Origin: an uncultured Ignavibacteriaceae bacterium
Lineage (GTDB): Bacteria > Bacteroidota > Ignavibacteria > UBA10030 > BY39
Length of the DNA stretch: 64,000 bases
Assembly (NCBI GenBank): GCA_964581995.1
Contig: CAZOQB010000008.1
Coordinates: forward strand, 9,499-73,498
Direction of reading: 5' to 3'
Shown here: positions 1 to 64,000 of the stretch, one piece after another
Layout of the letters: each line of letters starts with the position of its first letter
How positions within the stretch are numbered: position 1 is the stretch's first letter
Position numbers and translations under genes: made by a program
Notes under the pieces: model-generated
Seen by the model: only the letters and a program-made list of their open reading frames with translations
Database searches by the model: none
Told to the model about the DNA's origin: nothing

Positions 1-1988
1 TAGATGCTCAGGACATCACTCTGACTACCAAGTGCATCAGGAAAAAAGGAAGCCGCAATAGGATACGTCTCGCCTGGGTGGACACTAAAGGAAACGGGAC
101 TGGTAACGGAAAAATGATTGTTGCTGTGAGTGATATTTGTAACGTTTAATCCTAATTGCCCGTTATTGCTGATGTTTAAAATTAAATCTGAAGTTTTTCC
201 GATAGTAGTACTTCCGAAGCTAAGTGAAGTAGGAGTCACTCCGATGACAACAACTGGATTTTTTCCAACTCCACGAAGTGAAACCTTTTCGACTGGATAA
301 CCTGATTGGAAAATATACAGTGTTCCGGTATCGCTTTGTGCAGCGGTTGGAGTATAACGAACCGTAACAATATGACTATCACGAGCAGCGATAATGAAAC
401 TTGTGACATTTAAAATAGAAAATTTAGCGTTTGTAACTGTTATGTTCGTGACCTCAACAGCTTCAGTAGAAAAGTTATTCACTATAAATGAAGCATCGCT
501 TACAAAACCCAAATAGACTGGTTCAAAGATTAAAGAATCAATTGAGCCAGATATCAAGTCTCTGTTTATCAGTGTCGATAATTGTCCAGCACCACCGAAC
601 ACCAAATCCATATCACCGTCTGTATCGATATCACCTGGGGCAGGATATCCAACTGCATCATAAGGTCCTTCTTGTTGAAATACTCCTTCACCATTATTCA
701 TTAAAATAAAAGGAGTAGCCCAAAGATCAATGTCACTATCTCCATCAAAATCACTTTCTACAATCGATCCAGCTACCCATGCGGTTGCATAAGAGTGAAG
801 AAGTTGAAATGTTCCATCACCATTGTTCCTAAATATACGTATGCTGTCAGGATAAACTCCCGGATGAACTCCCACAGCCAAGTCTACTGCACCATCTCCA
901 TCAAAATCTGCCGCAACTAATGATGTACCATAATCACCACCAATCTGCAAAGTTCCTTGTTGCTGGAATGACCCGTCACCGTTGTTTTTTAAAACTGAAA
1001 AATTATCACCTCCCACACTTTCACTGAGAAAACAAACTAAATCGATTGTGCCATCTCGATCTACATCTGCCGCGGTAAGATTATAGGGTTGTCTGTTCAA
1101 TGGTGATCTAACTTCAGATTGGAATGTACCATTGCCGTTGTTTTTCAAAATGGAAACAGCGTTCGCCGATGTGACAGCTATGTCTATATTACCATCCCCA
1201 TCAAAATCTGACGAAGTAATTGAACCAGCACCATACGCAAGCCTATTTCCACCTACCCCTTGAAATGTTCCATCTCCATTGTTTTTCCAAACAGCTACAT
1301 AGAATTCGTTGTAGTTACCATGGGCTATCGCCAAATCTATGTACCCGTCTCCAGTGTAATCTGCGAGTGCTATATTGGTAATATCAACTGACGGTGTAAA
1401 ATCAATTTTTTGAAAAGTACCATCGCCAATATTCAATAGCGATAAAAGTGAAACACATTCGAAACCAGAGTTATATGCGATAAAATCAATATCCCCATCT
1501 TTATCCAAATCTGCTGATGCAAAAAAATTAGTTCCACAATTAAGAGCAGGAAAGGGAATAGTCTCTGAAATGAATTTCCCTGAGGAAGGTGTAACACCGA
1601 TTGTAAAACTCCAGACAAATTGAGCAATCGGTTGCCCGCTAATCGTATGAATATTTTTCGTGAGAACGGTCGTAACCAATTCTCCGGGGAGGAATTTAAC
1701 TGTTGGATTAATCATCATCGATAACGCAGCACTCTGAGAGCTAAAAGTACAAACATGGAACCCACTTTTGTTTCCCCAAACACGGATGTTCATATTAGTG
1801 AATGTGGACGTATCCATCGCCTCATTGAACGTTGCTGAGATTGCAGTCTCTCGGGGAACATTAAGTGCGTTCTGTGCAGGACTGACGCTGATCACCCCTT
1901 GTGCATCTAGGGATTGAGTAAAAAATCCTTGGCATAATACAATTAGGATCAACAAATTTATTATCGTAAACTTGTTTAACCTTTTCAT
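1..1988 (-). CDS. FG-GAP/VCBS-repeat protein with N-terminal signal peptide and C-terminal Ig-like (ASH-like) beta-sandwich domains; 3' end runs off the window
   Basis: Minus-strand frame is open from ATG (rc of 1986-1988) to position 1. N-terminus MKRLNKFTIINLLILIVLCQGFFTQSLDA is signal-like. Repeated D-x-D/N-x-DG-x-x-D loops (DVDRDGTIDLV, DFDGDGNIDIAV, DFDGDGAVDLAV) are typical of FG-GAP/VCBS beta-propeller blades. Distal part has repeated 'vSPxSLSFG..tvG' motifs. Absent from the ORF track only because no stop lies in the window. Confidence 0.55.
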   Translation of the reverse strand, partial: MKRLNKFTIINLLILIVLCQGFFTQSLDAQGVISVSPAQNALNVPRETAISATFNEAMDTSTFTNMNIRVWGNKSGFHVCTFSSQSAALSMMINPTVKFLPGELVTTVLTKNIHTISGQPIAQFVWSFTIGVTPSSGKFISETIPFPALNCGTNFFASADLDKDGDIDFIAYNSGFECVSLLSLLNIGDGTFQKIDFTPSVDITNIALADYTGDGYIDLAIAHGNYNEFYVAVWKNNGDGTFQGVGGNRLAYGAGSITSSDFDGDGNIDIAVTSANAVSILKNNGNGTFQSEVRSPLNRQPYNLTAADVDRDGTIDLVCFLSESVGGDNFSVLKNNGDGSFQQQGTLQIGGDYGTSLVAADFDGDGAVDLAVGVHPGVYPDSIRIFRNNGDGTFQLLHSYATAWVAGSIVESDFDGDSDIDLWATPFILMNNGEGVFQQEGPYDAVGYPAPGDIDTDGDMDLVFGGAGQLSTLINRDLISGSIDSLIFEPVYLGFVSDASFIVNNFSTEAVEVTNITVTNAKFSILNVTSFIIAARDSHIVTVRYTPTAAQSDTGTLYIFQSGYPVEKVSLRGVGKNPVVVIGVTPTSLSFGSTTIGKTSDLILNISNNGQLGLNVTNITHSNNHFSVTSPVSFSVHPGETYPIAASFFPDALGSQSDVLSI

Positions 1989-2093
1989 AAATCCTCCAAT
2001 AAAAACATAAACATCGGTTCTTTACCAAAATGTATCTGCTTTAATATAAATCTAGACTAAATGAAATTCAAGATAATAGGAGATTAATTTTTA

Positions 2094-2855
2094 TCAGGTT
2101 GTTCGACTTCCAAAAATATTTCTTGCTTCTTCTAACTGCTCTAAGTTGTTTATACCCATAATTTCGACCGGGTTATTGGCTTTCAACGCCGAAACCCGCC
2201 AATCCTGTCTCCAAAAATACTCAAACACATCAGTCAGATAGTATTCGCCTTGAGCATTATTCGGTTTTATATGCTGAAGCGCATCGAACAGCTTCACTCT
2301 ATCAAACACATAAATTCCAGAATTAATTTCCCTCACTGTTAATTCTGTTGGTGAAGCGTCTTTTTGTTCTACTATTTTAATAACCCGTCCGTCCTCGCTG
2401 CGAATTATTCGACCATAGCTTGTGGCGTCTTCAAGCTCTGCTGTCAATATCGTTGCCGATGCAGATGTTTTTGCATGATGCATCATGAGCGAATCAAGTG
2501 TTTCATAAGTGAGCAACGGAACGTCACCGGAGAGAACCAACACATCACCATTAAAATTTTTAAGAAGGTCTGTGGTCTGCATAATCGCATGACCCGTTCC
2601 TAATTGCTGAAGCTGGTCGACAAACTCAATTCCGTCTGTAACTTTTGAAAGATAATTTACTACAGAATCCCTCTGCCAACCGACTATTATGAGTATTCTA
2701 TCTGCATCTAATCGCTTACTCAAATTTACCACATGTTCAACCATCGGTTTGCCGGCTACTTCGTACATCACTTTAGCCATATCGGGGTTTTTCATCCGTG
2801 TGCCTTTACCGGCAGCCATTATGACAACTGCGAGAGATGTTCCATTTATTTTCAT
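2094..2855 (-). CDS. Sugar-1-phosphate nucleotidyltransferase, GlmU N-terminal (uridyltransferase) domain only
   Basis: 253 aa. MAAGKGTRMK..GKPMVEHV...QLGTGHA...LSGDVPL...YGRI...NAQGEYYLTDV closely tracks the GlmU pyrophosphorylase domain motifs. No left-handed beta-helix acetyltransferase domain follows. Confidence 0.7.
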   Translation of the reverse strand: MKINGTSLAVVIMAAGKGTRMKNPDMAKVMYEVAGKPMVEHVVNLSKRLDADRILIIVGWQRDSVVNYLSKVTDGIEFVDQLQQLGTGHAIMQTTDLLKNFNGDVLVLSGDVPLLTYETLDSLMMHHAKTSASATILTAELEDATSYGRIIRSEDGRVIKIVEQKDASPTELTVREINSGIYVFDRVKLFDALQHIKPNNAQGEYYLTDVFEYFWRQDWRVSALKANNPVEIMGINNLEQLEEARNIFGSRTT

Positions 2856-2912
2856 TCGATATTCATTATTCGTTATTGGATATTCGTTGAGCTATGAGCA
2901 GAGAGCATACAG

Positions 2913-3773
2913 TTACTTAATCGGAGCTGTTTTAACTAAGATGTTATCGATTAAACGGACGTTACCGAAATGTGCCGCGAGCGAAACAAGAACCGGTTTA
3001 TCGGATATCGTTTCAACATCAGCAAGAGTTGTTTCGTCGGAGAATGCTATGTAATCCAATGTAAATTTTGGATTCGATAGAATCAAATCGGACATCTTCG
3101 ATTTGATTATTAATACAGAGCGCTCACCTTCCAGAATCATTTTGTCCGCAAGTTTAAGAGATTTATACAAAACAGCGGCTTCATCCTTCTCCCCGTTATT
3201 GATATAAACGTTCCGCGAACTCATTGCAAGCCCGTTGGCTTCGCGGACAATCGGCGCAACTATAATCTCAATATCGAAGTTTAAATCCTTAACCATTTTT
3301 TTAATTACGATTGCTTGTTGCGCATCCTTCTGTCCGAATACGGCAACATGAGGTTTAGTAATGTTAAAAAGCTTTGCAACAACTGTTGTTACGCCGCGGA
3401 AATGTGTGGGCCTAATTTGACCCTCCAGCGCCGAGGAAAAATTCTCTACATTTATGTAAGTAAGATAATTATGATTATACATCTCATTAACGCTCGGCGT
3501 GAAAACAACATCACTGCCTGCCGATTCACTCATAGCAACATCTCGATTGACATCGCGAGGATATTTTTCAAAATCTTCTTCCGGCGCAAATTGAGCCGGA
3601 TTGACAAAAACAGTGGTAATTACTATATCGGCGTGTTGCTTTACAAGGCGGATTAAACTCAAATGACCCTCGTGTAAATATCCCATCGTTGGCACGACAC
3701 CGATACGGTTACCGCTTAAGCGCATCTTCTCTGAATATTGCTGCATTTCTGTAATAGAACTTATAACCTGCAT
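2913..3773 (-). CDS. panC: Pantoate--beta-alanine ligase (pantothenate synthetase)
   Basis: 286 aa. GVVPTMGYLHEGHLSLI (HIGH-like motif) and overall PanC pattern. Confidence 0.9.
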   Translation of the reverse strand: MQVISSITEMQQYSEKMRLSGNRIGVVPTMGYLHEGHLSLIRLVKQHADIVITTVFVNPAQFAPEEDFEKYPRDVNRDVAMSESAGSDVVFTPSVNEMYNHNYLTYINVENFSSALEGQIRPTHFRGVTTVVAKLFNITKPHVAVFGQKDAQQAIVIKKMVKDLNFDIEIIVAPIVREANGLAMSSRNVYINNGEKDEAAVLYKSLKLADKMILEGERSVLIIKSKMSDLILSNPKFTLDYIAFSDETTLADVETISDKPVLVSLAAHFGNVRLIDNILVKTAPIK

Positions 3774-3850
3774 ATTTTTCTTTTCACTACATATTGATAA
3801 TTGATTACTGTTAATTTTTTGGATGGATAATCGATGTTTGAAGTTACTAT

Positions 3851-4696
3851 CTACTGCCCATACATCATCTTTAAAAGTTTTGTGACTGTCTCTTTCATCT
3901 CTTTTCTATGGACGACGATATCGACAAATCCTTTTTCGAGTTGAAACTCAGATCGTTGGAAGCCTGGCGGTAGATCTTTACCGATTGTCTGTCGAATTAC
4001 CCTTGGTCCTGCAAAACCTATTAAAGCACCGGGTTCTGCTATGTTGATATCTCCGAGCATAGCATAACTTGCAGTAACACCTCCGGTTGTCGGGTCAGTT
4101 AAGATGGAGATATACGGAATGCCCGCATCGGAAAGCTGCGCAAGCTTAGCGCTTGTTTTCGCAAGCTGCATGAGCGAAAGAGCGCCTTCCATCATACGCG
4201 CACCTCCGCTCGATGAAATTATTATCGCTGGAATTTTTTCTTTTCTTGCTTTATCAATGAGTCGGGCTATTTTTTCACCGACTACCGAACCCATACTGCC
4301 GCCGATAAAACTGAAATCCATACATGCTATTGCTGCATTAGTTCCGTTTATTTTGCCGACGCCTGTTCTAACCGCATCATTCAATCCTGATTTTGCAATC
4401 ATATCTTTGACCCTGGTTTTGTACGGCTTGGTGTCAACAAACTTGAGCGGGTCGGTTGAACGCATATTTTTATCCATTTCCTTAAAACTGCCGTCATCAA
4501 AAAGGATATTTAGATATTCTCTACTACCGATACGAAAATGAAAATTGCATTTCTGACATGTGAACAGCTGCTGCTCTAACATTGTGCGGTGAATAATTTC
4601 GCCGCAGCTTTCACATTTGGTCCATAAGCCATCCGGCACTTCTTTCTTCTTCGTTTCGGTAGCAATACTACCTTTCGACCTTTTAAACCATGCCAT
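3851..4696 (-). CDS. accD: Acetyl-CoA carboxylase carboxyltransferase subunit beta
   Basis: 281 aa. N-terminal Zn-ribbon CESCGEI..CQKCNFH followed by a carboxyltransferase domain ([14 protein letters not shown]). Confidence 0.9.
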
Positions 4697-4737
4697 ATGC
4701 TTGCTCCTGTTTATAGTTCTTCATACGTAATTTTTCT

Positions 4738-5436
4738 TTAGCCGTGCTGTGTCTTCACTACTGTTTGAAAGTCCTTTATATAGACCGGTTCGAGTTCTGA
4801 TAAATTTTCTGTTTCGTTCCTTACAAGCTTCTTTTCACCTAACAAAGCGACCGAAGCAGCACTGCATAAGTTAATTAATCCATCGTAAAAAATCCAGAAA
4901 TTTTTATTTAGTTCATTTTCTTGAGTCAGGATTTTGAATTTTGAGGCGCCATCGCCAATAAAGACTACTTCTGCGTCTGGAAGAATTTTCAGCAAATCAT
5001 TGAATTTTTTCGCTTGTGGCTCTACGACTGTCGCCAATTCCTTATAATTGACACGATAAAGGGCAGTATAAAATTCGTCACGGCGTGCATCTATCAACGG
5101 GCAGATAAGTGCACCATCTTTTATTTTTTCATGTATTATTAAATTATAAGCTAATGCTTCAAGTGTCGAGACAGCAACAATCGGTCGATCCGATGCGTAT
5201 GCTAATCCCTTTGCCACGCTTAAACCTATGCGCAGGCCGGTAAACGAGCCTGGACCGATTGAGATTGCGACGGCATCAAATGCCTCGATTGAATTTAGGA
5301 CCTGATCAATAATAGTTAATAACTTTTCCGAGTGTGTATGTGGTTCAGCCAGATATTTCTCTGAAATTAGTCTTCCATTTTCAACGACTGCAGCCGCGCA
5401 CACAGATGTTGCTGTTTCTATTCCTAAAATTTTCAT
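4738..5436 (-). CDS. tsaB: tRNA threonylcarbamoyladenosine biosynthesis protein TsaB (YeaZ)
   Basis: 232 aa. MKILGIETATSVCAAAV..., Kae1/YeaZ fold. 4-nt overlap with tsaE. Confidence 0.85.
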   Translation of the reverse strand: MKILGIETATSVCAAAVVENGRLISEKYLAEPHTHSEKLLTIIDQVLNSIEAFDAVAISIGPGSFTGLRIGLSVAKGLAYASDRPIVAVSTLEALAYNLIIHEKIKDGALICPLIDARRDEFYTALYRVNYKELATVVEPQAKKFNDLLKILPDAEVVFIGDGASKFKILTQENELNKNFWIFYDGLINLCSAASVALLGEKKLVRNETENLSELEPVYIKDFQTVVKTQHG

Positions 5437-5873
5437 TTTATATGTGCATCAACTTTATTTATTACAATTTCTCGAACTGTTTCTGATTCGCCAAGAGTGA
5501 ATAACACTTCGTATCTATTCGGTGGAAGTAAATCCATTATACGGTCTGCCCATTCAATTACACAGATACCTTCGTTATAAATGTAATCGTCAAACCCAAT
5601 TTCCTTAAGCTCGGAGGTTGATGCGATACGATAAAAGTCAAAATGAAATATTTTACAAACATTGGAAGCGTATTCATTCACAATAGTAAATGATGGACTT
5701 GAAACATGCTCGGTAACTCCAAGGCCGGAACATATCCCTTTTATAAAGCGAGTTTTACCTGAGCCTAATTCACCTATTAAAGCCACAACATCTCCAGCTT
5801 TGAGTTTAGTGCTTGCGAACTCTTTACCCAAAGCCACAGTTTCTTTTTCGCTATTCGATATGAACTTCGTCAT
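5433..5873 (-). CDS. tsaE: tRNA threonylcarbamoyladenosine biosynthesis ATPase TsaE (YjeE)
   Basis: 146 aa. P-loop GELGSGKT. Size and context with tsaB. Confidence 0.85.
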   Translation of the reverse strand: MTKFISNSEKETVALGKEFASTKLKAGDVVALIGELGSGKTRFIKGICSGLGVTEHVSSPSFTIVNEYASNVCKIFHFDFYRIASTSELKEIGFDDYIYNEGICVIEWADRIMDLLPPNRYEVLFTLGESETVREIVINKVDAHIK

Positions 5874-5882
5874 TTCTAAAAA

Positions 5883-7448
5883 TTAGACTTTTGGTTCTAA
5901 CACACTGAGGGGGAGAATAACTTCTTCCATCGAGATACCGCCGTGCTGAAAGCTGTCTCGATATTGAGCAAGATATTTATGATAGTCGGTGGGATACACA
6001 AAATAGTAATCTTCTTTTGCAATGATATAGTTTATCGTAACACCTCGATTTGGCAATCTATAGTCGGCGGGATTTTTTATGAAGATAGCATGTTTATCTT
6101 CCACTTTCAGATTTCTACCGAATTTATAACGGAGGTTAGTAGCAGCTTCACGGTCGCCAATAACTTTCGCGCCTCGCATACAGCGGATACTGCCGTGGTC
6201 GGTAGTTATCACGACTTTAACATTCTTCTGAGTTGAGAGAGTCTTTAACATATTGAAAAATGAAGAATGATTAAACCAGGACTGTGTTAGTGAGCGGTAG
6301 GCTGATTCCTCTGGGGCTATTTCCTTCAATAATTGTGAATCCGACCTGCCGTGAGCAAGCATATCCACAAAATTTACAACGATTGATGTCAATTTATTGT
6401 GAGTGTAGGATAAAATATTTTGTTCAATCCCCTTACCGAATTCAGGGTCGATAATTTTTATATATTTTGGTTCAGGTTTTAAGTTTATTTTCCGCCGTTC
6501 AAGCAGATTGATTAAAAACTCTGCTTCGTTTTTATTTCGACTATTGTCGTCGTCTTCCCATTTTTCCCAAATCTCAGGGAAACGCTTTTCGATATCATTG
6601 GGCCATGAGCCGCTAAAGATCGCATTTCGTGAATAGGGCGTTGCCGTTGGAAGAATTGAATAATAAAAATTCCTTTTTATGTCGTAGAAATCTCTCAGGG
6701 CATTTTCCATCCCTAACCATTGGTCAAGCCGCATACAATCCACCACAAAAAAGAAAACTGATTTACCATTTTGCAGTTCAGGAATTAAATACTTATCAAC
6801 AACATCGACAGAGAGCACGGGGCGTTTGGATGATTCGAGCCAGTGTTTGTAATTCTTCTCGATATAATTTGAAAACTCCTGGTTCGCAGTTCGGTACTGA
6901 TCTATAAGAGTGTCTTTTAAGCCAAGTTCAGGATGAGCATCAAAATCCATTGACCAACCGACAAGCTTATTGTATATTTGAACCCAATCGTCATGGTCGG
7001 GAGCGGAGAATAATGATGAAGAAATTTCATTAAACTCTTTTAGATAATCGCGAGAGACGTATTCGCTTTCGATCTTCTTGCCCTCTAAAAATTTTTTGCA
7101 AGCAAGCAGTATTTGACTTGGGTTAACAGGTTTGGTAAGATAATCGCTGATTTTCCCTCCGATTGCATTTTCCATTAAACCTTCGTCTTCACTTTTTGTA
7201 ACCATAACCACAGGCAGTTCAGGGCGAGTGTCCTTTATTTCGGAGAGAGTTCGCAGTCCGCCCATACCAGCCATCATCTCATCTAAAAAAACGAGGTCAA
7301 ATCTTTTTTTGGTTACCAACTCTACTGCATCTTCACCGTTGGTAGCAGTTTCAACGTCGTAACCTTTTTCTTTTAAAAAGAGGATATGTGGACGAAGAAG
7401 CTCGATTTCATCGTCAACCCAGAGGATTTTGCCTTTTGTACTTGTCAT
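5883..7448 (-). CDS. porX: PorX-like response regulator: CheY-type receiver fused to a PglZ (alkaline-phosphatase superfamily) domain; T9SS regulator
   Basis: 521 aa. N-terminal receiver (ILWVDDE...DLVFLDEMMAGMGG...VTK). The C-terminal ~380 aa has PglZ-like metal-binding motifs (VVDCMRLD, TDHG). The length matches PorX. Confidence 0.75.
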   Translation of the reverse strand: MTSTKGKILWVDDEIELLRPHILFLKEKGYDVETATNGEDAVELVTKKRFDLVFLDEMMAGMGGLRTLSEIKDTRPELPVVMVTKSEDEGLMENAIGGKISDYLTKPVNPSQILLACKKFLEGKKIESEYVSRDYLKEFNEISSSLFSAPDHDDWVQIYNKLVGWSMDFDAHPELGLKDTLIDQYRTANQEFSNYIEKNYKHWLESSKRPVLSVDVVDKYLIPELQNGKSVFFFVVDCMRLDQWLGMENALRDFYDIKRNFYYSILPTATPYSRNAIFSGSWPNDIEKRFPEIWEKWEDDDNSRNKNEAEFLINLLERRKINLKPEPKYIKIIDPEFGKGIEQNILSYTHNKLTSIVVNFVDMLAHGRSDSQLLKEIAPEESAYRSLTQSWFNHSSFFNMLKTLSTQKNVKVVITTDHGSIRCMRGAKVIGDREAATNLRYKFGRNLKVEDKHAIFIKNPADYRLPNRGVTINYIIAKEDYYFVYPTDYHKYLAQYRDSFQHGGISMEEVILPLSVLEPKV

Positions 7449-7641
7449 ACTTTTTATAAAAATTATTATTGATACATTATTAAATTAAGCAATTTTTATA
7501 GGATATACAACGTGAAAACCTACCAAAGGTTCACGATGTCCAATCTCGGTAAGACTTTGGGAGATTAAGGTTATAGAAATACTGACGCCCCATCGGAGTG
7601 ATGAGGCGAGTATAAAAAATTTTGTGGTTTGTTTTTTAATC

Positions 7642-8541
7642 TCAACCTGTTTTCTTCAAAGCCTCTGCCCCGCTAACAATCTCGAGCAACTCTTTAGTAA
7701 TAGAAGCTTGACGCGCCTTATTGTAACTTAACTGCAAGCTCCTGATTAAGTCGCGTGCGTTGGTTGTTGCATTATCCATTGCCGTCATACGCGCACCTTG
7801 TTCCGCAGCATTCGACTCTAACAATATTCTCCAAATTTGAAAATTCAAATGTTTGGGAACGAGAGAATCGATTATTTGTTTGCTCGATGGTTCGTAGATA
7901 TAATCAGTAGATAATCTTAGATTTTTAATATCTGATTTCTGATCTGTTACAGCAGAAGGTATTGGAAACAATTGTTCGATTACAATTTTTTGCTGCATTA
8001 CTGATTTAAACTCATTGTATATAACTTCAACCTTGTCGTATTTTCCAGTTAAAAATCCTTCGCTAAGCTCCGCCATGATTTGCTTCGCATATTGAAAGTT
8101 TAAATTGCTAAAAATACCAATATGCTTGCTGTCCATTTTGTAGTTACGTTTAACAAAGAAATCGTATCCTTTTTTACCAATAGTAATAAGATGAACGTTC
8201 CCCATCTTGTTGGCTTCAGCATAATTTTGATCAACATAGCCGACAGCAGTTTTGATGATATTAGAGTTGAAGGCACCGCAAAGTCCACGGTCGGAAGTAA
8301 CAATAACAAGCGCATTTTTTTTAGCATCCCTCTGAATCATGAAAGGATTGGATTTAACTTCCGCTGCAGTTGAAAGATGCTGAAAAAGTTCCTTCATTTT
8401 TTTTGCATACGGACGCGCAGCAATGATTGCATCCTGCGCCCGGCGAAGTTTCGCGGCGGCAACCATTTTCATCGCCTTAGTAATCTTCTGAGTACTCTTA
8501 ACTCCAGAGATTCTTCTTCTTATTTCTCTGAGTGTAGCCAT
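7642..8541 (-). CDS. atpG: F0F1 ATP synthase subunit gamma
   Basis: 299 aa. [29 protein letters not shown] signature. Confidence 0.95.
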   Translation of the reverse strand: MATLREIRRRISGVKSTQKITKAMKMVAAAKLRRAQDAIIAARPYAKKMKELFQHLSTAAEVKSNPFMIQRDAKKNALVIVTSDRGLCGAFNSNIIKTAVGYVDQNYAEANKMGNVHLITIGKKGYDFFVKRNYKMDSKHIGIFSNLNFQYAKQIMAELSEGFLTGKYDKVEVIYNEFKSVMQQKIVIEQLFPIPSAVTDQKSDIKNLRLSTDYIYEPSSKQIIDSLVPKHLNFQIWRILLESNAAEQGARMTAMDNATTNARDLIRSLQLSYNKARQASITKELLEIVSGAEALKKTG

Positions 8542-10088
8542 TAGGAAACTTTAAAAGCTTCTACAAATTCTCTTACTACTGAGTGTAATTTATTGGAGAT
8601 TTGATCTGTGAGGTCTTTTTTCTCAGATATCTCGTTGAGCAAACTTTGATGCTTAATGTGCATCATTTCCAAAAATTCTGACTCAAACCTCTGAATATGC
8701 GACAATGGAATTTCATCCAGATAGCCATTTGTGCCCGCAAAAATAACCGCAACCTGATCCTCAACAGGTTGTGGTACGTACTGTCCCTGTTTGAGTAATT
8801 CCACTAACCGTGAACCACGGCGAAGCTGTGCCTGTGTTGCCTTGTCTAAATCTGAGCCGAACTTTGCAAAAGCTTCCAGTTCGCGGTATTGTGCCAAATC
8901 GAGACGAAGCCGGCCTGCGATTTTTTTCATCGCTTTAATTTGAGCATTTCCACCGACGCGCGAAACCGATATACCTACGTTAATTGCCGGACGTACACCT
9001 GAGTTGAACAAGCCGGGCTCGAGGTAGATTTGTCCATCTGTAATTGAAATAACGTTAGTCGGGATATAAGCTGAAACGTCGCCAGCTTGAGTTTCGATTA
9101 TTGGGAGCGCAGTCAAGCTTCCGCCGCCAAGGTCCTCACTCAGTTTAGATGCACGCTCCAACAAACGTGAGTGGAGATAGAAAACATCGCCGGGATATGC
9201 TTCGCGACCGGGAGGTCTGCGCAACAGCAATGATACTTGGCGATATGACTGGGCATGTTTTGAAAGGTCGTCATAAATTACTAACGCGTGTCTGCTACTG
9301 TCTCGGAAAAATTCTCCAAGCGTAGCTCCTGAGTAGGGCGCTATGAATTGCAATGGAGCCGGGTCGCTCGCGGTTGCTGAAATTACTGTAGTATATTCCA
9401 TAGCTCCGGTCTCTTCGAGTTTTGCTACAACCTGTGCTACCGTTGACCCTTTTTGTCCGATAGCAACATAAATACAGAAAACTGGTTTCACACCCAACTC
9501 GCGCGCGCGTTCAGTATGAGTAAATTTTTGATTGATGATAGCATCGAGAGCGATAGCAGTTTTTCCTGTTTGCCGGTCTCCGATTATAAGTTCACGCTGA
9601 CCTCGACCGATCGGTATCATAGCATCGACAGCTTTAATACCGGTTTGAACTGGTTCTTTTACAGGTTGTCGCTGAATTACGCCTAAAGCTTTGCGCTCGA
9701 TAGGAAGATATTTTTCAGCCTTGATTGGACCGTGTCCATCAATGGGTTGTCCTAACGGATTAATAACTCGGCCGAGCAATGATTCACCAACAGGCATAGA
9801 CGCGACTTTGCCCGTTCGTTTAACGATGTCGCCTTCTTTAATAAATTGGCTCTCTCCAAAAAGAATACAACCGACATTATCTTCTTCCAAATTTAACACC
9901 ATTCCAAATACGTTGTTTGGAAACTCTACAAGCTCGCTCATCATAACTTTTTGTAATCCGTAAACGCGGGCAATTCCGTCGCCGACTTGCAGTACTGTTC
10001 CAACTTCATATGTATCGACTTCTTTTTCAAATGAAGAAAGTTGTTTACGTAATATTGCCGAGACTTCTTCTGGTTTTATTTCTACCAT
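8541..10088 (-). CDS. atpA: F0F1 ATP synthase subunit alpha
   Basis: 515 aa. Walker A GDRQTGKT and alpha-subunit signature regions. Confidence 0.97.
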
Positions 10089-10150
10089 CGTATACCTTTA
10101 AAAATGTTTTGCATAATTAATATTAAATTGTTTATAGGCGTTGCGGATAA

Positions 10151-10702
10151 TCATCCAAGTACTCCTGCCGCCGTAAACCGTTCCTTGATTAGCTTGAACT
10201 GCTGCAATATCGAGCCATCAAAAATAGTGTCTTCAATCCTAACCTTAAAACCACCCATCAGTTTCTGGTCGATTTTAAAAGACAATCTAACAGTTTTCTT
10301 CGTAATTCTTTCTAACTTCTTCTTTATTTCCTGGGATTGTGAATCTGTAAAAGGTACTACGGTTATTACCACAGCATCAACAACATTATTCTTCGCGTCT
10401 AACAACCGCTTATACTGAGATATTATCGAGGGCAACAACGCCTCACGATTCTTGTCGGTAAGAAGCAGTAAAAATTTCAGAGTAAGGATATCAACTTTTT
10501 TTTCGAATATCGCACTTAACGCTTTTTTCTTTTTCTGACGGTTAATGATCGGACTATCGAGCAGAAGCCTAAGGTCTCGTGATTTTTTTATCAAACTATC
10601 TATTAAATTAAAATCAGAAGTTAGTTGATCGGTTTTCTTTTCTTCCTCAGCGAGCTGTAGAATTGCCTTAGCATATCTATTTCCGGTTCGAGTCTCTCTC
10701 AT
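10151..10702 (-). CDS. atpH: F0F1 ATP synthase subunit delta
   Basis: 183 aa. OSCP-like fold, position between atpF and atpA, RYAKAL motif. Confidence 0.85.
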   Translation of the reverse strand: MRETRTGNRYAKAILQLAEEEKKTDQLTSDFNLIDSLIKKSRDLRLLLDSPIINRQKKKKALSAIFEKKVDILTLKFLLLLTDKNREALLPSIISQYKRLLDAKNNVVDAVVITVVPFTDSQSQEIKKKLERITKKTVRLSFKIDQKLMGGFKVRIEDTIFDGSILQQFKLIKERFTAAGVLG

Positions 10703-10705
10703 ACC

Positions 10706-11191
10706 TTAATTCTTCGGCATTTCATTTAAAAATGAATCAATCATTTTTTTATGTTTATCAGCATCGAGAGTTTCACCCAAAACTTTACCCGCAACACCGA
10801 TTGCGAGATTCGCTACCTCACTTCTCAGTCGGAGTAAAGCAGCATCTTTTTCTCGTTCAATCTCAAGCTTCGCTTTCTCAACCATGTAGCGGGAATGTTG
10901 TTGAGCTTTCTCTGTTATTTCATTTTTGAGTTTCTCGCCAAGGTCGCGTCCTTCTCGAATAAGCTTCTGTGCTTTTTCTTCGGCAACAGCAATCAGTTTC
11001 CGATTTTCTTCCGATTGATGCTTTGCTTGCTGTAATCTTTCTTCAGCTTGGTCGATTGAGAGCCGGATATGTTCTTCTCTTTTTTGTAAGGCACCAACTA
11101 GCGGTTTCCAAGCGAACTTCCGTAACAGAATCATCAGTATCAAGAAAGTTATTATTGTCCAGATTATTAATCCGGGATTTATCTCTAACAT
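10706..11191 (-). CDS. atpF: F0F1 ATP synthase subunit b
   Basis: 161 aa. Single N-terminal TM then long charged coiled coil. Operon position. Confidence 0.85.
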   Translation of the reverse strand: MLEINPGLIIWTIITFLILMILLRKFAWKPLVGALQKREEHIRLSIDQAEERLQQAKHQSEENRKLIAVAEEKAQKLIREGRDLGEKLKNEITEKAQQHSRYMVEKAKLEIEREKDAALLRLRSEVANLAIGVAGKVLGETLDADKHKKMIDSFLNEMPKN

Positions 11192-11216
11192 TTTTTCTCT
11201 CGTAAAAAATTAGTTT

Positions 11217-11444
11217 TTACTTGGTTGCAAGGATGATACAGATAGCCAATGCGAAAAAGGTAGCCCCTTCGATTAATGCTGCTGCGATTAACATCGAAGT
11301 ACGAACCTGACCCGCAACTTCGGGCTGACGACCGCTGGCTTCCATAGCCGCTGCCGCAAGTTTTCCGATTCCAAGCCCTGCTCCGATTACTGTTAATGCC
11401 GCGCCGATTCCGGCTGCTAAGTATCCTAATGCGTTTGCTTCCAT
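11217..11444 (-). CDS. atpE: F0F1 ATP synthase subunit c
   Basis: 75 aa. Two-TM hairpin with GLG-rich helix and a conserved carboxylate in helix 2. Confidence 0.9.
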   Translation of the reverse strand: MEANALGYLAAGIGAALTVIGAGLGIGKLAAAAMEASGRQPEVAGQVRTSMLIAAALIEGATFFALAICIILATK

Positions 11445-11483
11445 TTTATTTCTCCATTTAGTTAATGTTGATTTATGCTTTAT

Positions 11484-12371
11484 TTAATGACCATTTTCGT
11501 GTTGAGTTTCCTGCATTCCAAGCCCCATGAATAAAGCAGTAAGCATAGTAAAAATGTATGCTTGAAGGAATGCAACAAACAATTCTAACAAATTAATTCC
11601 AATCGTAAATGCTATCGGGACTGGGGCAATCCAAATTGTTTTAAATATGAAAATTAAACCGATTAATGAAACGATGACTATATGACCGCCCGTCATGTTT
11701 GCAAAAAGACGGATGCAGAGTGCGAACGGTTTAGTAAACAATCCTAAAATTTCTATCGGAACCATAATGGGCCAGAGAAGCCAATGTACCCCGCCGGTCA
11801 GGTGTGCTAAGTAAGTTGAAAACCCTTGCTTCTTTATCGCGGCTGCTTGAATCATTACGAATGCAATCGATGCCAACCCCGCCGTAACGCTCACGTTGCT
11901 GGTAGCGGTTGAACCATACGGCACCAAACCGATGAGGTTCATAATGAGTATGAAAAAGAAAGTAGTGAGAAGATAAGGTAAATATCTAAGACCATCTTTT
12001 CCCATATTAAGTATAACAATCTCATCTCTGACGAACTGAATAAATACTTCCACCAAATTTCCGATTCCCTTGGGAACTTTCGTCTTAGAATTTTTTCGGG
12101 CTGCATATACAGTAAAAACCAAAACGATGAGTGCGGCGACCCATAGGAAAAATACATGTTTCGTAACGGATAAATCTATTTGTATCCCGAATATGTTGAA
12201 GGGAGGGAATTGCGGCAGCTCGAAGTGACCGAACGGATACTCGATAATGTGCGAGTCTTTTACGTGGTGTAAAAGCTCAACGAAAATATTTTCTTTATGT
12301 TCGGCGTGAGCTGTTAATGTGTCAGCTACCTGAACTTGAGTATGTAATGTATCTATTAGAGAACTATTCAT
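11484..12371 (-). CDS. atpB: F0F1 ATP synthase subunit a
   Basis: 295 aa polytopic membrane protein. Conserved Arg region (LCIRLFANM). Operon position. Confidence 0.9.
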   Translation of the reverse strand: MNSSLIDTLHTQVQVADTLTAHAEHKENIFVELLHHVKDSHIIEYPFGHFELPQFPPFNIFGIQIDLSVTKHVFFLWVAALIVLVFTVYAARKNSKTKVPKGIGNLVEVFIQFVRDEIVILNMGKDGLRYLPYLLTTFFFILIMNLIGLVPYGSTATSNVSVTAGLASIAFVMIQAAAIKKQGFSTYLAHLTGGVHWLLWPIMVPIEILGLFTKPFALCIRLFANMTGGHIVIVSLIGLIFIFKTIWIAPVPIAFTIGINLLELFVAFLQAYIFTMLTALFMGLGMQETQHENGH

Positions 12372-12379
12372 TAACCTAT

Positions 12380-12766
12380 TTATGATGTTTTGGAACGAAC
12401 TTTTTTATCTATATACAAAATTTCCACCACGAGATAAATTGCATAAAAAGCAAAAAGCGAAACCATGAAAGCTATTAAATGTAACTGCAATATTTTAATA
12501 ACAAACAGCAACGATCCTAACATTATCAGCATCCGTATGCCTATACCGCCTAAAATCCATTTTAAAAAGCCTGTCATCGATTTGTTGTAAGCATACTCGA
12601 TCGTTATGTATCCGAGAAAAATATTCAATGTGCTGATTATAACACCCGCTATCGTTGCTACCAACATTTCATCGGTTGCATAAGCGAACAATGGATATAC
12701 TGCTAAAATTGTCGATACTGCGAGAACAATTAATATATTTTTAAAGAACGATTTATCAAACTTCAT
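12380..12766 (-). CDS. atpI: AtpI-like small 4-TM membrane protein of the ATP synthase operon
   Basis: 128 aa, four hydrophobic helices, directly upstream of atpB. 11-nt overlap with the upstream ORF. Confidence 0.5.
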   Translation of the reverse strand: MKFDKSFFKNILIVLAVSTILAVYPLFAYATDEMLVATIAGVIISTLNIFLGYITIEYAYNKSMTGFLKWILGGIGIRMLIMLGSLLFVIKILQLHLIAFMVSLFAFYAIYLVVEILYIDKKVRSKTS

Positions 12767-13004
12767 TTTTATTTTTTTTCTTTGTCAAAGCGGCAACGGC
12801 TTTGAAAAAGTGATAAAAACCAGCCGAGATTCCTACAACAATACCCGCAAGCATCAGCCACGGCTTAGTATTTAGTTTATCGTCAGCCCATTTGCCGATA
12901 AAAAATGTTAATACTACAATTGCTGCAAATTGGATACCGAGAGTTAGAAACGGCGTCGCCTCTCGATAGGCTTTTACTACGCTATTTAAGTCTCCCAACT
13001 TCAT
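12756..13004 (-). CDS. AtpZ/AtpR-like small membrane protein (ATPase_gene1 family)
   Basis: 82 aa, two TM helices, first gene of the atp operon. Size and topology typical of AtpZ. Confidence 0.5.
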   Translation of the reverse strand: MKLGDLNSVVKAYREATPFLTLGIQFAAIVVLTFFIGKWADDKLNTKPWLMLAGIVVGISAGFYHFFKAVAALTKKKNKNEV

Positions 13005-13025
13005 GAATTTGCGGGAGTCATTGTG

Positions 13026-13403
13026 TTAAACCTGCTTCGTTTCTAAAACTACCGGTGTTTGCTTATTGCCAGCCATCGAACAGTTACCATCGAACGTTGC
13101 GCCTTCATCGATTACAAGTTTTGCCGCACGAATATCTCCGTGAACGACTGCTTTACTTTCAAACACAAGTTTTTCCTGAGCGTTTATGCTGCCTTTGATC
13201 TTGCCACCTACAGAAATATTTTTCGCCGAAACAGCGCCGTCAACTTCTCCGGAAACACCAATCGAAACTGTTTCGCTTGCAAATAACTCACCCGTAATTT
13301 TACCGTCGATTCGTATATTACCGCGGCTGCGTAGCTTACCTTCTATAATCGTACCGGGACCGATTATATTGAGCTCATTCGTTATTTCACTTTTTATTGC
13401 CAC
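13026..13403 (-). CDS. Bactofilin (polymer-forming cytoskeletal protein, DUF583)
   Basis: 125 aa. Repetitive beta-helical pattern GxIxGxV (IEGKLRSRGNIRIDGKITGEL...VDGAV..ISVGGKIKG). Confidence 0.85.
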   Translation of the reverse strand: MAIKSEITNELNIIGPGTIIEGKLRSRGNIRIDGKITGELFASETVSIGVSGEVDGAVSAKNISVGGKIKGSINAQEKLVFESKAVVHGDIRAAKLVIDEGATFDGNCSMAGNKQTPVVLETKQV

Positions 13404-13406
13404 TTA

Positions 13407-14330
13407 TTACTCCATTGATTTTGACGTTAATAAATATTCATTAGGGTCAACCGTATAACCATTTTTCCAAATCTCAAAATGCAGATGTGGACCTGTGCTT
13501 TTTTTACCGGTGTTTCCTAAAACTGCGACCGGTTCGCCACGCTTAATGTTATCGCCTTCTGCTTTTAACAAAGCTTGATTATGTTTATACACAGTCAAGA
13601 AACCACTTTCGTGAGCTACTATTAGTGTGAATCCATAATCGTACGACCAGTCAGAAAAAATTACGGTACCCGGCGCTGCTGCAAGTATCGCCATTCCTTC
13701 TTTGCCGCTAATGTCAATACCAAAATGCCCCGACGCTGGATCGTACGACCGTGTAGAAAAACCTTCGGCGGGCACAGTAAATGGTAGTTCGATGATTCCG
13801 CTTCCAACTGATTTTTGAATCGACGACGCGGCGAAATTATTTAGGTCGTGCGGATAATCAAACTGTTGTTCTGTAAATAGTGACTTTGTTTCAGCGGTGT
13901 CCGATTCTATCGTCTCATTTTTTTTATAATCAACTTTTTTATCGTATGTCGATTTATCCACAACAGATATCTTGGTGGTATCACTTTTAGAAACTGTCTC
14001 GCCAAGGACATTTCTTAGCTGCTGATTATATTGTCGTAAAACAACAATTTCCTCCAACAAGTTATTTAACTTTTGTTGGATTGAAATTAATTGTTTGCCG
14101 TATTTATTTTCTAATTCCGGGCTTGATATAGGTAAATAGCTTCCGAGCGGTGTATATACCACAACCCCAACTACAACTGACGAGATAACTCCAATAATTG
14201 ATATTCCGATAAGGAAAAGACCAAGTTTACCAACAACAAAGCTTTTTTGATTCTTGGACTTACTACTCGGAACCAGTAAAATTGTATATTTTTCTTTTTC
14301 TTTCCGGTGATGAATGGAGTTAGTGGACAT
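13407..14330 (-). CDS. M23 family metallopeptidase with N-terminal TM anchor and coiled coil
   Basis: 307 aa. C-terminal LytM/M23 motifs HFGIDI and GNTGKSTGPHLHFEI. Stops 3 nt before the bactofilin start. Confidence 0.85.
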   Translation of the reverse strand: MSTNSIHHRKEKEKYTILLVPSSKSKNQKSFVVGKLGLFLIGISIIGVISSVVVGVVVYTPLGSYLPISSPELENKYGKQLISIQQKLNNLLEEIVVLRQYNQQLRNVLGETVSKSDTTKISVVDKSTYDKKVDYKKNETIESDTAETKSLFTEQQFDYPHDLNNFAASSIQKSVGSGIIELPFTVPAEGFSTRSYDPASGHFGIDISGKEGMAILAAAPGTVIFSDWSYDYGFTLIVAHESGFLTVYKHNQALLKAEGDNIKRGEPVAVLGNTGKKSTGPHLHFEIWKNGYTVDPNEYLLTSKSME

Positions 14331-14435
14331 CTATATAAATAAAATCAGAATCTTTATCATAAATTCGGTGAAAAATATAACGAAAATAGGAGTGAAAGTC
14401 AATGAAACAAAACCTCCTATTATTCTGACTATACA

Positions 14436-14837
14436 TTATTTCTTTTTTAAAAGTTCTCGTATATCAGTTAGTAACTCTGCTTCCTTTGAAAGCTTCGGCG
14501 CTTCTGGCGCGGGAGGTACTTCTGCCCTTTTAAGCTTATTCATACCTTTTATAACTAGGAAAATACTAAAAGCCACTATAGTGAAGTCGATTATTGTGTT
14601 AATAAAAACACCATATTTTATTGTAACAGCAGCAGATACGTCTGTCGCCTGTTTTAAAGTGATTGCAAAATGACTGAAATCAACTCCGCCCATCAACATA
14701 CCAATTGGCGGCAGAAGCACATCGCTAACTAATGAGCTGACAATTTTTCCAAATGCAGCACCAATGATTATACCGACTGCCATATCCACGACGTTACCGC
14801 GCATGGCAAAAGCTTTAAATTCTTTCATCATAGACAT
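14436..14837 (-). CDS. mscL: Large-conductance mechanosensitive channel
   Basis: 133 aa. [27 protein letters not shown] signature. Confidence 0.9.
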
Positions 14838-14872
14838 ATTGTTACTCCTTCTATTGTTAATTGATTTATTTT

Positions 14873-15718
14873 TTATAATATCGAGTATGTTATACCTAAT
14901 TGTAACGCTTCTTTAACTTGTGTTTTTGGCGATTGGCTCTTTTCGTATATCAGCAGGACATTTAAATTTGTATTAAAATATTTGTTGATCTGTGCAGTTA
15001 TTGTATTATCCCACCTAACATCCCAAACATCCAAACTATTAAACCTGCTAAATAATCTGAGCTTACTTGATGCTAACATATTCTCCGCGAACAAATACGA
15101 TCCTTCAGTAACCGATTCGATACCTGTTTCGAGTTTAAACCTTTCGATTTTATCCAGAGTCTTTATGTCGTCCACGTACAGGTGCGCAAATTGGTCTGCG
15201 AATGTTTCCTGAAGAGCGACACCTAACCGACTCGAAAACACTTTATCCTTACTATAACTAAATCCTATGCTTTGTGTAATGTAACCAGGGTCGAAGAATT
15301 TTGACGTTTGTAAAGCGGGTGTTTGTGCATAATTGTAGCCATTACTAATTACCGTTCTGACTGTGTTACTGAAATACGGATTCACTACCCATCCAATATC
15401 ATATGTCAGAACACTCTCTAAGTAAATTTCATTATCATTAGTTCTGAATTCTGCGCTTCCTAATTTGGTTCTACCGAATGCCAACTTTAAATTGTTTTTT
15501 ACTGCCCAAGGGTTAGCAGAATATAGAATATCGAGCTTGCCAAAAAAAGTCCACGCTAAAGAATTATCGCCGCCCTGTGTCCAGTTGCTTAATGCAATTT
15601 GACTTATGTTTAACCCTGTTACTGCGGAGGTTGACCAGTTACTTTTTGGAATAGTGTCTGTTTGTGCGAAAAGAGTACTCGAAAATATGAGCAAATGTAA
15701 AATGAATGAAGATTTCAT
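14873..15718 (-). CDS. DUF3078-family outer-membrane beta-barrel protein
   Basis: 281 aa. Signal peptide, SNWTQGGDN motif, alternating amphipathic beta strands, aromatic C-terminus. Confidence 0.65.
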
Positions 15719-15864
15719 AATGTTGTATCCTTATTATGTTATTTATAATTTCGTCTTGCCGACATTAGATGCATCTTAATATTAAAAGATGCTACTGCGG
15801 GAGTTAAAAATTTTTTCTATAACTGAAAATCCCTAAACATAGTATCAGGATTAAACAGTATATA

Positions 15865-18528
15865 TTAATCAAGCACGTTCCTAATTATTTTTAGTAATTC
15901 TACAAGTTTATACGGTTTCTGTACAAATGCTTTTACGCCTGCCTGGGACATTGCAGTTCTTTTTTCCGGTCGGATGTAACCACTAGCAACAATAAATTTC
16001 AATTCCGGGTTAGCTTGTTTCAATCGATTAAATAATTCTTGTCCGTCAATTCTTGGCAATCCTAAATCTGATAGGACGAGCGATATCTCCTCCTTCTTAC
16101 TTGAATAAATCTTAATAGCTTCTTCTCCATCTTGAGCGGTTAATACTGTATAACCTTTTTCCTGTAAGACAATTTGGGTTGACTTTGCTAAATATTCTTC
16201 GTCCTCGACTAAAAGGATTGTTTCATTCCCACCGCGAATATCTTTAATTGTTCCGGCGTATTCTTTTTCTGTATGAACCTCACCGACAAGCACAGGAAAA
16301 TAAAGTCGAAAAACAGTTCCGGCACCCACTTTGCTTTCGGCTTCGATAAAACTGTTATGCTGCTCAATTATTCCGTATGCAACAGCCAAACCCAATCCGG
16401 TGCCTTTGCCTAATTCTTTTGTTGTAAAGAAAGGTTCGAAGATACGTTCTAAGGTTGCTTGTTCCATTCCCTTGCCGGTATCGGTAATCTCGACAGCAAT
16501 ATATTTATTCGATATAAGATTTTTGTATTTACTTATGTGGTCAGAACTGACTGCCCTAGTCGTTATCGTTAGTTTGCCGCCGTCGGGCATAGCATCTCTG
16601 GCGTTAAGACATAAATTCAGCAGTACAGAATGCAATTGGTTTTGATCTGCTATTATAGATGGGAGTTGATCTTCGAGCTGAATGTTGAACTCGATAGTTT
16701 TCGGGAAAGTTTCATTGAGTATATTTATTAACTCTTTAATTAAATCATTAACTCTGACAGATTCCAAATTCACCTCAGTTTTACGTGCAAATGTCAGTAA
16801 TTGACGAACAAGCGTTGCACCACGTTCAGTCACCCTCGTAATAGCCTCTGCACTTACATCCACCTTAATCGGCTCCGATTTAAATAAACCGATTATAGAT
16901 GCATGCCCCATAATTATTCCGAGTATGTTGTTAAAATCGTGCGCAATACCACCGGCGAGTGTTCCTAAACTTTCCATCTTCTGCGAGTGTATCAATTGCC
17001 GCTCTAAAATTTTGCGCTTCGTGTCGTCGAATAGATATCCTTTTACTTCAACCAACTCATTGTCTTGATTGAATTCACCAATTAAATTTGCAATTGTGTA
17101 AATCGGCTTCCCGTCAATTTTTTGCAATTGAAGATCCATGTATTCAATTTTCTTCTCGCTCTTCAACCGGTTAATAACTTTTTTATGGAATTCCGGATTC
17201 GGAAAGAACTTTACAAAATCAGAGTTGGTTACATCTTCGACCGATCCAACTCCAAACATGCGAGCAAAAGAAGGATTGCATTGCAACAATTTACCAGCCG
17301 GTGTTGAGATAAAATCTCCAGTCAGATCTTCCTCAAAAAAACTCCGATACTTTTCTTCACTTTGCTTGAGCGCCTCTTCGATACGCTTATTTTCGGTTAT
17401 ATCGCGAAGATATTCAATTACGCCTATCATTTTTCCGCTTACTGTGTCTGTTATTGGAAAACTGAACAAGTCAAGCCATCCTGTCGCTGAACCATCTGCT
17501 CCAATTCTCGGAACAATTCCATGAGATGAAGTACCGCTTTTCATAGTTTTGTTTGTTGGACAATCAGCGCATGCGCCGGTATGCCCGTGGTTGACTTCAA
17601 AACATTTTTTACCGACAACGGGCATCGCGTACGAATACCAATTTTCCATAGTCGGGTTCACGCGTACTATTCTCAAATCCATATCGAGCACACTTATTCC
17701 ATCCTGAATACTATTAAAAATGTCCGCAAGGAATCTCTCGTTTTTTTGCAGTGCTTCTTCTGCCAGTTTGCGCTCAGTAATATCCCTGAAAATCCCCATC
17801 AGACATTTTTTTCCCTCGTACGTCATCTCGAAAGTATTGATATCGGCAAAAAAAACTGTTCCATCTTTTCTCTTAACAGGAATGTCTCTGGCAATCCTAA
17901 TTTCATTTCGTATCTGTTTTTCTAACTGATTTGCAACATACGGCAAGTTTTCTTTAGGATGAATATCGGGAACTGAAAGTTTAGTGATTTCATTCGGTTC
18001 GTAACCGGTCATTTTACAGATTGTTGAATTGCCAAACGAAAATTTTAGCGTATCAACATCCACCAGCAACAAACCATCAGACGCGTTCTCAAAAATCTCT
18101 CTGAACCTCCGTTCCGATTCTTTAAGCGCCTCTTCAGAGAGTCTTTTTTCATGCCTCACTTTTGCGCTTTTAATTTCTCTTTCGATAGCCGGTAATAAAC
18201 GAGAAAGGTTGGCTTTAGTGATGAAATCGTGTGCGCCTGATTTTAGCGATTCGACAGCAAAATCCTCACCTATTGTGCCTGAGACGATTATAAACGGAAT
18301 ATCTTTTCCGGTTTGATGCAGAAGACTTAACGCTTCCGGCGCACCAAAATTAGGCATGTTGTAATCAGCTAATATTACATCCCATTTATCATTGGTGAGG
18401 GCATTTAAAAAATCTTCTCCCGTCTCAACACATTTGAAATTTAGTAGATAATGCGTCTTGAGTGTGTGTATTAGCAGCTCTACATCAGCCGGAGAATTCT
18501 CTGCTATTAACACCTTTATGTGTTTCAT
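15865..18528 (-). CDS. Hybrid sensor histidine kinase: N-terminal receiver, multiple PAS domains, HisKA/HATPase, C-terminal receiver
   Basis: ORF 15865-18624. Likely start is MKHIKVLIAENS (ATG rc of 18526-18528) after a GGAGAGGAG RBS. Receiver at both ends. HisKA H-box LAGGIAHDFNN. HATPase G-boxes DTGKGM and GTGLGL. One PAS carries a 4-Cys cluster CFEVNHGHTGACADCP. Confidence 0.85.
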   Translation of the reverse strand: MKHIKVLIAENSPADVELLIHTLKTHYLLNFKCVETGEDFLNALTNDKWDVILADYNMPNFGAPEALSLLHQTGKDIPFIIVSGTIGEDFAVESLKSGAHDFITKANLSRLLPAIEREIKSAKVRHEKRLSEEALKESERRFREIFENASDGLLLVDVDTLKFSFGNSTICKMTGYEPNEITKLSVPDIHPKENLPYVANQLEKQIRNEIRIARDIPVKRKDGTVFFADINTFEMTYEGKKCLMGIFRDITERKLAEEALQKNERFLADIFNSIQDGISVLDMDLRIVRVNPTMENWYSYAMPVVGKKCFEVNHGHTGACADCPTNKTMKSGTSSHGIVPRIGADGSATGWLDLFSFPITDTVSGKMIGVIEYLRDITENKRIEEALKQSEEKYRSFFEEDLTGDFISTPAGKLLQCNPSFARMFGVGSVEDVTNSDFVKFFPNPEFHKKVINRLKSEKKIEYMDLQLQKIDGKPIYTIANLIGEFNQDNELVEVKGYLFDDTKRKILERQLIHSQKMESLGTLAGGIAHDFNNILGIIMGHASIIGLFKSEPIKVDVSAEAITRVTERGATLVRQLLTFARKTEVNLESVRVNDLIKELINILNETFPKTIEFNIQLEDQLPSIIADQNQLHSVLLNLCLNARDAMPDGGKLTITTRAVSSDHISKYKNLISNKYIAVEITDTGKGMEQATLERIFEPFFTTKELGKGTGLGLAVAYGIIEQHNSFIEAESKVGAGTVFRLYFPVLVGEVHTEKEYAGTIKDIRGGNETILLVEDEEYLAKSTQIVLQEKGYTVLTAQDGEEAIKIYSSKKEEISLVLSDLGLPRIDGQELFNRLKQANPELKFIVASGYIRPEKRTAMSQAGVKAFVQKPYKLVELLKIIRNVLD

Positions 18529-18647
18529 CAGTACTCCTCTCCCTGTTTTCTTTTCTACCATATTCCGTATTCCCGAATTATTATATTTCCTCCATAAAGT
18601 AAGAAGGAAAACTCCAAAAGTCAAACTAAAAATTCAAACTCGACAAA

Positions 18648-20966
18648 TTAAAACAGACTGCTGATCCCCACTGTAAAAAATAACCTCTTTGGATTAGTTA
18701 ATCTGTAAGTCAAATCAAATCTGAGGAGGTCGAAAATTTTCCCAATTCCGACTCCGGCTTCAGTATACCAGCCATTAGTTACAGAATTACCATTTTGCCA
18801 TGCTTGGGCGGCAGAACTGAAAACTACAAATTCGATATTGCGTTTATATAAATATGGAATCCCTAATAGTAAAAAAGGTATATTGCGAAAATTATGTTCA
18901 AGACTAAGATTTACAAACTTATCTCCAATATAGCGGCGAGGATAAGAGGTCTTTAAAACACCGAAGGGGGCGTATCCACCGAGTTGAGAATCAATCGTGA
19001 ACATTTTTTGAGACGGGAGCTGCCCGGTAGAAGTCCCTGTTGATAAATATATGTGCATCACCGGAGAGAACAGATGACTTTGCAAAAAAGTTTTAAAACT
19101 ATAACTAGCAGAAACATTATATGAAGTGAAATCGAAATCGCTTTTGAAGAATGAGTTTTGAGTATGTTCAACCGTAAATTCTATCGCATCAACGAAGATT
19201 AAATTGAGTACAACCGGTTCTGCTCCGTATCTAAGGTTTAATTGAAGACTTCTCAACTTACCATCTTGTATCTCTGGATTACCTCTGTAACGATTTCCGA
19301 GCGCAAAGAAACTATAATTTGAATTTGTTTGTAAAGATTTTTGCCATTCACTGATGAATGATAGCTCGGTATTTAATTTATCCGCTATATTTGCCTTGAC
19401 AAATGTACGCCAGCCGGAGGAAAGAAAATAATCTCGATAATCGTTCCGACCGATGAGCGAAGTAAACGAATTTTGAAGCGGGTGATAAAAATTTCCATCG
19501 GGCACGTTATCGAGTTTTCTGTAAACCTCAAAACCAAGTCCGTAGTTTCTTTTTGAATCCAGATATTGCGTACCACCGAAATTTAATTTGAAAATATCAT
19601 CTGAGAAGCCGTAACCTGCGGAAGACTTAATAGAAGTTGTATTGGTTAATGAATCGAGTTCGTACTTACCGCCGAAATAAAACCCTTCTACCCTGTTAAA
19701 ACGGGCATCGATGTACTTTAGATACGATAACACATTGCCGGAATCAGAAAATAAAGTCATTGCAATTCCACCCGGGCGGAATTGAGCAGTTAAAGTATTG
19801 GTGCTGTCGAGCGAATCGTAAGCAGCTTGTTCTACCTCCGTAAGCGGAAGGACCTCGCTCTGCTTCCAGAAAATTGAGTCAAAAACCACTGCGCTGGAAT
19901 CGGTTGTTAAGCGCGGCTTCTTGAATATCGAATCAGGAATAACGGCGTTAATTTTATAATCCGTAATTACCGATGTCTGTTCGAAGGCCATTTTCGGAAA
20001 CGTAAAACCTGCGATACTGATTTTTGCACTGCCTACAATTCTGATGTCGGCTGGCATCCAGAATTCGTCATCATAGAGCGAGAACTTTTGCCGATAATTT
20101 AATTTTAAATCGCTGACAAAGGGAATATTGAATACTTCGTTAGGTTGTAAATCAACACCCATCACCGCAAAAGTGTAGTCTGCAATGGTTATTATACCCT
20201 GGAAAAGCGGTTGTAGGCCTGATTTCGGGATGACGTTTATCTCGTAGATTTCGTAACCACCTTTTCCGAATGTCCGCAACAATTTGTAATCATAATAATC
20301 GAGAGCGTTAGGCGCAGTAGGGCCTATAAACGTATAACCGGCGCTTTTTATTTCGTCGTTGTTAAAATTTGTAATTCCCCAGACGGCAGCGAAGTTACTG
20401 GAAGCTGGAACGTTTTCCGTTTGTCTTTTTTGTTTAATAATTTCACGAAGTGTATCACCCTTCTGCCAGTATCCAGTTGAGTATGACTCGGTTATACTGG
20501 CTATAGTTGTATCTTTATAAAATAGCTGGCGTGAAAATGCTTGAATCTCGTAAGAATTTAATTTATCCATCCACGTTCGCTTGTTGGCTATTGCTTTTCG
20601 GATGATCTCGATGGCGGGGTCTTCAGCAATTGCAACCACCTCAGGCAATTGTACACCGATTGGCTTAAGGTTTATCTGCAAATCAATATCTTTAGACAAA
20701 ACAATTTTCTGAGAATCGGATTGATAACCGACATAACTGAAAGTGAGCGTATATTCACCTTCCCGTAAAGAGAAGCGAAATTTTCCATCGGCGGTGGTTA
20801 TTGTGCCCTTTGCAGTTCCTGTGATGCGGACTGAAGCGGCGGGTAAAGGTTGGTTAGTTTCTGAATCGGTTACATTTCCGCTAATTGTAAAATATGTTTG
20901 TGAGTAACTGAGTGCCGGAAATAAAAATAAGAAAAGGCAAATTTTCGTTACTAAATTCTTATTCAT
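18648..20966 (-). CDS. Carboxypeptidase-regulatory-like domain plus DUF5686-type outer-membrane beta-barrel protein
   Basis: Likely start MNKNL (ATG rc of 20964-20966), overlapping the lptB stop by 8 nt. Signal peptide, then ISGNVTDSETNQPLPAASVRITGT..TTADGKFRF (CarbopepD_reg_2), then a long beta-rich C-terminal domain. Confidence 0.65.
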   Translation of the reverse strand: MNKNLVTKICLFLFLFPALSYSQTYFTISGNVTDSETNQPLPAASVRITGTAKGTITTADGKFRFSLREGEYTLTFSYVGYQSDSQKIVLSKDIDLQINLKPIGVQLPEVVAIAEDPAIEIIRKAIANKRTWMDKLNSYEIQAFSRQLFYKDTTIASITESYSTGYWQKGDTLREIIKQKRQTENVPASSNFAAVWGITNFNNDEIKSAGYTFIGPTAPNALDYYDYKLLRTFGKGGYEIYEINVIPKSGLQPLFQGIITIADYTFAVMGVDLQPNEVFNIPFVSDLKLNYRQKFSLYDDEFWMPADIRIVGSAKISIAGFTFPKMAFEQTSVITDYKINAVIPDSIFKKPRLTTDSSAVVFDSIFWKQSEVLPLTEVEQAAYDSLDSTNTLTAQFRPGGIAMTLFSDSGNVLSYLKYIDARFNRVEGFYFGGKYELDSLTNTTSIKSSAGYGFSDDIFKLNFGGTQYLDSKRNYGLGFEVYRKLDNVPDGNFYHPLQNSFTSLIGRNDYRDYFLSSGWRTFVKANIADKLNTELSFISEWQKSLQTNSNYSFFALGNRYRGNPEIQDGKLRSLQLNLRYGAEPVVLNLIFVDAIEFTVEHTQNSFFKSDFDFTSYNVSASYSFKTFLQSHLFSPVMHIYLSTGTSTGQLPSQKMFTIDSQLGGYAPFGVLKTSYPRRYIGDKFVNLSLEHNFRNIPFLLLGIPYLYKRNIEFVVFSSAAQAWQNGNSVTNGWYTEAGVGIGKIFDLLRFDLTYRLTNPKRLFFTVGISSLF

Positions 20967-21705
20967 ACCTATCCAATTTAAACTTCTCACCAAGATATAA
21001 TCTTTTTGCCTCTTCATCGTTAGCTAAAAACTCTGCGGTTCCAGATTTTAATATCTCTCCTTCGAAGAGTAAATACGACCTATCCGTAATTGAAAGTGTC
21101 TCATGAACGTTGTGGTCTGTTACTAAAACTCCAATATTCCAGTTCTTCAGGTTCTGAACTATTTTCATAATATCTTCAACCGCAATCGGGTCGATGCCGG
21201 CAAAAGGTTCATCGAGTAATATAAACTTCGGCTCGGTTGCGAGCGAGCGGGCAATCTCCACACGGCGCCTCTCTCCACCCGATAACATATACCCTTTACT
21301 CTTAGCAAGATGCGCCACACCAAAATCTTCCATCAACCGGTTACATTTTTCTTCACGCTCTTTTTGCGTACGCTTCATCATTTGCAATACTGCCATTATG
21401 TTGTCGCGCACTGAAAGTTTTCTAAAAACAGACGGTTCTTGCGATAAATATCCGATTCCTAAGCGCGACCGTTTGTACATAGCAGTTTTAGTAATTTCCT
21501 GGTCGTTTAAAAATACCTTCCCATCCGTTGGCTTAATCATACCGACCAACATGTAAAAAGTTGTTGTTTTTCCAGCGCCGTTTGGACCGAGAAGCCCAAC
21601 TACCTCACCCTGATGTACCTCAACACTTACGTCCTTAACTACATATCTTTTTTTGTAACGCTTAAAAAGGTTCTTTGAATAAAGAATTGTTTTTTGGTTT
21701 TCCAT
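20959..21705 (-). CDS. lptB: LPS export ABC transporter ATP-binding protein
   Basis: 248 aa. Walker A GPNGAGKTT, signature LSGGERRRVEIAR, Walker B ILLDEP. Follows lptC and lptA. Confidence 0.85.
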   Translation of the reverse strand: MENQKTILYSKNLFKRYKKRYVVKDVSVEVHQGEVVGLLGPNGAGKTTTFYMLVGMIKPTDGKVFLNDQEITKTAMYKRSRLGIGYLSQEPSVFRKLSVRDNIMAVLQMMKRTQKEREEKCNRLMEDFGVAHLAKSKGYMLSGGERRRVEIARSLATEPKFILLDEPFAGIDPIAVEDIMKIVQNLKNWNIGVLVTDHNVHETLSITDRSYLLFEGEILKSGTAEFLANDEEAKRLYLGEKFKLDRYE

Positions 21706-23025
21706 TTAATTCCTTGAACTGTCTTTGTTTAAGGGTTTAATATTCAGCGGCTTAATGACGGGTTTGTTTTCTCTCCAGTTGAAGCCCGCCAGATTGTAAT
21801 CGGTTTCTTTGTTTTTTATGATATTCTCGGGATAGTATTTTCCTTCAACTCCGCCGATTATTCTAATTGTCTCAACTTTTTTGTCTGCAAAATTAATTAT
21901 AACCTGATCGCCGGTGGTTACGTTTAAACCGTTTGGTTTTTGGATTGTCCTTGATGAATCGTTTTCAGATACGACCTCTTCGTACAAATAGTACACACTC
22001 GATGCAGTATTATTCACTGTAATTTGTTGAATTTTATTAGAGTCGAAATCCATTGTAATAGTTTCACCGCTCATTTGGTCGTAGCGGTTTTTGTATATAC
22101 TGTCGCTCCTCGAAATCGCGAAAGCATTTCCCGACACGAATATTCTTTCCAATTTTCTTTCCCGAAGTTTTATGAATATCGAGTCGCCGTTTACCTGAGT
22201 TTCTGCATACCAAACAAACGGAGTCTGCCTGAGGATAATACTATCCACGTCAGTGTAGTAGATGGCTCTACCGCATTCAGCGCTAACATCACCACGGCTA
22301 ATAATTACATTTCCAATAGAAGAAAAATATACTACTGAGTCCTGGCGCGAATACATACTGTCGCTGACGATTTGAAGAGTATCTATTTCGCCTTCAGAAG
22401 TCGTATCGATTTGAAGAACACGAGGTTGATTAGTTATGCGGCTTATATTGTTTTCGTTTTCAAAATAATTACCGAAAGTTTGGAAACTGCTTTTAAGGTC
22501 AACGATATGAACGTCGGATTCGGCGATTGTTTTTTTTGTGTCGCGGAAGTAAGTGAGAACATCGCAAGTTAATATCGCGTTAGTATCTTTAACTAAGACA
22601 TTTCCGCTGAAAAATATTTTTTTTTCATTAACAAAGTATTTTCCGTAATCCGCATCCAACTTCTTGGATCCTTCCTCGACATGAACCCCGTCGAACCCTT
22701 CTGCAATTTTTTCATTTGAATAGAAAAATCCGCGATTGCTTTTAATGGTTACCGTGTCGTCGCGAACGACAACGTTTCCGAGTAGGTGAATTTGTTCCGG
22801 TTTAAAATACTGAATTGCCCTATCGCAGTTCACTATAACATTCCCTTGAGAAAATTTCACATTCCCGATTAGTTCGCGTATATTTTGACCGTCTATCGTG
22901 TTACCGACTAAGCTGTCGGCATGATGAAGTATAATGACTTTATCATCTTGCTGCGCTCGGAGAGAGAAAATTAAAATGGCCGTTAGAAAAAAAATTACTG
23001 TGGATTTGATTTGCAGATTTTTCAT
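21706..23025 (-). CDS. lptA: OstA-like (LptA-family) periplasmic LPS-transport protein, extended form
   Basis: 439 aa. Signal peptide. Repeated OstA_N-like beta-jellyroll segments. Position between lptC and lptB. Confidence 0.6.
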   Translation of the reverse strand: MKNLQIKSTVIFFLTAILIFSLRAQQDDKVIILHHADSLVGNTIDGQNIRELIGNVKFSQGNVIVNCDRAIQYFKPEQIHLLGNVVVRDDTVTIKSNRGFFYSNEKIAEGFDGVHVEEGSKKLDADYGKYFVNEKKIFFSGNVLVKDTNAILTCDVLTYFRDTKKTIAESDVHIVDLKSSFQTFGNYFENENNISRITNQPRVLQIDTTSEGEIDTLQIVSDSMYSRQDSVVYFSSIGNVIISRGDVSAECGRAIYYTDVDSIILRQTPFVWYAETQVNGDSIFIKLRERKLERIFVSGNAFAISRSDSIYKNRYDQMSGETITMDFDSNKIQQITVNNTASSVYYLYEEVVSENDSSRTIQKPNGLNVTTGDQVIINFADKKVETIRIIGGVEGKYYPENIIKNKETDYNLAGFNWRENKPVIKPLNIKPLNKDSSRN

Positions 23026-23618
23026 TATCTAATGTTTTCTACACGTCCGGTAACCTTGAATATCTTGTAGCGACCCAAACCTTTGTCTGACTCAAAACCC
23101 ATACCTTGAATTTTTTCGTGCGGCGCATCAATCTCGACATATTCTGTTGTGTGAATTAATTGTTTAGAGTGCAGCCAAAACAATTTTTCAGATTTTAAAG
23201 TTGTTTTATCGCTATCGGAAACTACCACTACATTCTCATATGCTTCCATGTCGCGAGTTAAGTCATTGATTTTGGCTTTATTACAAGTCAGCACAGATGT
23301 TCGTATCGACTGCTCGTTATAAAATTCTACCCTGACTCCGGTATCAAGATATGTTTCTTTCTTTTCATCAAACACTGTAATATGGCCCCCAGTTATTATC
23401 GCCGCTAATTTGCCATCCTGCGAAAACGTTATGCGTGAGTTCCAACTTTCCTGTGTAGGATAACTTTGGGAAAACTTCTTATTGGAAACAGACGGTTTAA
23501 TTTTTTCTTCACAGCCAAAAAAGGTAAGAGCTATGAGAACACAGCTAAGACCTACGAGCTTAGGGCATAGTGCAGAGAACGGGGAAAGGAAAGTTGTAGG
23601 TCTAAACAGAATTCTCAT
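23025..23618 (-). CDS. lptC: LptC-like LPS export protein
   Basis: 197 aa. N-terminal anchor, LptC-like fold. Position kdsD-kdsC-lptC-lptA-lptB mirrors the E. coli yrbG-lptB locus. Confidence 0.55.
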   Translation of the reverse strand: MRILFRPTTFLSPFSALCPKLVGLSCVLIALTFFGCEEKIKPSVSNKKFSQSYPTQESWNSRITFSQDGKLAAIITGGHITVFDEKKETYLDTGVRVEFYNEQSIRTSVLTCNKAKINDLTRDMEAYENVVVVSDSDKTTLKSEKLFWLHSKQLIHTTEYVEIDAPHEKIQGMGFESDKGLGRYKIFKVTGRVENIR

Positions 23619-24601
23619 TCTTCAACCTCACTCCCTAAACCAGCTTTAACAAGGTCGTGAAGATGGACCATACCGATAGGTTTGCTTTGCTCATCCACGA
23701 CTATTAATTGTGTAATGTTATACTCTTCCATCTCTTGAATTGCCACTGCGGCAAGTAAATCTTTTTTAATTACTTTAGGATTTTGGGTCATCACATTTTC
23801 CGCAGTCAGGTTAGCAACATCGGTAGTTGTTTGAAGCATACGCCTCAGGTCACCGTCAGTAATCATACCGTTCAGAACACCGTCATCGCCGACAACACAA
23901 GTCGCACCCAGCCGTTTAGAAGTAATTTCAAGTATTACATCTTTGAGCGCCGTAGTCATTTTTACTTTTGGAACACGTTCGCCGCTAATCATTATTTCTC
24001 CCACTTTCAGGATAAGTCGCTTACCAAGATTTCCACCCGGATGGTACATCGCAAACTCTTCTATACTAAAGCCGCGCCTCTCAAGTAACACAACTGCAAG
24101 CGCATCGCCAAGAGCAAGAGATGCAGTCGTGGATGCTGTCGGCGCCAAATCAAACGAACAAGCTTCTTCTTTGACGCTTGCATCTAATACAATATCGGAT
24201 GATTGTGCTAATTTTGAATTCAAATTTCCGACCATTGAAATGATCTTTACACCAATTCTCTTAAACATCGGAATAAGCTGCTGTACTTCTGTTGTATCGC
24301 CGCTTTTTGAGATACAGATTACCACATCCTCTTTTCGGACGATTCCTAAATCGCCATGCACCGCATCGGATGGATGCAGGAAAATAGCCGGCGTTCCGGT
24401 TGAGTTCATCGTGGCAACAATCTTTCGGGCAATGATTCCAGACTTTCCCATACCGGTAACAATCGTACGCCCTTCTGATTTATATATCGTTTCAACAGCC
24501 TCAACGAAACTGCTGTTGATTCTCGATTCCAATTTTGCTACAGCTTCAGCTTCGATTCTGATAACTTCCTTCGCCTTATCAATAATTTTTTTCTGTTCCA
24601 A
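23615..24601 (-). CDS. kdsD: Arabinose-5-phosphate isomerase (KpsF/GutQ family; SIS plus tandem CBS)
   Basis: 328 aa. SIS domain GMGKSGI..., two CBS domains at the C-terminus. Confidence 0.85.
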   Translation of the reverse strand: MEQKKIIDKAKEVIRIEAEAVAKLESRINSSFVEAVETIYKSEGRTIVTGMGKSGIIARKIVATMNSTGTPAIFLHPSDAVHGDLGIVRKEDVVICISKSGDTTEVQQLIPMFKRIGVKIISMVGNLNSKLAQSSDIVLDASVKEEACSFDLAPTASTTASLALGDALAVVLLERRGFSIEEFAMYHPGGNLGKRLILKVGEIMISGERVPKVKMTTALKDVILEITSKRLGATCVVGDDGVLNGMITDGDLRRMLQTTTDVANLTAENVMTQNPKVIKKDLLAAVAIQEMEEYNITQLIVVDEQSKPIGMVHLHDLVKAGLGSEVEE

Positions 24602-24615
24602 TTCTAACCCTCTAT

Positions 24616-25119
24616 TTATATTTTCTTTTGTGCTTTAAGAATCATGTCGATTATTTCACGAACGGCACCGTTACCGCCCTCTGCTTTGGAAATATAATCT
24701 ACGACAGACCTTACATTTTTCACTGCATTTTTAGGAGACGCACTAAAACCTACGGTTTTTAAAAGCTCGATGTCGAATTCATCATCCCCGATGAAAGCTG
24801 TTTCTTCATCTGAATATTTGTATTTCTTTTGAAATTCCCTGAAAGCAATAAGTTTATCCTCCCTGTCTTGAATGACATACTCTATTCCAAGTTTTGCCGC
24901 ACGTTTATTTACTATCGGAGATGACCTGCCGCTGATTATTCCAAAAACCATACCCATACGTTTACCGCGAACTATTCCAAAACCGTCGTGCGCGTGGAAG
25001 TTTTTGTACTCTGTTCCCTCGGAATCATAAATTATTTTTCCATCAGTTAGAACACCGTCAACATCGAGAAGGACGAGTTTAATTTTTTTTAATTTTTTGC
25101 TTAATAAATTTTTGTTCAT
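24616..25119 (-). CDS. kdsC: 3-deoxy-D-manno-octulosonate 8-phosphate phosphatase (HAD)
   Basis: 167 aa. HAD motif I LLDVDGVLTDG, KdsC size. Confidence 0.8.
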   Translation of the reverse strand: MNKNLLSKKLKKIKLVLLDVDGVLTDGKIIYDSEGTEYKNFHAHDGFGIVRGKRMGMVFGIISGRSSPIVNKRAAKLGIEYVIQDREDKLIAFREFQKKYKYSDEETAFIGDDEFDIELLKTVGFSASPKNAVKNVRSVVDYISKAEGGNGAVREIIDMILKAQKKI

Positions 25120-25928
25120 TTTTTCACTAACCTATCTATTGCGATTACCTGCTTAATCAATTCTTCAAGCAACTCCAACTTAAGCTGACTTGCTGCATCG
25201 CTGAGCGCCCGTTTTGGGTCTGGATGAGTCTCGACGAAAAGTCCGTCTATCCCAACAGCTACGCCAGCACGCGCGATCGGAAAAATAAATTCCGGTCGGC
25301 CCGACGTTTCACCCTTGCCGGCGCCGGGAAGCTGAACCGAATGTGTTGCATCTAATATTACCGGATAACCGAGTTCTCGCATAATTTGAAGCGAGCGCAT
25401 ATCAACAACGAGGTTATGGTATCCGAAAGATGTTCCGCGCTCTGTCAGCATAATTTTTTTGTTTCCGACTCTCCTAACTTTTTCAGCCTGATGTTTCATA
25501 TCCTCGGGAGCTACGAACTGTCCCTTCTTGATATTGATGACCTTGCCGGTTCTTCCAGCAGCTTGAAGCAATTCCGTTTGGCGGCATAAGAACGCCGGTA
25601 TCTGTAATACATCGGCAACCTCTGCTGCGACTCCAGCTTCAGCTTCAGTATGAATATCGGTTAATATCGGCAAGTCGAATTCTCTTTTTACCTCATCCAA
25701 TATTTTCAGCGCCTCCATTATGCCGATTGAGGAAAAAGATGTTCCGCTTGTGCGGTTAGCTTTTTTGTAAGATGCCTTAAAGATAAAAGGCATCTTGTGC
25801 TTTTTCGTGATTGCTTGAATTTTCTGTGCAATCCGTAAAGTCATCTCACGGTTTTCAACAACGCAAGGACCGGCAATTAGGACGAGTGGGTTCGGGCTGC
25901 CAATTTTTATTTCTTTTAATTTTATCAT
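25116..25928 (-). CDS. kdsA: 3-deoxy-8-phosphooctulonate synthase
   Basis: 270 aa. DAHP/KDO8P synthase TIM-barrel motifs (LIAGPCVVEN, KASYKKANRTS). Confidence 0.9.
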   Translation of the reverse strand: MIKLKEIKIGSPNPLVLIAGPCVVENREMTLRIAQKIQAITKKHKMPFIFKASYKKANRTSGTSFSSIGIMEALKILDEVKREFDLPILTDIHTEAEAGVAAEVADVLQIPAFLCRQTELLQAAGRTGKVINIKKGQFVAPEDMKHQAEKVRRVGNKKIMLTERGTSFGYHNLVVDMRSLQIMRELGYPVILDATHSVQLPGAGKGETSGRPEFIFPIARAGVAVGIDGLFVETHPDPKRALSDAASQLKLELLEELIKQVIAIDRLVKK

Positions 25929-26010
25929 AAATATTCAAAATGTTTAACTACTCAGCAGGTAAAAATATTACCCCGTATGTTAGATATTTCAGTCGATGAA
26001 CCGTGTAACT

Positions 26011-26030
26011 TGCCACAGATTCACAGATTA
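26011..26030. repeat. Left arm of 19/20-bp inverted repeat flanking the GxxExxY gene (tgccacagattcacagatta)
   Basis: Reverse complement of 26420-26439. Overlaps the stop codon of the 26028-26414 ORF. Confidence 0.8.
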
Positions 26031-26414
26031 TAGAATTACTCTTTTTATAATTAATGAATTTTCACCAAAGTTTACTATTAGCCCTAACGGACATTTAGAT
26101 ATTGCTAAATAATTTATTACCCAACTATAATGTTCATCAACTATTCCTTTCTGGGCTTTTACTTCCGATATTATTTTATCAAACACCACAAAATCAGCAA
26201 AAAAATAATGAGGAAGAATTAGTCCTTTATATTCCACTTCATATTTTTTCTCACGTTCATATGGAATTTCTTTCTTATTAAATTCATATTCAATAGCGTC
26301 TTTATAAACTATTTCCAATAAACCCTTTCCCAAAATACGGTGAACTTCCATACATATCCCAATAATTTGATAACTTTCTTTTTGTAACGGGTATTCCTTT
26401 TCTGAATATTTCAT
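26028..26414 (-). CDS. GxxExxY protein (PD-(D/E)XK nuclease-fold family)
   Basis: 128 aa. Family-typical motifs incl. GKGLLEIVYKDA, LPHYFFADFVV and a conserved C-terminal region. Confidence 0.8.
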   Translation of the reverse strand: MKYSEKEYPLQKESYQIIGICMEVHRILGKGLLEIVYKDAIEYEFNKKEIPYEREKKYEVEYKGLILPHYFFADFVVFDKIISEVKAQKGIVDEHYSWVINYLAISKCPLGLIVNFGENSLIIKRVIL

Positions 26415-26419
26415 AAATT

Positions 26420-26439
26420 TAATCTGTGAATCTGTGGCG
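26420..26439. repeat. Right arm of inverted repeat (taatctgtgaatctgtggcg)
   Basis: Begins 6 nt upstream of the GxxExxY start codon. 19/20 match to rc of 26011-26030. Confidence 0.8.
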
Positions 26440-26462
26440 TTTGATTTTTGCTGTTTATATAG

Positions 26463-27995
26463 TTACCAAAATGTTTTTGTAGCCTGCACTGAATTATTTT
26501 GGAGCACACCTTCAGATTTTGCAATTATCGTGGCTACTGCAGCATCGCCCGAAACATTTACAACAGTGCGGCACATATCTAAAAATCTATCTACACCTAA
26601 TATCAAAGCAATTCCTTCTTCCGGTATGTTTACAGACCTCAGAACAATAATTAACATCACAATACCGACGCCGGGAACGGGTGCAGTTCCGATCGATGCC
26701 AAGAGCGCCGTTAGTAAAATAATTAATTGCTGTGAGATGTGCAATTCGACGCCGTAAACCTGAGCGATGAACACCGCCGCAACCGCCTGATACATGGCAG
26801 TGCCATCCATATTCACTGTTGCGCCTAATGGTAAAACGAAACTAGTAATTTTTTTCGGCACACCTAAATTTTGTTCACAGCATTCCATATTTACCGGAAG
26901 TGTTGCAGCACTGGAACTGGATGTAAATGCTATCAACATTACTTCCCTAATTCCTTTGAAAAATTTTACTGGGTTCATGCCTGCAAAAACCCTTACGAAT
27001 GAACCCAAGACGATAAACTGATGAATCAGCAGTCCGATGATGAGTGTTGCCGCATACCAGAAAAGTGTTTGCAAAATATCGAAACCGAATTCGCTGACCG
27101 TCGCAGCGATGAGTGCAAAAACTCCGAGCGGTGCAATTTTCATTATGTAATCAACCATCTTGATCATCATATCGCTGAAACCGTCGAAAAATTTTATAAC
27201 AGGTTCCGATTTTTCTTTACGGATTGCCGTGAGTGTAATTCCAACAATCAAAGCAAAGAAAACAATTTGCAGCATCTCGGCATTCGCTAAAGCCGAGATT
27301 GGGTTTGTCGGAACAATGTTGATAATTGTGTCAATAATATTAAGATCAACTGTCTCTTGAATCTTCGATTGAATGTTGGGCGCAAACTCGACTAACAGTT
27401 TTTCGCGTGCTTCTTCCGAGAGTCTTTCGCCGGGTCTGATAACATTCGATAGTGTCAAACCAATTGTGATTGCAATTGAAATCAGAACAATGTACATCGT
27501 GAGCATCTTTGCGCCGATTTTCCCAACTGTCTTGATGTTCCCCAAACTCGACGCGCCCACAATTAACGAAGCCAGTACGAGCGGAATTGCGATGAACATT
27601 AATAACCGGATAAAGATGGTACCGACCGGCTTTATATATAGAGGGAGCGTTTTTACCTTCTCAACCTTTTTAATATTCTCGAAGTAGTGAGGAGGCGTAA
27701 CGAGAACAATCGACTTTGCTTTGTCGGCGATACTTAACGCTTGAAAATAATTAAGAAACTTAATCTGGTCATTGGGACCGAATGTTGCTTTAACTATTCG
27801 GCTTTCAACATCAGAAATTTCAATCTTCTCCCAGTTCTTGATTGTTGTGGATTTTTCTATCCCGGCATCTTTATGCGTGATAATCAGTTCATATTTGCTG
27901 ACGTTTAGGACTGCGCCGAAGATTGCACCAAATAATAAACCCAATAATATTTTGTGGTGAAGTTTAAGCTTCTTCAAACCCGAAAAGATTGACAT
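26463..27995 (-). CDS. Dicarboxylate/amino acid:cation symporter (DAACS/GltP family) with an unusual ~90-aa insertion after TM1
   Basis: 510 aa. Conserved transport-domain motifs SSSAATLP and GDAAVA (family-typical). Hydrophilic insert KDAGIEKSTTIKNWEKIEISD...KTLPLYIKP between the first two TMs. Confidence 0.8.
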   Translation of the reverse strand: MSIFSGLKKLKLHHKILLGLLFGAIFGAVLNVSKYELIITHKDAGIEKSTTIKNWEKIEISDVESRIVKATFGPNDQIKFLNYFQALSIADKAKSIVLVTPPHYFENIKKVEKVKTLPLYIKPVGTIFIRLLMFIAIPLVLASLIVGASSLGNIKTVGKIGAKMLTMYIVLISIAITIGLTLSNVIRPGERLSEEAREKLLVEFAPNIQSKIQETVDLNIIDTIINIVPTNPISALANAEMLQIVFFALIVGITLTAIRKEKSEPVIKFFDGFSDMMIKMVDYIMKIAPLGVFALIAATVSEFGFDILQTLFWYAATLIIGLLIHQFIVLGSFVRVFAGMNPVKFFKGIREVMLIAFTSSSSAATLPVNMECCEQNLGVPKKITSFVLPLGATVNMDGTAMYQAVAAVFIAQVYGVELHISQQLIILLTALLASIGTAPVPGVGIVMLIIVLRSVNIPEEGIALILGVDRFLDMCRTVVNVSGDAAVATIIAKSEGVLQNNSVQATKTFW

Positions 27996-28202
27996 TATTC
28001 ACTCGCATTAATTAATTGAACTTGAGAAAAATAAGAAAAAAAGGGGTGAGATACAATGCGAGTAGTTGGGTAATTGTCTGATTCTACTTTTTTAAGAGAC
28101 TGATATTATGATTTGTAATCAGGCTGTCAATTTTTGCAACTCTCATCAAATTTTTGCATCTTTAAAACGTTTTAATCAACAACTATATCAAGGAATCATC
28201 AA

Positions 28203-30371
28203 ATGAAATCCAAATTAGCGCTTCTTCTAATTATTTTAATAGCCATTTTTGTTTTCCCCGCCTGGACGGTCCTGGACGAAGGAATGTGGATGATCGATAA
28301 AATTAACAAGCTTCCACTCGACCAAATGAAGAAACAGGGACTCGAGTTAACTCCCGAACAAATCTACAACCCCAACGGAACGAGTTTGAAGGATGCAATT
28401 ATTCTTTTAGGCGGCGGAACTGCTTCGTTTATCTCTCCAACCGGTTTGATTCTCACAAATCACCACGTTGCTTACGGAGCGATAGTCAATCTGAGTTCTA
28501 CAAATGAAGATTTGCTCAACAACGGCTTTTTAGCAAACAGCTATGAAGATGAGTTACGCGCCGAAGGAATGACCGCACAGGTTTTAGTTTCTATGAAGGA
28601 AATTACTTCTGAAGTGCTGGAAGGAATTAACGATGATATGTCCCCGCAAGACAGGCAAAACACAATCAACGCGAAACTGCGTGAAATCGAAAAACGGGAG
28701 AAGGGCGAAGCCGATGTAACATGCAGGGCAATTGATGTTTTTTACGGCGTTCAGTATTATCTCTTTATATTTGAGACTATTAAAGACGTACGACTGGTTT
28801 ACTGTCCGCCAAACTCAATAGGTAACTACGGTGGGGAAATTGATAACTGGACGTGGCCCCGCCAGACTGGCGATTTTTCAATCATGCGCGCTTACGTTTC
28901 CCCCGAAGGCAAATTTGAAAAATACTCAAAAGAAAATGTCCCTTACAAACCAAAACATTTTCTCCCAATTTCCTCAAAGGGATTTGACGAGGGTTCATTC
29001 ATGATGATTATAGGATATCCGGGAAGGACTTTCCGCTACAGAACTTCTTACGATATCGAACTTGCAAAAAATGAGACGTTGCCGTTTACTGTAGAGTTAT
29101 TTAAAACCAGAATCGACATTACAAACAACCTTACAAAGAACGACAGAGCAAAAGAATTGAAGTATGCAAATAAGATAAGGGGAATCGAGAACAGCTATAA
29201 AAATTATTTAGGTGTTTTAGAGGGTATGAGAAAAACAAACCTCCTTTTAGTAAAGAGAAATGAGGAAGAGGAATTCCTCAGGTTCACAATGACGAACCCT
29301 GAACTGAATATGAAGTACGGAACCATACTGGTTGAAATGAAACGGCTGATCGACGAGTTAAGCCAGTATAATAAAAAACGAATTCTAATGACAAACCTGC
29401 AAATGGGCAGTGAGCTGCTACGAGTTGCACAAAGATTTATGAGCTTCGCAAGTAACCCGACTAAAGACTCCACCGGAAAACTAATTCCTCGTACCGAAAC
29501 CGACCTCGCACCGATAAAAACACTTTTAGCAAACACTTATAAAAAATTGGAGATCGAAATAGATAAAGAAGTGATGACACAGTTGTTGATAAAAGCGGCT
29601 GACCTGCCGGCAAATCAACGCATCGGTGTAGTCGATAAGATTGTCGGCAGCAAGACTGGCGAAAAACGGAATAAAGCAATTATGGAATTCGTGGATGATT
29701 TATTTTCCGAAAGTGATTTGATTTCACAAACGAAAGCTGAGAAACTTCTCAAAGAAGATGACGACGATATCTTAAATGATGAGTTCGTTGAGTTTGCTCA
29801 AGCGCTCGATAAAGATGACGCAGTAATTAAAAGTAAGTATGCAGCCTATGAAACTGAGATTAGCGCTATGCGCACAAAGTTGATGGAGGCTTGGATTGAG
29901 TGGAAAGGCGATGCACTCTATCCCGATGCAAACCGCACAATACGATTTACATACGGAACTGTGAAACCGTTCAAACCACGCGATGCGGTTAATTATGATT
30001 ACGTTACATCATTAGGCGGTGTTATCGAAAAAGAAACCGGTGAAGAACCGTTCGTTGTACCGGCAAAGCTAAAAGAGTCATGGGAAAAGAAAGATTTCGG
30101 TAATTACATTGACAAGCATCTTAACGATGTGCCTGTGGCATTTTTAGCAAATCTTGACATTACCGGCGGAAATTCCGGCAGCGCAATTATAAACGGCAAA
30201 GGCGAGCTTGCCGGCTGCGCATTCGACGGTAACTGGGAAGCAGTCGTGGGCGATTATTACTTCCAAGAACCTTTAAACCGCACAATTAGCGTGGATGCTC
30301 GGTATATTCTATTTATATTGGATAAATTTTCAAATGCACAAAACCTTTTAAATGAAATGGTAATAAAATAA
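28203..30371 (+). CDS. S46 family dipeptidyl-peptidase (DPP7/DPP11-like), secreted
   Basis: 722 aa. Signal peptide. EGMWM N-terminal motif, catalytic His in TNHHV, Ser in GGNSGSA. Helical insertion domain. Confidence 0.85.
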   Translation: MKSKLALLLIILIAIFVFPAWTVLDEGMWMIDKINKLPLDQMKKQGLELTPEQIYNPNGTSLKDAIILLGGGTASFISPTGLILTNHHVAYGAIVNLSSTNEDLLNNGFLANSYEDELRAEGMTAQVLVSMKEITSEVLEGINDDMSPQDRQNTINAKLREIEKREKGEADVTCRAIDVFYGVQYYLFIFETIKDVRLVYCPPNSIGNYGGEIDNWTWPRQTGDFSIMRAYVSPEGKFEKYSKENVPYKPKHFLPISSKGFDEGSFMMIIGYPGRTFRYRTSYDIELAKNETLPFTVELFKTRIDITNNLTKNDRAKELKYANKIRGIENSYKNYLGVLEGMRKTNLLLVKRNEEEEFLRFTMTNPELNMKYGTILVEMKRLIDELSQYNKKRILMTNLQMGSELLRVAQRFMSFASNPTKDSTGKLIPRTETDLAPIKTLLANTYKKLEIEIDKEVMTQLLIKAADLPANQRIGVVDKIVGSKTGEKRNKAIMEFVDDLFSESDLISQTKAEKLLKEDDDDILNDEFVEFAQALDKDDAVIKSKYAAYETEISAMRTKLMEAWIEWKGDALYPDANRTIRFTYGTVKPFKPRDAVNYDYVTSLGGVIEKETGEEPFVVPAKLKESWEKKDFGNYIDKHLNDVPVAFLANLDITGGNSGSAIINGKGELAGCAFDGNWEAVVGDYYFQEPLNRTISVDARYILFILDKFSNAQNLLNEMVIK

Positions 30372-30519
30372 TTTGCTATTTAGAAACCTTTTTTCTATTT
30401 TTCATTAGAAAATTACAACTAAAAGGAACGTTGCTATCGGTTTTTGATAAGAATTAAGATTACGAAATTGACAAATTACTGGATTTATTTCATCTGTTTT
30501 CCTTAAATCGAGAAACGAC

Positions 30520-33500
30520 GTGAACATTTCAAAAGATACTTCATATTTTAAGAAGTCATTTATCCCTTCTAAAAGCAGAATATTATTCTCTCTGCTATTT
30601 CTGATATTATTTGCTATATTAATTTTTACACCAAGCGAACGGGTTCAATCTTTCACGAATAACTACTCGCGAATAGATACAACCGAAACCGATTCAGACA
30701 CACTCGATATAGAAGAAGAAGAAGACACAGAAGAGGCGGTAGATCAGTATAGACCCTCATCCCGTGCAGACCGGCTGCACCAAGCCGATAATGATACGAC
30801 GTTGGATAATTTTCTCGAAAGAGATTCTACACAATCTCTGGCAATCGTTGATGAAGTGTTTGTAGATTCCTCAGCAAGAGTCGAGCAATTCATATACGAA
30901 CGAAGTGATATTCCGTACACAAACCCTTTTGCCAATCCACTCCATCCGTTATTTTTAGAAAACCGAACCACCGCTTATCGGTTGAACGTCGCACTTGACA
31001 GCACCGGAAAATATGTTACTCTCAACGAACAAATCTATGATAAGGATGTAAAAGTTCCTATCACATTGTCTCTCGACGATTACATCAATAAACGTCTTGA
31101 GTTTGAAAGATATAAAAACTGGAGGGCTTTAACACAAACTTACACCGAAAACAAAAAGGGCATTGGTCTTGGAGATTTATTTGGAACAATCACGAACATA
31201 GATATACCCGTCCCATCCGTTCCGCTATTGAGTATTTTTGGACCGCCGAGAATAAATTTAAAAATCAACGGGGCGGTCGATATACGCGCCGGTTTCCGAA
31301 GCCAAAAATCGGATCAGGCTACTATATCGCGGCAAGATCAGGTTCGCAACGAACCGAACTTCAATCAGGAAGTTCAGATAAACGTGAACGGAACTATCGG
31401 AGATAAGCTCAACATACTCGCCGACTGGAATACGCAAAGAACGTTCGAGTACGAAAACCAATTGAAGTTAAAGTACACCGGCTACGAGGATGAGATAATT
31501 CAAAGCATCGAAGCCGGTAATGTTTCATTAGCCTCGCCTGCTTCATTCGTTGGCAGCAGTCAGGCGTTGTTCGGTATTAAAGGAAAATTCCAGTTAGGTC
31601 CACTCACATTACAAACGGTTATGTCTCAGAAAAAGGGTCAAACAAAAGAGTTGACTGCCGCGGGCGGCGCTCGAGAAATACCGTTCGAAATTAAAGCTTA
31701 TAATTATTCACAAAACCACTATTTTTTAGATACCCTATATAGAAGTATATTCGAGAGTTTTTATTCCTCCTACAATGCGCAGATTTCATCAAATATGCTT
31801 TCATACCAGGTTATTGAGATTGAAGTTTGGAAAACTAAAATTGGATACATTTCTCAATCTAACGAAATAGTAGTGCAAGGTACTGCCTATTTAGATTTAC
31901 CTTACTTGTATCCAAATGAAAAGTATCCGGATTCGTTAAGAGATAAAAGTTCAGGTGAAAATATTGAAAACGCAAGATGGTTAAAACTCCAACCGAATGA
32001 ATTTAAATACAACAAGTATGCGGGTTATCTTTCTTTAAATTCATCATTGTCCGACAACGAAGCTTTAGCGGTAGCTTTTCGAACATCGGGTCCAACGGGT
32101 AATCCGGATGATGATTTTATGTACGGTGAGTTTGCCGGCTCTGATACCTCTAAAAAAATAATACTAAAATTAATAAAACCTAAAAAAAGTTTAAGTCCAA
32201 ACGATAAAGTAAGCTGGAATTTAATGCTTAAAAACATATACTCGCTTGGCGGCAGCAATCTAAAAAAAGAAGGATTTAAACTTAATATAATACGCGAAGA
32301 AGGCGGAGTAAGCGACAGAACCGATGTACTGGGATATGAACTGCTGCAAGTATTAGGACTTGATAAATATAGTGCCGATGGTTCCCCAAATCCCGACAAT
32401 GAATTTGATTACCTTCCGGGCTATACGGTAGATGAAGCTCGTGCAGAAATTATATTTCCGTCACTTGAACCGTTTAAAAAAACAACCCGTGAATATCTGC
32501 TGTCGAAAGGACAGCCTGAAAGTGTGATTGATTCTCTCACGTTTCCGGAAATTTATGACTCAATACGTTATTATGCTGAACGTAGCATCAACAGTAAATA
32601 CATACTTAGGGGAAAATCCTCTACAGAAATGCGAAGCAAATATCCTCTCGGATTCAACATCGTTGAAGGAAGCGTTCAGGTATTACTCGATGGCACTCCT
32701 CTCGCCCCCAATGTTGACTACTCGGTCGATTATATGATTGGAGAAGTCATTATACGTAATCCGAGGGCGCTCGTACCCGGCGCAAATCTTCAGATCAAAT
32801 ACGAGCAGAACGATTTATTCCAGCTCGCATCTAAAACTTTAATCGGTGCTCGCGGTGAAATAGACCCGTTCCCAAACACCAAACTCGGCTTCACTATAAT
32901 GAATCTGAATCAGGAAACGCTCAGCGATAAAGTCAGATTAAATGAGGAGCCTACCAATAACTCAATCTTCGGTGTGGACGCTATGACTTCATTCAACCTG
33001 GGTTTTTTAACAAGCGCTGTTGATGCGCTTCCGCTTATTAAGACCAAGGAAATGTCAACCATAAAATTTGCGGGTGAAGCTGCATACATGCTTCCAGACC
33101 CAAACACAAAGAAAAGTCCGATAGCAGGCGATAAAGGATCTGGAATTGCATACATAGACGACTTCGAAGGGGCGCGGCGTAATATGCCTTTCGGCGTTAG
33201 TTATTCTATCTGGAAACTTGCAAGTCCTCCTGCAAACTCCAAACTCGGTAACATACCTGATTCAATAAAAGCATACTCCAGGGCAGAACTTCAATGGTAT
33301 AATAAGCTCCCCAGTGATGTCTTAATAACAGATATTTGGCCCAATAAAAGCGTTCGTCTCGGACAAGAACAAGTCACAGTTTTAAACTTTGATTACTTCC
33401 CTAAAGAGCGCGGAACATACAATTACTCGAAGAACTTAGATTCTACTCTGCTGCAAGACCCTACAAAAAACTGGGGTGGTGTAATGAAATTTTTAGGTGG

Positions 33501-36500
33501 TTCGGGAACAAATATAATTGAACAAAATATTAACTACATCGAAATTTGGTTAAAAACAGAAAACATAGCAGGTCAGGCACTACCCGATTTACGAAAGGGT
33601 CGCCTCTTTATCAACTTAGGCAAAATTAGTGAAGATGTTATACCCAACAATAAATTGAATTCCGAAGACCTTGTTAAAAGCACTTTTCCAAACGGCGTCC
33701 TGAATCCTGGTGAGGATGTTGGATTAGATATGTTGACAGATGAACAAGAAAGAGCTGCTTACGCTTCACTAATTGAAAAATATCCTTCGTTAGCTTCCGA
33801 CCCGAGCGGCGACAACTGGTCTTACTCAACGGGCGGTAAAGATTTCAGCCGAATCAACGAAACACAAGGAAACGAACCAAGCGCTGAAGGTAGATTCCCT
33901 GACACCGAAGACCTAAACGCTAATGGCGATGTCGACCTCACCAATAGCTATATTGAATATGAAATTCCTGTAGATACCTCTTATATTGATTCGCTTGGCT
34001 TTGAAAGAAACAATGAATTCATAACCGGCGGTGGTACACAAGGATGGTATCAAATTCGCGTACCGCTAACTGATTATACACGATTGGTTGCTCAAGGCAC
34101 TGAAACTTCTGTTCAAATTCTACAAAATCTACAATATATTCGAATGTGGGTATCAGGTTTTGATGAACCCGTTCGATTTCGCATAGCTGAAGTTGGTCTT
34201 GTAGGTAACCAGTGGCAGGAATCAAACAAAGCAGATACTGTTCTTAAAGTATCTGTTGTCAATATCGAAGATAATCCTGCATATACAAGTCCGCCCGGTG
34301 TAATTCGTGAGCGCGATAGAACTCAACCTGACCAAGAAGTATTAGGAAACGAGCAATCGCTTACACTAATCATAAACGGTTTACCGGATGGACAGAACAG
34401 AGATGTTTTTAAAAATTATTCTTACCGTGCGCTCGATGTATTCAACTACAAGACGATGAAGATGTTTGTTTATGGCGACCCAAAGTTTGTTTTCCTCGAT
34501 ACGAGTAACTACGATGCCGAAGTATATTTACGATTCGGATTGGATTCATTAAACTACTACGAATATCGAGCACCACTCCATCAAGGATGGGACCCTCCAA
34601 ACAACGAAGTCGTTATTAGGTTTGCTGATTTAACTGCAATCAAAGAAGGGCGTGATTCGGTACAAAAACGGTCGAACCCTGTTCCAGTAAACGGCGGACC
34701 TCCGGGCGCTACGTATTCAGTTCGTGGGAACCCTGCCCTTACTAACATTCGGTTTATTTGGGTGGGAGTTGAAAATCCACTCAATAAAGGCACAGGTTTA
34801 CCGCTCACAGGCGAAGTATGGATAAACGAATTACGTGTCTCGGATGTTGACGATACTCCCGGCTGGGCATACCGATTCGATACGCAGCTAAAGATTGCAG
34901 ACTTCGGAAATGCGGCTTTTAATTATTCTAAAGTTGATCCTTACTTCCACGGACTCGACCAGCGATTCGGCTCGCGCACAACCGGTGTAAACTGGGCTGC
35001 AAGCGCTAATTTTTCTCTCGATAAATTCTTCTCGGAGGAATGGCAGGGAACATCTATTCCGTTTAGCTATTCTCACACGGAAAATATTTCAAAGCCCCAA
35101 TACCTTCCAAATACCGATATACGTGTAGACCAGGCTGCTGAACGTGCTTCTCAAGCTGTTTTACAAAACGGCGGAACTTCTCAAGAAGCGGAAGAAGTAA
35201 AAACCGAGATACTCACACAAGCTCAATCGGTACGTAATTCAGATTCTTATGCGGTTCCGAACTTTCGCATAAACTTTCCATCATCGGCATGGTACGTAAG
35301 GGAAACTGTAAATAAATTAAGCTGGTCGTTTAATTACACAAAATCATTCGAACGAAACCCTATGATAGCCAACAGAACAGCCTGGGCTTGGAGTGGTAGA
35401 GGTGGTTATGCTGTGAACCTTCCCGCAGATTTTTATTTTTCTCCTTTTACAAAATTATTCGACGGTGTTTACCTTTTAGACGAATACAAGAACTATAAAA
35501 TATTTTTTATACCGATAACAAGCTTCAACGCGGGTATCTCTGCCCAACGTGGCCAGACACGCGAAACCGCACGCTTACAAACCGCACAAAGACCAGTTAC
35601 ACGTAACTTTAGCGCAAACAGGTCATTATCCTTTGGATGGAAGTTGACTGAAGGTGGTCTGCTGAGTATTGCTGGTGATTACGGCCTTAGCATCGAAAGC
35701 ATTCTATCACATCTTGAGACTGATACTTCTGGACAGCAGAGGCCCTTCACCGATATACTGAAGGATATATTCAAGACAAACAAGATAATAAATTTCGGAC
35801 GCGACGCGCGTTATGGGCAGCGTATAACGATAAATTCCAAGCCGAAGATTCCAAATATTTTCGACATCAATAAGTATCTGGATCTAACATTCGGTTACAA
35901 CGTAAACTATAGCTGGCAAAACAATTTCCAATCGGGCGATATCGGTAAGAGTGCAGGTTGGGATAACAACATTAATTTTTCATCTAATTTCAGATTGAAG
36001 GCATTGACCGACCCGTGGTTCGTAGTCAAGGATGAACCGGTAGGGCAACCCAAGATTAATGCGCCTACTCGAAGTCGTCAGCGTGAGTTAGCTGAAGAAT
36101 CGGATATTCCAAAAGACTCGACTGGTACTGCGATTCAGGATACAACACCAACACCAAAGACACCGAGTAAAATCTGGGGACAACTGAGAAACCTTACAAA
36201 AATATTTATTAAATACCCGCTTCTTGATTACGAAACAATAAATATTACTTACGCACAAACGAATCGATCTGGAAACGGCGGAATTCGTGGAAGCACCGGC
36301 CTTATGAACTTCTGGGGTCGCGCGCCATTCCAGGAAGCCAATCCTGAATACGGTCCATCACGTTTGTATCAATTGGGAATTATTTCTGACCCCAGCGGGA
36401 CGCTTAACACGAAAACAACATCCGGCTTCCCATTCTTAAAATTTGAGACCACAAAAGGACTTAGAGCTGCCAACGCTTCGCTGCAAGATCAGTTTGCTCA

Positions 36501-37509
36501 GACTAATCGAATTCAACTCAGAACCAACCGACCGTTATGGGAAGGAGCTACATTAGACCTTAACTGGAGTTTAAGCTGGTCTTTCAATAAAGTAACTACG
36601 ATAAACACTGACCCTGAAGGAGTCCCAACAATCAGTTCGGTTGCTGTTTCAGGTAACGTGGAGAGGTCTTACTTTACTTTACCACCAGTTTTACTCTTTA
36701 AGATGTTAAAAAGTAATTTAGAAGAAGTCGGGAAAAAATATAATCAAAGAAAAGCAGATGCTAGTGATACAGCACCCGATGACGTAAAGTTAGCTGAATC
36801 TTTCGAGCAAGGCATGGAAGCCTTACCTTTATTGAGTAAAATTATCGGTCCTCTTGCGCCGCGAGCTAATTACGCTCTACGTTGGGATGGTTTAGAAAAA
36901 GTTTTAGGTGTTACGAGTTATTTCGACCGCATACAATTAGACCATGCTTATACATCTAACTTTACGAAACAGTGGCGTGGAAACCCAAACGGCGGCGAGC
37001 GAACTGAAGGAGAACGCATAAATTTTGGATTCTCTCCTCTGCTTGGGCTTAATACCACCATGAAAGAATTATTGAAGGGCAATTTTACCGCCTCTTTACG
37101 TTACAACACTACTACGGCTTACGACCTTAACATCGCCGCGAGAAATATTATGAGTACTTTAGCACAAGAACTTTCAGTATCGTTAAGTTACTCCAGACGC
37201 GGTTTCGAGTTCCCGCTTTTCGGTCTTTCATTGAGCAACGATTTAGATATTAGCGCAACTTACTCATCTACTCATAACTCACGTACTACTTACGAAATAA
37301 GTCAACTGGAAACAAACCCGGACGGAACCCCGCTTGAAGGTACGACCAGAACAATGCTTGAGCCGAGAATTAAATATGTATTAAGCTCCCGCGTCACAGC
37401 CTCGATATTCTATAGATATACTAAAATCGCACCCGACGAAGGCGGATCTCTAATACCGGGCACCACCACGAATGAAGGTGGTTTAGACTTGAGGATTGCA
37501 ATTCAATAA
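30520..37509 (+). CDS. sprA: SprA/Sov-like giant outer-membrane protein (T9SS translocon)
   Basis: 2329 aa. Single ORF with GTG start, N-terminal hydrophobic signal/anchor, Asp/Glu-rich linker, then a very long beta-rich body. Size and architecture match SprA. Other T9SS components and cargo are in the window. Confidence 0.7.
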   Translation: MNISKDTSYFKKSFIPSKSRILFSLLFLILFAILIFTPSERVQSFTNNYSRIDTTETDSDTLDIEEEEDTEEAVDQYRPSSRADRLHQADNDTTLDNFLERDSTQSLAIVDEVFVDSSARVEQFIYERSDIPYTNPFANPLHPLFLENRTTAYRLNVALDSTGKYVTLNEQIYDKDVKVPITLSLDDYINKRLEFERYKNWRALTQTYTENKKGIGLGDLFGTITNIDIPVPSVPLLSIFGPPRINLKINGAVDIRAGFRSQKSDQATISRQDQVRNEPNFNQEVQINVNGTIGDKLNILADWNTQRTFEYENQLKLKYTGYEDEIIQSIEAGNVSLASPASFVGSSQALFGIKGKFQLGPLTLQTVMSQKKGQTKELTAAGGAREIPFEIKAYNYSQNHYFLDTLYRSIFESFYSSYNAQISSNMLSYQVIEIEVWKTKIGYISQSNEIVVQGTAYLDLPYLYPNEKYPDSLRDKSSGENIENARWLKLQPNEFKYNKYAGYLSLNSSLSDNEALAVAFRTSGPTGNPDDDFMYGEFAGSDTSKKIILKLIKPKKSLSPNDKVSWNLMLKNIYSLGGSNLKKEGFKLNIIREEGGVSDRTDVLGYELLQVLGLDKYSADGSPNPDNEFDYLPGYTVDEARAEIIFPSLEPFKKTTREYLLSKGQPESVIDSLTFPEIYDSIRYYAERSINSKYILRGKSSTEMRSKYPLGFNIVEGSVQVLLDGTPLAPNVDYSVDYMIGEVIIRNPRALVPGANLQIKYEQNDLFQLASKTLIGARGEIDPFPNTKLGFTIMNLNQETLSDKVRLNEEPTNNSIFGVDAMTSFNLGFLTSAVDALPLIKTKEMSTIKFAGEAAYMLPDPNTKKSPIAGDKGSGIAYIDDFEGARRNMPFGVSYSIWKLASPPANSKLGNIPDSIKAYSRAELQWYNKLPSDVLITDIWPNKSVRLGQEQVTVLNFDYFPKERGTYNYSKNLDSTLLQDPTKNWGGVMKFLGGSGTNIIEQNINYIEIWLKTENIAGQALPDLRKGRLFINLGKISEDVIPNNKLNSEDLVKSTFPNGVLNPGEDVGLDMLTDEQERAAYASLIEKYPSLASDPSGDNWSYSTGGKDFSRINETQGNEPSAEGRFPDTEDLNANGDVDLTNSYIEYEIPVDTSYIDSLGFERNNEFITGGGTQGWYQIRVPLTDYTRLVAQGTETSVQILQNLQYIRMWVSGFDEPVRFRIAEVGLVGNQWQESNKADTVLKVSVVNIEDNPAYTSPPGVIRERDRTQPDQEVLGNEQSLTLIINGLPDGQNRDVFKNYSYRALDVFNYKTMKMFVYGDPKFVFLDTSNYDAEVYLRFGLDSLNYYEYRAPLHQGWDPPNNEVVIRFADLTAIKEGRDSVQKRSNPVPVNGGPPGATYSVRGNPALTNIRFIWVGVENPLNKGTGLPLTGEVWINELRVSDVDDTPGWAYRFDTQLKIADFGNAAFNYSKVDPYFHGLDQRFGSRTTGVNWAASANFSLDKFFSEEWQGTSIPFSYSHTENISKPQYLPNTDIRVDQAAERASQAVLQNGGTSQEAEEVKTEILTQAQSVRNSDSYAVPNFRINFPSSAWYVRETVNKLSWSFNYTKSFERNPMIANRTAWAWSGRGGYAVNLPADFYFSPFTKLFDGVYLLDEYKNYKIFFIPITSFNAGISAQRGQTRETARLQTAQRPVTRNFSANRSLSFGWKLTEGGLLSIAGDYGLSIESILSHLETDTSGQQRPFTDILKDIFKTNKIINFGRDARYGQRITINSKPKIPNIFDINKYLDLTFGYNVNYSWQNNFQSGDIGKSAGWDNNINFSSNFRLKALTDPWFVVKDEPVGQPKINAPTRSRQRELAEESDIPKDSTGTAIQDTTPTPKTPSKIWGQLRNLTKIFIKYPLLDYETINITYAQTNRSGNGGIRGSTGLMNFWGRAPFQEANPEYGPSRLYQLGIISDPSGTLNTKTTSGFPFLKFETTKGLRAANASLQDQFAQTNRIQLRTNRPLWEGATLDLNWSLSWSFNKVTTINTDPEGVPTISSVAVSGNVERSYFTLPPVLLFKMLKSNLEEVGKKYNQRKADASDTAPDDVKLAESFEQGMEALPLLSKIIGPLAPRANYALRWDGLEKVLGVTSYFDRIQLDHAYTSNFTKQWRGNPNGGERTEGERINFGFSPLLGLNTTMKELLKGNFTASLRYNTTTAYDLNIAARNIMSTLAQELSVSLSYSRRGFEFPLFGLSLSNDLDISATYSSTHNSRTTYEISQLETNPDGTPLEGTTRTMLEPRIKYVLSSRVTASIFYRYTKIAPDEGGSLIPGTTTNEGGLDLRIAIQ

Positions 37510-37604
37510 GTTATTTAATTTTCTTGACTATCTTCACATTTTTGGCTATATTTTAAGGCATTTTTTATAATACTATCGTTTTTCAGCGTTCTTAGTAAGA
37601 TTTA

Positions 37605-38159
37605 TTGATGAAACTACAACAGAATATATCAAAAGTTAGAGGAACAGTGGGAGATTTGAGAATCAACATCTCGAACCTTTCCTATGGAATTCACAATTAT
37701 AAACTAAGCACTGAGCCAAAGTATATAGGATTAGATGAAAGATTCAACAAACCCATCGATGTTGAAGTTGAATTAGATAAATCATCTTCTCAGATCTATT
37801 TTGAAGCTACCATCAATGCTGACGGTAGTTTTGAATGCGATAGATGTTTAAATGAATTCGAAATGCATATCGGTACTAAATTCGAGATGGTGTACATGTA
37901 TCGTCAAACATCAGACCTCGAAGAAATATCGGATGACGTGCGTATTATCGGTCCCGACACAAACCTGATCGACCTTGCTGAAGATGTGCGCGAATTTACA
38001 ATGTTAGCTTTACCGATAAAAATACTTTGTTCCGATGACTGTGCAGGACTCTGCCCAACGTGCGGAACGAATCTCAATGAGAAAAAATGTTCCTGCAATG
38101 TCGAAGAACCAGATAGCTATTGGGAACCTTTATCGAAACTATTAAAAGACACAAAATAA
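37605..38159 (+). CDS. yceD: YceD/DUF177 family protein (upstream partner of rpmF)
   Basis: 184 aa. C-terminal Cys cluster CDRC...CSDDCAGLCPTCGTNLN..CSC. Conserved yceD-rpmF-plsX synteny. Confidence 0.75.
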   Translation: MMKLQQNISKVRGTVGDLRINISNLSYGIHNYKLSTEPKYIGLDERFNKPIDVEVELDKSSSQIYFEATINADGSFECDRCLNEFEMHIGTKFEMVYMYRQTSDLEEISDDVRIIGPDTNLIDLAEDVREFTMLALPIKILCSDDCAGLCPTCGTNLNEKKCSCNVEEPDSYWEPLSKLLKDTK

Positions 38160-38186
38160 GATTATTAACCATACGGAGATAAATTA

Positions 38187-38372
38187 ATGCCAAATCCAAA
38201 ACGAAGACATTCAAAAACACGCGGCGCAAAACGCCGAACACATTACAAAGCTCATGCGCCGGCAATAAGCGAATGCCCAAACTGCCACGAACATAAACTA
38301 CAACATCGTATTTGTCCGAACTGCGGTTTTTATAACGGTAAATCTGTAATTATTCCAAAAGAAACAAAATAG
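38187..38372 (+). CDS. rpmF: 50S ribosomal protein L32
   Basis: 61 aa. [12 protein letters not shown], Zn-ribbon CPNCHE..CPNCG. Confidence 0.9.
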
Positions 38373-38409
38373 ATACTAGTTTCTTCGATAATCAAATTTC
38401 AATTGCTCA

Positions 38410-39432
38410 TTGCGCAACGAGAACAAAAAAATAAAAATAGTTGTAGATGCTATGGGTGGAGATTATGCCCCTGCTAATGTAGTCGCAGGAACAATCCAAG
38501 CCCTGACCGAGAGTAAAAGTAGATTTGAAGTAATACTCGTTGGGCGTGAAAACGAAATCCAATCTGAATTAAAAAAATTTAATACAAAGAACTTAGATTT
38601 CACAGTCGTCAATGCTTCCGAAGTGATCGATATGCACGACTCGCCCACCGCGGCTCTTAAACAAAAGAAGGATTCATCCATCATCGTTGGTCTAACGCTT
38701 CATAAAGAAGGCAAAGCCGATGCTTTTATCAGCGCCGGCAATACTGGCGCTGTTATGTCTGTTTCCACAATAGTCCTTGGAAGAACTAACGGTGTAAGCC
38801 GCCCAACTATTGGTACATTCTTTCCTACAGATAAAGGACCTTCTCTGATTCTTGATGCTGGCGCTAATGTCGATTGCAAACCTCAACACCTCCTTGAATT
38901 TGGAATAATGGGAAGTATTTATGCCAGTTACATTTTCGGTTACCAAAATCCTACCGTCAGTATTTTGAATATAGGCGAAGAAGAAACCAAAGGAAATGAA
39001 TCTACTTCAGAAGCATACAAACTTCTAAAAGCGAGTAAATTAAACTTTATCGGAAACATTGAAGGCAGAGATATTTTAAAAGGCAAGGCACAAGTTGTTG
39101 TCTGCGATGGCTTCGTCGGTAATGTATTACTAAAATTCGGAGAAAGTATCTTCGGGATGTTGAAATCAAAGTTACACAGTTTTGCATCTAAAAACATACT
39201 CAATAAAATAAAAGTAGGATTTGCATACAACACGCTCAAAACAATTTTGAAAGATTTTGATTATCAAGAGCACGGCGGCGTTCCGCTTTTGGGCGTGAAC
39301 GGTATTACAATCATAGGTCACGGAGGGTCAACGCCCAAAGCGATCAAGAATATGATATTCAGAGCCGAAGAAATGGCGCAAAAAGAAATTAACAGACATA
39401 TTGCCGAAATCATGTTAGATTATAAACAATAA
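38410..39432 (+). CDS. plsX: Phosphate acyltransferase PlsX
   Basis: 340 aa, TTG start. IVVDAMGGDYAP and GNVLLK motifs. Confidence 0.9.
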   Translation: MRNENKKIKIVVDAMGGDYAPANVVAGTIQALTESKSRFEVILVGRENEIQSELKKFNTKNLDFTVVNASEVIDMHDSPTAALKQKKDSSIIVGLTLHKEGKADAFISAGNTGAVMSVSTIVLGRTNGVSRPTIGTFFPTDKGPSLILDAGANVDCKPQHLLEFGIMGSIYASYIFGYQNPTVSILNIGEEETKGNESTSEAYKLLKASKLNFIGNIEGRDILKGKAQVVVCDGFVGNVLLKFGESIFGMLKSKLHSFASKNILNKIKVGFAYNTLKTILKDFDYQEHGGVPLLGVNGITIIGHGGSTPKAIKNMIFRAEEMAQKEINRHIAEIMLDYKQ

Positions 39433-40442
39433 TGAACAAGAATAAAAAAATAACCGCGGCTATAACTGCGGTAGGACATTACGTCCCTGAAAAAGTTTTG
39501 ACAAACCTAGAACTTGAAAAGATGGTCGACACTAGCGATGCGTGGATTCGTGAACGAACCGGCATATATGAACGACGCATACTCGAGAATGGCGCAAGCT
39601 CGGATATGGGCGCGGAAGCAGTGCGTGAAGTCCTCAAAAACCGAGGTATTGGAGCTGAAGAAATTGAAGTAATAATAGTCGCCACCGTAACACCGGATAT
39701 GATGTTCCCTCCTACTGCCACTATAATTCAAGAAAAAGTTGGTGCAAAAAAAGCTTGGGGATTTGATGTTGAAGCTGCCTGCTCGGGATTATTGTATTCA
39801 TTAATCATCGGCGCACAATTCATCGAATCTGGCAACTACAAAAAAGTATTAGTTGTGGGCACGGATAAAATGAGTTCGATAACCGATTATACCGACAGGA
39901 ACACTTGTATCCTGTTTGGCGATGCAGCAGCGGCGGTATTGCTTGAGCCATCAACCGATAGTAACATTGGATTACTCGATCACATTTTTTACTCCGATGG
40001 TTCCGGCTCTCAATTCTTACACATGAAAGCCGGTGGAAGTTTAAACCCTCCAACACATGAAACTGTGGATAAAAAAATGCACTACATATATCAAGACGGT
40101 AAAGCAGTTTTCAAAGTTGCTGTAGTCGGTATGGCTGATGTTTCGGCAGAAATTTTAGAACGCAACAACTTAACCGGAAATGATATAGATTACTTCGTCC
40201 CGCATCAAGCAAACCTCAGAATAATTGACGCGGCAGCGAACCGGATGGGTTTAGATAAATCCAAAGTAATGATAAATATAGACAGATACGGCAATACGAC
40301 TGCTGCAACCATACCGCTTTGTTTATCGGAGTGGTGGTTAGCAGGAAAAATAAAACGGGGCAGTACGCTTGTGCTTTCAAGTTTTGGAGCGGGTTATACA
40401 TGGGGTGCAATTTTATTAAAATGGGCTATCGACCCTAAATAA
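39432..40442 (+). CDS. fabH: Beta-ketoacyl-ACP synthase III
   Basis: 336 aa. Active-site AACSG, HQAN and N-x-x-x-GNTSAA-like motifs. Confidence 0.9.
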   Translation: MNKNKKITAAITAVGHYVPEKVLTNLELEKMVDTSDAWIRERTGIYERRILENGASSDMGAEAVREVLKNRGIGAEEIEVIIVATVTPDMMFPPTATIIQEKVGAKKAWGFDVEAACSGLLYSLIIGAQFIESGNYKKVLVVGTDKMSSITDYTDRNTCILFGDAAAAVLLEPSTDSNIGLLDHIFYSDGSGSQFLHMKAGGSLNPPTHETVDKKMHYIYQDGKAVFKVAVVGMADVSAEILERNNLTGNDIDYFVPHQANLRIIDAAANRMGLDKSKVMINIDRYGNTTAATIPLCLSEWWLAGKIKRGSTLVLSSFGAGYTWGAILLKWAIDPK

Positions 40443-41362
40443 TGTTTATGTCGAAATTAGCAGTCATATTTCCCGGTCAGGGTTCCCAGTACGTAGGTAT
40501 GGGAAAAGATTTATTCGAGAATAGCCAAACCGCTCGTGAGCTTTTCCAAAAAGCAGACGATGTTCTAAATTTATCTTTGAGTAAAATTTGTTTTGAAGGA
40601 CCTGAAGACGAACTCCGTCAAACAAAAAACACACAGCCGGCAATATTTTTACACAGCGCAGTTCTATTACGTCTTATAAAAAAAATGAACGCCGATTTTA
40701 CAGCGGGCCATTCACTCGGAGAATATACCTCTTTATTTTTTGCTGAATCAATAAACTTTGAAGATGCCTTAAAGATAGTTAGATTACGCGGTGAACTGAT
40801 GCAAAAAGCCGGCGAAGAACAACCAGGGACTCTCGCTGCGGTCGTGGGCTTAGAACCCGATGTTGTTCGACACGTTTGTATAGAAGCGAGCAAGGATGGA
40901 ATTGTACAATGCGCCAACTTCAACTCGCCGGGCCAAATTGTTATCAGCGGATCGATCGCAGGAGTTCGGAAAGCTATGTCGTTAGCAAAAGACAACGGCG
41001 CCAAAATGGTAAAGGAATTAGTCGTTAGCGGCGCATTCCATTCACCGTTGATGGAGTCGGCACAACAAGGTCTGACTAACGGTTTAAATTCCTCAAACAT
41101 CTCCGATGCGAAAATTCCTGTGTACACTAATGTCTCTGCTAAACCTATTAGAGCATCGCATGAAATACGTCAATCTTTACAGCGGCAACTCACAAGTGCA
41201 GTTTTGTGGGAAGACTCTATACGTAACATGATAAGCAACGGCGCCGATACATTTATTGAAATCGGTCCGGGAAAAGTATTACAAGGACTGATAAAAAGAA
41301 TTAACCCCGATGTTAAAACATTCGGAATTGATAAGTACAACGACTTACAACAAATTTCATAA
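40442..41362 (+). CDS. fabD: Malonyl CoA-ACP transacylase
   Basis: 306 aa. FPGQGSQ and GHSLGEY motifs. Confidence 0.9.
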   Translation: MFMSKLAVIFPGQGSQYVGMGKDLFENSQTARELFQKADDVLNLSLSKICFEGPEDELRQTKNTQPAIFLHSAVLLRLIKKMNADFTAGHSLGEYTSLFFAESINFEDALKIVRLRGELMQKAGEEQPGTLAAVVGLEPDVVRHVCIEASKDGIVQCANFNSPGQIVISGSIAGVRKAMSLAKDNGAKMVKELVVSGAFHSPLMESAQQGLTNGLNSSNISDAKIPVYTNVSAKPIRASHEIRQSLQRQLTSAVLWEDSIRNMISNGADTFIEIGPGKVLQGLIKRINPDVKTFGIDKYNDLQQIS

Positions 41363-41947
41363 ATGGAACTTCAGAAAATAAACGGTTATACAATAGATTC
41401 AAAAATATTTGAATTAGGATTTCAACAAGGTTGCAGCCCTTTATGCTGTAAAGGTAAATGCTGCTCAGATGGTGTCTACTTAAGCTTAAGCGACAAACAG
41501 AAAATCCAAGACCACACAGATATCATTAAGAAATATATGGATGATACACAAATTCTTGATGAGAGGCTTTGGTTTGAAAACCAGATTGAACCGGATGCCG
41601 ACTTTGGGGACGGCGTTTGCGATAGTACACAAGTCCATAATAACAAATGCACTTTTTTAAACCGCGATGGACATTGTGTCCTGCAGGTTGCCGCGGAAAA
41701 CGAAAACATGGATAAATGGGCTATAAAACCATTCTTCTGTGTGGCGTTTCCGGTTGTGGTTTCAGAAAAAATTCTCACTTATGATGACATGTTAGAAGAT
41801 GTTGAACCGTGCTGTACTGCAAAAAATATTTACCCGGAAAAATTTATTGATGCATGTAAAGAAGAATTCTTGTATATTTTAGGAGAAGAAGGCTACCGGC
41901 AGCTAAAAGGAAAAGCGATTTTACACCAGGATAGAGTGAAAGAATAA
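41363..41947 (+). CDS. Cysteine-rich protein of unknown function (14 Cys; possible DUF3109/YkgJ-like metal-binding protein) embedded in the fab operon
   Basis: 194 aa. ATG immediately follows the fabD stop. Motifs CSPLCCKGKCC, C-x-F-x-x-x-x-G-H-C, FFCVAFPVV, EPCC. No TM or signal peptide. Confidence 0.5.
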   Translation: MELQKINGYTIDSKIFELGFQQGCSPLCCKGKCCSDGVYLSLSDKQKIQDHTDIIKKYMDDTQILDERLWFENQIEPDADFGDGVCDSTQVHNNKCTFLNRDGHCVLQVAAENENMDKWAIKPFFCVAFPVVVSEKILTYDDMLEDVEPCCTAKNIYPEKFIDACKEEFLYILGEEGYRQLKGKAILHQDRVKE

Positions 41948-41950
41948 CTC

Positions 41951-42697
41951 ATGAAAATTTTAAAAAATAAAGTTGCGGTTGTTACCGGCGGCGCACGCGG
42001 CATCGGTAAAGCTATTGCACTTGAATTAGCGGATGCAGGCGCTAACATAGCAATTACAGATATAGCCCCGCAAGCCGATCTGGACTCAGCCGTAACCGAA
42101 ATCAAAACCTTAGGTGTCGATGCAATAGCAATCAACTCAAACGCAGCTTCATTCTTGGATACGCAACAAGCTGTTGAGAAGGTCATTCAACATTTCAGTC
42201 GTTTAGATATTTTAGTAAACAACGCCGGAATTACTCGCGACGGATTGCTCCTACGTATGAGCGAAGAAGATTGGGATACTGTGATTAATGTTAATCTCAA
42301 AAGTGTTTTCAACTATACAAAGGCGGTTCTAAAGCCGATGATGGGTCAGCGGTCAGGCAAGATAATAAATATTGCTTCGGTAGTCGGGTTGATGGGTAAT
42401 GCCGGCCAGGCAAATTACTCGGCATCGAAAGCAGGAATCATCGGTTTTACAAAGTCGGCTGCTAAAGAGCTTGCTTCACGCAATATACAGGTAAATGCTA
42501 TCGCTCCGGGGTATGTCGAGACAGCTATGACAGCAAAATTAAACGAAGACCAACGCAAGCAACTGACAGATGCGATTCCGCTTAAACGGACTGCCCTGCC
42601 AAAAGATATTGCGACAGTAGTAAAGTTTTTATCTTCACCGGATTCTGATTATATTACCGGACAGGTAATCAGCGTCAATGGTGGTTTATATATGTAA
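41951..42697 (+). CDS. fabG: 3-oxoacyl-ACP reductase
   Basis: 248 aa. SDR motifs TGGARGIG, NNAG, YSASKAG. Confidence 0.9.
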   Translation: MKILKNKVAVVTGGARGIGKAIALELADAGANIAITDIAPQADLDSAVTEIKTLGVDAIAINSNAASFLDTQQAVEKVIQHFSRLDILVNNAGITRDGLLLRMSEEDWDTVINVNLKSVFNYTKAVLKPMMGQRSGKIINIASVVGLMGNAGQANYSASKAGIIGFTKSAAKELASRNIQVNAIAPGYVETAMTAKLNEDQRKQLTDAIPLKRTALPKDIATVVKFLSSPDSDYITGQVISVNGGLYM

Positions 42698-42745
42698 GTT
42701 TTAAAAAAAATAATCAACCAATAACAAACATAAGGAGATACAATA

Positions 42746-42979
42746 ATGGATATTAGTGCAAAAGTAAAAGAAATCGTCATGAATAAATTAGGTGTTGAAG
42801 AATCAGCAGTTACACTTGAAGCTTCCTTCACAAACGATCTCGGCGCCGATTCTTTGGACACAGTAGAATTAGTCATGGAATTCGAGAAAGCATTTAATAT
42901 TCAGATTCCCGATGAGGATGCTGAAAAAATCGGAACAGTAGGCGATGCAGTAAACTATTTGACACAAAAATTAAAATAA
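42746..42979 (+). CDS. acpP: Acyl carrier protein
   Basis: 77 aa. [13 protein letters not shown] phosphopantetheine-attachment motif. Confidence 0.95.
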
Positions 42980-42989
42980 GCGAGTTCAA

Positions 42990-44252
42990 ATGGGACCTAA
43001 CAAATCGAGACGCCGCGTAGTAATAACAGGCATGGGGGCAGTAACCCCGCTTGGAGTAAACTTAGACGAATTCTGGAATAATTTAATTGCCGGGAAAAGT
43101 GGTGTCGGGAAGATAACTCAGTTCGATGCTACCGGTTTCGATACCACTATCGCTGCTGAAGTAAAAGGATTCGACCCCAATACCTATATCGACAAGAAAA
43201 CCGTGAAGAGGATGGATCCGTTTACTCATTTTGCACTCGCAGCGGCTGAGATGGCTGTGTCCGATTCACAATTGAACTTCGAGAAGGAAGATAAAAACCG
43301 TATCGGAGTTGTATTCGGGTCAGGAATCGGAGGTATGTGGACATACTATCATCAGGCAAAAGAATTATTCCAAAACGGTCCGGGGCATGTAAGTCCGCTA
43401 TTCGTACCGATGATGATCGCCGATATTGCCGCGGGCTATATCGCAATTAAGTATAATATTAAGGGTCCCAATTACGCCACTACATCCGCATGTGCTACGG
43501 CTTCGCACGCATTAGCCGATTCAATGATGTTGATTGAACGCGGCAGCGCAGACGTTATGGTAACGGGAGGTTCAGAAGCTTCAATCTGTCCGATTGGGAT
43601 AGCCGGTTTTAATTCAATGAGAGCGATATCAACTCGCAACGATGAACCGGAAAAAGCAAGCAGGCCATTCGATGCTAAACGCGATGGTTTTGTAATGGGC
43701 GAAGGAGGCGCGGTTCTCATTCTCGAAGAATTAGAACATGCTAAAAATCGCGGGGCAAAAATTTATGCCGAACTTGCCGGCATCGGCTTAACCGGAGACG
43801 CTCACCATATAACCGCTCCCGCTCCGGGTGGCGAAGGCGCCGTCAGGTCGATGGGATTATGTATCCAGGACGCAGGTCTGCAACCTCAAGACATCGATTA
43901 CATAAATGCTCACGGAACATCTACACCACATAACGATAGGTCGGAAACCCAAGCCATTAAAACAGTTTTCGGAGACCATGCTTACAAAATGCACGTCAGT
44001 TCAATCAAATCGATGGTGGGTCATTTGCTCGGAGCGGCGGGCGCTGTGGAAGCAATTGCAACAATAAAAACAATTGTCGAGGGCATTATTCCTCCGACCA
44101 TCAATTACGAATTCCCTGACCCTGAATGCGATTTAAATTATGTTCCTAACAAGGCTATACAGAAAAATGTAAATGCAGCTATAAGCAACACTTTTGGATT
44201 TGGCGGACATAATGCTTCATTATTGTTCGTAAAGTTTATAGATAAAAAATAA
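42990..44252 (+). CDS. fabF: Beta-ketoacyl-ACP synthase II
   Basis: 420 aa. Active-site SACATS, H-x-T-x-P, GHLLGAAG motifs. Confidence 0.9.
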   Translation: MGPNKSRRRVVITGMGAVTPLGVNLDEFWNNLIAGKSGVGKITQFDATGFDTTIAAEVKGFDPNTYIDKKTVKRMDPFTHFALAAAEMAVSDSQLNFEKEDKNRIGVVFGSGIGGMWTYYHQAKELFQNGPGHVSPLFVPMMIADIAAGYIAIKYNIKGPNYATTSACATASHALADSMMLIERGSADVMVTGGSEASICPIGIAGFNSMRAISTRNDEPEKASRPFDAKRDGFVMGEGGAVLILEELEHAKNRGAKIYAELAGIGLTGDAHHITAPAPGGEGAVRSMGLCIQDAGLQPQDIDYINAHGTSTPHNDRSETQAIKTVFGDHAYKMHVSSIKSMVGHLLGAAGAVEAIATIKTIVEGIIPPTINYEFPDPECDLNYVPNKAIQKNVNAAISNTFGFGGHNASLLFVKFIDKK

Positions 44253-44263
44253 AGAAGTTTAAA

Positions 44264-45079
44264 ATGGCTTTGGGTCGGCGAATTAAACAAATTTGGGATA
44301 AGTTCTTTGTCAAAAAAACACCTCCTCCCCGATTTGGTGTAGATACACCGACTGAAGATGTTCTAAAAATTGCCGACTACAAGAAACTCGAAAAAATAAT
44401 TAATCATCAAATAGTTGACAAGAAATATTTCTTTCAAGCTTTAACTCACCGTTCTTTTCTAACAGAATTTTCTAATATCAACCTAGACTCTAATGAGAGG
44501 TTAGAATTTTTAGGCGATTCGATTCTCAATATGGTGGTAGGTGAATTTTTATTCGAACTTTTTCCCACAGCGGACGAAGGTTTACTAACCAAAATGCGCT
44601 CACGTCTCGTCAACCGAAAAGCATTAGCAAGTTACGGTCACGACCTCTACTTATGGGATCTAATCCTATTAAGTCCGAGTGTAGCTCAATCTTTAGAAAA
44701 TGGATCCGATACCATACTTGCCGATTGCTTTGAAGCGATAATTGGCGCACTTTACTTGGATGCCGGTATTGTCACTGTAAAGCAATTTATCAAAAAAACG
44801 ATACTTTCTTCATCACGAATAAGAATTGCAAGCACAATTGATCAAAATTATAAAAGCCTATTACTCGAACATTCTCAAGCCGCGGGCAATGGCGTACCGA
44901 GATACAATACACTCAAATGGGAAGGACCTGACCACGACAGGGTGTTCACAGTCGAGGTTAGAATTAACAACGAAGTATTCGGCATCGGAATCGGCAAAAA
45001 TAAAAAAGAAGCCGAGCAAGCCGCCGCAGCAGAAGCATTAAAAAGAATTGAACTTTTAAAGGATAGCAAAGAACAATGA
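44264..45079 (+). CDS. rnc: Ribonuclease III (with ~40-aa N-terminal extension or upstream alternative start)
   Basis: 271 aa. ERLEFLGDS signature. C-terminal dsRBD (GPDHDRVF...[12 protein letters not shown]). Confidence 0.85.
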
Positions 45080-46521
45080 GCAAAAAAATATTATTTGAAA
45101 AAAGTAAACCGGGCCGCATTGGCTACACACTGCCTAAATTAGACATCGAACTAAGACCTATCGACCGCCTTATCCCCTATAAATATATCCGTAAATCCGA
45201 TATCGAACTTCCTGAAATCAGTGAGAACGAAGTTGTCCGGCATTTTGTCAATCTCTCTTCCCTGAACTATCATATCGACAAGGGTTTCTATCCTCTCGGG
45301 TCGTGTACCATGAAGTACAACCCAAAAATAAATGAAGTCACTTCATCTCTCGAAGGATTTGCAAACCTTCATCCATTCGAACCACAGGAACTTACACAAG
45401 GGGCACTCCGGCTGATGTATGAGCTTGGTGAATACTTAAAAGCTATCTCCGGTATGGAGGGCGTTACACTTCAACCTGTTGCAGGCGCTCAGGGTGAATT
45501 CACAAGCTTGCTTATGATTAGAGCTTATCATAATAATTTAGGAAGGCCAAGACCGATAATTTTAGTTCCTGATTCTGCCCACGGGACAAATCCGGCGAGC
45601 GTTACAATTTCAGGATTCAAAGCCGTTAATGTTAAATCAAATATTCATGGCACAATTGATATTGAAGATCTGAAAAAAAATCTTAGCGAAGATGTTGCGG
45701 GTATTATGATTACTAATCCAAATACGCTGGGAATCTTCGAACGGGATATTGTCACCATCGAAAAGTTAGTCCACGATGCAGGAGCTTTGATGTATATGGA
45801 CGGAGCAAACCTGAATGCTCTTTTAGGAATTGTCCGCCCGGGCGATATGGGTTTCGATGCAGTTCATATAAATCTGCATAAAACATTTTCAACACCTCAT
45901 GGCGGCGGCGGACCAGGGTCTGGGCCTGTCGCCGTCAGCAAGCGGCTTGAGCCGTTTCTTCCAATTCCAACTGTCGAAAGAAAAAATTCACACTACATTT
46001 TACAAGACAGTAGGCCAAAATCAATCGGCAGGGTTCACTCGTTTTACGGTAACTTCAGCATGCTTGTCAGGGCTTACACATACATCCGAATGATTGGCTC
46101 AGAAGGTCTTCGGGAAATTAGTGAGAATGCAATCCTTAATGCAAACTATTTATTAAGCCGCCTCAAAGGTCATTATGATTTGCCTTACAACGAAATCCCA
46201 ATGCACGAGTTTGTTCTTTCAGGAGAAAAGCAAAAAAACATGGGCGCAAAAGTCGTTGATATTGCTAAGCGGCTTCTTGATTACGGTTTTCATGCACCCA
46301 CGACCTACTTCCCTCTTATAGTAAAAGAGGCATTAATGATAGAACCGACTGAAACTGAAACTAAAGAAACACTCGACTCTTTTGCGGATGCTTTAATTCA
46401 AATTAACGACGAGATAAAAAACAATATCGATAAAGTAGTAAAAGCTCCACACACTACACCGGTTAAGCGCCTTGATGACGCGCGTGCATCTAAACAATTA
46501 AACGTATGCTACAAGGGATAA
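45076..46521 (+). CDS. gcvPB: Glycine dehydrogenase (decarboxylating) subunit 2
   Basis: 481 aa. PLP-dependent fold. Conserved region [16 protein letters not shown] (PLP-binding Lys). 4-nt overlap with rnc. No gcvPA adjacent. Confidence 0.85.
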
Positions 46522-46931
46522 AATTAATCACAAAGAGCGAAGAGGTAAAGAAAATTCTTCAGCTATCAAGATCTATTGCAGTTGTCGGAAGCTCTCCCTC
46601 TCCCGACCGCGACAGCAACCATATAACTCAATACTTAAATCTTCAAGGTTATAAAGTTTTTCCGGTCAACCCAAACTACAAGGAAATATTAGGATTAAAA
46701 TGTTATTCTAAGCTGCAAGACATCCCCGAGGCGATTGAAATTGTAAATGTTTTCAGACGTCCTGACCAGGTGCTGCCCGTAGTAAAAGACGCCATCGCCG
46801 TAAATGCAAAAATTATCTGGTTCCAATTGGGCGTAAGTACACCGGAAGCGGTTGAGTTTGCTCTACAGAACGGGCTCACTGTTGTCGACAATAAATGTAT
46901 CATGGTTGAACATCGCCGCTTGATAGGATAA
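46506..46931 (+). CDS. CoA-binding domain protein (YccU-like)
   Basis: 141 aa. [14 protein letters not shown]...GY.VFPVNP Rossmann-like CoA-binding pattern. Confidence 0.7.
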
Positions 46932-46946
46932 AAAATCCTTATCTCG

Positions 46947-48281
46947 ATGAAAATTTTCTGCTTAACACTATTATTTTTAACCGGGGTTATCTTTGGTTTA
47001 GCTCAAAATTCCGGGACAGACTCTCTCCCCCTTCCTTCCTCTTTACAATTTTCCGACTCTACCTTGATTGTCGACAATATAGTTATTGTCGGTAACAAGG
47101 TTACCAAATCATTCGTTATCCTACGTGAAATGTCTCTTCAGCCGGGTAGTCGCGTTACCAAAGAAGCAGTTGAATACGACAAAAAAAGAATTTACAGCTT
47201 GCAGTTATTCAACAGCGTGGAAATTCATATTAACTCAACAGAATTCCCAAAAGTTACATTATTGGTTGAAGTACATGAGCGCTGGTATATTTATCCATTT
47301 CCAATCTGGGGAATCAAGGATAGGGATTGGAAAAAATTTTATTACGGACTCGGTTTAATGAACATCAATTTCCGCGGTCGGAACGAAAAAGTCTATGCAG
47401 TCGGAACACTCGGTTATGAACCGTCATTTAGCATCTACTACCGAAATCCCGAAATAGACTATTCCAAAGATGTCTTCCTCGAAACTTCAATGGGTTATGT
47501 AAGGGGCGAGAATAAGAGTAAATACTTCTATGGAAATTATCGTCAGCACTTTATCAGTTTTTCTTTGACTCTCGGAAAAAGGTTCGGAAATTTTCATACG
47601 TTTTCAGGTACGACAGCTTATCAAATCGTAAAAGTATCTGAGTATAAGTATGGCAGAGTTTTAAATCCTTGGGGTAAAGATGCTTATCCTGTTCTTTCAG
47701 CCGGTTATAAATATGATACACGCGATTTAAACGATTACACTTTATCGGGTACGCTTATAAACATGCAAGTATCAAAGTACGGTTTGTTCCAACCGAACAT
47801 TGATTACTGGAGGTACAATTTAGACTATCGGCGGTTTATTCCAATGTTCCCTCGATTGGTTTTTGCTGCGCGTGCCTTTACAAATGTCGCGGGTGGAGGA
47901 AAAATCCCCGTTTACAATCATTTGTATTTGGGATATTCCGAACGCATCCGCGGACATTATTCAGAGCTTTACGAAGGCGAAAACATATTCGGTACTTCAG
48001 GGGAACTGAGATTTATTATTCTTGAACCAAGATATATAAACTTAGATGGAGTTTTTATGTCTGAATTCAGTGTCTGGAAATTTGGAATAGCTGCGGCTCT
48101 GTTCGGCGATGCCGGCACTACCTGGTATAGAAATTATCCATTCGCTTTGAACAATTTCATAAAAGGTTACGGCGCCGGATTACATTTCATACTTCCCTAC
48201 GGTTTTGTACTAAGAACAGAATACGCTTTTAACGAATACCGTGCGGGCGAGTTCATCTTTGACCTCACCGCCGCATTTTAA
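46947..48281 (+). CDS. Omp85/BamA-family outer-membrane protein with a single POTRA domain
   Basis: 444 aa. Signal peptide, POTRA-like segment (IVIVGNKVTKSFVILREMSLQPGSRVTKEAVEYDKKRIYSLQLF), then a beta-barrel with aromatic C-terminus. Confidence 0.65.
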   Translation: MKIFCLTLLFLTGVIFGLAQNSGTDSLPLPSSLQFSDSTLIVDNIVIVGNKVTKSFVILREMSLQPGSRVTKEAVEYDKKRIYSLQLFNSVEIHINSTEFPKVTLLVEVHERWYIYPFPIWGIKDRDWKKFYYGLGLMNINFRGRNEKVYAVGTLGYEPSFSIYYRNPEIDYSKDVFLETSMGYVRGENKSKYFYGNYRQHFISFSLTLGKRFGNFHTFSGTTAYQIVKVSEYKYGRVLNPWGKDAYPVLSAGYKYDTRDLNDYTLSGTLINMQVSKYGLFQPNIDYWRYNLDYRRFIPMFPRLVFAARAFTNVAGGGKIPVYNHLYLGYSERIRGHYSELYEGENIFGTSGELRFIILEPRYINLDGVFMSEFSVWKFGIAAALFGDAGTTWYRNYPFALNNFIKGYGAGLHFILPYGFVLRTEYAFNEYRAGEFIFDLTAAF

Positions 48282-48284
48282 CAA

Positions 48285-49016
48285 TTGACTAACGACAGCT
48301 CAATGCTCGATTACTTCTACACACAACCACAGAATATCAAACCCGACCGTCTCACAATCGATGGCGATGAATTCAGCCACCTCACACACGTTATGCGTAA
48401 GAAAATCGGAGAAAGGATTATGGTCGTAGATGGATTAGGTTCGGCTTACGAGGTTGAACTTACGCTATTCGAAAAGAAAAGAGCTGAAGCAAAAATTTTA
48501 TCATTACATACAAACCACAATGAAAGCGATTTGGATGTAACTATAGCTGTGGGAATATTAAAGAATCCGGCGAAGTTCGATTTCCTTGTAGAAAAAGTTA
48601 CGGAACTGGGAATACGTCAAATCATCCCTCTTAAAACTGAACGCACAATTCCTCAACACGCAAAGACCGACCGCTGGCAAAAACTCGCTCTCGCCGCAAT
48701 GAAACAATGCGGCAGGTCTTATCTGCCAACTGTACAACCACTTACTTCTCTCGGTGAATTACTAGAATCATCTCACGAATTCCAGTTAAAGATTGTGTTT
48801 CATAAAGACATTCAACCGACACAAAGTATAAACGAACTTCTCGACATTCCTAAATTAAAGTCGATAATAATTTTAATCGGACCGGAAGGCGGGTTCTCGG
48901 ATACCGAAATTGAAAAAGCAATCAGCCATGGATTCAAAGCAATCACATTAGGACAAAGACGATTGCGAACTGAAACCGCAGCAATTGCCGCCTCATCACT
49001 TTTTTTAGCAAGATAA
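48285..49016 (+). CDS. rsmE: 16S rRNA (uracil1498-N3)-methyltransferase
   Basis: 243 aa. PUA-like N-terminus, SPOUT C-terminus (IGPEGGFS). Confidence 0.85.
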   Translation: MTNDSSMLDYFYTQPQNIKPDRLTIDGDEFSHLTHVMRKKIGERIMVVDGLGSAYEVELTLFEKKRAEAKILSLHTNHNESDLDVTIAVGILKNPAKFDFLVEKVTELGIRQIIPLKTERTIPQHAKTDRWQKLALAAMKQCGRSYLPTVQPLTSLGELLESSHEFQLKIVFHKDIQPTQSINELLDIPKLKSIIILIGPEGGFSDTEIEKAISHGFKAITLGQRRLRTETAAIAASSLFLAR

Positions 49017-49020
49017 TATT

Positions 49021-49344
49021 ATGATTTACTGGATAGCAACACTTGGAATATTTGTTTGGAACCTCCCGTTTGGTTATTGGCGGACGAACGTTAGTAGATA
49101 CTCACTAAGCTGGATTGCTGCAATCCACATCCCGGTTTTGATGATTATTACATTCAGAATATTTTCAGGTATGGGATTTCAGTTATTCACCTTTCCATTA
49201 TTCGCAGGTGCTTTCTTTTCCGGACAATTAAGCGGTGGTAAGATTTATTCATGGCGGAAAGTACATGCTAAACTTCCTCTCAGCGGCTGTCTTGTTTGGG
49301 ACTTGGTTTCTGATTTCATGAGAAAGCGTTTTCGTAACGATTGA
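49021..49344 (+). CDS. Small 3-TM membrane protein of unknown function
   Basis: 107 aa, three hydrophobic helices. 4 nt after the rsmE stop. Confidence 0.4.
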   Translation: MIYWIATLGIFVWNLPFGYWRTNVSRYSLSWIAAIHIPVLMIITFRIFSGMGFQLFTFPLFAGAFFSGQLSGGKIYSWRKVHAKLPLSGCLVWDLVSDFMRKRFRND

Positions 49345-49416
49345 CTCCGACTTCGCACTGAGTCCCGCTGAAGCGGGATCGGAGGACGTTATTGAACATC
49401 GGATATCGAATATACA

Positions 49417-49456
49417 GTTGCCATTTTAAATAACTTTTTGTATGTTCAATTATCAT
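49417..49456. repeat. Copy 1 of imperfect 40-bp direct repeat (gttgccattttaaataactttttgtatgttcaattatcat)
   Basis: Matches 54237-54275 at 37/39 positions with a 1-nt indel. Lies 27 nt upstream of the TIR-like gene ATG. Confidence 0.85.
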
Positions 49457-49482
49457 ACCAGATAACAGAAAAAGATAATATT

Positions 49483-50919
49483 ATGAATCCCAAATTATTT
49501 ATTTCATATAGTTGGTCAACAGCGGAACATGGTCAATGGGTTATTGATCTCGCAACTTCCTTACGTGAATCGGGAGTTGATGTTATACTGGATAAATGGG
49601 ACCTGAGAGAAGGTAATGATGCCAATGCATTTATGGAAAAGATGGTCACAGACCCCGATATAAAAAAGGTTTTAATAATTTGCGATAAAAAATACTCTGA
49701 CAAAGCAGATCAGAGAGAAGGTGGTGTTGGTACAGAAACACAAATTATATCACCCGAAATATATAAAAACCAAAATCAAGATAAGTTTGTTGCAGTAATT
49801 TCTGAGTTAGATGAGAATGGCAAACCATATTTACCAGTATTTTATAAATCTAGAATATACATTGATCTATCGGATAACGAACGATATGCAATAAATTATG
49901 ATCAATTATTAAGATGGATTTATGACAAACCACTTTATGTTAAACCAGAACTTGGCGCCATGCCTTCGTTTCTTGATGAAAAAGATGGAATCAAATTAGG
50001 CACTACTTCAAATTATAGGCGTGCAATAGATGCATTAAAGAATAATCGGCCAAATGTCAAACCAGCATTACGTGATTATTTTGATAAGTTTGCACAGGGA
50101 TTTGAGCAGTTTAGAATAACAGAACGCAAAGGTGAATTTGATGATCAAGTAATAGAGAGTATTGAAAAATTTATTCCATATAAAAATGAGATTATTGATT
50201 TATTTAGCACGATCGTACAGTATTCAAATACAAAGGAGAATCAACAAATAATACATCGATTTTTCGAGAACTTGATTCCATATCTGGATAGGCCTGAAGG
50301 AGTTAATTCATTCTTTGAAACCGACTTTGATAATTTTAAATTTATGATTCATGAATTGTTTTTGTATTTAATTGCATCGTTTCTTAAGTACGAAGCATTT
50401 GATGCAGTTTCATATTTTTTACGAACCCCATACTTGATAAAAAATGCAGGCGAATACCCGAGAAATACCAACAATAACTATACTATATTTAGACCTTATC
50501 TTAAATCTTTGGAATATCGAAATCAAAGATTAAATCTACGGCAATATTCTCTTCATGCAAATCTGTTGCATAAATATTCAAAAGGCACAGGATTTCATTC
50601 TGAGGAGATTATGCAAGCGGATTTCATTTTATATATCAGAGATACCCTCGACTCAATTCGAAAGAAAACAGACTGGCGTTGGTATCCCGTTACATTGCAT
50701 TACATGGGTTTTAGTCATCCACCTTTTGAAATATTCGTTCGAGCAGAAGATGCGGAATATTTTAATATAATTAAGCCAATACTTAATATTAAAATGAAAG
50801 AAGACCTACAAATAATCTGGGGAGGTACTCAGCAAAGAAATATGCAGAAGCTCCGTATAGGAGATAATTCAATAAATCCTGAGGTGCTTCTTGGATACGA
50901 TAAATTGGCAACTCAATAG
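49483..50919 (+). CDS. TIR/SEFIR-like domain protein fused to an uncharacterised ~320-aa C-terminal domain
   Basis: ORF 49438-50919 begins with TTG inside the repeat; probable true start is ATG 49483 (MNPKLFISYSW). N-terminal ~150 aa fits the TIR_2/SEFIR pattern (LFISYSWSTAEHGQWVIDLATSLRESGVDVILDKWDLREGND...KVLIICDKKYSDKAD...FVAVISELD...PVFYKSRIYIDL). The remainder has no motif I recognise. AT-rich by eye. Confidence 0.65.
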   Translation: MNPKLFISYSWSTAEHGQWVIDLATSLRESGVDVILDKWDLREGNDANAFMEKMVTDPDIKKVLIICDKKYSDKADQREGGVGTETQIISPEIYKNQNQDKFVAVISELDENGKPYLPVFYKSRIYIDLSDNERYAINYDQLLRWIYDKPLYVKPELGAMPSFLDEKDGIKLGTTSNYRRAIDALKNNRPNVKPALRDYFDKFAQGFEQFRITERKGEFDDQVIESIEKFIPYKNEIIDLFSTIVQYSNTKENQQIIHRFFENLIPYLDRPEGVNSFFETDFDNFKFMIHELFLYLIASFLKYEAFDAVSYFLRTPYLIKNAGEYPRNTNNNYTIFRPYLKSLEYRNQRLNLRQYSLHANLLHKYSKGTGFHSEEIMQADFILYIRDTLDSIRKKTDWRWYPVTLHYMGFSHPPFEIFVRAEDAEYFNIIKPILNIKMKEDLQIIWGGTQQRNMQKLRIGDNSINPEVLLGYDKLATQ

Positions 50920-50954
50920 CGATCAAAGTATCCTCCAACCACTTTAAAAAGGAA

Positions 50955-50984
50955 CCCCGATACAAATCATCGGGTTTTGTTTTA
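50955..50984 (+). terminator. Rho-independent terminator after the TIR-like gene
   Basis: Stem cccgat/atcggg (50957-62, 50970-75), 7-nt loop, then ttttgtttt. Confidence 0.6.
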
Positions 50985-51090
50985 TAATACCTAACCGCTC
51001 TTACTTTCCTACTTCCAGCATTTGGAATGTTCCCGGCACAATTTTCGGTCGCGGGCGCGGGTTCTCACTCGTTGCTGGAGGTCTAGTAAG

Positions 51091-51597
51091 CTAATTTTTC
51101 TCTTCTTTATCTTCGCCCTTTTCAGAATCTTCAGTTTCTATTTTCATAACTTTGTTTGTCTTTGCATTCACGTCCACTTCAACAATTTTTCCGTCTTTAG
51201 TTTTAATCTCAAATGAGTAGATCGTTTTCCCTTTTTCTTTCTTCAATTCTTTTTGAACAATTTCACCCGGTACTTTTTTCAGTGCCGCCTTCTCGGCTTT
51301 ATCGGAGACTTGCTCTTCCTTTTCTTTTACTGCGGATTCTTCTTCTGCCTTGATAACCTTACCTGTCTTTGCATCAACCCAAACCTCCTTTGTCGTTTCG
51401 CCGACTTTTAAATCGAACGACCAAATCAATTTGCCTTCTTCTTTTTCTAATTCTGAGCTTTGAATAACTGCATCCTTAAATTGTTCGAGAGCAACTTTAG
51501 TGGCTTGTTCTTTTGTTATTTTCGCATCGTTTTTCTTCTGAGCAAAGCTTGTTGAAACTACAATCATACACACGAGTAACGCAATAAGAGATTTCAT
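51091..51597 (-). CDS. Secreted tandem-PepSY domain protein
   Basis: 168 aa. Signal peptide. Two PepSY-like repeats (KLIWSFDLKVGETTKEVWVDAKTGKVIK, KTIYSFEIKTKDGKIVEVDVNAKTNKVMK) separated by Lys/Glu-rich linkers. Confidence 0.7.
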   Translation of the reverse strand: MKSLIALLVCMIVVSTSFAQKKNDAKITKEQATKVALEQFKDAVIQSSELEKEEGKLIWSFDLKVGETTKEVWVDAKTGKVIKAEEESAVKEKEEQVSDKAEKAALKKVPGEIVQKELKKEKGKTIYSFEIKTKDGKIVEVDVNAKTNKVMKIETEDSEKGEDKEEKN

Positions 51598-51819
51598 TTT
51601 TTACCTTTCAATTTGTTAAATACACCATTTTAAGATAGGAAGAAATTTAAGTATTTCCAACAGAAATCGCCTTTTTAAAGCTATTTTCCCCATTGAATCC
51701 TTTTCCAAATGGCTGCATCCCACACTTAGAGAAACTCTATAACAAGAATAAACGTTATTTGAAAAGATAGAAAAAACTAACTAAAGGATCCCTTATAACA
51801 TTTAAAAACGGAGTAATCC

Positions 51820-54105
51820 ATGCACATCAAAATTAGGCTATCTCGCTTAATTATCATCTTAGGCGTTTTATTTTTATATACATTTTCGTCGTTTTCTCAA
51901 GAGTACATTTTACTCGGTTGGAATGATCTCGGTATGCATTGTTCCAACAAAGACTTTTCTAAGGTTGTAGTCCTGCCGCCTTACAACAACATCACAGCGC
52001 AGCTAATTCTCAAACAACCAAATCAATTACCACAAGTTGTTACCTCCGGTTATACTATCGAGTATTCAATTCCTAATAACACATACTCTGTCGGTAAGAC
52101 AAATTTCTGGACTTACGCACAACAATTGTTTGGCTTGTCTTCACCATTACTACCTAACATCGGTTTAACAGGCAAGGGTCTTACCGGAGTTCTTGATAGC
52201 AGCGGAACTTATTTTGCTGCACATGGAATTCCCATAACCCCATTTACAGATACCGATTTAGTTAATGAATCGCCGTATCAGTTGATTCATCTTGTTGCCA
52301 GAAGTAAAGCTAACGGCAGCATTCTTGCCACAACGGACGTTGTTATTCCTGTAAGTAACGAAGTAGGTTGCGTGCAATCGGGGTGTCATAGTTCTGAGAC
52401 GTCTATATTAAATGCACATGAGCCGGTTTCCGGCTTTAACAGATCGGGACCCGTGTTATGCGCATCGTGTCATGCTTCAAATGCGCTTGGTACTACGGGT
52501 ATTCCGGAAGCGCAATCTTTTTCTTTTCGAATTCATGATAAACACAAAGATGTTGCAGGACCTTCAAACAGTATTTCTACATGTTATAAATGTCATCCCG
52601 GACCGAATACACAATGTCTGCGCGATGTAATGGGAAAGAATCCAACCAACCCAATGGTGTGCCAGGATTGTCACGGAACCATGAGCAATGTCGCATCAAC
52701 AATTACAGCAGGCAGACGACCCTGGCTTGACGAACCCAAATGTGGAACATGCCACGGACCCACGCATGCGGAAGAGACTGGGAAGTTGTACAGACAATCA
52801 AAAGGTCATGGTGGTTTGTTTTGTTCCGCGTGCCATGGAAGTCCACATGCTATACAGCCGACAGTTCAACCGAACGATAATCTTCAGAATACAAGACTTC
52901 AAGGATTTGCCGGTACTTTACAAAAATGTTCTGTTTGTCATACCACACGCATGGATGGTTCGGGTCCTCACGGTATCACGGATACAACAACTGTTGTCAT
53001 CGCTACGCCTTCACTCTCCTTTCCGCCTGACGGTTCAACTGGAATTACTACCCGTCCGCAACTGCAGTGGAATTCCGTGCCGAATGCACAGACATACGTT
53101 TTGCAAGTATCGTTAGATTCGCTTTTTGCAACAACTGTTGTCGATGATTCTTCACTTTCCCAAACTTCACTACAGCTTAATCCGTTAATTTCGATTACAA
53201 AATATTATTGGAGAGTTCGCGCAAAAAATTCAAACATCATAAGTGCCTGGTCGCCAAGATGGGAATTTATTACTACAGAAGGCACAACACTCACAGTAAA
53301 TTTAGATATGAAATGGAATTTGGTATCGCTTCCTCTTGAAGTTATTAATCCAAGTATAAATACTCTATTCCCTACGGCAAGTACAAAAGCTTTTCAATAC
53401 TTCGGGGGCAGTGGATATCTACAGAATGATTCGCTGTCGTTTGGAAATGGTTATTGGATAAAATTTGGCGCCTCACAATCCGTAAATGTTACAGGTACAC
53501 CGGTTAATTCAGATTCTATAGCTGTTACAACTGGATGGAACCTCGTCGGTTCAATATCAACCGCAGTCCCAACCGCATCCATTATCAGCGATCCACCCGG
53601 ATTGGTTACCAGCATTTTTTATGGATACCAAGGAAGTTATGTACAATCCGACACTATTTTCCCTGGAAAAGCATACTGGGTGAAAGTAAATCAACCGGGT
53701 CGCTTTATATTATCGTCGGGCGTCGCGAAAAATTCGTTCAAGACAATTCAGATAACACCTTCATCCGAGATGCCTCCACCTCCGCCGGGTGGTGAGCCGA
53801 CAGTAATTAAAGAAATTCCAAAAGACTATTTGTTGGCACAATCATATCCTAATCCGTTCAATCCTTCTACGAGGATTAGTTATACGCTTCCGGTAGATAG
53901 TAAAGTAACGTTGAAAATATTCGACATGCTCGGTCGCGATATTGTTACGCTGGTTCAAGCGGAGCAAAGTCAAGGTTACCGAACCGTTGAATGGAATGCG
54001 GTGGGATATACAAGCGGAATCTATTTTTATAAGATCGAAGCTGTGAGTGTTGACGATCCGAATAAGGTGTTCACGGATATTAAAAAAATGGTTGTGCTGA
54101 AATAA
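51820..54105 (+). CDS. Multiheme c-type cytochrome (6 CxxCH plus 1 CX4CH) with FN3-like domain and T9SS C-terminal sorting domain
   Basis: 761 aa. Signal peptide. Heme motifs CASCH, CYKCH, CQDCH, CGTCH, CSACH, CSVCH plus CVQSGCH. FN3-like segment (PQLQWNSVPNAQTYVLQVS...YYWRVRAKN). C-terminal ~85 aa match the Por/T9SS CTD (SYPNPFNPSTRISYTLP..VTLKIFDMLGRDIVTLV...SGIYFYKIEA...KKMVVLK). Confidence 0.8.
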   Translation: MHIKIRLSRLIIILGVLFLYTFSSFSQEYILLGWNDLGMHCSNKDFSKVVVLPPYNNITAQLILKQPNQLPQVVTSGYTIEYSIPNNTYSVGKTNFWTYAQQLFGLSSPLLPNIGLTGKGLTGVLDSSGTYFAAHGIPITPFTDTDLVNESPYQLIHLVARSKANGSILATTDVVIPVSNEVGCVQSGCHSSETSILNAHEPVSGFNRSGPVLCASCHASNALGTTGIPEAQSFSFRIHDKHKDVAGPSNSISTCYKCHPGPNTQCLRDVMGKNPTNPMVCQDCHGTMSNVASTITAGRRPWLDEPKCGTCHGPTHAEETGKLYRQSKGHGGLFCSACHGSPHAIQPTVQPNDNLQNTRLQGFAGTLQKCSVCHTTRMDGSGPHGITDTTTVVIATPSLSFPPDGSTGITTRPQLQWNSVPNAQTYVLQVSLDSLFATTVVDDSSLSQTSLQLNPLISITKYYWRVRAKNSNIISAWSPRWEFITTEGTTLTVNLDMKWNLVSLPLEVINPSINTLFPTASTKAFQYFGGSGYLQNDSLSFGNGYWIKFGASQSVNVTGTPVNSDSIAVTTGWNLVGSISTAVPTASIISDPPGLVTSIFYGYQGSYVQSDTIFPGKAYWVKVNQPGRFILSSGVAKNSFKTIQITPSSEMPPPPPGGEPTVIKEIPKDYLLAQSYPNPFNPSTRISYTLPVDSKVTLKIFDMLGRDIVTLVQAEQSQGYRTVEWNAVGYTSGIYFYKIEAVSVDDPNKVFTDIKKMVVLK

Positions 54106-54133
54106 ACCTTAAAATATCCAAGTTGCATTTTGA

Positions 54134-54168
54134 TTGCCACGGGCTTTTGTTCGTGGCAATTTTTATTT
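54134..54168 (+). terminator. Rho-independent terminator after the cytochrome gene
   Basis: Stem ttgccacg/cgtggcaa (54134-41, 54152-59), 10-nt loop, then tttttattt. Confidence 0.7.
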
Positions 54169-54236
54169 ATGCCGGCTAACCTCCCGAATGCTTAATTTGC
54201 TTTAACATGATTACCTTCGGGATGTTCACACAAAAG

Positions 54237-54275
54237 TTGCCATTTTCAGTAACTTTTTGTATGTTCAATTATCAT
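54237..54275. repeat. Copy 2 of imperfect ~40-bp direct repeat (gttgccattttcagtaactttttgtatgttcaattatcat)
   Basis: 37/39 match to 49417-49456 (copy 1 is 40 nt; 1-nt indel plus two substitutions). Lies in the 3' intergenic region between convergent genes, so it is not a promoter for any adjacent + strand gene. Confidence 0.85.
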
Positions 54276-54349
54276 TTCTAAGCGGTGCGGAAATTAGAGT
54301 GGGTGCTATAAAAGCTTTACAATGCTAGAAAAAATGTGAAGAGAACGCT

Positions 54350-54961
54350 TTAAATCGCAACTATCCCTAACCACAACTGATAAAATCCAAAACATGCTAA
54401 TGCAATTGCCGATAATAATATCATAATCCGGTCTATTCGTGGACCCAGACTTTTTGCTGCACTGAAAAGTATAATTATTACCATAGAAGTTATTATCATC
54501 GTACCGTAAAAAGCAGCTACTAATGCAATTCCATTAGCAGGAGCTTCTCTCCATCCCTTAAGCATTAGCGGTCCTAATACCAAACTCCAGCCGAGATACG
54601 GACCGGGGCTTAGGAAATTCACGAAAACTGCTTTTAAGACAGTCGTTTGGGTGGATTGAATCTCAACCGTTTTGTTCACATCAAAATTCTTCCACGTCAT
54701 AAAAGTCCCGAAAGCTAAATAGAGGACGAACGCTCCACCGGAAAAATGTAACACTTGTTCAAGCCAATCAGGCATACTGCTTAACACTAATATAACCAAC
54801 GCCGCGATTGGTAAATCAGTTATGAGTGGCGCAAAAGTAGCGGGTAGTGTACGCTTCCAACCTATTCTCAGGGCCTGAGATATAAAATAAGTTTGTAAGG
54901 GTCCCGGCTGCACAGCGGCTGCGAAGCCATAAGTCAACCCAAAAATTATATAAAAAAGCAT
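54350..54961 (-). CDS. LysE/RhtB family amino-acid exporter
   Basis: 203 aa, 6 TM. N-terminal GPLQTYFISQAL-like LysE motif. Confidence 0.8.
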   Translation of the reverse strand: MLFYIIFGLTYGFAAAVQPGPLQTYFISQALRIGWKRTLPATFAPLITDLPIAALVILVLSSMPDWLEQVLHFSGGAFVLYLAFGTFMTWKNFDVNKTVEIQSTQTTVLKAVFVNFLSPGPYLGWSLVLGPLMLKGWREAPANGIALVAAFYGTMIITSMVIIILFSAAKSLGPRIDRIMILLSAIALACFGFYQLWLGIVAI

Positions 54962-54979
54962 AGAGTAATCAATAAAGAT

Positions 54980-55477
54980 TTATGATACTGGATCGAGTTC
55001 TTTTAAAACTTCTTCCGCTTTAAGCACTTCATTAAACGGCACAAGCACTTTTAGCTCTACAATAGGATGGTTGCCGTAGACACGGTAAATAAGAGGCGGG
55101 GAAATATCAGCCCCGGGATTGAAATGCCGTGAATACAAAAAGGGGTGTAAGCTCGCTTGTTCAAGGCAACTCGTGATATACTGTGCCTGAAGATTGTCTG
55201 TGCAGCCGAAAACTCTTGACATTCCTTCATACATTTCGTACTGTGAATGCATGTCGCAGAAAAATATTTTATTCACCAACATACCGCACTCTTTGCAGAA
55301 CGGTTTTAAACAGATTACGCAAAAGCCGTCCGCTTCAGAAGAGTTGTGTATCGAACATGCAACTCCATCTTTAAATATTGCACCGCAATTTTTACAAAAT
55401 GTATCTTCGTCTTTAACTTCAACTCCACACTCACCGCAAGTTAGTTTTTCCTCATTCATAAACATTCCTTTACTCAA
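54980..55477 (-). CDS. Zinc-ribbon protein (several CxxC pairs) with C-terminal DUF2007-like domain
   Basis: 165 aa. CGECG..CKNCG..C..CVICLKPFCKECG..C. C-terminal ~70 aa resemble a DUF2007 GlnB-like domain (my reading). Confidence 0.45.
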   Translation of the reverse strand: MSKGMFMNEEKLTCGECGVEVKDEDTFCKNCGAIFKDGVACSIHNSSEADGFCVICLKPFCKECGMLVNKIFFCDMHSQYEMYEGMSRVFGCTDNLQAQYITSCLEQASLHPFLYSRHFNPGADISPPLIYRVYGNHPIVELKVLVPFNEVLKAEEVLKELDPVS

Positions 55478-55502
55478 TTACTCAAATACTCACTACTTAA
55501 CT

Positions 55503-56354
55503 TCATCCATGTTTGATAAACGTCCCGTTGTTGTACTCCTCGAAGGCTATTTCTAATTCTTTTCTCGTGTTCATCACGATTGGTCCGTGCCAGGCGACTG
55601 TTTCTTTTATCGGCATTCCTGAAATCAACAGAAAACTTACCGGCTCATCTTCGGTCGTTACGCGCAACTGTTCTCCGTCGCTAAAGAGAACGAGGTTGTT
55701 GTTCAAGAGAAATTTCTTTTCGTCGGAAAAATATCCTTTGCCGCCCGTTACGTAAGCAAACACGGTATGACCAGACTTCGTAGGATGAACAAATTGTGCT
55801 TTTGCAGGCACTGTTACATCAAGATACTCCGGGTCGATGACGATATCTTTAACGGGTCCTTTAGTTCCATTCACTTCACCGGCTATAATTTTTATTTTCA
55901 CTCCGTTTGCGGTTTCAATTTCAGGTATCTCATCTTTTTTCACGTCGCGGTAACGAGGATTCATCATCTTATGAGACTTTGGTAGGTTCGCCCACAACTG
56001 GAATCCCCAATTATAACCGGCTTCATCTCCTTTCGGCATTTCTTGATGTACGATTCCACTTCCGGCAGTCATCCACTGGACATCTCCCGAAGAAATCACG
56101 CCTTTGTTTCCCATGCTGTCGCCGTGTTCAACGTTACCACGAAGCATGTAAGTTATTGTTTCGATACCGCGATGCGGATGCCAAGGAAAACCCTTTATAT
56201 AATACTTCGGATCGTTTGAACGAAAGTCGTCTAAAAGAAGAAACGGGTCGAACTCCGGAACTTCATTAAAACCGAACGCGCGTTTTAGATGAACGCCGGC
56301 TCCTTCGAGTGTTGGCTTACTCGTGTACAATTTTTTAATGGACCTATTTTTCAT
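55503..56354 (-). CDS. Pirin family protein (bicupin)
   Basis: 283 aa. HPHRGIETITYMLRG and second cupin. Confidence 0.85.
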   Translation of the reverse strand: MKNRSIKKLYTSKPTLEGAGVHLKRAFGFNEVPEFDPFLLLDDFRSNDPKYYIKGFPWHPHRGIETITYMLRGNVEHGDSMGNKGVISSGDVQWMTAGSGIVHQEMPKGDEAGYNWGFQLWANLPKSHKMMNPRYRDVKKDEIPEIETANGVKIKIIAGEVNGTKGPVKDIVIDPEYLDVTVPAKAQFVHPTKSGHTVFAYVTGGKGYFSDEKKFLLNNNLVLFSDGEQLRVTTEDEPVSFLLISGMPIKETVAWHGPIVMNTRKELEIAFEEYNNGTFIKHG

Positions 56355-56485
56355 AGTAACTCTTCTTTATGTTTGAGTATTTGAATTTTGGATTTGTTTC
56401 GTATTTCGATATTCGTGCTTAGGATTTTTTTCAATAAATGATGACTATGCGTTTTATCAGTTTACAACTTACCTACTCGCCTTCA

Positions 56486-58156
56486 TCACCGTATCAACTT
56501 CTTATACTTAATCCTATGCGGCTTGTCGGCTTCAATACCGAGAATTTTTCTGCGGTGTTCTTCAAACTCTGAATAATTTCCGTCGAACCATATTGCTTCA
56601 CTGTCGCCTTCAAAAGCGAGAATATGCGTTGCAACTCTATCGAGGAACCAGCGGTCGTGGGAAATTATTACCGCACAACCGGCAAAATTTTCAAGCGCTT
56701 CTTCGAGAGCGCGCAGCGTGTTCACGTCGAGGTCATTTGTCGGCTCATCGAGTAACAGAACATTAGCGCCTTGACTTAAAACTTTAGCGAGATGAACACG
56801 ATTTCGTTCACCGCCAGAGAGCACACCAACCGGTTTTTGTTGGTCCGTTCCGCTGAAATTGAACCGGGCAACGTAGGCGCGTGAGTTCATTTCACGGTTG
56901 CCTAACTTTATCAAATCTTCGCCGCCGGATATTTCCTGCCAAATTGTTTTGTCCGGGTCAAGTGGACGGTTCTGGTCGACGTAGGCAAGCTTTACCGTTT
57001 CACCTACCACAATCTTACCCGCTTCAGGTTTCTCCTGACCTGTTATCATTCGGAAAAGTGTGGTTTTACCTGCACCATTCGGACCGATTATACCAATAAT
57101 ACCACCGGCAGGTAAGTTAAATTCGAGGTTTTCATAGAGGATAATATCGCCATAGGATTTTGCAACTTTTTCTGCTCTGATTACAACATCACCTAAGCGT
57201 GGACCGGGCGGTATGTAAATTTCAATTTCTTCACTTCGCTTTTCGTTTTCCTCTGCAAACATTTTTTCATACGCGGCGATACGTGCTTTACTTTTTGCGT
57301 GGCGTCCCTTCGGATTTAATCGTATCCATTCCAACTCACGCTGTAAAACTTTTTGCCGTTTAGATTCCTGTTTCTCCTCTACAGCAAGACGCGCTCGTTT
57401 TTGTTCAAGCCACGATGAATAATTTCCCTGGAATGGAATTCCCTCGCCGCGGTCAAGTTCTAAAATCCATCCGGCAACATTATCTAAAAAATATCGGTCG
57501 TGTGTTACCGCAATTACAGTTCCTTTGTACTGAGAGAGATGGTGTTCAAGCCATGCAACCGATTCAGCGTCGAGATGATTTGTGGGTTCATCGAGAAGCA
57601 ACACATCCGGTTCCTGCAAGAGAAGACGACACAATGCAACACGACGACGTTCACCGCCGGAGATAACCGACACTGATGTTTCGGGTGGCGGACAACGGAG
57701 TGCGTCCATCGCTTGCTCAAGTTTACTGTCGATATCCCAGGCACCGAGATGATCTATTTTTTCCTGTAGCTTGGCTTGCTTTTCAAGCAAAACATCGAAA
57801 TCCGCATCTGGTTCTGAAAACTTTGCGCTTATCGCTTCATATTCTTTCAGAAGATTGACTGATTCTGCCGCACCTTCCTCGGCGATTTGTCGGACAGTTT
57901 TGGTTTGGTCAAGTTCAGGTTCCTGCTGAAGGTAACCAAAAGTAATTCCTTTTTGAGCCGTGACCTCTCCGAGGTAATCTTTATCTACACCGGCGATGAT
58001 TCGGAGTAGCGTGCTTTTACCGGATCCGTTCAAACCAAGCACTCCGATTTTAGCACCGTAATAGAATGAAAGGTAAATATCTTTTAAAACCTGCTTGTTG
58101 GGTTTGTGAACTTTCCCAACACCGATCATTGAAAATATTATTTTATTATCTGCCAT
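56486..58156 (-). CDS. ettA: Energy-dependent translational throttle protein EttA (ABC-F ATPase)
   Basis: 556 aa. Two ABC cassettes (GLNGSGKST, GPNGAGKTT; LSGGERRRV, LSGGERNRV) with an arm insertion. Length typical of EttA. Confidence 0.9.
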   Translation of the reverse strand: MADNKIIFSMIGVGKVHKPNKQVLKDIYLSFYYGAKIGVLGLNGSGKSTLLRIIAGVDKDYLGEVTAQKGITFGYLQQEPELDQTKTVRQIAEEGAAESVNLLKEYEAISAKFSEPDADFDVLLEKQAKLQEKIDHLGAWDIDSKLEQAMDALRCPPPETSVSVISGGERRRVALCRLLLQEPDVLLLDEPTNHLDAESVAWLEHHLSQYKGTVIAVTHDRYFLDNVAGWILELDRGEGIPFQGNYSSWLEQKRARLAVEEKQESKRQKVLQRELEWIRLNPKGRHAKSKARIAAYEKMFAEENEKRSEEIEIYIPPGPRLGDVVIRAEKVAKSYGDIILYENLEFNLPAGGIIGIIGPNGAGKTTLFRMITGQEKPEAGKIVVGETVKLAYVDQNRPLDPDKTIWQEISGGEDLIKLGNREMNSRAYVARFNFSGTDQQKPVGVLSGGERNRVHLAKVLSQGANVLLLDEPTNDLDVNTLRALEEALENFAGCAVIISHDRWFLDRVATHILAFEGDSEAIWFDGNYSEFEEHRRKILGIEADKPHRIKYKKLIR

Positions 58157-58165
58157 AGTGTGTTA

Positions 58166-58224
58166 CGAGTTATGGGTTATGGGTTTTGAGTCTGGAGTCG
58201 TGAGTTTTGAGCCATGAGTTTGAG
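58166..58224. repeat. Degenerate short tandem repeats (GAGTTTTGAG-like; CTCAAAAC on the coding strand) in the ettA 5' leader
   Basis: cgagttatgggttatgggttttgagtctggagtcgtgagttttgagccatgagtttgag, immediately upstream of the ettA start (58156, minus strand). Confidence 0.6.
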
Positions 58225-58430
58225 ATCATCTGTATAAAGTTTAGGTGAATATACAAAAAAGCGTGGTAAGAAAGAAAATTATCTATTCAAATAAATTAGT
58301 TCAAAATAAATCACACCAATTATGCAATGATTTCCCCTGAACACCACTAGCATTTTTCGTGAACATTCGTGTATTTAGCGGCTCGTTTTAGTTGCCACGA
58401 ATTAGACTAATTGACACTAACAAAATATTT

Positions 58431-59366
58431 TTAATGGTCACTCCCTACATACTTTTTCTCGCCTGCCTCGACCCGGAAGTTTAGATAATTCTGCTCTGGC
58501 GGTATTGGACAAGTTGCAAAAACAGTAAAAGCACATGGCGGGTTGTATGCTTTGTTAAAATCGATTACAACATTATTATTTGAGTCGGGCATTTCTGTGT
58601 ATAGATAGCGCCCCATTCCGTATGTTTCCTTACCTGCTGTTTTATCGTGGAAGATAATGAACAATTCTTTATCTTCCTTTAACGCATCGAGTCTATAAAG
58701 TTTTCCATCCATCTCGAATACAATTGCTCCCGTACAAGTATCGTTGCTTACCTGATTGAGAACATTCACGATTGGAATTATTTTTACGGGATTGTACGGT
58801 TCAAACTTCGCTTCGAACCTCCACCTCAAATCAACAGAAAAATAATCCAATCCCTTAAAATTCAAACGTGAAGAGGTTTGTTTATCTCTAACTCTCACGC
58901 CGAGCTGCTCGCCGCGTTTAATAACAAAAAAAGTAAGCGAACCTAATTCCATGACAGTTGGTTTCGCTTTACCGCTTTCATCGGATGTAATTTTGATTTC
59001 GGCTACAATTGAGTCCTTTACCTTAATTCCAGCAATTTTTGGTGATTTTAGGAGCAGTTCCCCATTTTTAAGAAAGATGGAACCGGCATATTTGGGACTC
59101 CGTTCAGGCGGAAAAATAATTTCGTTAGAAGAATCCACTCCCATCCTGTTCTCACCGTCCTTAAGCCAGAACAAACCGCAGAGTGTAAGCCATCCGTTAT
59201 CTTTCTGTAAATTTTCAGAGCGCTTCTGCTGCCACTGTTCGATTTCTTTTTTGTAAACAACCATATCAACATCATACTTTTTGCCACAGCCCGTGATAAC
59301 AATTGGTAGAAACACAAAAAGAATGAGTATAACTTTAAAAATCTTTGTATTCATAATAAATAACAT
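58431..59366 (-). CDS. DUF1684 domain lipoprotein
   Basis: 311 aa. Lipobox-like VITGCG, WLTLCGLFWL and PPCAF..ATCPIPP motifs that I recall as typical of DUF1684. Confidence 0.7.
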   Translation of the reverse strand: MLFIMNTKIFKVILILFVFLPIVITGCGKKYDVDMVVYKKEIEQWQQKRSENLQKDNGWLTLCGLFWLKDGENRMGVDSSNEIIFPPERSPKYAGSIFLKNGELLLKSPKIAGIKVKDSIVAEIKITSDESGKAKPTVMELGSLTFFVIKRGEQLGVRVRDKQTSSRLNFKGLDYFSVDLRWRFEAKFEPYNPVKIIPIVNVLNQVSNDTCTGAIVFEMDGKLYRLDALKEDKELFIIFHDKTAGKETYGMGRYLYTEMPDSNNNVVIDFNKAYNPPCAFTVFATCPIPPEQNYLNFRVEAGEKKYVGSDH

Positions 59367-59368
59367 CC

Positions 59369-60022
59369 TTATAATTTTATTTGAGGATCGTTTTCGTACG
59401 CAGAACCAATATGGCAGAGATGGTTTAATGTTTCTCCAAACAGGTCGTATAGAGATTTTAACCTTGTGATGTCGGTAATGACCCCGGTTACCTGGAAATA
59501 TAGTTCGTCAACACCTTCAGGAAAATTTTTACCAAACCAGCCTTCATCGTCCTTCACTTCTAAGGATATTGACGGCTGTTCGTGTATTAGTGCACGAATT
59601 TTATCATTCATAAAAAGTGAACGGACTTTTGACTCATCGGAAGCTTTGATAATAAAGTCGCGGTCGAATTCTGGATAGCCGACTTCTATATCTTTCATGC
59701 CGAAATATTTTCCTATATCACTAAATACACTTTTGCGATAAATCTTAAAACGAAATCCATCCGCGTTCACATACGGTGCACGGATGCGCGTGTACGTTAC
59801 ATGCGATTTACCGGTCGATACCGTGTAAGTATCAAGCGTAATCGTCCACTCCTGAATTCTTGCAATCACTTTGTCGCCTTTCCAGACTCCACCATCAATG
59901 AAATCGGCGCCGATTTCTTTACACAGTTGTTGCCAAACTTCTTCTTTGTTAGCCCCGAATATTTTTCTTAGAAACTCTTTCATTTTCTTCTCACTTCCTT
60001 TTTTTTCTTTTTTCATCGACAA
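59369..60022 (-). CDS. Hypothetical protein (Lys-rich N-terminus; alternative start MKEFL at 59983)
   Basis: 217 aa ORF. No recognised domain. 2-nt gap to the DUF1684 gene suggests co-transcription. Confidence 0.45.
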   Translation of the reverse strand: MSMKKEKKGSEKKMKEFLRKIFGANKEEVWQQLCKEIGADFIDGGVWKGDKVIARIQEWTITLDTYTVSTGKSHVTYTRIRAPYVNADGFRFKIYRKSVFSDIGKYFGMKDIEVGYPEFDRDFIIKASDESKVRSLFMNDKIRALIHEQPSISLEVKDDEGWFGKNFPEGVDELYFQVTGVITDITRLKSLYDLFGETLNHLCHIGSAYENDPQIKL

Positions 60023-60281
60023 GACATTTTGCGTTTTTATTATTGTACTTCTTCAATATTCTACAATACACCGCGCTCTCACGTCTGCACGCACCAGAAA
60101 GATCATTATCCGCAAAGTCCGCATACTTGCATGAATAATCGCAATACAGGGGTAATTGGTTCTGAATTTTTCGTGCCATAAGCATCCGAATATTACAAAA
60201 ATATTTTCAACAAGACAAATCCTATTTTTGAAATTCAACTTTATTATATTTATCTTTGAATAAACGAACAGGATTCCATTC

Positions 60282-61313
60282 ATGACTTTATTTAAAACTT
60301 GCGCCATACTTTTTCTTATCTTAACTTTTTCCTCCTGCCGTGAAGTGAACCTTTCTGAATCTTTAAACACACCTCCAGGGGAACCTTCTAATCCAATTCC
60401 CGCTGATAAAGAAATCGGAGTTGGGCCAACTCCAACTCTAAATTGGATTAGCACAGACCCGGATATTGGAGATAGTATTTTTTTTGATATTTATTTCGGA
60501 GGACAAAATCCTCCAGAATCACTTGTTGCTGCAAATTGGAAATTAAATTCCTACCACATCTTCGGGCTCGATTCCAACAAAACTTATTTTTGGAAAATTG
60601 TTGCCAAAGATAATCACGGTGGAGTTACAGAAAGTAAAGTCTGGAGGTTTACTACATATCCAAGTATTCCCGTAAACGGACTGATCGCTTATTATCCATT
60701 CGAAGGTAATGCAAACGATTCAAGCGGAAATGGAAACAACGGAATTCTAAAAGGTAATTTTGAATTTGTAAACAGCATAAAAAATCAGGGCATTCGATTA
60801 ATCGCAGAAACCGGTTCGGATAGTTTAGGCGGACACGTTCTACTCCCGAATTTCTATTTTAAATCGATGAGCAGTTTCTCGTATTCGCTCTGGATATACG
60901 AAGACTTACTTTTAGGGGATGAATTTTACATTTTTATCAAAGATAATCCACATGCTGAAGATTATGCGGGAATTTTCCGCTCTAAAAGTATGAGCTATAT
61001 CGACTTTCAAGTTGGAGCTAACTCACAAAATCTGCCGTTGACGGTAAATTATCCATCGAACTTTAAAAATCATTATATCCATTACTGTTTAGTGTCCGAC
61101 AACGACACATTAAAGATGTTCATCAATGGAGCTTTCATAAAACAAAAATATCAGCCCGCAATTGTGGATGGAGCTTACTCAGCGATTGCTCGGCATTGGG
61201 TCGGCAACATTACTTACACCCGATTCACAGGAATTATCGATGAAGTGCGATTTTATAACCGGGCTTTGACTGATGTAGAGGTGAAAGCGTTGTATTTTGA
61301 ACCAGGTTTGTAG
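60282..61313 (+). CDS. Lipoprotein with FN3-like domain and LamG-like (concanavalin A-like lectin) domain
   Basis: 343 aa. Signal plus Cys (LTFSSC). FN3-like (PADKEIGVGPTPTLNWISTDPD...TYFWKIVAKDNHGG). LamG_3-like motif GLIAYYPFEGNANDSSGNGNNG and C-terminal IDEVRFYNRALTDVEV. Confidence 0.7.
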   Translation: MTLFKTCAILFLILTFSSCREVNLSESLNTPPGEPSNPIPADKEIGVGPTPTLNWISTDPDIGDSIFFDIYFGGQNPPESLVAANWKLNSYHIFGLDSNKTYFWKIVAKDNHGGVTESKVWRFTTYPSIPVNGLIAYYPFEGNANDSSGNGNNGILKGNFEFVNSIKNQGIRLIAETGSDSLGGHVLLPNFYFKSMSSFSYSLWIYEDLLLGDEFYIFIKDNPHAEDYAGIFRSKSMSYIDFQVGANSQNLPLTVNYPSNFKNHYIHYCLVSDNDTLKMFINGAFIKQKYQPAIVDGAYSAIARHWVGNITYTRFTGIIDEVRFYNRALTDVEVKALYFEPGL

Positions 61314-61637
61314 CAAGATGGAAAATTCGAGAACAAAAATTTACTTCGCGATCTTTGCCCAATGGTGATCGAGTCTTTGTAATAAGTCAATAAATGGAAC
61401 TCAACCCCTATCTGAGTTCAGGTATAATTCGAGGTTGACCAAAAAGGCATTTGTGAACCTTCGTGACTTGGTGACTTCGTGGCAATGAGTTCATTTAGTG
61501 TTAGTAAATTATATTTTTGCCACAAAGTCCCGAAGGCACAAAGCTGTACAATGAATAAATTTACTTTTTGGTCATCTCCGTCGGGGGATGAGTTCGAATA
61601 AAAAAAAATCAGCACAATAATTATAGGAGGAACTACA

Positions 61638-62594
61638 ATGAAAAAATTCACACATGCCTGGTTGGCTTTCAGGGCAATCAAAAGGTTAGAGGAGACAAAG
61701 TTCACAAAAACTGAGGATAAAGATACAGTAAAAGCGCTTATTAAATTCTTTAAAAACCACAAAGATGATGTTCTTCAGGGCGCCTGGTATCCTGATGACG
61801 TTATCAAGGATATGGCTTCAAGCCATGTACTCAAAATCTCACCGTCAACCGATGGCAATAACAGGTTTTGCGCACTACCTTCAACCTCTCTAATCTATAA
61901 ACATGGAAAGAAATCGCCGCTTTACAATAAACCTTTTACAACCGACAAGGATACAAACCTGCCAAATCGTTGCGAGGCTTTATCTCATTCGATTGTGGAT
62001 AATCTAAAAATACAGCAAAGCGAGAATAAAGGTTCGCCGGTTTCGCCATCGGGGAATCACATCGCACTAAGAATGTTTATGCTAAGCCATTACATAGCGG
62101 ACGCGCACATGCCTCTTCACTGCGACAGCCGATCATTTGCAAAAGGATTTGAGCTGCACGATGCAATCGAAAAATCCTGGGACGAAATAATCAAGAAACA
62201 TTTCATGATTGACAAAGACAATGATAGATTTTTCTACGACCCTGACGGTTATCCCCTTCGGGATTCGAAACAGGACGCGGATTATTTATCCTCTTTCCTT
62301 CACCAAGTTGACAAAGAGATTTCAAAAAGAGATTTCATTGTCGGTTATGGAGAAAACAACAACAACGTTTTCGAATTCATGACCGCAGTATGCCAGTTTT
62401 CTTATTTACTCTCCTTCAGCTTCATACCTGAGAACCAAGCCACATATTCTATCAAGAGCGATAACTGGAATAAGTTGGGCACTATTTCTTTTGAGGATTT
62501 ATCCATTGCCTCTTTTGCCGATGCAATCGATTCCATCTCTCGAATTTGGTTTAGGATATGGAGAAGATATTTAGACTGGAAAACGAAAAAATAA
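61638..62594 (+). CDS. Zinc-dependent phospholipase C / P1-nuclease superfamily protein, apparently cytoplasmic
   Basis: 318 aa. N-terminal HAWLAFRAIKRL resembles the PLC motif SHLWIVNRAI. SHYIADAHMPLHCD resembles the H-Y-L-G-D-x-x-Q-P-x-H zinc-ligand motif. No signal peptide. Confidence 0.45.
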   Translation: MKKFTHAWLAFRAIKRLEETKFTKTEDKDTVKALIKFFKNHKDDVLQGAWYPDDVIKDMASSHVLKISPSTDGNNRFCALPSTSLIYKHGKKSPLYNKPFTTDKDTNLPNRCEALSHSIVDNLKIQQSENKGSPVSPSGNHIALRMFMLSHYIADAHMPLHCDSRSFAKGFELHDAIEKSWDEIIKKHFMIDKDNDRFFYDPDGYPLRDSKQDADYLSSFLHQVDKEISKRDFIVGYGENNNNVFEFMTAVCQFSYLLSFSFIPENQATYSIKSDNWNKLGTISFEDLSIASFADAIDSISRIWFRIWRRYLDWKTKK

Positions 62595-62634
62595 ATATTT
62601 TGTGTATTATTAAAAACTTGCCTCCGATAATAAT

Positions 62635-64000
62635 TTATTTCTTAATAACTTCAAATACTAACTTAAGCAATTTTTCTGCAGTATAGGGTTTAAGTAAAAA
62701 CTTCACCGACTTTTGCTGTATGAATTCTACGCTCTGTTCCAACCCGCTCACCGCAAGAATTTTAACAACGGGATTCATGTTTCGTAGTGCCAGGATCGTA
62801 GCTTCACCACTCATGTACGGCATCATCATGTCGGTTATGACGAGAGCAATATTCTGAGCATGAGTTGCATACAGTGCTATTGCTTCTGTTCCGTCGTTTC
62901 CGGTGAGAACTCTGTATCCTGATGCCTCAAGTGTTTCTTTTGTGATCTCACGAATGGATGCTTCGTCATCTACCACAAGTATTAATTCGCCATTTCCCAA
63001 CGGAAGCTCTGATTTCTTCTCATCCTTTTCAATTGCCTGATACTTTATTTCAGCAGGTAAATAAAATTTAAATGTAGTTCCTTTGTTTTTCTCACTATAA
63101 ACATCGATAAAACCGCCATGATTTTTAATTATCGATCGTACTGTTGACAGTCCTAGCCCCGTTCCTTTTCCAATTTCTTTTGTTGTGAAGAACGGCTCGA
63201 AGATTCTTTCAAGTATCTCGTGAGGAATACCCGTACCTGTATCGGTAACTGATATTAGAACGTAATTACCGGCTTTTGCTTCAATCTGCATCCTTGCATA
63301 ATTTTCGTCTAGGCGAATATTTTCGGCAGAGATTGTAAGAGTTCCGCCGCTTGGCATGGCGTCTCTTGCATTCACAAAAGTATTCAACAATACCTGATGC
63401 ATCTGAGTTGGGTCTGCATTTATTAACCATAAATCTTTGGGTACATCGTTGCGGATTTGGATGTCCTTCTGAAATGTTTCTTGAGCAATCTTTACAATTT
63501 CGTTTATTACATGTCTGGGCTGGATTAAACCACGCTCACCCTCCACACCACGGCCAAACGCCAATACTTGTTTTACAATATCGGCTCCACGCTTTGCGCT
63601 TGTTCCCATCGTCTCAAGCATTCGCTGACTATCGGCATCGGTATGTTTTTTCCGTAGAATCTCAAGCGCCAGCATTATCGGCGCTAACACATTATTCAGA
63701 TCGTGTGCGATACCGCCGGCAAGTGTACCTATACTTTCCATCCGCTGAGAGCGGAGAAATTGCTGCTCCAACGATTTTTTCTCGGTTATGTCGCGGGAAA
63801 CAACCACCACGTTTGAAACTTTGCCTTTTTCATCACGGATAACACTGCCATTTGATTCAATGAAATGGATGCTTCCATCTTTCGCTACAAATCTGTATTC
63901 AGTTCGCTGTCCGATACCAGTCTCGACTGTCTGATTAAAAATGCGCTTGATTTTCTCTCTGTCGTCGGGGTGAATTTCTTGAAATGAATCCGTCCCCTCT
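62635..64000 (-). CDS. PAS sensor hybrid histidine kinase with C-terminal receiver; 5' end beyond window
   Basis: Frame is open to the window edge upstream of the listed M (…DGSIHFIESNGSVIRDEKGKVSNVVVVSRDITEKK = PAS). HisKA LAGGIAHDLNN. HATPase DTGTGIP and GTGLGLS. Receiver LVVDDE...ITDMMMP. Confidence 0.8.
   Translation of the reverse strand, partial: EGTDSFQEIHPDDREKIKRIFNQTVETGIGQRTEYRFVAKDGSIHFIESNGSVIRDEKGKVSNVVVVSRDITEKKSLEQQFLRSQRMESIGTLAGGIAHDLNNVLAPIMLALEILRKKHTDADSQRMLETMGTSAKRGADIVKQVLAFGRGVEGERGLIQPRHVINEIVKIAQETFQKDIQIRNDVPKDLWLINADPTQMHQVLLNTFVNARDAMPSGGTLTISAENIRLDENYARMQIEAKAGNYVLISVTDTGTGIPHEILERIFEPFFTTKEIGKGTGLGLSTVRSIIKNHGGFIDVYSEKNKGTTFKFYLPAEIKYQAIEKDEKKSELPLGNGELILVVDDEASIREITKETLEASGYRVLTGNDGTEAIALYATHAQNIALVITDMMMPYMSGEATILALRNMNPVVKILAVSGLEQSVEFIQQKSVKFLLKPYTAEKLLKLVFEVIKK

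Follow-up and report, generated by a model that had tools for sequence, protein, structure and literature searches.

A GxxExxY nuclease-fold gene enclosed by a conserved inverted repeat: a compact cassette between kdsA and a symporter gene

Why should a small gene lying between kdsA and a symporter gene be enclosed, almost to the nucleotide, by an inverted repeat? In the window (the whole 64-kb stretch of DNA that was analysed), positions 26012-26030 (GCCACAGATTCACAGATTA) and 26420-26438 (TAATCTGTGAATCTGTGGC) are complementary at 19 of 19 positions, with a distance of 389 nt between the two 19-nt arms; a twentieth position counted in an earlier note on this DNA (26011 t, 26439 g) is unpaired. 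The enclosed ORF (26028-26414, minus strand) is intact and specifies a GxxExxY protein of 128 aa, whose sole Pfam match is PF13366 (PDDEXK_3; E 2.6e-32, 112.1 bits against a cut-off of 22) and which also matches TIGR04256 (GxxExxY; E 2e-36, 124.9 bits against a cut-off of 35). As the earlier note had observed, the repeat brackets this gene and one arm overlaps its stop codon, the TAA at 26028-26030 being the first 3 nt of the downstream arm; the upstream arm ends 5 nt before the ATG, rather than the 6 nt given there. Both neighbours, a DAHP_synth_1/KdsA-type gene (25116-25928) and an SDF symporter gene (26463-27995), are on the gene's own strand. The arrangement had been read either as a mobile or selfish cassette inserted between these neighbours or as a whole-gene mRNA hairpin. 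The features of the region (L numbers here and below denote loci) are as follows:

25936-25943 (no strand): target-site duplication of 8 bp on the kdsA side, CAAAATGT on the + strand, identical to 26467-26474
25944-25959 (no strand): outer terminal inverted repeat of ISBst12/IS66 type at the gene-downstream end, CCTGCTGAGTAGTTAA on the gene strand, fitting the GTAACTACTCAGCA consensus
25960-26011 (no strand): spacer of 52 nt between outer end and inner arm, kept in L001 and L002 and missing at most other loci
26012-26030 (no strand): inner arm downstream of the gene, TAATCTGTGAATCTGTGGC on the gene strand, holding the TAA stop; this stop overlap is conserved in about 40 loci
26028-26414 (minus strand): predicted GxxExxY / PDDEXK_3 nuclease gene, 128 aa, without room for a promoter of its own, assigned from profile matches, conserved residues and a structural model
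26420-26438 (no strand): inner arm upstream of the gene, GCCACAGATTCACAGATTA on the gene strand (GC followed by two copies of CACAGATT), ending 5 nt before the ATG
26439-26450 (no strand): A-rich spacer of 12 nt between outer end and inner arm, CAAAAATCAAAC on the gene strand; an A-rich left flank is typical of the family
26451-26466 (no strand): outer terminal inverted repeat at the gene-upstream end, degenerate, GTAACTATATAAACAG on the gene strand; its GTAA gives the symporter gene a new stop (TGG TAA)
26467-26474 (no strand): target-site duplication of 8 bp inside the 3' end of the symporter ORF, CAAAATGT, the second copy of 25936-25943

It is vanishingly improbable that the repeat is due to chance or to faulty assembly: the arm motif is expected 0.01 times by chance, and the same repeat recurs in dozens of independent assemblies and on finished isolate replicons. 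With up to three mismatches allowed, the motif occurs at just these two sites in the 64-kb window (none of 100 shuffled controls gave two occurrences), so the repeat has not proliferated locally, and a scan of the whole window found no other perfect inverted repeat of at least 16 nt within 3 kb. No GxxExxY paralog was found elsewhere in the window by tblastn, and a search of the region against Rfam gave only a sub-threshold match to tp2 (E = 1.2) and no match to rRNA. The repeat is the arm pair of a compact cassette of about 430 bp, which holds only a promoterless, intact PD-(D/E)XK (GxxExxY) gene.

Is the bracket peculiar to this locus? PF13366/TIGR04256 is a very large family whose function is listed as 'Unknown' (PMC3424549), and in public data it falls into 8,831 clusters at 50% identity (E at most 1e-3). 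A protein search gave over 3,900 relatives, among them more than 120 distinct clusters (formed at 90% identity) that showed 82-100% identity, and a scan of one genome per species yielded 80 loci from Bacteroidota, Ignavibacteriota, Chitinophagaceae and four Methylococcales MAGs (taxon labels as given in the MAG records), with up to three GxxExxY copies in a single MAG. Only one locus, L002, shares the window's neighbours; the homologs lie in about 78 unrelated contexts. A bracketing inverted repeat with a score of at least 12 was present at 60 of 76 homologous loci (median 16), whereas 456 control positions taken from these loci all fell short of that score (median 7, maximum 11); about 16 of the 76 loci had no clear bracketing repeat. 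When 12 loci were aligned, similarity stopped at the outer edge of the arms.

The same arrangement extends to distant relatives. Three of five distant homologs on finished replicons are bracketed in like manner: that of Sphingomonas parapaucimobilis (29% identity, between fabD and fabG) by a 25-nt repeat (92%) made of GC-rich CGCGAAG repeats, that of Bernardetia by a 28-nt repeat (86%) with CACAGAG repeats, and that of Treponema saccharophilum by a 16-nt repeat (88%); at the Persicobacter and Fusobacteria plasmid homologs, the other two of the five, no clear bracketing repeat was found. At L039, a paralog of only 31% identity, which shares a contig with another copy at a distance of 1.4 kb, has a repeat of its own, of 37 nt and 84% complementary: TGCCACTAAATCACGAAAACACAAAAATCCACAAAAA. 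The arms are a deep trait of the family, each gene subfamily having its own arm sequence, and the paralogs are flanked by analogous repeats, as the earlier note had proposed to check.

Did the cassette reach its present position by insertion? In relatives whose symporter and kdsA genes are both 90-96% identical in nucleotide sequence to those of the window, the junction between the two is empty (L222-L227), with an 11-nt spacer in L222-L224 and an overlap of the two genes in L225-L227; of the more distant relatives, L083 and L084 are empty and L081 has a remnant only. This supports the earlier proposal of a mobile or selfish cassette between kdsA and the symporter gene. Neither of the observations that had been named as fatal to it (paralogs without flanking repeats; a cassette universally present here in relatives) was made, since the junctions are empty and the paralogs carry analogous repeats. 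An empty site was also seen in a second genus: in Sphingomonas paeninsulae, fabD is followed directly by fabG. Between the window and L002, the cassettes are 94-100% identical in nucleotide sequence, as against about 70% for kdsA. The GC content of the cassettes averages 30%, compared with 39% for their flanks, and is the lower of the two at every locus (on one Methylococcales contig, 28% compared with 51%). A rise in identity between the window and L002 over the 3' part of the symporter gene might have been taken for a co-conversion tract; it is also seen in comparison with the empty-site relatives, and reflects conservation of the gene.

What inserted here was larger than the arm-bounded cassette. 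Around it, in the window and its closest relatives, there is an outer inverted repeat, GTAACTAC(T/C)(T/C)AGCAG ... CTGCTGAGTAGTTAC, which in the window delimits a unit of 523 bp (25944-26466) flanked on both sides by CAAAATGT (25936-25943 and 26467-26474). Set against GT(A/G)ACT(A/G)CTCAGCA, with ends starting GTAA, 25944-25959 is a good match and 26451-26466 a degenerate one; the same outer ends are present at L001 (15 nt, 93%) and L021 (11 nt, 100%). ISDge4, of the ISBst12 group of the IS66 family, has the TIRs GTGACTACTCAGCA / GTAACTGCTCAGCA and an 8-bp direct repeat (PMC12898284), and the unit resembles insertion sequences and MITEs of this kind in its outer ends (GTAACTA(C/T)...CAGC, matching the ISDge4 TIRs), in its 8-bp direct target duplication and in the existence of occupied and empty sites. 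An 8-bp duplication also adjoins the outer ends at L001 (AAAACAAG, 8/8), L021 (7/8), L003 (T8, in a T run) and L011 (8/8 with a 1-nt register shift); it is absent at L007, L010 and L112. If the unit and a single copy of the duplication are removed, the restored junction is colinear with the empty sites at L222 and L225, and the reconstructed pre-insertion symporter gene ends ...ACA TTT TGA, with 6 nt left before the ATG of kdsA. Where the element is present, the gene ends instead at a new stop (TGG TAA) that the element's GTAA provides.

It follows from these outer ends and their 8-bp duplication that the 19-nt repeat, taken in the earlier note for a terminal inverted repeat, is not the transposition end of this insertion: the true ends, at 26466 and 25944, lie 28 and 68 nt beyond the arms, and target duplication is absent next to the arms themselves. 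The remark that the arms enclose no extra sequence holds, likewise, for the inner cassette and not for the whole insertion. The 523-bp unit differs from insertion sequences of the ISBst12 group in that it has no DDE transposase (the GxxExxY gene is its only ORF) and carries as cargo the cassette with its inner repeat, and no full-length ISBst12-type insertion sequence carrying arms was found among the loci examined or in plasmid records. With its outer TIRs, 8-bp duplication and restorable junction, the insertion looks like the trans-mobilization of a cassette-bearing miniature transposon, and here the cassette came within a 523-bp non-autonomous element of ISBst12/IS66 type (GTAAC...GTTAC ends, 8-bp duplication). 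Such ends occur at a minority of loci, being missing from most members of the family, and distant members have arms without them, the start and stop codons of host genes lying only about 10-30 nt from the arms. It is thus the inner arms that belong intrinsically to the cassette, as a selected part of it, and the outer shell is a clade-specific vehicle.

What might the gene product do? In the alignment, E34 (in GxxExxY), D74 and K86 do not vary within or between the two subfamilies; E84 is likewise fixed in the main subfamily, and is kept in at least 90% of sequences when both are taken together. An alignment-based model (pLDDT 89; a single-sequence AlphaFold model, with pLDDT 39, was unusable) had its best matches in the folds of Cas4 SSO0001 (E 3.6e-5), lambda-exonuclease-type nucleases, MGME1 and the Holliday-junction resolvase Hjc (rmsd 3.3 Å). 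The conserved residues and the model together present the E ... D ... ExK arrangement on an alpha-beta-beta-beta-alpha-beta core, so the protein is a predicted PD-(D/E)XK nuclease with a conserved active site. A sequence search of the PDB gave nothing significant, the best profile match being to the catalytic core only of T7 endonuclease I (E = 0.34). No PADLOC (anti-phage defence) or PHROG family was matched, pattern scans of IMG/VR for carriage by phages found no relative of the gene, and the arm motif was present in only nine viral contigs.

The arms are built to a common plan, a (T)GCCAC cap followed by two to four tandem heptamers of the form CACNNAT. Variants include CACAGAT, CACGAAT/CACTAAT and CACAAAA, with CGCGAAG in the high-GC Sphingomonas; the arm of the main subfamily is GC plus two copies of CACAGATT, and more distant members have three heptamers (CACAGAT / CACTGAT) at a spacing of 9-10 nt. 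In an Ignavibacteria subfamily, arms of the CACGAAT / CACTAAT type each form a full local hairpin, giving the order hairpin-gene-hairpin. Across 31 gap-free loci, pairwise identity is 93% for the arms as against 78% for the coding sequence (89% at codon positions 1 and 2, 57% at position 3), which indicates that the lineages are old and that the protein is under purifying selection, with the arms under a still stronger sequence constraint. Pairing between arms is less strictly kept. It holds in 87% of cells in 42 arm pairs; of 60 arm-to-arm mismatches, 34 are A:A or T:T and recur at fixed places, the fourth heptamer base for example; G:T is no commoner than A:C (8 vs 10); and arm positions 9, 15 and 17 vary by breaking the pair. 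Double changes do occur at seven pairs, with a covariation score of 0.066 compared with 0.048 after shuffling, a value reached by one of 500 shuffles. Taken together, the mismatch pattern and the covariation suggest that sequence is conserved first and pairing second, and recognition of each arm by a protein would fit better than a pure stem.

If the arms are sites of recognition, do they also occur alone? Metagenome contigs scanned for exact matches to the arms provided 80 motif-bearing loci (470 kb), examined among the matches listed. A GxxExxY homolog lay beside the motif at about 9 of these, and about 40 were solo hairpins (arm, AT-rich loop of 8-25 nt, arm) in unrelated flanks, a gene-to-hairpin ratio that is rough, as exact matches were required and were drawn from those listed. 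Other forms are arms around 60-230 nt of non-coding sequence; deletion derivatives in which arms surround only the 3' end of the gene (L091, L138, and, of the paralog type, L081 at 5621-5734); tandem arrays in the same orientation (L016, L012, L076); and composite TIR-hairpin-TIR units without a gene (L112, L100, L113, L127, L128, L147). Variant hairpins adjoin variant genes (L074, L076, L206). Arms of the same sequence are thus scattered in other guises: hairpins without a gene, derivatives formed by deletion, and tandem arrays. The flanks of most cassettes and solo hairpins are A-rich on the left and AAnTTTT on the right; no target duplication of 2-5 bp beyond chance adjoins the inner arms of 83 elements, so the inner cassette bears no classical signature of transposition. 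A CRISPR reading of the 32/41-nt arm arrays of L016 and L012 was rejected, the 'spacers' being themselves repeated.

How might the gene be expressed? At 52 loci it is co-oriented with both neighbours and at one it is opposed to both, and the four isolate homologs with annotated neighbours all lie between co-oriented genes; the cassettes thus occupy short spacers inside operons, in the sense direction. No sigma-70-like promoter was detected in the cassette, by a scan that leaves out promoters of the Bacteroidota type, and operon read-through is the simplest reading of its expression. In the predicted fold of the transcript, an arm-arm stem closes the ORF in both the MFE and the centroid structures (z = -3.0). 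The possibility that the repeat is an intrinsic terminator was rejected: the window's cassette has no terminator-like site, and cassettes lie upstream of essential operon genes, as in fabG-acpP-fabF.

What, then, maintains the arms? The reading that we favour, at a probability of roughly 0.5, is that the cassette is a PD-(D/E)XK analogue of the REPtrons and TIRtrons, a selfish unit whose nuclease, to judge from the sequences compared here, would recognize its own arms. The nuclease would be made at low level from operon read-through; it would bind the heptamers arrayed in its arms, whether these are duplex DNA or a hairpin folded back from a single strand, and cut at or near the GCCAC border, thereby spreading or maintaining the cassette and its gene-less hairpin relatives; and in the transcript the arms would also pair, closing the ORF and probably throttling translation. 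Several considerations weigh on the other side. The documented route of insertion, by outer ends and 8-bp duplication, calls for a DDE transposase rather than the GxxExxY nuclease, which counts against the selfish-unit reading; and the abutment of arms on codons, together with the 52:1 sense orientation, is equally well or better explained by a role at the level of RNA. Also against it are the lack of further arm copies in the window, the absence of target duplication beside the inner arms, the homologs without a clear bracket (2 of 5 in isolates, about 16 of 76 loci), and the ISBst12-type ends found next to arms of two types. A bolder version, which we entertain with rather more doubt than belief, would make GxxExxY proteins the dedicated enzymes of an unrecognized class of hairpin repeats, the 128-aa nuclease and the two heptamer arrays that it binds together making an autonomous unit, mobile or homing, which at about 430 bp would be smaller than every insertion sequence known. 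Such a unit would sow REP-like hairpins in Bacteroidota, Ignavibacteriota, Proteobacteria and Spirochaetes by a mechanism that is neither HUH nor DDE.

In REPtrons and TIRtrons, a RAYT gene (for a REP-associated tyrosine transposase) lies between REP sequences or TIRs (PMC3733652). The cassette is like them in having a single small nuclease-type gene between inverted copies of a short palindrome, the sequence of which goes with the gene clade and which is also dispersed as gene-less hairpins; these were found in metagenome contigs and near genes at other loci, with none further in the 64-kb window, where there has been no local proliferation. It is unlike them in its enzyme (a predicted 128-aa PD-(D/E)XK nuclease, not an HUH Y1 transposase of IS200/IS605 type), in its arms (tandem heptamers with a GCCAC cap, not GTAG-tagged stems), in its distribution (multi-copy in a genome and across phyla, whereas RAYT genes are single-copy and vertically inherited) and in being promoterless and sense-oriented in operons.

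The main rival, which on balance we regard as unlikely, is that the arms act in RNA. They would be kept for a long-range stem of 19-28 bp enclosing the ORF in the read-through transcript, hiding the start region so that translation occurs only co-transcriptionally; the stem may also be an RNase III site that frees the cassette RNA. The nuclease would have a task unconnected with the arms, and spread would depend on something else, for example the ISBst12-type shell or homologous recombination. Much about the position of the cassette suits this idea: one arm lies 5 nt from the ATG and the other holds the stop, in an arrangement kept in about 40 loci; the sigma-70-like scan saw no internal promoter; sense orientation prevails by 52 to 1 in operons, essential ones included (fabD|fabG); and the documented insertion used outer ends of the DDE type. 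The folding predictions agree with it, the closing stem appearing in both the MFE and the centroid (z = -3.0), although no Rfam family was matched, and the double changes at seven positions that keep pairing (0.066 vs 0.048; 1/500 shuffles) are offset by G:U-compatible mismatches that are not in excess over A:C, and by commonest changes (A:A and T:T at positions 6, 12 and 14) that break it. The whole-gene mRNA hairpin of the earlier note is thus predicted by folding and fits the sense orientation in operons, but not the substitution pattern, with its lack of G:U bias and its fixed A:A/T:T mismatches. Moreover, a stem leaves unexplained the tandem heptamers at 8-10 nt spacing, the 93% conservation of arm sequence, and the frequency with which this sequence recurs in hairpins without a gene, in tandem arrays of one orientation and in R-loop-F hairpins.

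These gene-less forms are where a further, quite improbable, alternative would begin. If GCCAC-heptamer hairpins came first, as independent REP- or MITE-like repeats, a homing-type GxxExxY gene might have been copied into their loops, as IS1397 reportedly targets REP loops, and the bracket would stem from the target. The hairpins could possibly be sub-terminal parts of ISBst12-type miniature transposons, or terminator-like elements; since ISBst12-type ends adjoin arms of two different types, at about 27-39 nt (TIR start to arm start), the arms could belong to such a miniature-transposon family, and the gene-less composite TIR-hairpin-TIR units point the same way. Yet the majority of cassettes and of solo hairpins lack the outer ends, and in three phyla distant members possess arms but no GTAAC ends. 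Gene-less hairpins do outnumber cassettes among the matches listed, and many solo copies have the A-tract/stem/T-tract geometry, but the derivatives that keep the 3' end of the gene imply that at least some short forms come from cassettes. The absence of target duplication at the inner arms also speaks for this alternative; against it, the arms follow the gene subfamily and not the host, and two paralogs on one contig have different arms.

Other systems share parts of the arrangement. The IVS of 23S rRNA in Leptospira and Coxiella carry S23p / four-helix-bundle ORFs and are excised by RNase III; like them, the cassette has a small ORF of a multi-copy family inside inverted repeats that pair, in its case by prediction, once the host region is transcribed, but it sits between protein-coding genes in an mRNA operon, and its protein family is different. 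Integron gene cassettes, too, are promoterless small ORFs co-oriented with external transcription and associated with imperfect, hairpin-forming palindromes; here, by contrast, there are arms on both sides of the ORF in place of one 3' attC, and kdsA and the SDF symporter gene adjoin, without integrase, attI or array. The TIRs of Correia/NEMIS and other MITEs are transcribed into RNase III-sensitive hairpins, and IS10 shows 'fold-back inhibition' of read-through transcripts. As in these, terminal repeats of the cassette can pair in read-through RNA and could limit expression between or downstream of them, although Correia elements are non-coding and IS10 has a DDE transposase with its own promoter.

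A full-text literature search, incomplete in its coverage, found no prior description linking the GxxExxY family to flanking repeats. With its discrete cassettes, its co-evolving arms more conserved than the protein and its abundant gene-less hairpins, a family listed as 'Unknown' acquires a concrete, testable role. The family offers a candidate enzyme for uncharacterized palindromic repeats of AT-rich phyla that are not accounted for by RAYTs, and, in the cassette, a probably selfish gene that lives in sense orientation inside essential operons (fab, kds) and can travel across phyla inside a miniature transposon of IS66 type.

The cassettes also alter the ends of neighbouring genes, as here, where the element supplies the stop codon of the symporter gene, and are likely to have misled gene callers. 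In the L039 subfamily (120 proteins), the arm has been called as an N-terminal extension, MPxNHxNTKxHxK, in the great majority of the N-termini listed. In a few proteins of this subfamily, MPxNHxNTKxHxK is itself preceded by extra residues.

At three of the loci compared with the window (L-numbers, each in its own coordinates), the arm motif of the GxxExxY cassette is repeated the same way round on both sides of the gene, which is thus flanked by direct, not inverted, copies.

L016, 1-270 and 661-830; L012, 1-207; L076, 3707-4776: same-orientation tandem arrays of the arm motif

The arrays have a period of 32/41 nt with a 105-nt super-repeat, except that L076 is instead built of hairpin units of about 90 nt. 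Around the gene at L041 (495-2060) lie four non-coding units, related to one another and about 210 nt long, each with the same inverted repeat at its ends; they have the look of non-autonomous derivatives, clustered locally and sharing a different interior. Arm hairpins can also enclose other small genes, since at L164 two hairpins in the R-loop-F arrangement, with arms of the main type (3715-3758 and 4187-4233), each preceded by an A-tract and followed by a T-tract, bracket an unrelated gene for a predicted membrane protein of 100 aa. Hairpins of this kind resemble bidirectional terminators.

Further units have no gene at all. In composites of this sort, a GCCACAGATT hairpin is found inside ISBst12-like ends (GGTAACTCGCAAAAAATA... 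or GTAACTATTCCGCA...), and no clear 8-bp duplication was seen at any of the seven listed here. The window itself has a hairpin of a third arm variant in the spacer between the gene for a Laminin_G_3 protein (60282-61313) and an unassigned ORF at 61638-62594, with no GxxExxY gene nearby.

L100, L113, L127, L128, L147, L112 (271-524) and L186 (4122-4285): gene-less composite units, ISBst12-like ends plus hairpin
Window, 61451-61551: R-loop-F hairpin, third arm variant, …TTCGTGACTTGGTGACTTCGTGGC - 35 nt - GCCACAAAGTCCCGAAGGCACAAAG…; core of 16 nt, 88%

Cassettes of one Ignavibacteriae lineage have received an insertion of another very small palindrome (CCCGCCTGCC-N16-GGCGGGCAGG).

L002, 3960-3995; L003, about 3965-4000 and 4395-4430; L081, 4696-4735: palindromic element of about 36 nt

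It splits the ATG at L002, where the same insertion recreates a GTG start; at L003 it also breaks up the downstream arm, and at L081 only the outer 8 nt of each arm survive, with nothing but this element between them. In another relative (L085, 4566-4712) the symporter|kdsA spacer holds a different insert, of 145 nt, with palindromic segments of its own, and small elements appear to land at this junction repeatedly.

In the 142-aa paralogs, the outer edge of the arm overlaps the start codon as called (A-TGCCAC), and the arm reads in frame as MPxNHxNTKxHxK, a putative N-terminal extension or a gene-calling artefact.

L039, 5670-5710; proteins P0241-P0360: called start overlapping the arm, 142-aa paralog subfamily

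One contig of 3.6 kb with a 94% identical cassette (L004, JBBABA010000037.1, labelled Thermoplasmata archaeon) was binned as archaeal, more likely through a binning error than because an archaeon carries the cassette. Sphingomonas parapaucimobilis (L220, NZ_CP155749.1, 482837-483265) has a cassette with GC-rich arms of 25 nt, absent from the related S. paeninsulae; it lies in sense orientation between fabD and fabG, with acpP and fabF downstream, and in this cultured host polarity and processing are accessible to testing.

What the first reader, a model, noticed from the sequence alone, without database searches (positions are those of the whole stretch)
49417..54275. ~4.8-kb segment bracketed by an imperfect 40-bp direct repeat: possible insertion/recombination footprint carrying TIR, PepSY and T9SS cytochrome genes
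gttgccattttaaataactttttgtatgttcaattatcat (49417-49456) recurs as gttgccattttcagtaactttttgtatgttcaattatcat (54237-54275). Copy 1 overlaps the 5' UTR of the TIR-like gene. Copy 2 lies in a convergent 3' intergenic region where it cannot serve a + strand gene, so it looks orphaned (like a duplicated att site or scar). Both copies are preceded by a tcccg...cggga stem (49363-49378; 54183-54222). The bracketed cargo is a TIR-like gene, a tandem-PepSY gene and a T9SS-targeted multiheme cytochrome, none of them core housekeeping.
Basis: seen in the sequence. Interest (0 to 1): 0.65.

Follow-up and report, generated by a model that had tools for sequence, protein, structure and literature searches.

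The report
Duplicated promoter in a gene-swapping hotspot
The 41-base repeat is real and is most likely one ordinary promoter present twice, one copy driving a foreign anti-phage gene and the other stranded when its own genes were deleted, in a chromosomal spot where related strains swap genes by recombination; it is not the footprint of a self-contained mobile island.

Summary
The repeat is confirmed. It is 41 nt, at 49416-49456 and 54235-54275, matches 39/41, and none is expected by chance.

The host is an uncultured Ignavibacteriales bacterium. In six related lineages the interval between rsmE-hyp107 and lysE/pirin has different gene content. The element, E, is single-copy in every relative that has it, and always at this locus.

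E reads as a sigma-70-type core promoter, TTGCCA-N17-TATGTT. The hexamers are essentially invariant and the variation lies in the spacer.

In relative L032 the order hyp107, spacer f1, E, 50-nt leader f2 is contiguous and runs into the ATG of a three-gene operon. So copy 2 (E+f2, abutting the 3' end of lysE) is an orphaned promoter and leader. Copy 1 keeps the ancestral left context and sits 26 nt upstream of a bSEFIR defence gene. That gene has GC3 0.25 against 0.39 for neighbouring genes.

The "cargo" is not one unit. The cytochrome, its terminators and its spacers are old residents of this locus in relatives, without flanking repeats. Only bSEFIR looks foreign. The window has no integrase, transposase or tRNA gene.

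Best reading: promoter reuse produced by recombination in an integrase-free variable hotspot.

The parts
49021..49344 (+). hyp107, a small conserved ORF after rsmE that forms the left conserved border of the variable locus
   Evidence: No Pfam or PADLOC hit. It follows rsmE in all close relatives. From about 49313 onward two haplotypes differ: A is hyp107-f1-E, B is hyp104-PecLyase-esterase-E.
49345..49415 (+). f1, the spacer between hyp107 and E copy 1; a strong hairpin at 49345-49384 may terminate rsmE-hyp107
   Evidence: Fold of 49345-49482 gives -31.9 kcal/mol, z -2.2. The 3' part (49389-49415) is homologous to the sequence left of E in L017 and L032/L033, so this is the ancestral left context.
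49416..49456 (+). E copy 1, a putative sigma-70-type core promoter (-35 TTGCCA 49418-49423, 17-nt spacer, -10 TATGTT 49441-49446), now upstream of bSEFIR
   Evidence: It ends 26 nt before the bSEFIR ATG. Homology to bSEFIR-gene flanks in other genomes (L027) is detectable up to 14 nt upstream of the ATG and by eye reaches 49457.
49457..50919 (+). Short leader (49457-49482, no Shine-Dalgarno) plus the bSEFIR (SEFIR/TIR) single-gene anti-phage defence gene (49483-50919); horizontally acquired
   Evidence: PADLOC bSEFIR E=1e-119; Pfam SEFIR and TIR_2. GC 0.330 and GC3 0.253, against 0.409+/-0.022 and 0.387+/-0.032 for 25 other ORFs. Homologues at about 55% identity occur in archaea, Vibrio, Planctomycetes and Patescibacteria. 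Absent from this locus in all relatives.
50934..51080 (.). T1, a conserved non-coding segment with a bidirectional terminator hairpin at 50956-50974 (terminates bSEFIR on + and PepSY on -)
   Evidence: 40/41 identical to L023 4950-4990 and 87.5% over 144 nt to L032 9664-9807. In both relatives it lies downstream of E-f2 without bSEFIR.
51091..51597 (-). Tandem-PepSY protein gene; missing in L023 and L032, although its terminator T1 persists there
   Evidence: Pfam PepSY x2.
51683..54105 (+). Cytochrome upstream region (51683-51819) and the MtrC-like multihaem cytochrome gene with T9SS tail (51820-54105); a long-term resident of this locus
   Evidence: Pfam. 83-86% nt identity, including the upstream region, to L023 5178-7681 and L032 9854-12394, at the same locus. 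GC 0.425 and GC3 0.353 are native-like.
54132..54234 (+). T2 intrinsic terminator (54132-54161) and spacer x (54162-54234); x is homologous to L032 up to 54213, and 54214-54234 is unique to the window and abuts E copy 2
   Evidence: The left flank of copy 2 shows no significant similarity to f1 and none to the esterase 3' end by eye (alignment).
54235..54275 (+). E copy 2, the same promoter (-35 54237-54242, -10 54260-54265), orphaned and pointing into the 3' end of lysE
   Evidence: Its adjacency to f2 is conserved in L011-14, L023 and L032/33.
54276..54349 (+). f2, a relic 5' leader of a deleted operon; the ATG at 54322 is followed by only 5 codons and lies at about the position of the first-gene ATG in L032 and L023
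   Evidence: L032 7362-7411 is the same leader and runs into the ATG at 7412 of hyp256, Fib_succ_major and hyp209. Homology reaches 54304 in L011, 54319 in L032 and 54337 in L023; L009 keeps 54310-54349 joined to lysE. No stable fold and no Rfam family.
54350..54961 (-). lysE-family exporter gene, the right conserved border (followed by the Zn-ribbon protein, pirin and ABC-F genes)
   Evidence: Pfam. Conserved in L009 and L032, decayed in L011, absent in L017.

Best explanation
E is a sigma-70-type core promoter, spanning about -37 to +4, that belongs to a strain-variable locus between rsmE-hyp107 and lysE/Zn-ribbon/pirin in an Ignavibacteriales population. Ancestrally the order was hyp107, f1, E, f2 (leader), then a plus-strand operon, followed further right by T1, PepSY, the cytochrome, T2 and x, and finally lysE. 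In the window's lineage the genes after f2 were deleted. That left E+f2 butted against the 3' end of lysE; this is copy 2, an orphan promoter that at most makes an antisense transcript over lysE. A second segment then joined immediately left of the resident E: f1, E, bSEFIR, T1, PepSY, cytochrome, T2 and x. It probably came from a more distant lineage in which a compact foreign bSEFIR gene had replaced f2 and its operon directly behind the promoter. The join most likely used homologous recombination in the rsmE/hyp107 flank on one side and an illegitimate join on the other. The 41-nt direct repeat is therefore a donor promoter plus the resident promoter, not a duplicated attachment site. Shown: the repeat, its single-copy locus-specific distribution, the contiguous f1-E-f2-operon arrangement in L032, the residency of the cytochrome block, the foreign composition of bSEFIR, the mosaic flanks, and the absence of recombinase genes. 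Inferred: promoter activity, the order of events, and the recombination mechanism.
For: 1. Promoter anatomy. E reads TTGCCA-17 nt-TATGTT in both copies. Other likely promoters in the window have the same architecture, for example TTGACT-N17-TATATT before the yceD-L32 and 14330 operons. Across six lineages the -35 hexamer is invariant, the -10 hexamer is identical in 5 of 6, and all other substitutions fall in the spacer or at position -37.
2. Position. E ends 26 nt before the bSEFIR ATG in the window. It ends 50 nt before the ATG of the first gene of a three-gene operon in L032/L033.
3. Orphan status of copy 2. The E-f2 adjacency is conserved in L011-14, L023 and L032/33. In the window f2 ends after an ATG plus 5 codons, against the lysE stop codon. 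L009 shares the f2(3')-lysE junction.
4. Ancestral outer flanks. f1-E is shared with L017 and L032/33, and E-f2-lysE with L011 and L009.
5. The cargo is not a unit. T1, the cytochrome, T2 and x sit at the same locus in L023 and L032, to the right of E-f2 and without a second E. Another cluster member has yet other neighbours. Only bSEFIR deviates in composition, and it occupies exactly the slot that f2 holds in L023, between E and T1.
6. Recombination signature. The window and L009 are 96% identical over 11 kb on the left: 97-100% at 45.1-46.9 kb, then a mosaic, then a switch to L017-like sequence at about 49.1 kb. On the right they are only 86-90% identical from 54.3 to 61.3 kb, returning to 95% beyond that.
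7. Differing affinities of the two copies. Copy 2 plus f2 is 91% identical to L011, which matches the genome-wide level. f1 plus copy 1 is 82-85% identical to L017/L033, and the cytochrome block is 83-86% identical to L023/L032, whose left flanks are only 73-78% identical to the window.
8. No mobility genes. No integrase or transposase was found among all ORFs of 150 aa or more, and there is no tRNA gene.
Against: There are no transcript data, so promoter activity and the transcription start site are inferred from consensus and position only. The consensus scan itself is no better than shuffles (18 found against 18.5 expected). Three different sequences abut E at the same nucleotide: f1, the esterase stop codon and x. 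This is more precise than random illegitimate joins would predict and hints at a preferred breakpoint. The donor haplotype (E-bSEFIR... followed by x) was not found in any database, so the order of events is a reconstruction. The higher identity of the cytochrome block to L023/L032 could reflect gene-specific constraint rather than transfer, because the right-flank genes are also 83-87% identical to L032.
Confidence: 0.6

Rival explanations
1. E is the core of an attachment site. The 4.8-kb block would then be a non-autonomous integrated element, CIME-like or satellite-like, inserted by Campbell-type site-specific recombination and mobilised by a tyrosine recombinase encoded elsewhere in the genome.
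For: A direct repeat with both outer flanks ancestral and a contiguous 'empty' f1-E-f2 in L032 is exactly the attL/attR/attB pattern. Three different left contexts join E at the same nucleotide, and two right-hand breakpoints lie within 6 nt of each other. The two mismatches are clustered, as would be expected for one side of a crossover.
Against: No integrase, transposase or tRNA gene is present in 64 kb. Most of the block (T1, cytochrome, T2, x) is resident at the locus in L023 and L032 with no second E, and lies to the right of E-f2 rather than between two E copies. The cargo has heterogeneous composition. E shows no convincing dyad symmetry: the arms TTGCCAT and ATGTTCAAT are 17 nt apart (by eye). 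E has a full promoter anatomy and a promoter position.
Confidence: 0.12
2. The repeat arose within the genome. A tandem duplication of an ancestral E-f2-...-cytochrome-x segment created the junction x|E. Deletions then trimmed the second copy down to E-f2, and bSEFIR replaced f2 and its operon in the first copy. This would be promoter capture in the manner of the E. coli Cit+ duplication.
For: L032 shows the required ancestor order: f1-E-f2-genes-T1-cytochrome-T2-x. Tandem duplications that bring promoters to new genes are documented (PMC3575422, citing Blount et al.; PMC11111574 by title and abstract). The novel junction x|E is what a head-to-tail duplication produces.
Against: It needs at least three events. 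L009, the closest relative, shares the f2-lysE junction but has no cytochrome block. The two E copies carry different spacer alleles, AAA as in L023 and CAG close to L011's CAA, and their flanks have different phylogenetic affinities. That favours two sources over a recent in-situ duplication.
Confidence: 0.15
3. E is a dif-like XerC/D site, and the block is an IMEX-type insertion that exploits the host Xer recombinases.
For: The insertion lacks an integrase and is flanked by direct repeats. Within E, GTATGTTCAAT matches the general XerD-arm consensus TTATGTHAANT at 9 of 11 positions, and the variable triplet falls in what would be the less conserved XerC arm (comparison by eye with the consensus recalled from the literature). 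The locus lies between convergently oriented gene blocks.
Against: GC skew tracks gene orientation. After removing that effect the replication component keeps the same sign on both sides of the locus, so there is no terminus signal. The would-be central region and XerC arm are poor matches. The match is weak enough to occur by chance in AT-rich DNA. The promoter position relative to two different ORFs is unexplained by this model.
Confidence: 0.03
4. E is a conserved cis element other than a promoter, such as a regulator operator or part of a small or antisense RNA, and was duplicated for regulatory reasons.
For: E is more conserved than the neutral flanks across lineages with 73-92% background identity. 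The 10 nt after the -10 hexamer are also invariant in 5 of 5 lineages that retain them.
Against: There is no Rfam hit. Folds of E+f2 on either strand are no better than shuffles, with z from -0.02 to +1.6. No conserved small ORF is present. Variation is confined to the spacer, as expected for a promoter.
Confidence: 0.08

Closest known systems
Promoter reuse / putative mobile promoters (Matus-Garcia, Nijveen and van Passel 2012; commentary PMC3575422)
   Same: Near-identical promoter sequence lies upstream of non-homologous downstream sequences within one genome. It is not associated with an IS and gives a horizontally acquired gene a resident promoter.
   Different: The repeat is 41 nt and lies at -67 to -27 from the ATG, below their 50-nt threshold in the -150 to -50 zone. 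One of the two copies no longer has a gene. Both copies lie 4.8 kb apart in the same variable locus rather than being dispersed.
Minimal mobile elements and core (defence) hotspots: variable gene content between conserved flanking genes, exchanged by homologous recombination (Saunders and Snyder 2002 as quoted in PMC3787668; cDHS in P. aeruginosa, PMC10250203)
   Same: Conserved flanks (rsmE-hyp107 and lysE/pirin/ABC-F). Different whole-gene content among the closest relatives. No mobility genes. Mosaic, more divergent flanks. A defence gene is among the cargo.
   Different: This is a much smaller locus (0.4-7 kb), and only one recognised defence gene was seen (bSEFIR, in the window only). The cargo is mostly metabolic or envelope genes: pectate-lyase-like, esterase, cytochrome and MFS. 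Short conserved non-coding islands (E-f2, T1, T2-x) sit at the module borders.
Genomic islands or CIMEs flanked by att direct repeats
   Same: A direct repeat of tens of bases brackets a strain-specific segment, and an empty site with one copy exists in a relative.
   Different: There is no integrase and no tRNA or gene 3' end target. The cargo is not inherited or absent as a unit. The repeated sequence is a promoter.
bSEFIR single-gene anti-phage defence (Millman et al., bioRxiv 10.1101/2022.05.11.491447)
   Same: The 478-aa protein has an N-terminal SEFIR/TIR domain and matches the PADLOC bSEFIR model at E=1e-119.
   Different: Function was not tested here. The gene stands alone, not inside a recognisable defence island.

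Membership tests
Sigma-70-type bacterial promoter | -35 and -10 hexamers close to TTGACA/TATAAT, separated by 17+/-1 nt | tested here: met
   TTGCCA-17-TATGTT in both copies, 9 of 12 matches. The count of such matches in the region is not above shuffles, so this feature alone is weak.
Sigma-70-type bacterial promoter | Located a short distance upstream of the first gene of a transcription unit | tested here: met
   E ends 26 nt before the bSEFIR ATG. In L032/L033 it ends 50 nt before the first ATG of a three-gene operon.
Sigma-70-type bacterial promoter | Hexamers conserved and spacer free to vary among orthologous copies | tested here: met
   Six lineages: the -35 is invariant, the -10 is identical in 5 of 6, and substitutions are otherwise confined to the spacer and position -37. 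Only six sequences were available, so support is modest.
Sigma-70-type bacterial promoter | Mapped transcription start or reporter activity | not testable with these tools
   No transcriptome or experimental data are available.
Integrated genomic island / CIME with att repeats | Direct repeats at both ends, with one copy at the empty site in relatives | tested here: met
   (L032 has f1-E-f2 contiguous).
Integrated genomic island / CIME with att repeats | Integrase or recombinase in or next to the element (for a CIME, elsewhere in the genome) | tested here: not met
   None among all ORFs of 150 aa or more in the 64-kb window or in the genes called in relatives' loci.
Integrated genomic island / CIME with att repeats | The bracketed segment is present or absent as one unit | tested here: not met
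   T1, cytochrome, T2 and x are present in L023 and L032 without bSEFIR, without PepSY and without a second E.
Integron cassette / attC | IntI nearby; cassettes in one orientation, each ending in an imperfect palindrome with R'' RYYYAAC and R' GTTRRRY | tested here: not met
   No IntI. PepSY is on the opposite strand. E starts GTTGCCA, which does not fit GTTRRRY, and has no complementary R'' at attC-like spacing (by eye). T1 carries an RYYYAAC-like box in L023 and L032, but no matching R' was found. No attC covariance model was available, so the attC part is only a visual test.
dif site / IMEX | 28-bp XerC arm, 6-bp centre and XerD arm, located at the GC-skew switch | tested here: not met
   The XerD-like arm matches 9 of 11 by eye, but there is no skew switch at the locus.
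Dispersed REP / MITE-type repeat | Many copies scattered in intergenic regions | tested here: not met
   Two copies in 64 kb even at 12 or fewer mismatches. One copy per relative, always at this locus. Zero hits for the exact core in GTDB genomes, JGI contigs and IMG/VR. The rest of this genome was not searchable.
Putative mobile promoter (Matus-Garcia et al. criteria) | At least 80% identity over at least 50 nt within -150 to -50 of non-homologous genes | tested here: not met
   The repeat is 41 nt at -67 to -27 (criteria from PMC3575422). It works like one but fails the formal length criterion.
Minimal mobile element / core variable hotspot | Different gene content between the same conserved flanking genes in the closest relatives, no mobility genes, recombinant flanks | tested here: met

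The most novel reading that the evidence does not exclude
E might be more than a promoter. It could be a combined promoter and attachment site of an integrase-in-trans gene-capture platform in Ignavibacteriales, analogous to an integron's Pc and attI. Compact genes such as bSEFIR would then be inserted directly behind the promoter. bSEFIR homologues elsewhere (L027, L031) are flanked by attC-like palindromes GTGTTGCCTAACC...GTTAGGCAAC. Whole blocks would be swapped at the G|TTGCC edge, which would explain why three unrelated sequences join E at the same nucleotide.
Probability: 0.06. Interest if true: 0.7.

Novelty: new member of a known kind. Interest (0 to 1): 0.3.

Why it matters
The locus is a clean natural example of two things. 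First, a horizontally acquired, promoter-less defence gene is made expressible by landing directly behind a resident promoter. Second, deletion and recombination in an integrase-free hotspot leave an orphan promoter that mimics an att-site scar. For genome scans the practical lesson is that short direct repeats bracketing accessory genes need comparison with close relatives before an island is called. For Ignavibacteriales it gives one conserved candidate promoter and shows species-level gene flux at the rsmE-pirin locus. Nothing here challenges current concepts.

Tried and rejected
1. Dispersed repeat. Exact-core scans of GTDB species genomes (23-mer), JGI metagenome contigs and IMG/VR (26 specified bases) all returned nothing. 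The JGI collection evidently lacks the samples that hold L011, so this negative result is weak.
2. More relatives through genome contigs and metagenome contigs with RsmE. Only distant relatives (57-61% aa) or contigs too short to use came back.
3. dif/Xer. Rejected on GC skew.
4. Small RNA or riboswitch in E+f2. No Rfam hit and folds no better than shuffles.
5. Extension of the repeat to the left at low identity (x derived from f1). Local alignment was not significant, p about 0.1-0.6.
6. Integron cassette or attC reading of E and T1. Only partial box matches by eye, no IntI, and the L027 'array' was not clearly an attC array.
7. bSEFIR carried together with E in other genomes. E is absent next to bSEFIR homologues in L027-L031, so E is not the gene's own promoter.
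8. Transfer of the cytochrome block inferred from identity alone. Weakened because right-flank core genes are equally similar to L032.
9. Two look-ups returned gene lists but no DNA.

Full report
OBSERVATION

The repeat exists as described.
- Identity extends one base to the left, giving a 41-nt unit (E) at 49416-49456 and 54235-54275.
- The copies match 39/41, and both mismatches fall in one triplet (AAA versus CAG).
- No match appeared in 100 dinucleotide-preserving shuffles.
- No third copy occurs in the window even when 12 mismatches are allowed.
- Homology ends abruptly on both sides.

The gene calls are confirmed.

| Gene | Coordinates | Strand |
|---|---|---|
| rsmE | 48285-49016 | + |
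| hyp107, small conserved ORF | 49021-49344 | + |
| SEFIR/TIR protein (PADLOC bSEFIR, E=1e-119) | 49483-50919 | + |
| Tandem-PepSY protein | 51091-51597 | - |
| MtrC-like multihaem cytochrome with T9SS tail | 51820-54105 | + |
| lysE | 54350-54961 | - |
| Zn-ribbon protein | 54980-55477 | - |
| pirin | 55503-56354 | - |
| ABC-F | 56486-58156 | - |

Intrinsic terminators follow bSEFIR (50956-50974, bidirectional) and the cytochrome gene (54132-54161). The same sequence occurs in independent assemblies, so it is not an assembly artefact.

HOST AND RELATIVES

RsmE relatives identify an uncultured Ignavibacteriales bacterium. Contexts of RsmE and cytochrome homologues gave six comparison lineages. 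Left-flank nucleotide identity to the window is given in brackets.

| Lineage (identity) | Gene order at the locus |
|---|---|
| L009/10 (96%) | rsmE, hyp104, pectate-lyase-like x2, hyp151, 23S-IVP protein, lysE, pirin |
| L011-14 (91.5%) | rsmE, hyp104, pectate-lyase-like, esterase, decayed lysE, pirin |
| L017 (92%, then 86% near the locus) | rsmE, hyp107, truncated Zn-ribbon gene, pirin; no cargo |
| L032/33 (about 76-78%) | rsmE, hyp107, hyp256, Fib_succ_major, hyp209, cytochrome, MFS, LiaF-TM, lysE, Zn-ribbon, pirin |
| L023-25 (73%) | rsmE, hyp, cupin, pectate-lyase-like, esterase, cytochrome, LiaF-TM |

The interval between rsmE-hyp107 and lysE/pirin is therefore a hotspot whose gene content differs even between genomes that are 96% identical. 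No integrase or transposase occurs in any of these loci. None occurs among all ORFs of 150 aa or more in the window, which are ATP synthase, Lpt, SprA, fab genes and similar. The window has no tRNA gene.

WHERE E OCCURS

- E is absent from L009/10.
- It is present once in each of L011-14, L017, L023 and L032/33.
- It was not found anywhere else: not in about 300 kb of fetched Ignavibacteriales DNA, and not in exact-core scans of GTDB species genomes, JGI contigs or IMG/VR.
- It is therefore locus-specific, not a dispersed REP element.

Its neighbours differ between lineages.

| Side | Neighbour | Found in |
|---|---|---|
| Left | f1, a spacer after hyp107 | window copy 1, L017, L032/33 |
| Left | stop codon of the esterase gene | L011-14, L023 |
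| Left | x, the spacer after the cytochrome terminator | window copy 2 |
| Right | f2, a conserved stretch of about 50-64 nt | window copy 2, L011-14, L023, L032/33 |
| Right | bSEFIR | window copy 1 |
| Right | middle of the Zn-ribbon gene (a deletion) | L017 |

WHAT E IS

- E contains TTGCCA-17 nt-TATGTT.
- Other likely promoters in the window have the same sigma-70-type architecture, for example TTGACT-N17-TATATT before the yceD-L32 operon. Bacteroidetes-type TAnnTTTG boxes are not found upstream of most genes.
- Across the six lineages the -35 hexamer is invariant and the -10 hexamer is identical in five. All other substitutions lie in the spacer or at position -37.
- In L032/L033 the order hyp107, f1, E, f2 is contiguous. 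f2 runs straight into the ATG (L032 7412) of the first gene of a plus-strand three-gene operon.
- In the window E ends 26 nt before the bSEFIR ATG.

I therefore read E as a core promoter spanning about -37 to +4, and f2 as the 5' leader of the operon it originally served. This rests on consensus, conservation pattern and position. There are no expression data, and the consensus scan alone is no better than chance. No Rfam family matches the region. E+f2 does not fold better than shuffled sequence on either strand.

COPY 2

In the window f2 (54276-54349) keeps the leader. An ATG at 54322 sits about where the first-gene ATG lies in L032 and L023. Five codons later the sequence ends at the lysE stop codon. 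L009 retains the same f2(3')-lysE junction (win 54310-54969), and L011 has E-f2 followed by a decayed lysE. Copy 2 is thus an orphan promoter and leader left by deletion of everything between f2 and lysE.

COPY 1 AND THE "CARGO"

Copy 1 has the ancestral left context: f1 is shared with L017 and L032/33.

The bracketed block is heterogeneous.
- The T1 spacer with the bidirectional terminator is 40/41 identical to L023 and 87.5% over 144 nt to L032.
- The cytochrome gene with its upstream region, the T2 terminator and most of x are 83-86% identical to L023 and L032.
- In both relatives these parts sit at this same locus, to the right of E-f2 and with no second E.
- A further cluster member has yet other neighbours.
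- PepSY is missing in L023 and L032, although its terminator persists.
- Only bSEFIR is compositionally foreign: GC 0.33 and GC3 0.25, against 0.41+/-0.02 and 0.39+/-0.03.
- bSEFIR homologues at about 55% identity are scattered over archaea and many bacterial phyla.
- bSEFIR is inserted as little more than an ORF (49457-50933), exactly where f2 sits in L023, between E and T1.
- E does not accompany bSEFIR homologues elsewhere, so it is a resident promoter that the incoming gene uses.

HOW THE DUPLICATION AROSE (INFERENCE)

The flanks are recombinant.
- The window and L009 are 97-100% identical at 45.1-46.9 kb.
- They become mosaic from 47 kb.
- The window switches to L017-like sequence at about 49.1 kb.
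- On the right side identity to L009 is only 86-90% from 54.3 to 61.3 kb, and returns to 95% beyond that.

The two copies have different affinities.
- Copy 2 plus f2 is 91% identical to L011, the genome-wide level for that pair. Its spacer allele CAG is one step from L011's CAA.
- Copy 1 plus f1 is 82-85% identical to L017 and L033, and carries the AAA allele of L023.
- The cytochrome block is closer to L023 and L032 than the left flank is.

The simplest history has two steps.
1. The resident chromosome had (f1 or esterase)-E-f2-lysE, after the operon and cytochrome region had been deleted.
2. It then received hyp107(3')-f1-E-bSEFIR-T1-PepSY-cytochrome-T2-x from a more distant lineage. The join was homologous in the rsmE/hyp107 flank and illegitimate just left of the resident E.

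This is the outcome expected from homology-facilitated illegitimate recombination, which I cite from my own knowledge of the Acinetobacter and pneumococcus literature. The repeat is then the donor promoter plus the resident promoter.

Two alternatives remain open: a tandem duplication followed by deletions, and Campbell-type integration of a circle at E. One observation does not fit comfortably. Three unrelated sequences meet E at the same nucleotide. That keeps a site-specific mechanism alive at low probability.

REJECTED READINGS

- dif/Xer. E has a 9/11 XerD-arm-like stretch, but the GC skew follows gene orientation and shows no terminus.
- Integron attC. There is no IntI, the boxes do not fit, and PepSY is on the opposite strand.
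- REP or MITE. The copy number is far too low.
- Small RNA. No structure and no Rfam hit.

COMPARISON WITH KNOWN THINGS

The locus behaves like a minimal mobile element or core variable hotspot, in which homologous recombination in conserved flanks swaps gene content without mobility genes (PMC3787668; PMC10250203). The repeat is a case of promoter reuse or capture (PMC3575422), although it is shorter than the formal criterion used in that survey. The bSEFIR gene belongs to a described single-gene anti-phage family (bioRxiv 10.1101/2022.05.11.491447).

VERDICT

This is an ordinary, though neatly documented, product of recombination at a strain-variable locus. It is a new member of known kinds, of modest interest (0.3).

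Noticed in passing
L031:150-232 and 1669-1730; L027:5900-6000 and 7438-7510: bSEFIR homologues (69-74% aa) in other metagenomic contigs are flanked by attC-like imperfect palindromes (GTGTTGCCTAACC ... GTTAGGCAAC). In L027 several neighbouring small same-strand ORFs are followed by GCCTAAC-type boxes. This suggests the defence gene travels as an integron-type cassette in some genomes.
   Followed up: partly
window 47000-61300 compared with L009: A zone of elevated divergence about 14 kb long (86-94% identity, mosaic SNP patterns) is centred on the variable locus, between two genomes that are 97-100% identical at 45.1-46.9 kb and 95% at 61.6-62.3 kb. This is a signature of repeated homologous imports around the hotspot.
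   Followed up: partly
window 50934-51080; L032:9664-9807; L023:4950-4990: The T1 non-coding segment with the PepSY/bSEFIR bidirectional terminator is kept at 87-98% identity in relatives that have lost the PepSY gene. In L023 and L032 it begins with an RYYYAAC-like box (GTCTAAC / ACCTAAC).
   Followed up: partly
L017:6760-7089 (minus strand): In the cargo-less relative a deletion joins E (cut after ...GTTCAAT) to the middle of the Zn-ribbon gene. The called 109-aa ORF therefore reads through the complement of E, making a chimeric C-terminus.
   Followed up: partly
L032:7412-9612: The operon that E-f2 serves in L032/L033 encodes a 256-aa coiled-coil protein with an HPD (J-domain-like) motif, a Fib_succ_major-domain protein and a 209-aa protein of unknown function. 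No PADLOC hit. Function unknown.
   Followed up: no
window 49313 (hyp107 C-terminus): The small conserved ORF after rsmE has two alternative C-termini (104 versus 107 aa). These correspond to two old haplotypes of the locus that do not follow the flank phylogeny.
   Followed up: partly
window 675-1516 (minus-strand coding): Five to six repeats with a period of about 150 nt (63-96% identity) lie at the window's left end. They are presumably a repeated protein domain in a gene that runs off the window.
   Followed up: no
window 30520-37509: A 2329-aa SprA (T9SS translocon) gene lies 14 kb from the T9SS-sorted cytochrome, consistent with a functional type IX secretion system in this organism.
   Followed up: no
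L011:13142-13690: lysE is decaying in the L011-14 lineage: a 161-nt deletion spans its 3' end and part of f2, and only a 62-aa ORF is called. The Zn-ribbon gene is absent from L009 and L011, so the 'conserved' right border is itself eroding.
   Followed up: partly

Follow-up and report, generated by a model that had tools for sequence, protein, structure and literature searches.

Does an AT-rich gene that lies among housekeeping genes in an Ignavibacteriales genome encode a phage defence protein and, if so, is the architecture of that protein new? From the letters of the DNA alone, an earlier analysis (the sequence-only reading) had proposed a TIR/SEFIR-like, single-gene defence candidate of the NADase type, and had suggested that its architecture could be an undescribed variant. 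We have examined both proposals using the window, meaning the whole stretch of DNA that was analysed (64,000 nucleotides). The gene very probably encodes a canonical, full-length member of the bSEFIR family of single-protein defence systems. We consider that it was acquired horizontally by an Ignavibacteriales bacterium and that, by homology, it would act by depleting NAD+.

The features of the locus are listed in Table 1. In the list of open reading frames, the + strand gene runs from an ATG at position 49483 to a TAG stop codon at 50917-50919. An in-frame TTG further upstream, at position 49438, would lengthen the protein by 15 residues. Homologues, and an identical protein in public assemblies (P0001), begin at the ATG-encoded MNPKLFISYSW and not at the TTG.

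Table 1. Features of the bSEFIR gene and its surroundings, in window positions.
Feature	Position	Strand	Remarks
bSEFIR coding sequence	49483..50919	+	478 aa plus stop codon; PADLOC PDLC03957 match; identical public protein P0001
N-terminal SEFIR (TIR-superfamily) domain, aa 1-155	49483..49947	+	Pfam, 5Y8E/5Y8F and Foldseek matches; presumed NADase effector
Interdomain linker, about aa 156-167	49948..49983	+	Low pLDDT; conserved G158 and P161
C-terminal all-alpha, solenoid-like domain, aa 168-478	49984..50916	+	Presumed infection sensor/regulator; conserved D283, E291, W400 and F418
Terminator-like GC-rich hairpin	50956..50974	.	37 nt past the stop codon; both strands have T runs
Direct repeat, copy 1	49416..49456	+	41 nt; 26 nt before the ATG; uncertain whether it belongs to the gene
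Direct repeat, copy 2	54235..54275	+	2 mismatches; flanked by the T9SS multihaem gene and the 3' end of lysE

The N-terminal SEFIR domain

The motifs from which a TIR/SEFIR fold had been read are all present in the protein. These are LFISYSW (residues 5-11), WVIDLATSL (residues 19-27), VILDKWDL (residues 34-41) and LIICDKKYSDKAD (residues 64-76). Using hmmscan, we found matches to the Pfam families SEFIR (PF08357; E = 6.8e-19, 69.1 bits, residues 4-121) and TIR_2 (PF13676; E = 1.5e-15, 58.2 bits, residues 6-143). Both matches are significant and exceed the curated cut-offs. Together with the PADLOC bSEFIR matches described below, they uphold the proposal of a SEFIR/TIR-type, single-gene defence candidate. 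Previously, bSEFIR proteins were selected by the rule that an N-terminal SEFIR match is stronger than the TIR match (10.1101/2022.05.11.491447). The window protein has this pattern, with SEFIR at the N-terminus outscoring TIR_2 (69.1 versus 58.2 bits); our scores are from hmmscan and the rule was applied by its authors with HHsearch.

The most similar protein of known structure is BcSEFIR, a bacterial SEFIR domain from Bacillus cereus (PDB 5Y8E/5Y8F; Yang et al. 2018). The match extends across residues 3-155 (E = 2.4e-38), with about 55% identity as judged by eye, and the sequences ILD(K/R)W and GGVGTE are common to both proteins. When an AF2 model of the window protein was used to search with Foldseek, 5y8e was the best match (TM 0.73-0.76, target-normalised). 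The SEFIR assembly of IL-17RA/RB/ACT1 came next, followed by the SPARTA TIR domain. The crystal structure of BcSEFIR differs from the window protein in that it spans the N-terminal domain only.

Eukaryotic SEFIR domains, as found in the IL-17 receptors and Act1, belong to the same Pfam family, and the IL-17RA/RB/ACT1 assembly (9OT1) is a structural match with an E-value of about 6e-3. The eukaryotic proteins differ in having only 18-20% identity to the window protein and entirely different surrounding domains. They are signalling adaptors that work via SEFIR-SEFIR contacts, and we found no report of NADase activity for them in the literature examined.

TIR NADase effectors, including AbTIR, SPARTA TIR-APAZ, Thoeris ThsB and SARM1-type TIR domains, share the same superfamily fold. 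By analogy, they may also share the proposed chemistry, which is the oligomerisation-activated conversion of NAD+ to ADPR and nicotinamide. Conversely, matches between these proteins and the window protein have E-values of 0.085 or worse, cover only the first ~50 residues, and are accompanied by no pAgo or ThsA partner in the window. Weak PADLOC matches were also obtained for other TIR modules; these were Aga_TIR (0.0014-0.0049, residues 4-129) and SAVED_TIR (0.0099). In published work, SEFIR has been treated as an outgroup to the TIR clades (PMC13142454).

We considered two TIR-containing systems as identities for the gene and rejected both. A Thoeris assignment was discarded because there is no adjacent ThsA-type effector, of either the SIR2 or the Macro/SLOG kind, and no PADLOC Ths match. 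Similarly, a short pAgo or SPARTA assignment was discarded because the protein has no APAZ domain, no pAgo gene is nearby, and the Aga_TIR matches are confined to the TIR part.

Conserved residues of the SEFIR domain are D37, G44, E52, Y71, R78 and the motif G80-G81-V82-G83-T84-E85. D37, which lies in the ILDKW motif, is conserved in at least 97% of family members and D40 in at least 90% of the close set; the window protein has both. Glutamate E85, at the end of GGVGTE, is invariant in 45 close homologues, is conserved in 85-97% of 82 diverse members, and is kept in 5Y8E. The residue sits ~80 positions past strand A, which we take to be the location of the catalytic glutamate in TIR NADases (SARM1 E642 and ThsB E85). 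Judged by position only, E85 is a candidate catalytic glutamate. We also attempted to assign the catalytic residue by profile alignment to TIR NADases. This approach was abandoned since the alignments span only the first ~50 residues; those to AbTIR end near residue 50, short of the E85 region.

In the AF2 model, pLDDT falls below 50 in the GGVGTE loop. Confidence is low throughout residues 78-87 (RxGGVGTExQ), the most conserved SEFIR loop, and again at residues 43-46, the loop after strand B. Poorly modelled but conserved loops would fit a model in which assembly is needed for the active site to form.

Family membership and the C-terminal domain

The PADLOC bSEFIR model (PDLC03957) matches residues 2-449 of the protein with an E-value of 1e-119 and a score of 399 bits, covering profile positions 38-362 of 412. 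For comparison, the same model gives 334 bits for a homologue from a Bacillus cereus plasmid and 344 bits for a homologue from a Klebsiella prophage. In a BLASTP alignment, the homologue from the B. cereus plasmid, which here stands in for the Bacillus protein tested by others, is 38% identical to the window protein across residues 3-445, and both domains are aligned. The C-terminal ~320 residues had been described as matching nothing recognisable. This description has to be withdrawn; residues 156-478 alone match the bSEFIR model with an E-value of 7.6e-27 (profile positions 190-362).

A word-indexed search returned more than 5000 homologues. The best 120 of these are nearly all full-length (428-495 residues) and are 52-74% identical to the window protein. 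Where a source is named among these 120, it is bacterial (Vibrio, Photobacterium, Planctomycetes, Patescibacteria, Nitrospiraceae, Tissierellales) or archaeal (Methanosarcinaceae, Methanoperedens, Methanophagaceae). With the C-terminal domain as the query, an exhaustive search identified 1298 representative clusters. Among the matches listed, 76 of the 77 full-length representatives with this C-terminal domain also have the SEFIR N-terminus. The single exception (P0270) has the same C-terminal domain behind a TIR domain of the CAP12/PCTIR type.

SEFIR joined to a C-terminal domain of this kind is already known, as the canonical architecture of published bSEFIR. The suggestion of an undescribed variant falls with the full-length PADLOC match and the architecture shared by the listed representatives. 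Indeed, any run of PADLOC or DefenseFinder would label the gene. The likeness to the bSEFIR system of Millman et al. extends to an N-terminal SEFIR domain and a helical C-terminus of ~320 residues, in a protein of about 480. It further includes the full-length match to the family HMM, retention of the core residues, and a stand-alone, horizontally mobile gene. In contrast with the Bacillus bSEFIR proteins, the window protein belongs to a different clade, at about 38% identity, and has an Ignavibacteriales host. Its gene also lies by itself among housekeeping genes and not in a defence island.

We compared conservation of the two domains in an alignment of 82 diverse family members. Their median identity to the window protein reaches 58% in the N-terminal domain but 33% in the C-terminal one. 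Positions conserved in at least 97% of these proteins are L27, D37, L41, G44, M51, E52, V63, Y71, P118 and R144 in the N-terminal part, and G158, P161, D283, E291, W400 and F418 from the linker on. All are kept in the window protein. Note that pLDDT is below 50 at residues 154-167, and yet two of the invariant positions, G158 and P161, are within this segment.

We also modelled the C-terminal domain by itself, using the family alignment, and obtained an all-alpha structure with high confidence (pLDDT 90.3, pTM 0.92). A Foldseek search of the PDB and of viral models with this domain gave no significant match, and such fold matches as there were are to generic helical-repeat structures only. There are no matches to Pfam or NCBIfam models in the C-terminal domain, the NCBIfam scan of the protein being empty, and no specific relative was found among solved structures. 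Our literature search found no structural or mechanistic paper on the bSEFIR C-terminal domain, and none of the literature found states the infection cue that this domain would sense. The domain is structurally uncharacterised, yet it is a known part of the family and not a new fusion.

Several observations point to a layout in which an N-terminal effector is joined to a C-terminal sensor. We favour this layout because the N-terminal domain is far more conserved than the C-terminal domain, because P0270 swaps the effector on the same C-terminal domain, and because AF2 confidence is low at the most conserved SEFIR loops. On the strength of this architecture, we infer that the C-terminal domain is the sensor. 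The family-level question is what the all-alpha domain senses and how the SEFIR NADase is switched on. The C-terminal model, used with the list of family-invariant residues, could steer mutagenesis aimed at this question.

Genomic setting of the gene and the 41-nt repeat

The rsmE gene (48285-49016) lies upstream and is followed by an open reading frame encoding a hydrophobic protein of 107 residues. Downstream, genes for a PepSY protein and for a 761-residue multihaem protein, which carries a T9SS sorting tail, are found between bSEFIR and lysE (54350-54961, minus strand). The sequence-only reading had placed the gene between rsmE and lysE. Both are indeed nearby, but the 107-residue open reading frame follows rsmE, and lysE is 3.4 kb downstream. 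The gene had also been thought more AT-rich than its flanks, and this was correct. Its GC content (0.330, z -2.87) and GC3 (0.253, z -3.37) are each the lowest among the 48 genes of the window. The intrinsic terminator ascribed to the gene was recovered as a hairpin with a dG of -11.7 kcal/mol (z -2.5), and a T run follows.

The nearest genomes are Ignavibacteriales MAGs, with identities of 60-64% for POTRA and about 81% for GcvPB and FabF. The gene block fabF-rnc-gcvPB-CoA_binding-POTRA-rsmE is syntenic at seven related loci, a few of which are truncated or missing one gene. Synteny stops at rsmE, and different metabolic genes, and no SEFIR gene, are located downstream in all three of the relatives examined. 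No bSEFIR gene was found downstream of rsmE in the 5 relatives that have enough downstream sequence and that keep synteny from fabF to rsmE. Conservation of the neighbourhood had been put forward as a check on the proposal; the gene is missing from the syntenic position in relatives. The lack of an HMM match, or a syntenic gene of host-like GC content, had been named as results that would count against a defence gene. We looked for both, and found significant matches and an AT-rich gene out of synteny. Taken together, the lowest GC and GC3 values, the absence of synteny in relatives and the terminator-like hairpin give the gene the appearance of a solitary cassette that was acquired horizontally. 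Hence, bSEFIR can occur within a housekeeping block as an AT-rich cassette of one gene.

We found no defence island in the 64-kb window, and the neighbouring genes are housekeeping or metabolic. Other window genes encode SprA, an S46 peptidase, a hybrid histidine kinase, an ABC-F ATPase and Pirin. A neighbouring gene for a 556-residue protein (56486-58156) was considered as a defence gene, in view of PADLOC matches to mad3, AriA and GajA, and rejected. Its product is an ABC-F type ATPase with a double ABC_tran domain.

Homologues elsewhere are likewise single genes, and the neighbours of this 478-residue protein and its relatives are unrelated at every homologue locus examined. The gene for a 69%-identical protein (P0004) has an unrelated neighbourhood that includes ftsA and ftsZ. 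For a 74%-identical protein (P0002), DNA similarity is confined to the coding region; the flanks are unrelated and the gene is more AT-rich than they are. Plasmids provide 176 homologue records, 24 of which cover at least 80% of the query. In a P2-like Klebsiella phage, one prophage homologue is encoded with replication genes on one side and portal genes on the other. Other homologue genes adjoin an AimR gene, on a phage-like Bacillus plasmid, and a gene for a 1096-residue Eco57I/N6_Mtase protein, which is an Eco57I-type methylase/restriction enzyme.

A 40-bp repeat had been reported 27 nt upstream of the gene, with a second copy 4.8 kb away. The repeat is real, but it is 41 nt long and its distance to the ATG is 26 nt. 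Its two copies are spaced by 4819 nt, are 95% identical and have sharp edges; no match arose in 100 shuffles. They bracket exactly the bSEFIR, PepSY and multihaem genes. Copy 1 contains the promoter-like hexamers TTGCCA-17-TATGTT. These were rejected as evidence for a promoter since 12 such sites were counted and 11.2 expected, which is a chance density. An Rfam scan of positions 49000-54400 gave no match.

The repeats raise the alternative that a 4.8-kb cassette, made up of bSEFIR, PepSY and the T9SS multihaem gene, entered by site-specific or homologous recombination and left att-like scars. This alternative concerns acquisition and is compatible with our explanation of bSEFIR function. We consider it unlikely. 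It would account for sharp-edged, 95% identical repeats that enclose just these three genes, all of which are missing beside rsmE in relatives. Conversely, there is no integrase or other mobility gene inside, and only bSEFIR is compositionally foreign; the z-score of PepSY is -1.5 and the GC content of the multihaem region, at 0.40-0.45, is host-typical. The closest homologues share the coding region only, without the repeat, and we did not find the repeat upstream of homologues elsewhere. Further copies were sought in metagenome contigs, where the exact repeat core had 0 matches. An empty site was sought among relatives identified using POTRA; these are only 41-64% identical, and their synteny with the window breaks off just past rsmE. 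At 80 loci encoding relatives of the T9SS multihaem protein, no other neighbour was common to the window. At most tentatively, the repeat may be an att-like scar of a 4.8-kb insertion.

Proposed mechanism and competing functions

Previously, a SEFIR protein encoded by Bacillus sp. NIO-1130 was found to protect against phage phi29, and the D40A substitution abolished this defence (10.1101/2022.05.11.491447). In that tested protein, D40, numbered as in the Bacillus sequence, is the conserved aspartate at the SEFIR-SEFIR interface (10.1101/2022.05.11.491447). SEFIR homologues were described in 460 genomes from more than 20 phyla, plus Methanosarcina (10.1101/2022.05.11.491447). The window gene adds a case from Ignavibacteriales to a defence family already catalogued across those phyla, and means little beyond annotation. 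According to passages in two later preprints, from the same group and others, that cite this work, the Bacillus homologue depletes NAD+ through its N-terminal SEFIR domain (10.1101/2024.02.11.579819; 10.64898/2026.09.04.749371). The same passages give ADPR and nicotinamide as products of SEFIR, as of TIR and SIR2, and state that SEFIR defence is cancelled by the NARP1 pathway of phages (10.1101/2024.02.11.579819; 10.64898/2026.09.04.749371).

By homology with the Bacillus family member, we propose the same NAD+-depletion mechanism for the window gene. In an uninfected cell, the bSEFIR protein would be inactive. Upon infection, the C-terminal all-alpha domain would detect an infection cue, and this detection would release or drive self-association of the N-terminal SEFIR domains. 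Once assembled, these domains would break NAD+ down by hydrolysis, releasing ADP-ribose and nicotinamide. With the infected cell starved of NAD+, phage replication would abort. Activation by oligomerisation, and activity of the protein in this particular host, are what we infer by the same reasoning. A further conjecture has two arms. In one, the deeply conserved polar and aromatic residues D283, E291, W400 and F418 would line a pocket that accepts a conserved infection cue, a small molecule or a nucleic acid, rather than make up a surface for a variable phage protein. In the other, the 41-nt repeats would mark a new, integrase-less 4.8-kb cassette by which a defence gene travels with genes for a PepSY protein and a secreted multihaem cytochrome. 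Taken jointly, this is distinctly unlikely.

Other functions can be envisaged for the protein. The SEFIR domain belongs to the TIR superfamily, and has a weak PADLOC likeness to Aga_TIR (0.0014) and SAVED_TIR (0.0099). It might then behave in the manner of ThsB, producing a nucleotide second messenger that a separate effector would respond to, and not depleting NAD+ itself. We regard this as highly improbable. The gene has no conserved partner, since neighbours are wholly different between homologues, and no ThsA, SAVED or pAgo protein is encoded nearby. Moreover, bSEFIR has been published as a single-gene system that depletes NAD+. It is also very improbable that the protein is a non-immune scaffold for protein-protein interactions that takes no part in defending this organism against phages. 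A scaffold role had earlier been hypothesised for SEFIR domains of bacteria (quoted in 10.1101/2022.05.11.491447), and would suit both the housekeeping surroundings, which lack a defence island, and the helical-repeat fold of the C-terminal domain, which is typical of protein-binding modules. Set against this are the foreign composition and non-syntenic position of the gene, the occurrence of homologues on prophages and plasmids and also beside restriction-modification genes, and the defence against phage provided by the tested Bacillus homologue.

The remaining alternative to an NAD+-depleting defence protein is that the gene is an inactive relic that has lost its function. The gene is isolated, and the window protein deviates from the family at three C-terminal positions that are 85-97% conserved (R234K, R365Y and S423D). 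Even so, a relic is highly improbable. The 478-residue open reading frame is intact and full-length, and the protein retains every residue conserved in at least 97% of the family. Its score against the family HMM is very high, exceeding that of the plasmid homologue and that of the prophage homologue, and the identical protein, P0001, is encoded on contigs from four samples.

The rsmE-bSEFIR interval and the flanking repeat

We examined the DNA surrounding the bSEFIR gene. The features are listed in the table below.

Features of the window around the bSEFIR gene
Feature	Position	Strand	Description
Hydrophobic ORF, 107 aa	49021-49344	+	Begins 5 nt past the rsmE stop codon
Nested GC-rich hairpin	49345-49384	+	CTCCGA...TCCCGC TGAA GCGGGA TCGGAG; between the 107-aa ORF and the 41-nt repeat
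Direct repeat, 41 nt	49416-49456 and 54235-54275		Sharp edges; 2 mismatches between copies
SEFIR loop after strand B	49609-49620		aa 43-46
SEFIR conserved motif	49714-49743		aa 78-87, R78...GGVGTE...Q87
Double-PepSY protein	51091-51597	-	Divergent from the adjoining multihaem gene
Multihaem protein, 761 aa	51820-54105	+	Several CxxCH motifs; MtrC/MtrF-like and cytochrome c7 signatures; Por_Secre_tail
Double ABC_tran, ABC-F type ATPase	56486-58156	-	PADLOC matches mad3 (4.9e-59), also AriA and GajA

The 107-aa ORF has no Pfam or PADLOC match and no gene call in the public ENA contig, and tblastn of related loci returned no match to it. It may encode a small membrane protein or else be spurious. 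The hairpin that follows has a folding energy (dG) of -18.3 kcal/mol but a z-score of just -1.25, and may serve the rsmE operon as a T-less terminator.

Together, the two repeat copies enclose the bSEFIR, PepSY and multihaem genes. No integrase lies between them. An exact scan of metagenome contigs for the repeat core found no copies elsewhere, and the repeat is absent upstream of bSEFIR homologues. From its motifs, the 761-aa protein looks like a multihaem cytochrome exported by T9SS. Relatives of this protein are frequent in metagenomes (568 confirmed). Across the 80 relative loci that we compared, the neighbours seen in the window were never found beside them.

Defence context of the window and of a homologue

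The ABC-F ATPase was considered as a further defence gene and rejected, because its strong PADLOC matches come from generic ABC ATPase similarity. It is likely to be a false positive for automated defence-system scans. The bSEFIR homologue P0007 (58% identical) has different surroundings. In its locus, L099, P0007 is followed directly by the gene for an Eco57I/N6_Mtase protein of 1096 aa (L099 positions 3233-6523), along with two genes that lack annotation. This is a typical defence-island context, unlike that of the window locus.

The SEFIR loop and an exchanged N-terminus

In the AlphaFold model, pLDDT falls below 50 at two places in the SEFIR domain: its most conserved motif and the loop after strand B. 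The remainder of the domain is modelled confidently. The low values may reflect an active site that becomes ordered only upon oligomerisation.

P0270, a metagenomic representative from outside the window, shares its C-terminal helical domain with bSEFIR and matches positions 182-368 of the PADLOC bSEFIR profile (E=3.3e-19). At its N-terminus, a CAP12/PCTIR TIR domain (PF10137) takes the place of SEFIR. Judged from these domain assignments, the two proteins represent an effector swap, with the presumed sensor in common.

Follow-up and report, generated by a model that had tools for sequence, protein, structure and literature searches.

Among the described outer-surface multiheme cytochromes, MtrC, MtrF and OmcA of Shewanella are lipidated and reach the cell surface via the T2SS. 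Their ten hemes are bound in a duplicated, four-domain arrangement, in which pentaheme and beta-barrel domains (two each) alternate. For the Ignavibacteria and related Bacteroidota, we know of no outer-surface electron-transfer protein that has been identified to date. Multiheme cytochromes abound in Ignavibacteria, which have repeatedly been enriched on anodes or by dosing with Fe(III); related Bacteroidota share this pattern, which extends to Fe(III)-dosed sludge and iron-rich sediments (PMC7399161, PMC11495043). In the genome paper on Melioribacter, the Fe(III) reductase of the outer membrane remained hypothetical (PMC3534657), and porin-cytochrome complexes of the OmaB/OmbB/OmcB type have been reported for Ignavibacterium album and Melioribacter roseus (PMC7399161).

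A second point of comparison is provided by cargo proteins of the type IX secretion system (T9SS) with a type-A C-terminal sorting domain (CTD), such as the gingipains of Porphyromonas gingivalis and the secreted glycoside hydrolases of Flavobacterium and Melioribacter. These proteins carry a Sec signal peptide and a beta-sandwich CTD of ~85 aa, as does the protein described below. Further traits in common are that the predicted mature form begins with Gln, that spacer domains precede the CTD, and that SprA and PorX are encoded in the genome. To our knowledge, no c-type cytochrome has been experimentally shown to pass through the T9SS, and our literature search returned no paper that combines the T9SS with multiheme or c-type cytochromes in a relevant sense.

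The gene studied here lies in a 64-kb stretch of DNA, referred to as the window, and has traits in common with each of these systems. It probably encodes a secreted c-type cytochrome with seven hemes, a T9SS cargo that mediates electron exchange between the cell envelope and redox partners outside the cell. The open reading frame (51820..54105, plus strand) was confirmed at the position given in the original prediction; it is complete, starts with ATG and encodes 761 aa, with a single codon between the ATG and the upstream stop. An identical protein (P0001) is encoded on a 141-kb ENA contig. The gene is monocistronic, the upstream neighbor being divergent and the downstream neighbor convergent, both on the opposite strand. 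A pattern scan placed a hairpin resembling an intrinsic terminator, as a consensus match only, 27 nt past the stop codon (54132..54171, plus strand); it has a 13-bp stem with 6 G-C pairs and is followed by a T-rich tail. Scanning for sigma-70 promoters at the gene gave sites no more numerous than in shuffled sequences, and the lineage may use other promoter types. The surroundings are of a housekeeping kind, without a respiratory operon, and, in a comparison of 83 loci, the PepSY neighbor of the gene proved particular to this window.

The six CxxCH motifs and the one CX4CH motif of the original prediction were borne out by our motif scan, and all of them lie within aa 184-374 (nt 52369-52941, plus strand): CVQSGCH (the CX4CH motif, aa 184-190), CASCH (aa 214-218), CYKCH (aa 255-259), CQDCH (aa 281-285), CGTCH (aa 308-312), CSACH (aa 335-339) and CSVCH (aa 370-374). 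This is the only multi-CxxCH open reading frame in the window. Among 20,000 shuffles of the protein sequence, none contained two or more CxxCH motifs and 148 contained one. Cytochrome_C7 matches aa 306-375 with 26.8 bits. A lack of motif conservation in homologs had been named beforehand as an argument against a true cytochrome; we found that none of the Cys and His in the seven motifs varies among 120 homologs (37-76% whole-alignment identity), and that they are near-invariant in 146 cluster representatives (50% identity clusters). Genes for ccm or ccs functions were absent from the window and from the parts of the contig that were inspected.

Exactly seven further His are invariant in the 120 homologs (H40, 200, 239, 242, 330, 343 and 384). 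Since this number equals that of the hemes, it fits seven bis-His hemes that would act as an electron relay, not a catalytic site. His40 is part of an N-terminal beta-sandwich (aa 27-180; 51898..52359, plus strand) with the near-invariant motif GWNDLGMHC, and it is likely a heme ligand, which would complete the set of seven distal His and thereby make all hemes bis-His. The adjacent Cys41, the first Cys of the protein, covaries with Cys266, both being lost together in 3 of the 120 sequences, and a disulfide between the two is likely. As the structure models were built without hemes, these His-heme and Cys-Cys assignments were made by conservation alone. The cytochrome core formed by the beta-sandwich and the heptaheme domain (aa 181-392; 52360..52995, plus strand) is not covered by a dedicated Pfam family, and no relative of it has a solved structure.

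Judged from its sequence, the heme part appears to be a remote relative of domain II/IV of MtrC/MtrF, with a score for PF22113 (MtrC/MtrF II-IV) of 29.3 bits (E 7.6e-7), 0.7 bits below the gathering cutoff of 30. The alignment spans aa 188-320 (hemes 1-5) and profile positions 11-171 of 176, and the same model matches half of the distant relatives (28/56) at E <= 1e-4, with a best E of 3e-20. When a profile of the distant relatives was compared with PDB sequences, MtrF (3pmq) was the best match (E 9.7e-6, with high compositional bias), followed by 6i5b (E 0.0023), 1sp3 (E 0.007) and NrfA-type proteins (E 0.058-0.1). PDB sequence searches with the close-family profile or the heme domain alone gave no relevant match, and NCBIfam matches of the relatives to NrfB- and DmsE-type models were far below cutoff. 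The entry 6i5b, which the PDB search labels 'Uncharacterized protein', probably corresponds to OcwA, a nonaheme terminal reductase on the surface of Thermincola potens. It would be a cell-surface multiheme cytochrome outside the Proteobacteria, as is presumed for the window protein, but the weak similarity is broken up into four short stretches, and heme number and anchoring differ.

The remaining PDB matches raise the question of whether the protein could be a catalytic multiheme enzyme, i.e. a secreted reductase or oxidase acting on a small molecule (such as nitrite, hydroxylamine, tetrathionate, sulfite or peroxide), instead of a relay. Such a function would be in line with the weak matches of the distant-relative profile to octaheme tetrathionate reductase (1sp3) and NrfA-type nitrite reductases, and with the invariant Met271 and the near-invariant His157, which are spare potential ligands or active-site residues. 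We nonetheless consider it highly unlikely. The matches to catalytic families are non-significant and confined to CxxCH-rich stretches, a CxxCK motif is absent with His following every Cys pair, and the extra invariant His, equal in number to the hemes, leave no obviously open coordination site.

Returning to an electron-transfer protein, the comparison with MtrC, MtrF and OmcA shows extracytoplasmic multiheme proteins in both cases, with a beta-rich domain before a compact heme domain and a presumed outer-surface location. The window protein differs in that it has seven hemes, with one beta-sandwich and one heme domain, that it lacks a lipobox (aa 1-40 contain no Cys) as well as adjacent mtrA/mtrB-type genes, and that its export would depend on a T9SS CTD. 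We view it as probably an outer-surface cytochrome that is MtrC/OmcA-like in kind and deployed by the T9SS, not as a T2SS-exported lipoprotein.

Features outside the cytochrome core are consistent with such a path. The Sec signal peptide (aa 1-26, MHIKIRLSR / LIIILGVLFLYTF / SSFS; 51820..51897, plus strand), read from the sequence by eye, comprises a charged n-region, a hydrophobic h-region and a putative cleavage site between SFS and Q, and the AlphaFold model shows a helix spanning aa 3-21. Among 120 homologs, 98 have Ala or Ser at position 26 and 107 have Gln at position 27; Ala or Ser at -1 with Gln at +1 is a pattern reported for secreted Bacteroidota proteins. Cleavage is predicted to occur before Gln27.

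The FN3-like domain of the original prediction lies downstream of the heme domain and, by our analysis, spans aa 393-488 (52996..53283, plus strand). The fold stands, as aa ~398-485 form a confident beta-sandwich in the AlphaFold model (pLDDT >90) and a Foldseek search with the full-length model returned FN3 arrays as best matches, whereas Pfam support is weak (fn3 E 0.16; Ig_Rha78A_N E 7.7e-4; also Pur_ac_phosph_N). FN3 and Ig arrays dominated this search, which yielded nothing informative on the heme part. The original prediction had overlooked two segments between the FN3-like domain and the CTD. One is a second beta-rich domain without an assigned family (aa 489-632; 53284..53715, plus strand), modelled with a pLDDT of 92-97 and marked by the motifs WNLVSLP...GYWIK and GWNLVG...AYWVKV. 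Pfam and PDB sequence searches with this domain gave no match, and there is no family model for it or for aa 27-180. In CTD-less Chitinophagales relatives it is the C-terminal domain; the tblastn matches of the loci L010-L012 reach query aa 629-631. The other is a flexible Pro-rich linker (aa 633-675, ...SEMPPPPPGGEPT...; 53716..53844, plus strand), with a pLDDT of 69-79 that falls below 50 at aa 660-663.

The protein ends in a type-A CTD (aa 676-761, SYPNPFNPSTRISYTLP...KKMVVLK; 53845..54102, plus strand). Checked against the T9SS models as had been proposed, it exceeds the curated cutoffs of two independent models (TIGR04183, 39.1 bits, cutoff 23; PF18962, 33.2 bits, cutoff 27), with aa 676-742 matched and the CTD region extending to the last residue (761/761). 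It is modelled as a beta-sandwich (pLDDT 88-97), and its motifs YPNPFNP, SGxYxY and KMxLxK are conserved across the family. Our check of the T9SS machinery covers the genes in the window, namely SprA and PorX, whereas PorK/L/M/N, PorU and PorV are encoded outside it. Both of the window genes were correctly recognized by the original prediction. The outer-membrane translocon SprA/Sov (2329 aa; 30520..37509, plus strand) reaches 1087 bits for TIGR04189 (cutoff 200) and 206.6 bits for PF14349, and the response regulator PorX (521 aa; 5883..7448, minus strand), composed of REC and PglZ domains, reaches 716.9 bits for NF052313 (cutoff 300) and matches Response_reg and PglZ. SprA is presumably the export channel of the cytochrome. 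Because the type-A CTD scores above the cutoffs and the heme motifs are invariant, the claim that the gene encodes a multiheme c-type cytochrome and T9SS cargo, with the translocon in the same genome, is well supported by the sequence, and the same grade applies to predicted export of the heme-loaded form. The passenger would then differ from known type-A cargo in being a covalent-heme redox protein and not a hydrolase or adhesin.

The routing of a redox protein through the T9SS had been called unusual, which holds for the literature searched but not for sequence space. The cytochrome has more than 4,700 homologs, and relatives are encoded at 585 or more loci in GTDB species genomes. The family occurs in Ignavibacteria, Kapaibacteria, Bacteroidales, Chitinophagales, Calditrichia and Zixibacteria, and also in Cytophagia MAGs. 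A survey of the CTD in homologs, another proposal of the original prediction, identified a terminal CTD in at least 56 of 85 family members from species-representative genomes by means of a family-derived HMM, with carriers spread across the core tree. The count is a lower bound, since L077 has a type-A CTD that this HMM missed. About one third of the family members in species genomes have no recognizable CTD, and an NCBIfam scan for alternative sorting domains in these variants, type-B CTDs among them, found none. Lipoproteins are frequent among distant relatives, as are fusions to Ig-like, cadherin-like, BACON, PKD or FG-GAP domains, and one Lentimicrobiaceae MAG encodes a CTD copy together with a lipoprotein paralog.

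The CTD-less third bears on whether the CTD of the window protein might be vestigial or unrecognized by the secretion system, so that the cytochrome would remain periplasmic and act as an ordinary soluble electron carrier. These variants indicate that the core can function without a CTD, at least in other lineages or locations. For the window protein, we regard this as extremely unlikely, given that its CTD is terminal, well above the cutoffs, confidently modelled and preserved in its motifs. Moreover, relatives without a CTD mostly possess alternative extracytoplasmic anchors or domains (lipobox, adhesin-like), and a stalk made of the FN3-like domain, the second beta domain and the Pro-rich linker fits a periplasmic carrier poorly.

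A search for the paired periplasmic cytochrome or quinol oxidoreductase suggested in the original prediction was negative in the regions covered: no porin-cytochrome, periplasmic cytochrome or quinol oxidase gene was found in the window, within ~9 kb past either end, or beside ~80 homologs. Likewise, no other multi-CxxCH open reading frame is present in the window or the contig flanks, and none is conserved near the ~80 homologs. All-against-all clustering of the open reading frames at 83 loci identified no conserved neighbors; the recurrent clusters were rejected as partners, being either spurious open reading frames that overlap the gene or local synteny among close relatives. The porin-cytochrome complexes of Ignavibacterium album and Melioribacter roseus come from the same lineage and have the same presumed purpose, to bring electrons beyond the outer membrane. 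However, they are encoded in clusters for a porin together with periplasmic and outer cytochromes, while the window cytochrome is solitary and has a secretion tag and no porin sheath. Both systems could conceivably function in series.

The isolated position of the gene also matters for a reading in which export and heme chemistry are as described above and the purpose is something other than energy-conserving electron disposal. The secreted cytochrome might then help to acquire iron by reducing ferric minerals or chelates, supply electrons to secreted oxidative polymer-degrading enzymes, or scavenge oxidants at the surface. A stand-alone gene in housekeeping surroundings without a respiratory operon is compatible with such a task. 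So is the distribution of the family, which besides Ignavibacteria includes the polymer-degrading Chitinophagales and Cytophagia. Members of these two groups are mostly aerobic heterotrophs, for which we know of no role in metal respiration, and this leaves room for non-respiratory redox roles. In addition, the second beta domain and the FN3-like domain resemble accessory modules of secreted CAZymes, and the T9SS in this group is best known for hydrolase export (PMC3534657). We still judge a non-respiratory function to be rather unlikely, although worth serious consideration. Across ~80 loci, genes for CAZymes, LPMOs, siderophores or TonB receptors were not found linked to the family, a chain of seven hemes exceeds the need of a one-electron donor, and the closest recognizable relatives are outer-surface respiratory cytochromes.

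On the reading that we favor, in which a T9SS-secreted cytochrome passes electrons between the envelope and external partners, the signal peptide would direct the protein to the periplasm and be cut off before Gln27. Seven hemes would be attached covalently at the one CX4CH and six CxxCH sites, and the beta-sandwich, contributing His40 as a distal ligand, would be clamped onto the heme domain by the Cys41-Cys266 disulfide. The type-A CTD would bring the folded holoprotein to the SprA translocon and be removed, after which the cytochrome may stay attached to the surface or be set free, the sequence being compatible with either outcome. Once exported, the heme module would sit at the tip of a stalk consisting of the FN3-like domain, the second beta domain and the Pro-rich linker. 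Electrons could then be passed between the envelope and Fe(III)/Mn(IV) minerals, humics, electrodes or other cells, with both the direction of flow and the physiological partner being presumptive, and they would have to cross the outer membrane via a conduit not encoded near the cytochrome gene. A role in extracellular electron transfer, as put forward in the original prediction, is a plausible inference.

The large, uncharacterized heptaheme family may represent a means of placing redox proteins on or outside the cell surface in this group of bacteria. A broader and more tentative proposal, which we put forward as possible while leaning somewhat against it, is that the T9SS is a previously unrecognized, lineage-wide route for deploying heme-loaded cytochromes in the FCB group (Ignavibacteria, Kapaibacteria, many Bacteroidales and Calditrichia), and that the family fills the place of a missing terminal reductase or oxidase at their outer surface, with minerals, humics and electrodes as partners. 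In this role it would be a functional analogue of MtrC/OmcA with a different mode of export and anchoring. A conserved, abundant and readily recognized family of T9SS-tagged cytochromes provides a concrete candidate for outer-surface electron transfer in Ignavibacteria and Bacteroidota. If confirmed, it would be the first covalent-heme cargo shown for the T9SS and would extend the known scope of this system, so far hydrolases and adhesins, to redox proteins. Metagenomic surveys would also gain a means of marking extracellular redox capacity in a phylum group largely missed by marker sets built on Mtr, Omc and porin-cytochrome systems.

The cytochrome ORF at 51820-54105 (+) comprises 761 codons with an ATG start, and an in-frame stop lies one codon 5' of this ATG, so that a longer ORF is impossible. 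An identical protein is encoded on a 141-kb ENA metagenome contig. The GC content is about 40% along the whole window, and the ATP synthase alpha subunit of the window is 85-88% identical to proteins from Ignavibacteriae/Ignavibacteriales MAGs, which assigns the host to the class Ignavibacteria as an uncultured member. The gene is set among housekeeping genes (fatty-acid synthesis, RNase III, glycine cleavage, a BamA-like protein, ATP synthase, Lpt) and is monocistronic. It is flanked by a divergent gene upstream for a small secreted protein with two PepSY domains and a Lys/Glu-rich tail (51091-51597 (-)), by the convergent LysE gene downstream, and by a terminator-like hairpin with a 13-bp stem (54132-54161) 3' of the stop codon. 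The pairing with the PepSY gene is probably coincidental, since it is not kept beside homologs. Just upstream of this locus, a 493-aa protein (49438-50919 (+)) carries N-terminal SEFIR/TIR_2 domains and a long unannotated C-terminal part; it has no NCBIfam match and could be a TIR protein for anti-phage defence or signalling. At the window end, 62635-64000 (-) and the stretch continuing beyond it (L088, 10998-18400) encode three consecutive large PAS/GAF-rich sensor proteins of 1281, 408, and 718 aa, an unusually dense sensory cluster.

The original prediction described a multiheme cytochrome with a sorting domain of the type IX secretion system (T9SS), encoded in the same window as SprA and PorX, and each particular of this observation was borne out. 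The protein contains six CxxCH motifs (aa 214, 255, 281, 308, 335, and 370) and one CX4CH (CVQSGCH, aa 184). When the protein was shuffled 20,000 times, no shuffle contained even two CxxCH, and all other ORFs of the 64-kb window have at most one. The Cys and His of all seven motifs are without exception invariant among 120 aligned homologs (whole-alignment identity 37-76%), in line with a true cytochrome as proposed. Close homologs all keep the CX4CH site at aa 184, and distant paralogs have CxxCH in its place, as befits a genuine heme site. At the heme-5 site (aa 308-312, 52741-52755), close homologs have either CxxCH (here CGTCH) or CX4CH (e.g. CGSTSCH); a two-residue indel in this binding loop is evidently tolerated.

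Exactly seven His outside the motifs are invariant in the 120 homologs (H40, H200, H239, H242, H330, H343, and H384). This amounts to one per heme, as a chain of bis-His, low-spin electron-relay hemes would require, and no heme appears obviously left with an open coordination site. In view of the full complement of distal His and of the lack of any atypical heme motif, it is highly unlikely that the protein is instead a catalytic enzyme; CxxCK is absent from the cytochrome. H40 is located in the N-terminal beta-sandwich, within the family signature GWNDLGMHC, and the sandwich thus probably caps one heme. The sole cysteines outside the motifs, C41 and C266, are lost jointly (to Ser/Gln) in all three sequences without them, a pattern characteristic of a disulfide, which would here join the sandwich to the heme domain. 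These ligand and disulfide assignments rest on conservation; the structural models contain no heme.

An AlphaFold model built from 120 homologs was confident (mean pLDDT 88). It divides the protein into a signal peptide (aa 1-26), a beta-sandwich (aa 27-180, 51898-52359 (+)), a heme domain made mostly of loops and short helices (aa 181-392), an FN3-like sandwich (aa 393-488), a second beta domain (aa 489-632, 53284-53715 (+)), a low-confidence Pro-rich linker (PPPPPGG, aa 633-675), and a C-terminal sandwich (aa 676-761). Neither the N-terminal sandwich nor the second beta domain, both confidently folded in the model, matches a Pfam family even at E 10 or has a sequence relative in the PDB; the domain at aa 489-632 also forms the C-terminus of Chitinophagales relatives that lack the sorting domain. 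Of the 120 homologs, 98 have Ala or Ser just ahead of the predicted cleavage site, and 107 have Gln as the first residue of the predicted mature protein. Secreted proteins of Bacteroidota typically start with Gln once mature (the "Q-rule").

The last 86 residues were identified as a T9SS type-A sorting domain (CTD) in both curated libraries, TIGR04183 (39.1 bits, cutoff 23) and PF18962 (33.2 bits, cutoff 27), as had been expected from the primary sequence. The translocon SprA/Sov is encoded at 30520-37509 (+) (TIGR04189, 1087 bits, cutoff 200) and the response regulator PorX at 5883-7448 (-) (NF052313, 717 bits, cutoff 300). Directly 5' of sprA and on the same strand lies a gene for a Peptidase S46 of the dipeptidyl-peptidase 7/11 type (28203-30371 (+), 711 bits); the two may be co-transcribed. 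A second T9SS cargo is encoded on the same contig: positions 1-1955 (-) hold the 5' part of the gene for an 876-aa protein that combines a Por_Secre_tail with Big_5, FG-GAP, and ASH/HYDIN-like Ig domains; its CTD is encoded outside the window, past the start. The sequence strongly supports the status of the cytochrome as T9SS cargo, and we consider export as a holo-cytochrome very likely. A periplasmic protein with a dead CTD is very unlikely in view of the conserved, high-scoring CTD and the stalk architecture.

More than 4,700 homologs were retrieved by a word-indexed search; where a source gives them a name, "T9SS type A sorting domain-containing protein" is the only informative one, the others being hypothetical proteins. 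With the core alone (beta-sandwich plus heptaheme domain), an exhaustive HMMER search of 1.84 billion cluster representatives found 358 clusters at E <= 1e-30 and 953 at E <= 1e-10. Relatives are encoded at no fewer than 585 loci in GTDB species-representative genomes; the best 80 of these are all from MAGs and cover Ignavibacteria, Kapaibacteria, Bacteroidales, Lentimicrobiaceae, Chitinophagales, Cytophagia, Calditrichaceae, and Zixiibacteriota. The bare core with a CTD (~480 aa) is the most frequent architecture, while the clade of the window protein has the FN3-like and second beta domains inserted (760-960 aa). Variants include 14-heme tandem forms (~905 aa), Chitinophagales forms ending in the second beta domain without CTD (526-558 aa), Bacteroidales forms without CTD (566 aa), and short Zixibacteria forms.

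Surveying the family in species-representative genomes with an HMM of its own CTDs, we found a terminal CTD in at least 56 of 85 members, a lower bound, as TIGR04183 recovered one CTD missed by this HMM. When the core was placed in a neighbour-joining tree, proteins with a CTD were spread over all of it, and those without fell into a few discrete clades. The CTD is thus a stable trait of the FCB branch that looks ancestral, and no peculiarity of this genome. Among more distant relatives, lipoproteins with 7 or 9 hemes are frequent, and others are fusions to Ig-like, cadherin-like, BACON, PKD, or FG-GAP/Tectonin domains; all these traits are hallmarks of proteins at the cell surface. One Lentimicrobiaceae MAG (locus L072, 11829-13118 (-)) encodes, 2.4 kb from its CTD-bearing copy, a 429-aa core paralog that bears a lipoprotein signal (…VVFAC), has CxxCH at heme site 1, and carries an additional, eighth heme, suggesting that the same module is deployed via two different anchoring routes in one genome.

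A profile of the close family found no PDB sequence relative, and fold searches gave generic Ig-like matches to the N-domain only. PF22113 (MtrC/MtrF domains II/IV) aligns over profile positions 11-171 of 176 with aa 188-320 (hemes 1-5), at an E-value of 7.6e-7 and 29.3 bits, 0.7 bits below the gathering cutoff; it also matches 28 of 56 distant relatives (best E 3e-20). The best PDB match of a profile of distant relatives was MtrF (3pmq, E 9.7e-6, with high compositional bias), followed by 6i5b, which we take to be the Thermincola surface reductase OcwA, and by the octaheme tetrathionate reductase 1sp3. The Cytochrome_C7 model matched hemes 5-7 just above its cutoff. Because of these profile matches, we read the core as a putative remote member of the MtrC/MtrF heme-domain superfamily, resembling "half an MtrC" (beta domain plus pentaheme domain) with two further hemes. 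The cytochrome is outside the MtrC/OmcA family proper, however, since it has seven hemes instead of ten, one module instead of two, no lipobox, and no mtrAB-type neighbours.

In the proposed mechanism, the protein would be exported by Sec, with removal of the signal peptide, and would acquire its hemes and fold in the periplasm. The CTD would then be recognised and the folded holoprotein passed through SprA; by analogy to the T9SS of Porphyromonas and Flavobacterium, CTD removal would be followed by surface attachment or release. The FN3-like domain, the second beta domain, and the Pro-rich linker would form a stalk that holds the heme module off the cell surface, where it could relay electrons to or from external partners. 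A role in respiratory extracellular electron transfer (EET) has, in our view, nearly even odds; it would fit the MtrC/MtrF relation, the chain of bis-His hemes only, and the occurrence of Ignavibacteria on anodes and with Fe(III) (PMC7399161, PMC11495043). The main gap in this reading is the electron supply: no porin-cytochrome cluster, periplasmic carrier, or quinol oxidase was found beside the gene in the window, in ~9 kb of contig on each side, or at ~80 homologous loci. At other places, Ignavibacteria genomes are reported to contain porin-cytochrome clusters (PMC7399161), and these might operate upstream of the cytochrome. A possible membrane redox module was seen at one locus only (L041, 10001-12153 (-)), where an unrelated octaheme cytochrome of 429 aa with a membrane anchor and a polytopic membrane protein of 288 aa are encoded 0.6 kb downstream of an Ignavibacteriaceae homolog. 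The solitary gene and the occurrence of the family in aerobic polymer degraders would also suit a non-respiratory extracellular redox role, such as iron acquisition, electron delivery to secreted oxidative enzymes, or oxidant scavenging, but no CAZyme, LPMO, siderophore, or TonB-receptor gene is linked to the cytochrome gene at ~80 loci, and we regard this role as rather unlikely.

Multiheme outer-surface cytochromes and T9SS cargo are each well known separately. A full-text search of papers and preprints (~8 million) for T9SS or its sorting domain together with multiheme, multi-heme, or c-type cytochromes or EET returned nothing relevant. The Melioribacter genome paper discusses the Por CTD for CAZymes only and treats the Fe(III) reductase of the outer membrane as hypothetical (PMC3534657), and a 2024 secreted-proteome survey reports undescribed extracellular multi-heme cytochromes in Bacteroidota and leaves T9SS unmentioned (PMC11495043). 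Both the combination of T9SS cargo with a multiheme cytochrome and the heptaheme family thus appear to be undescribed. Overall, the finding is supported at the sequence level and, while no categorical surprise, should be of solid interest for electromicrobiology and for T9SS specialists.
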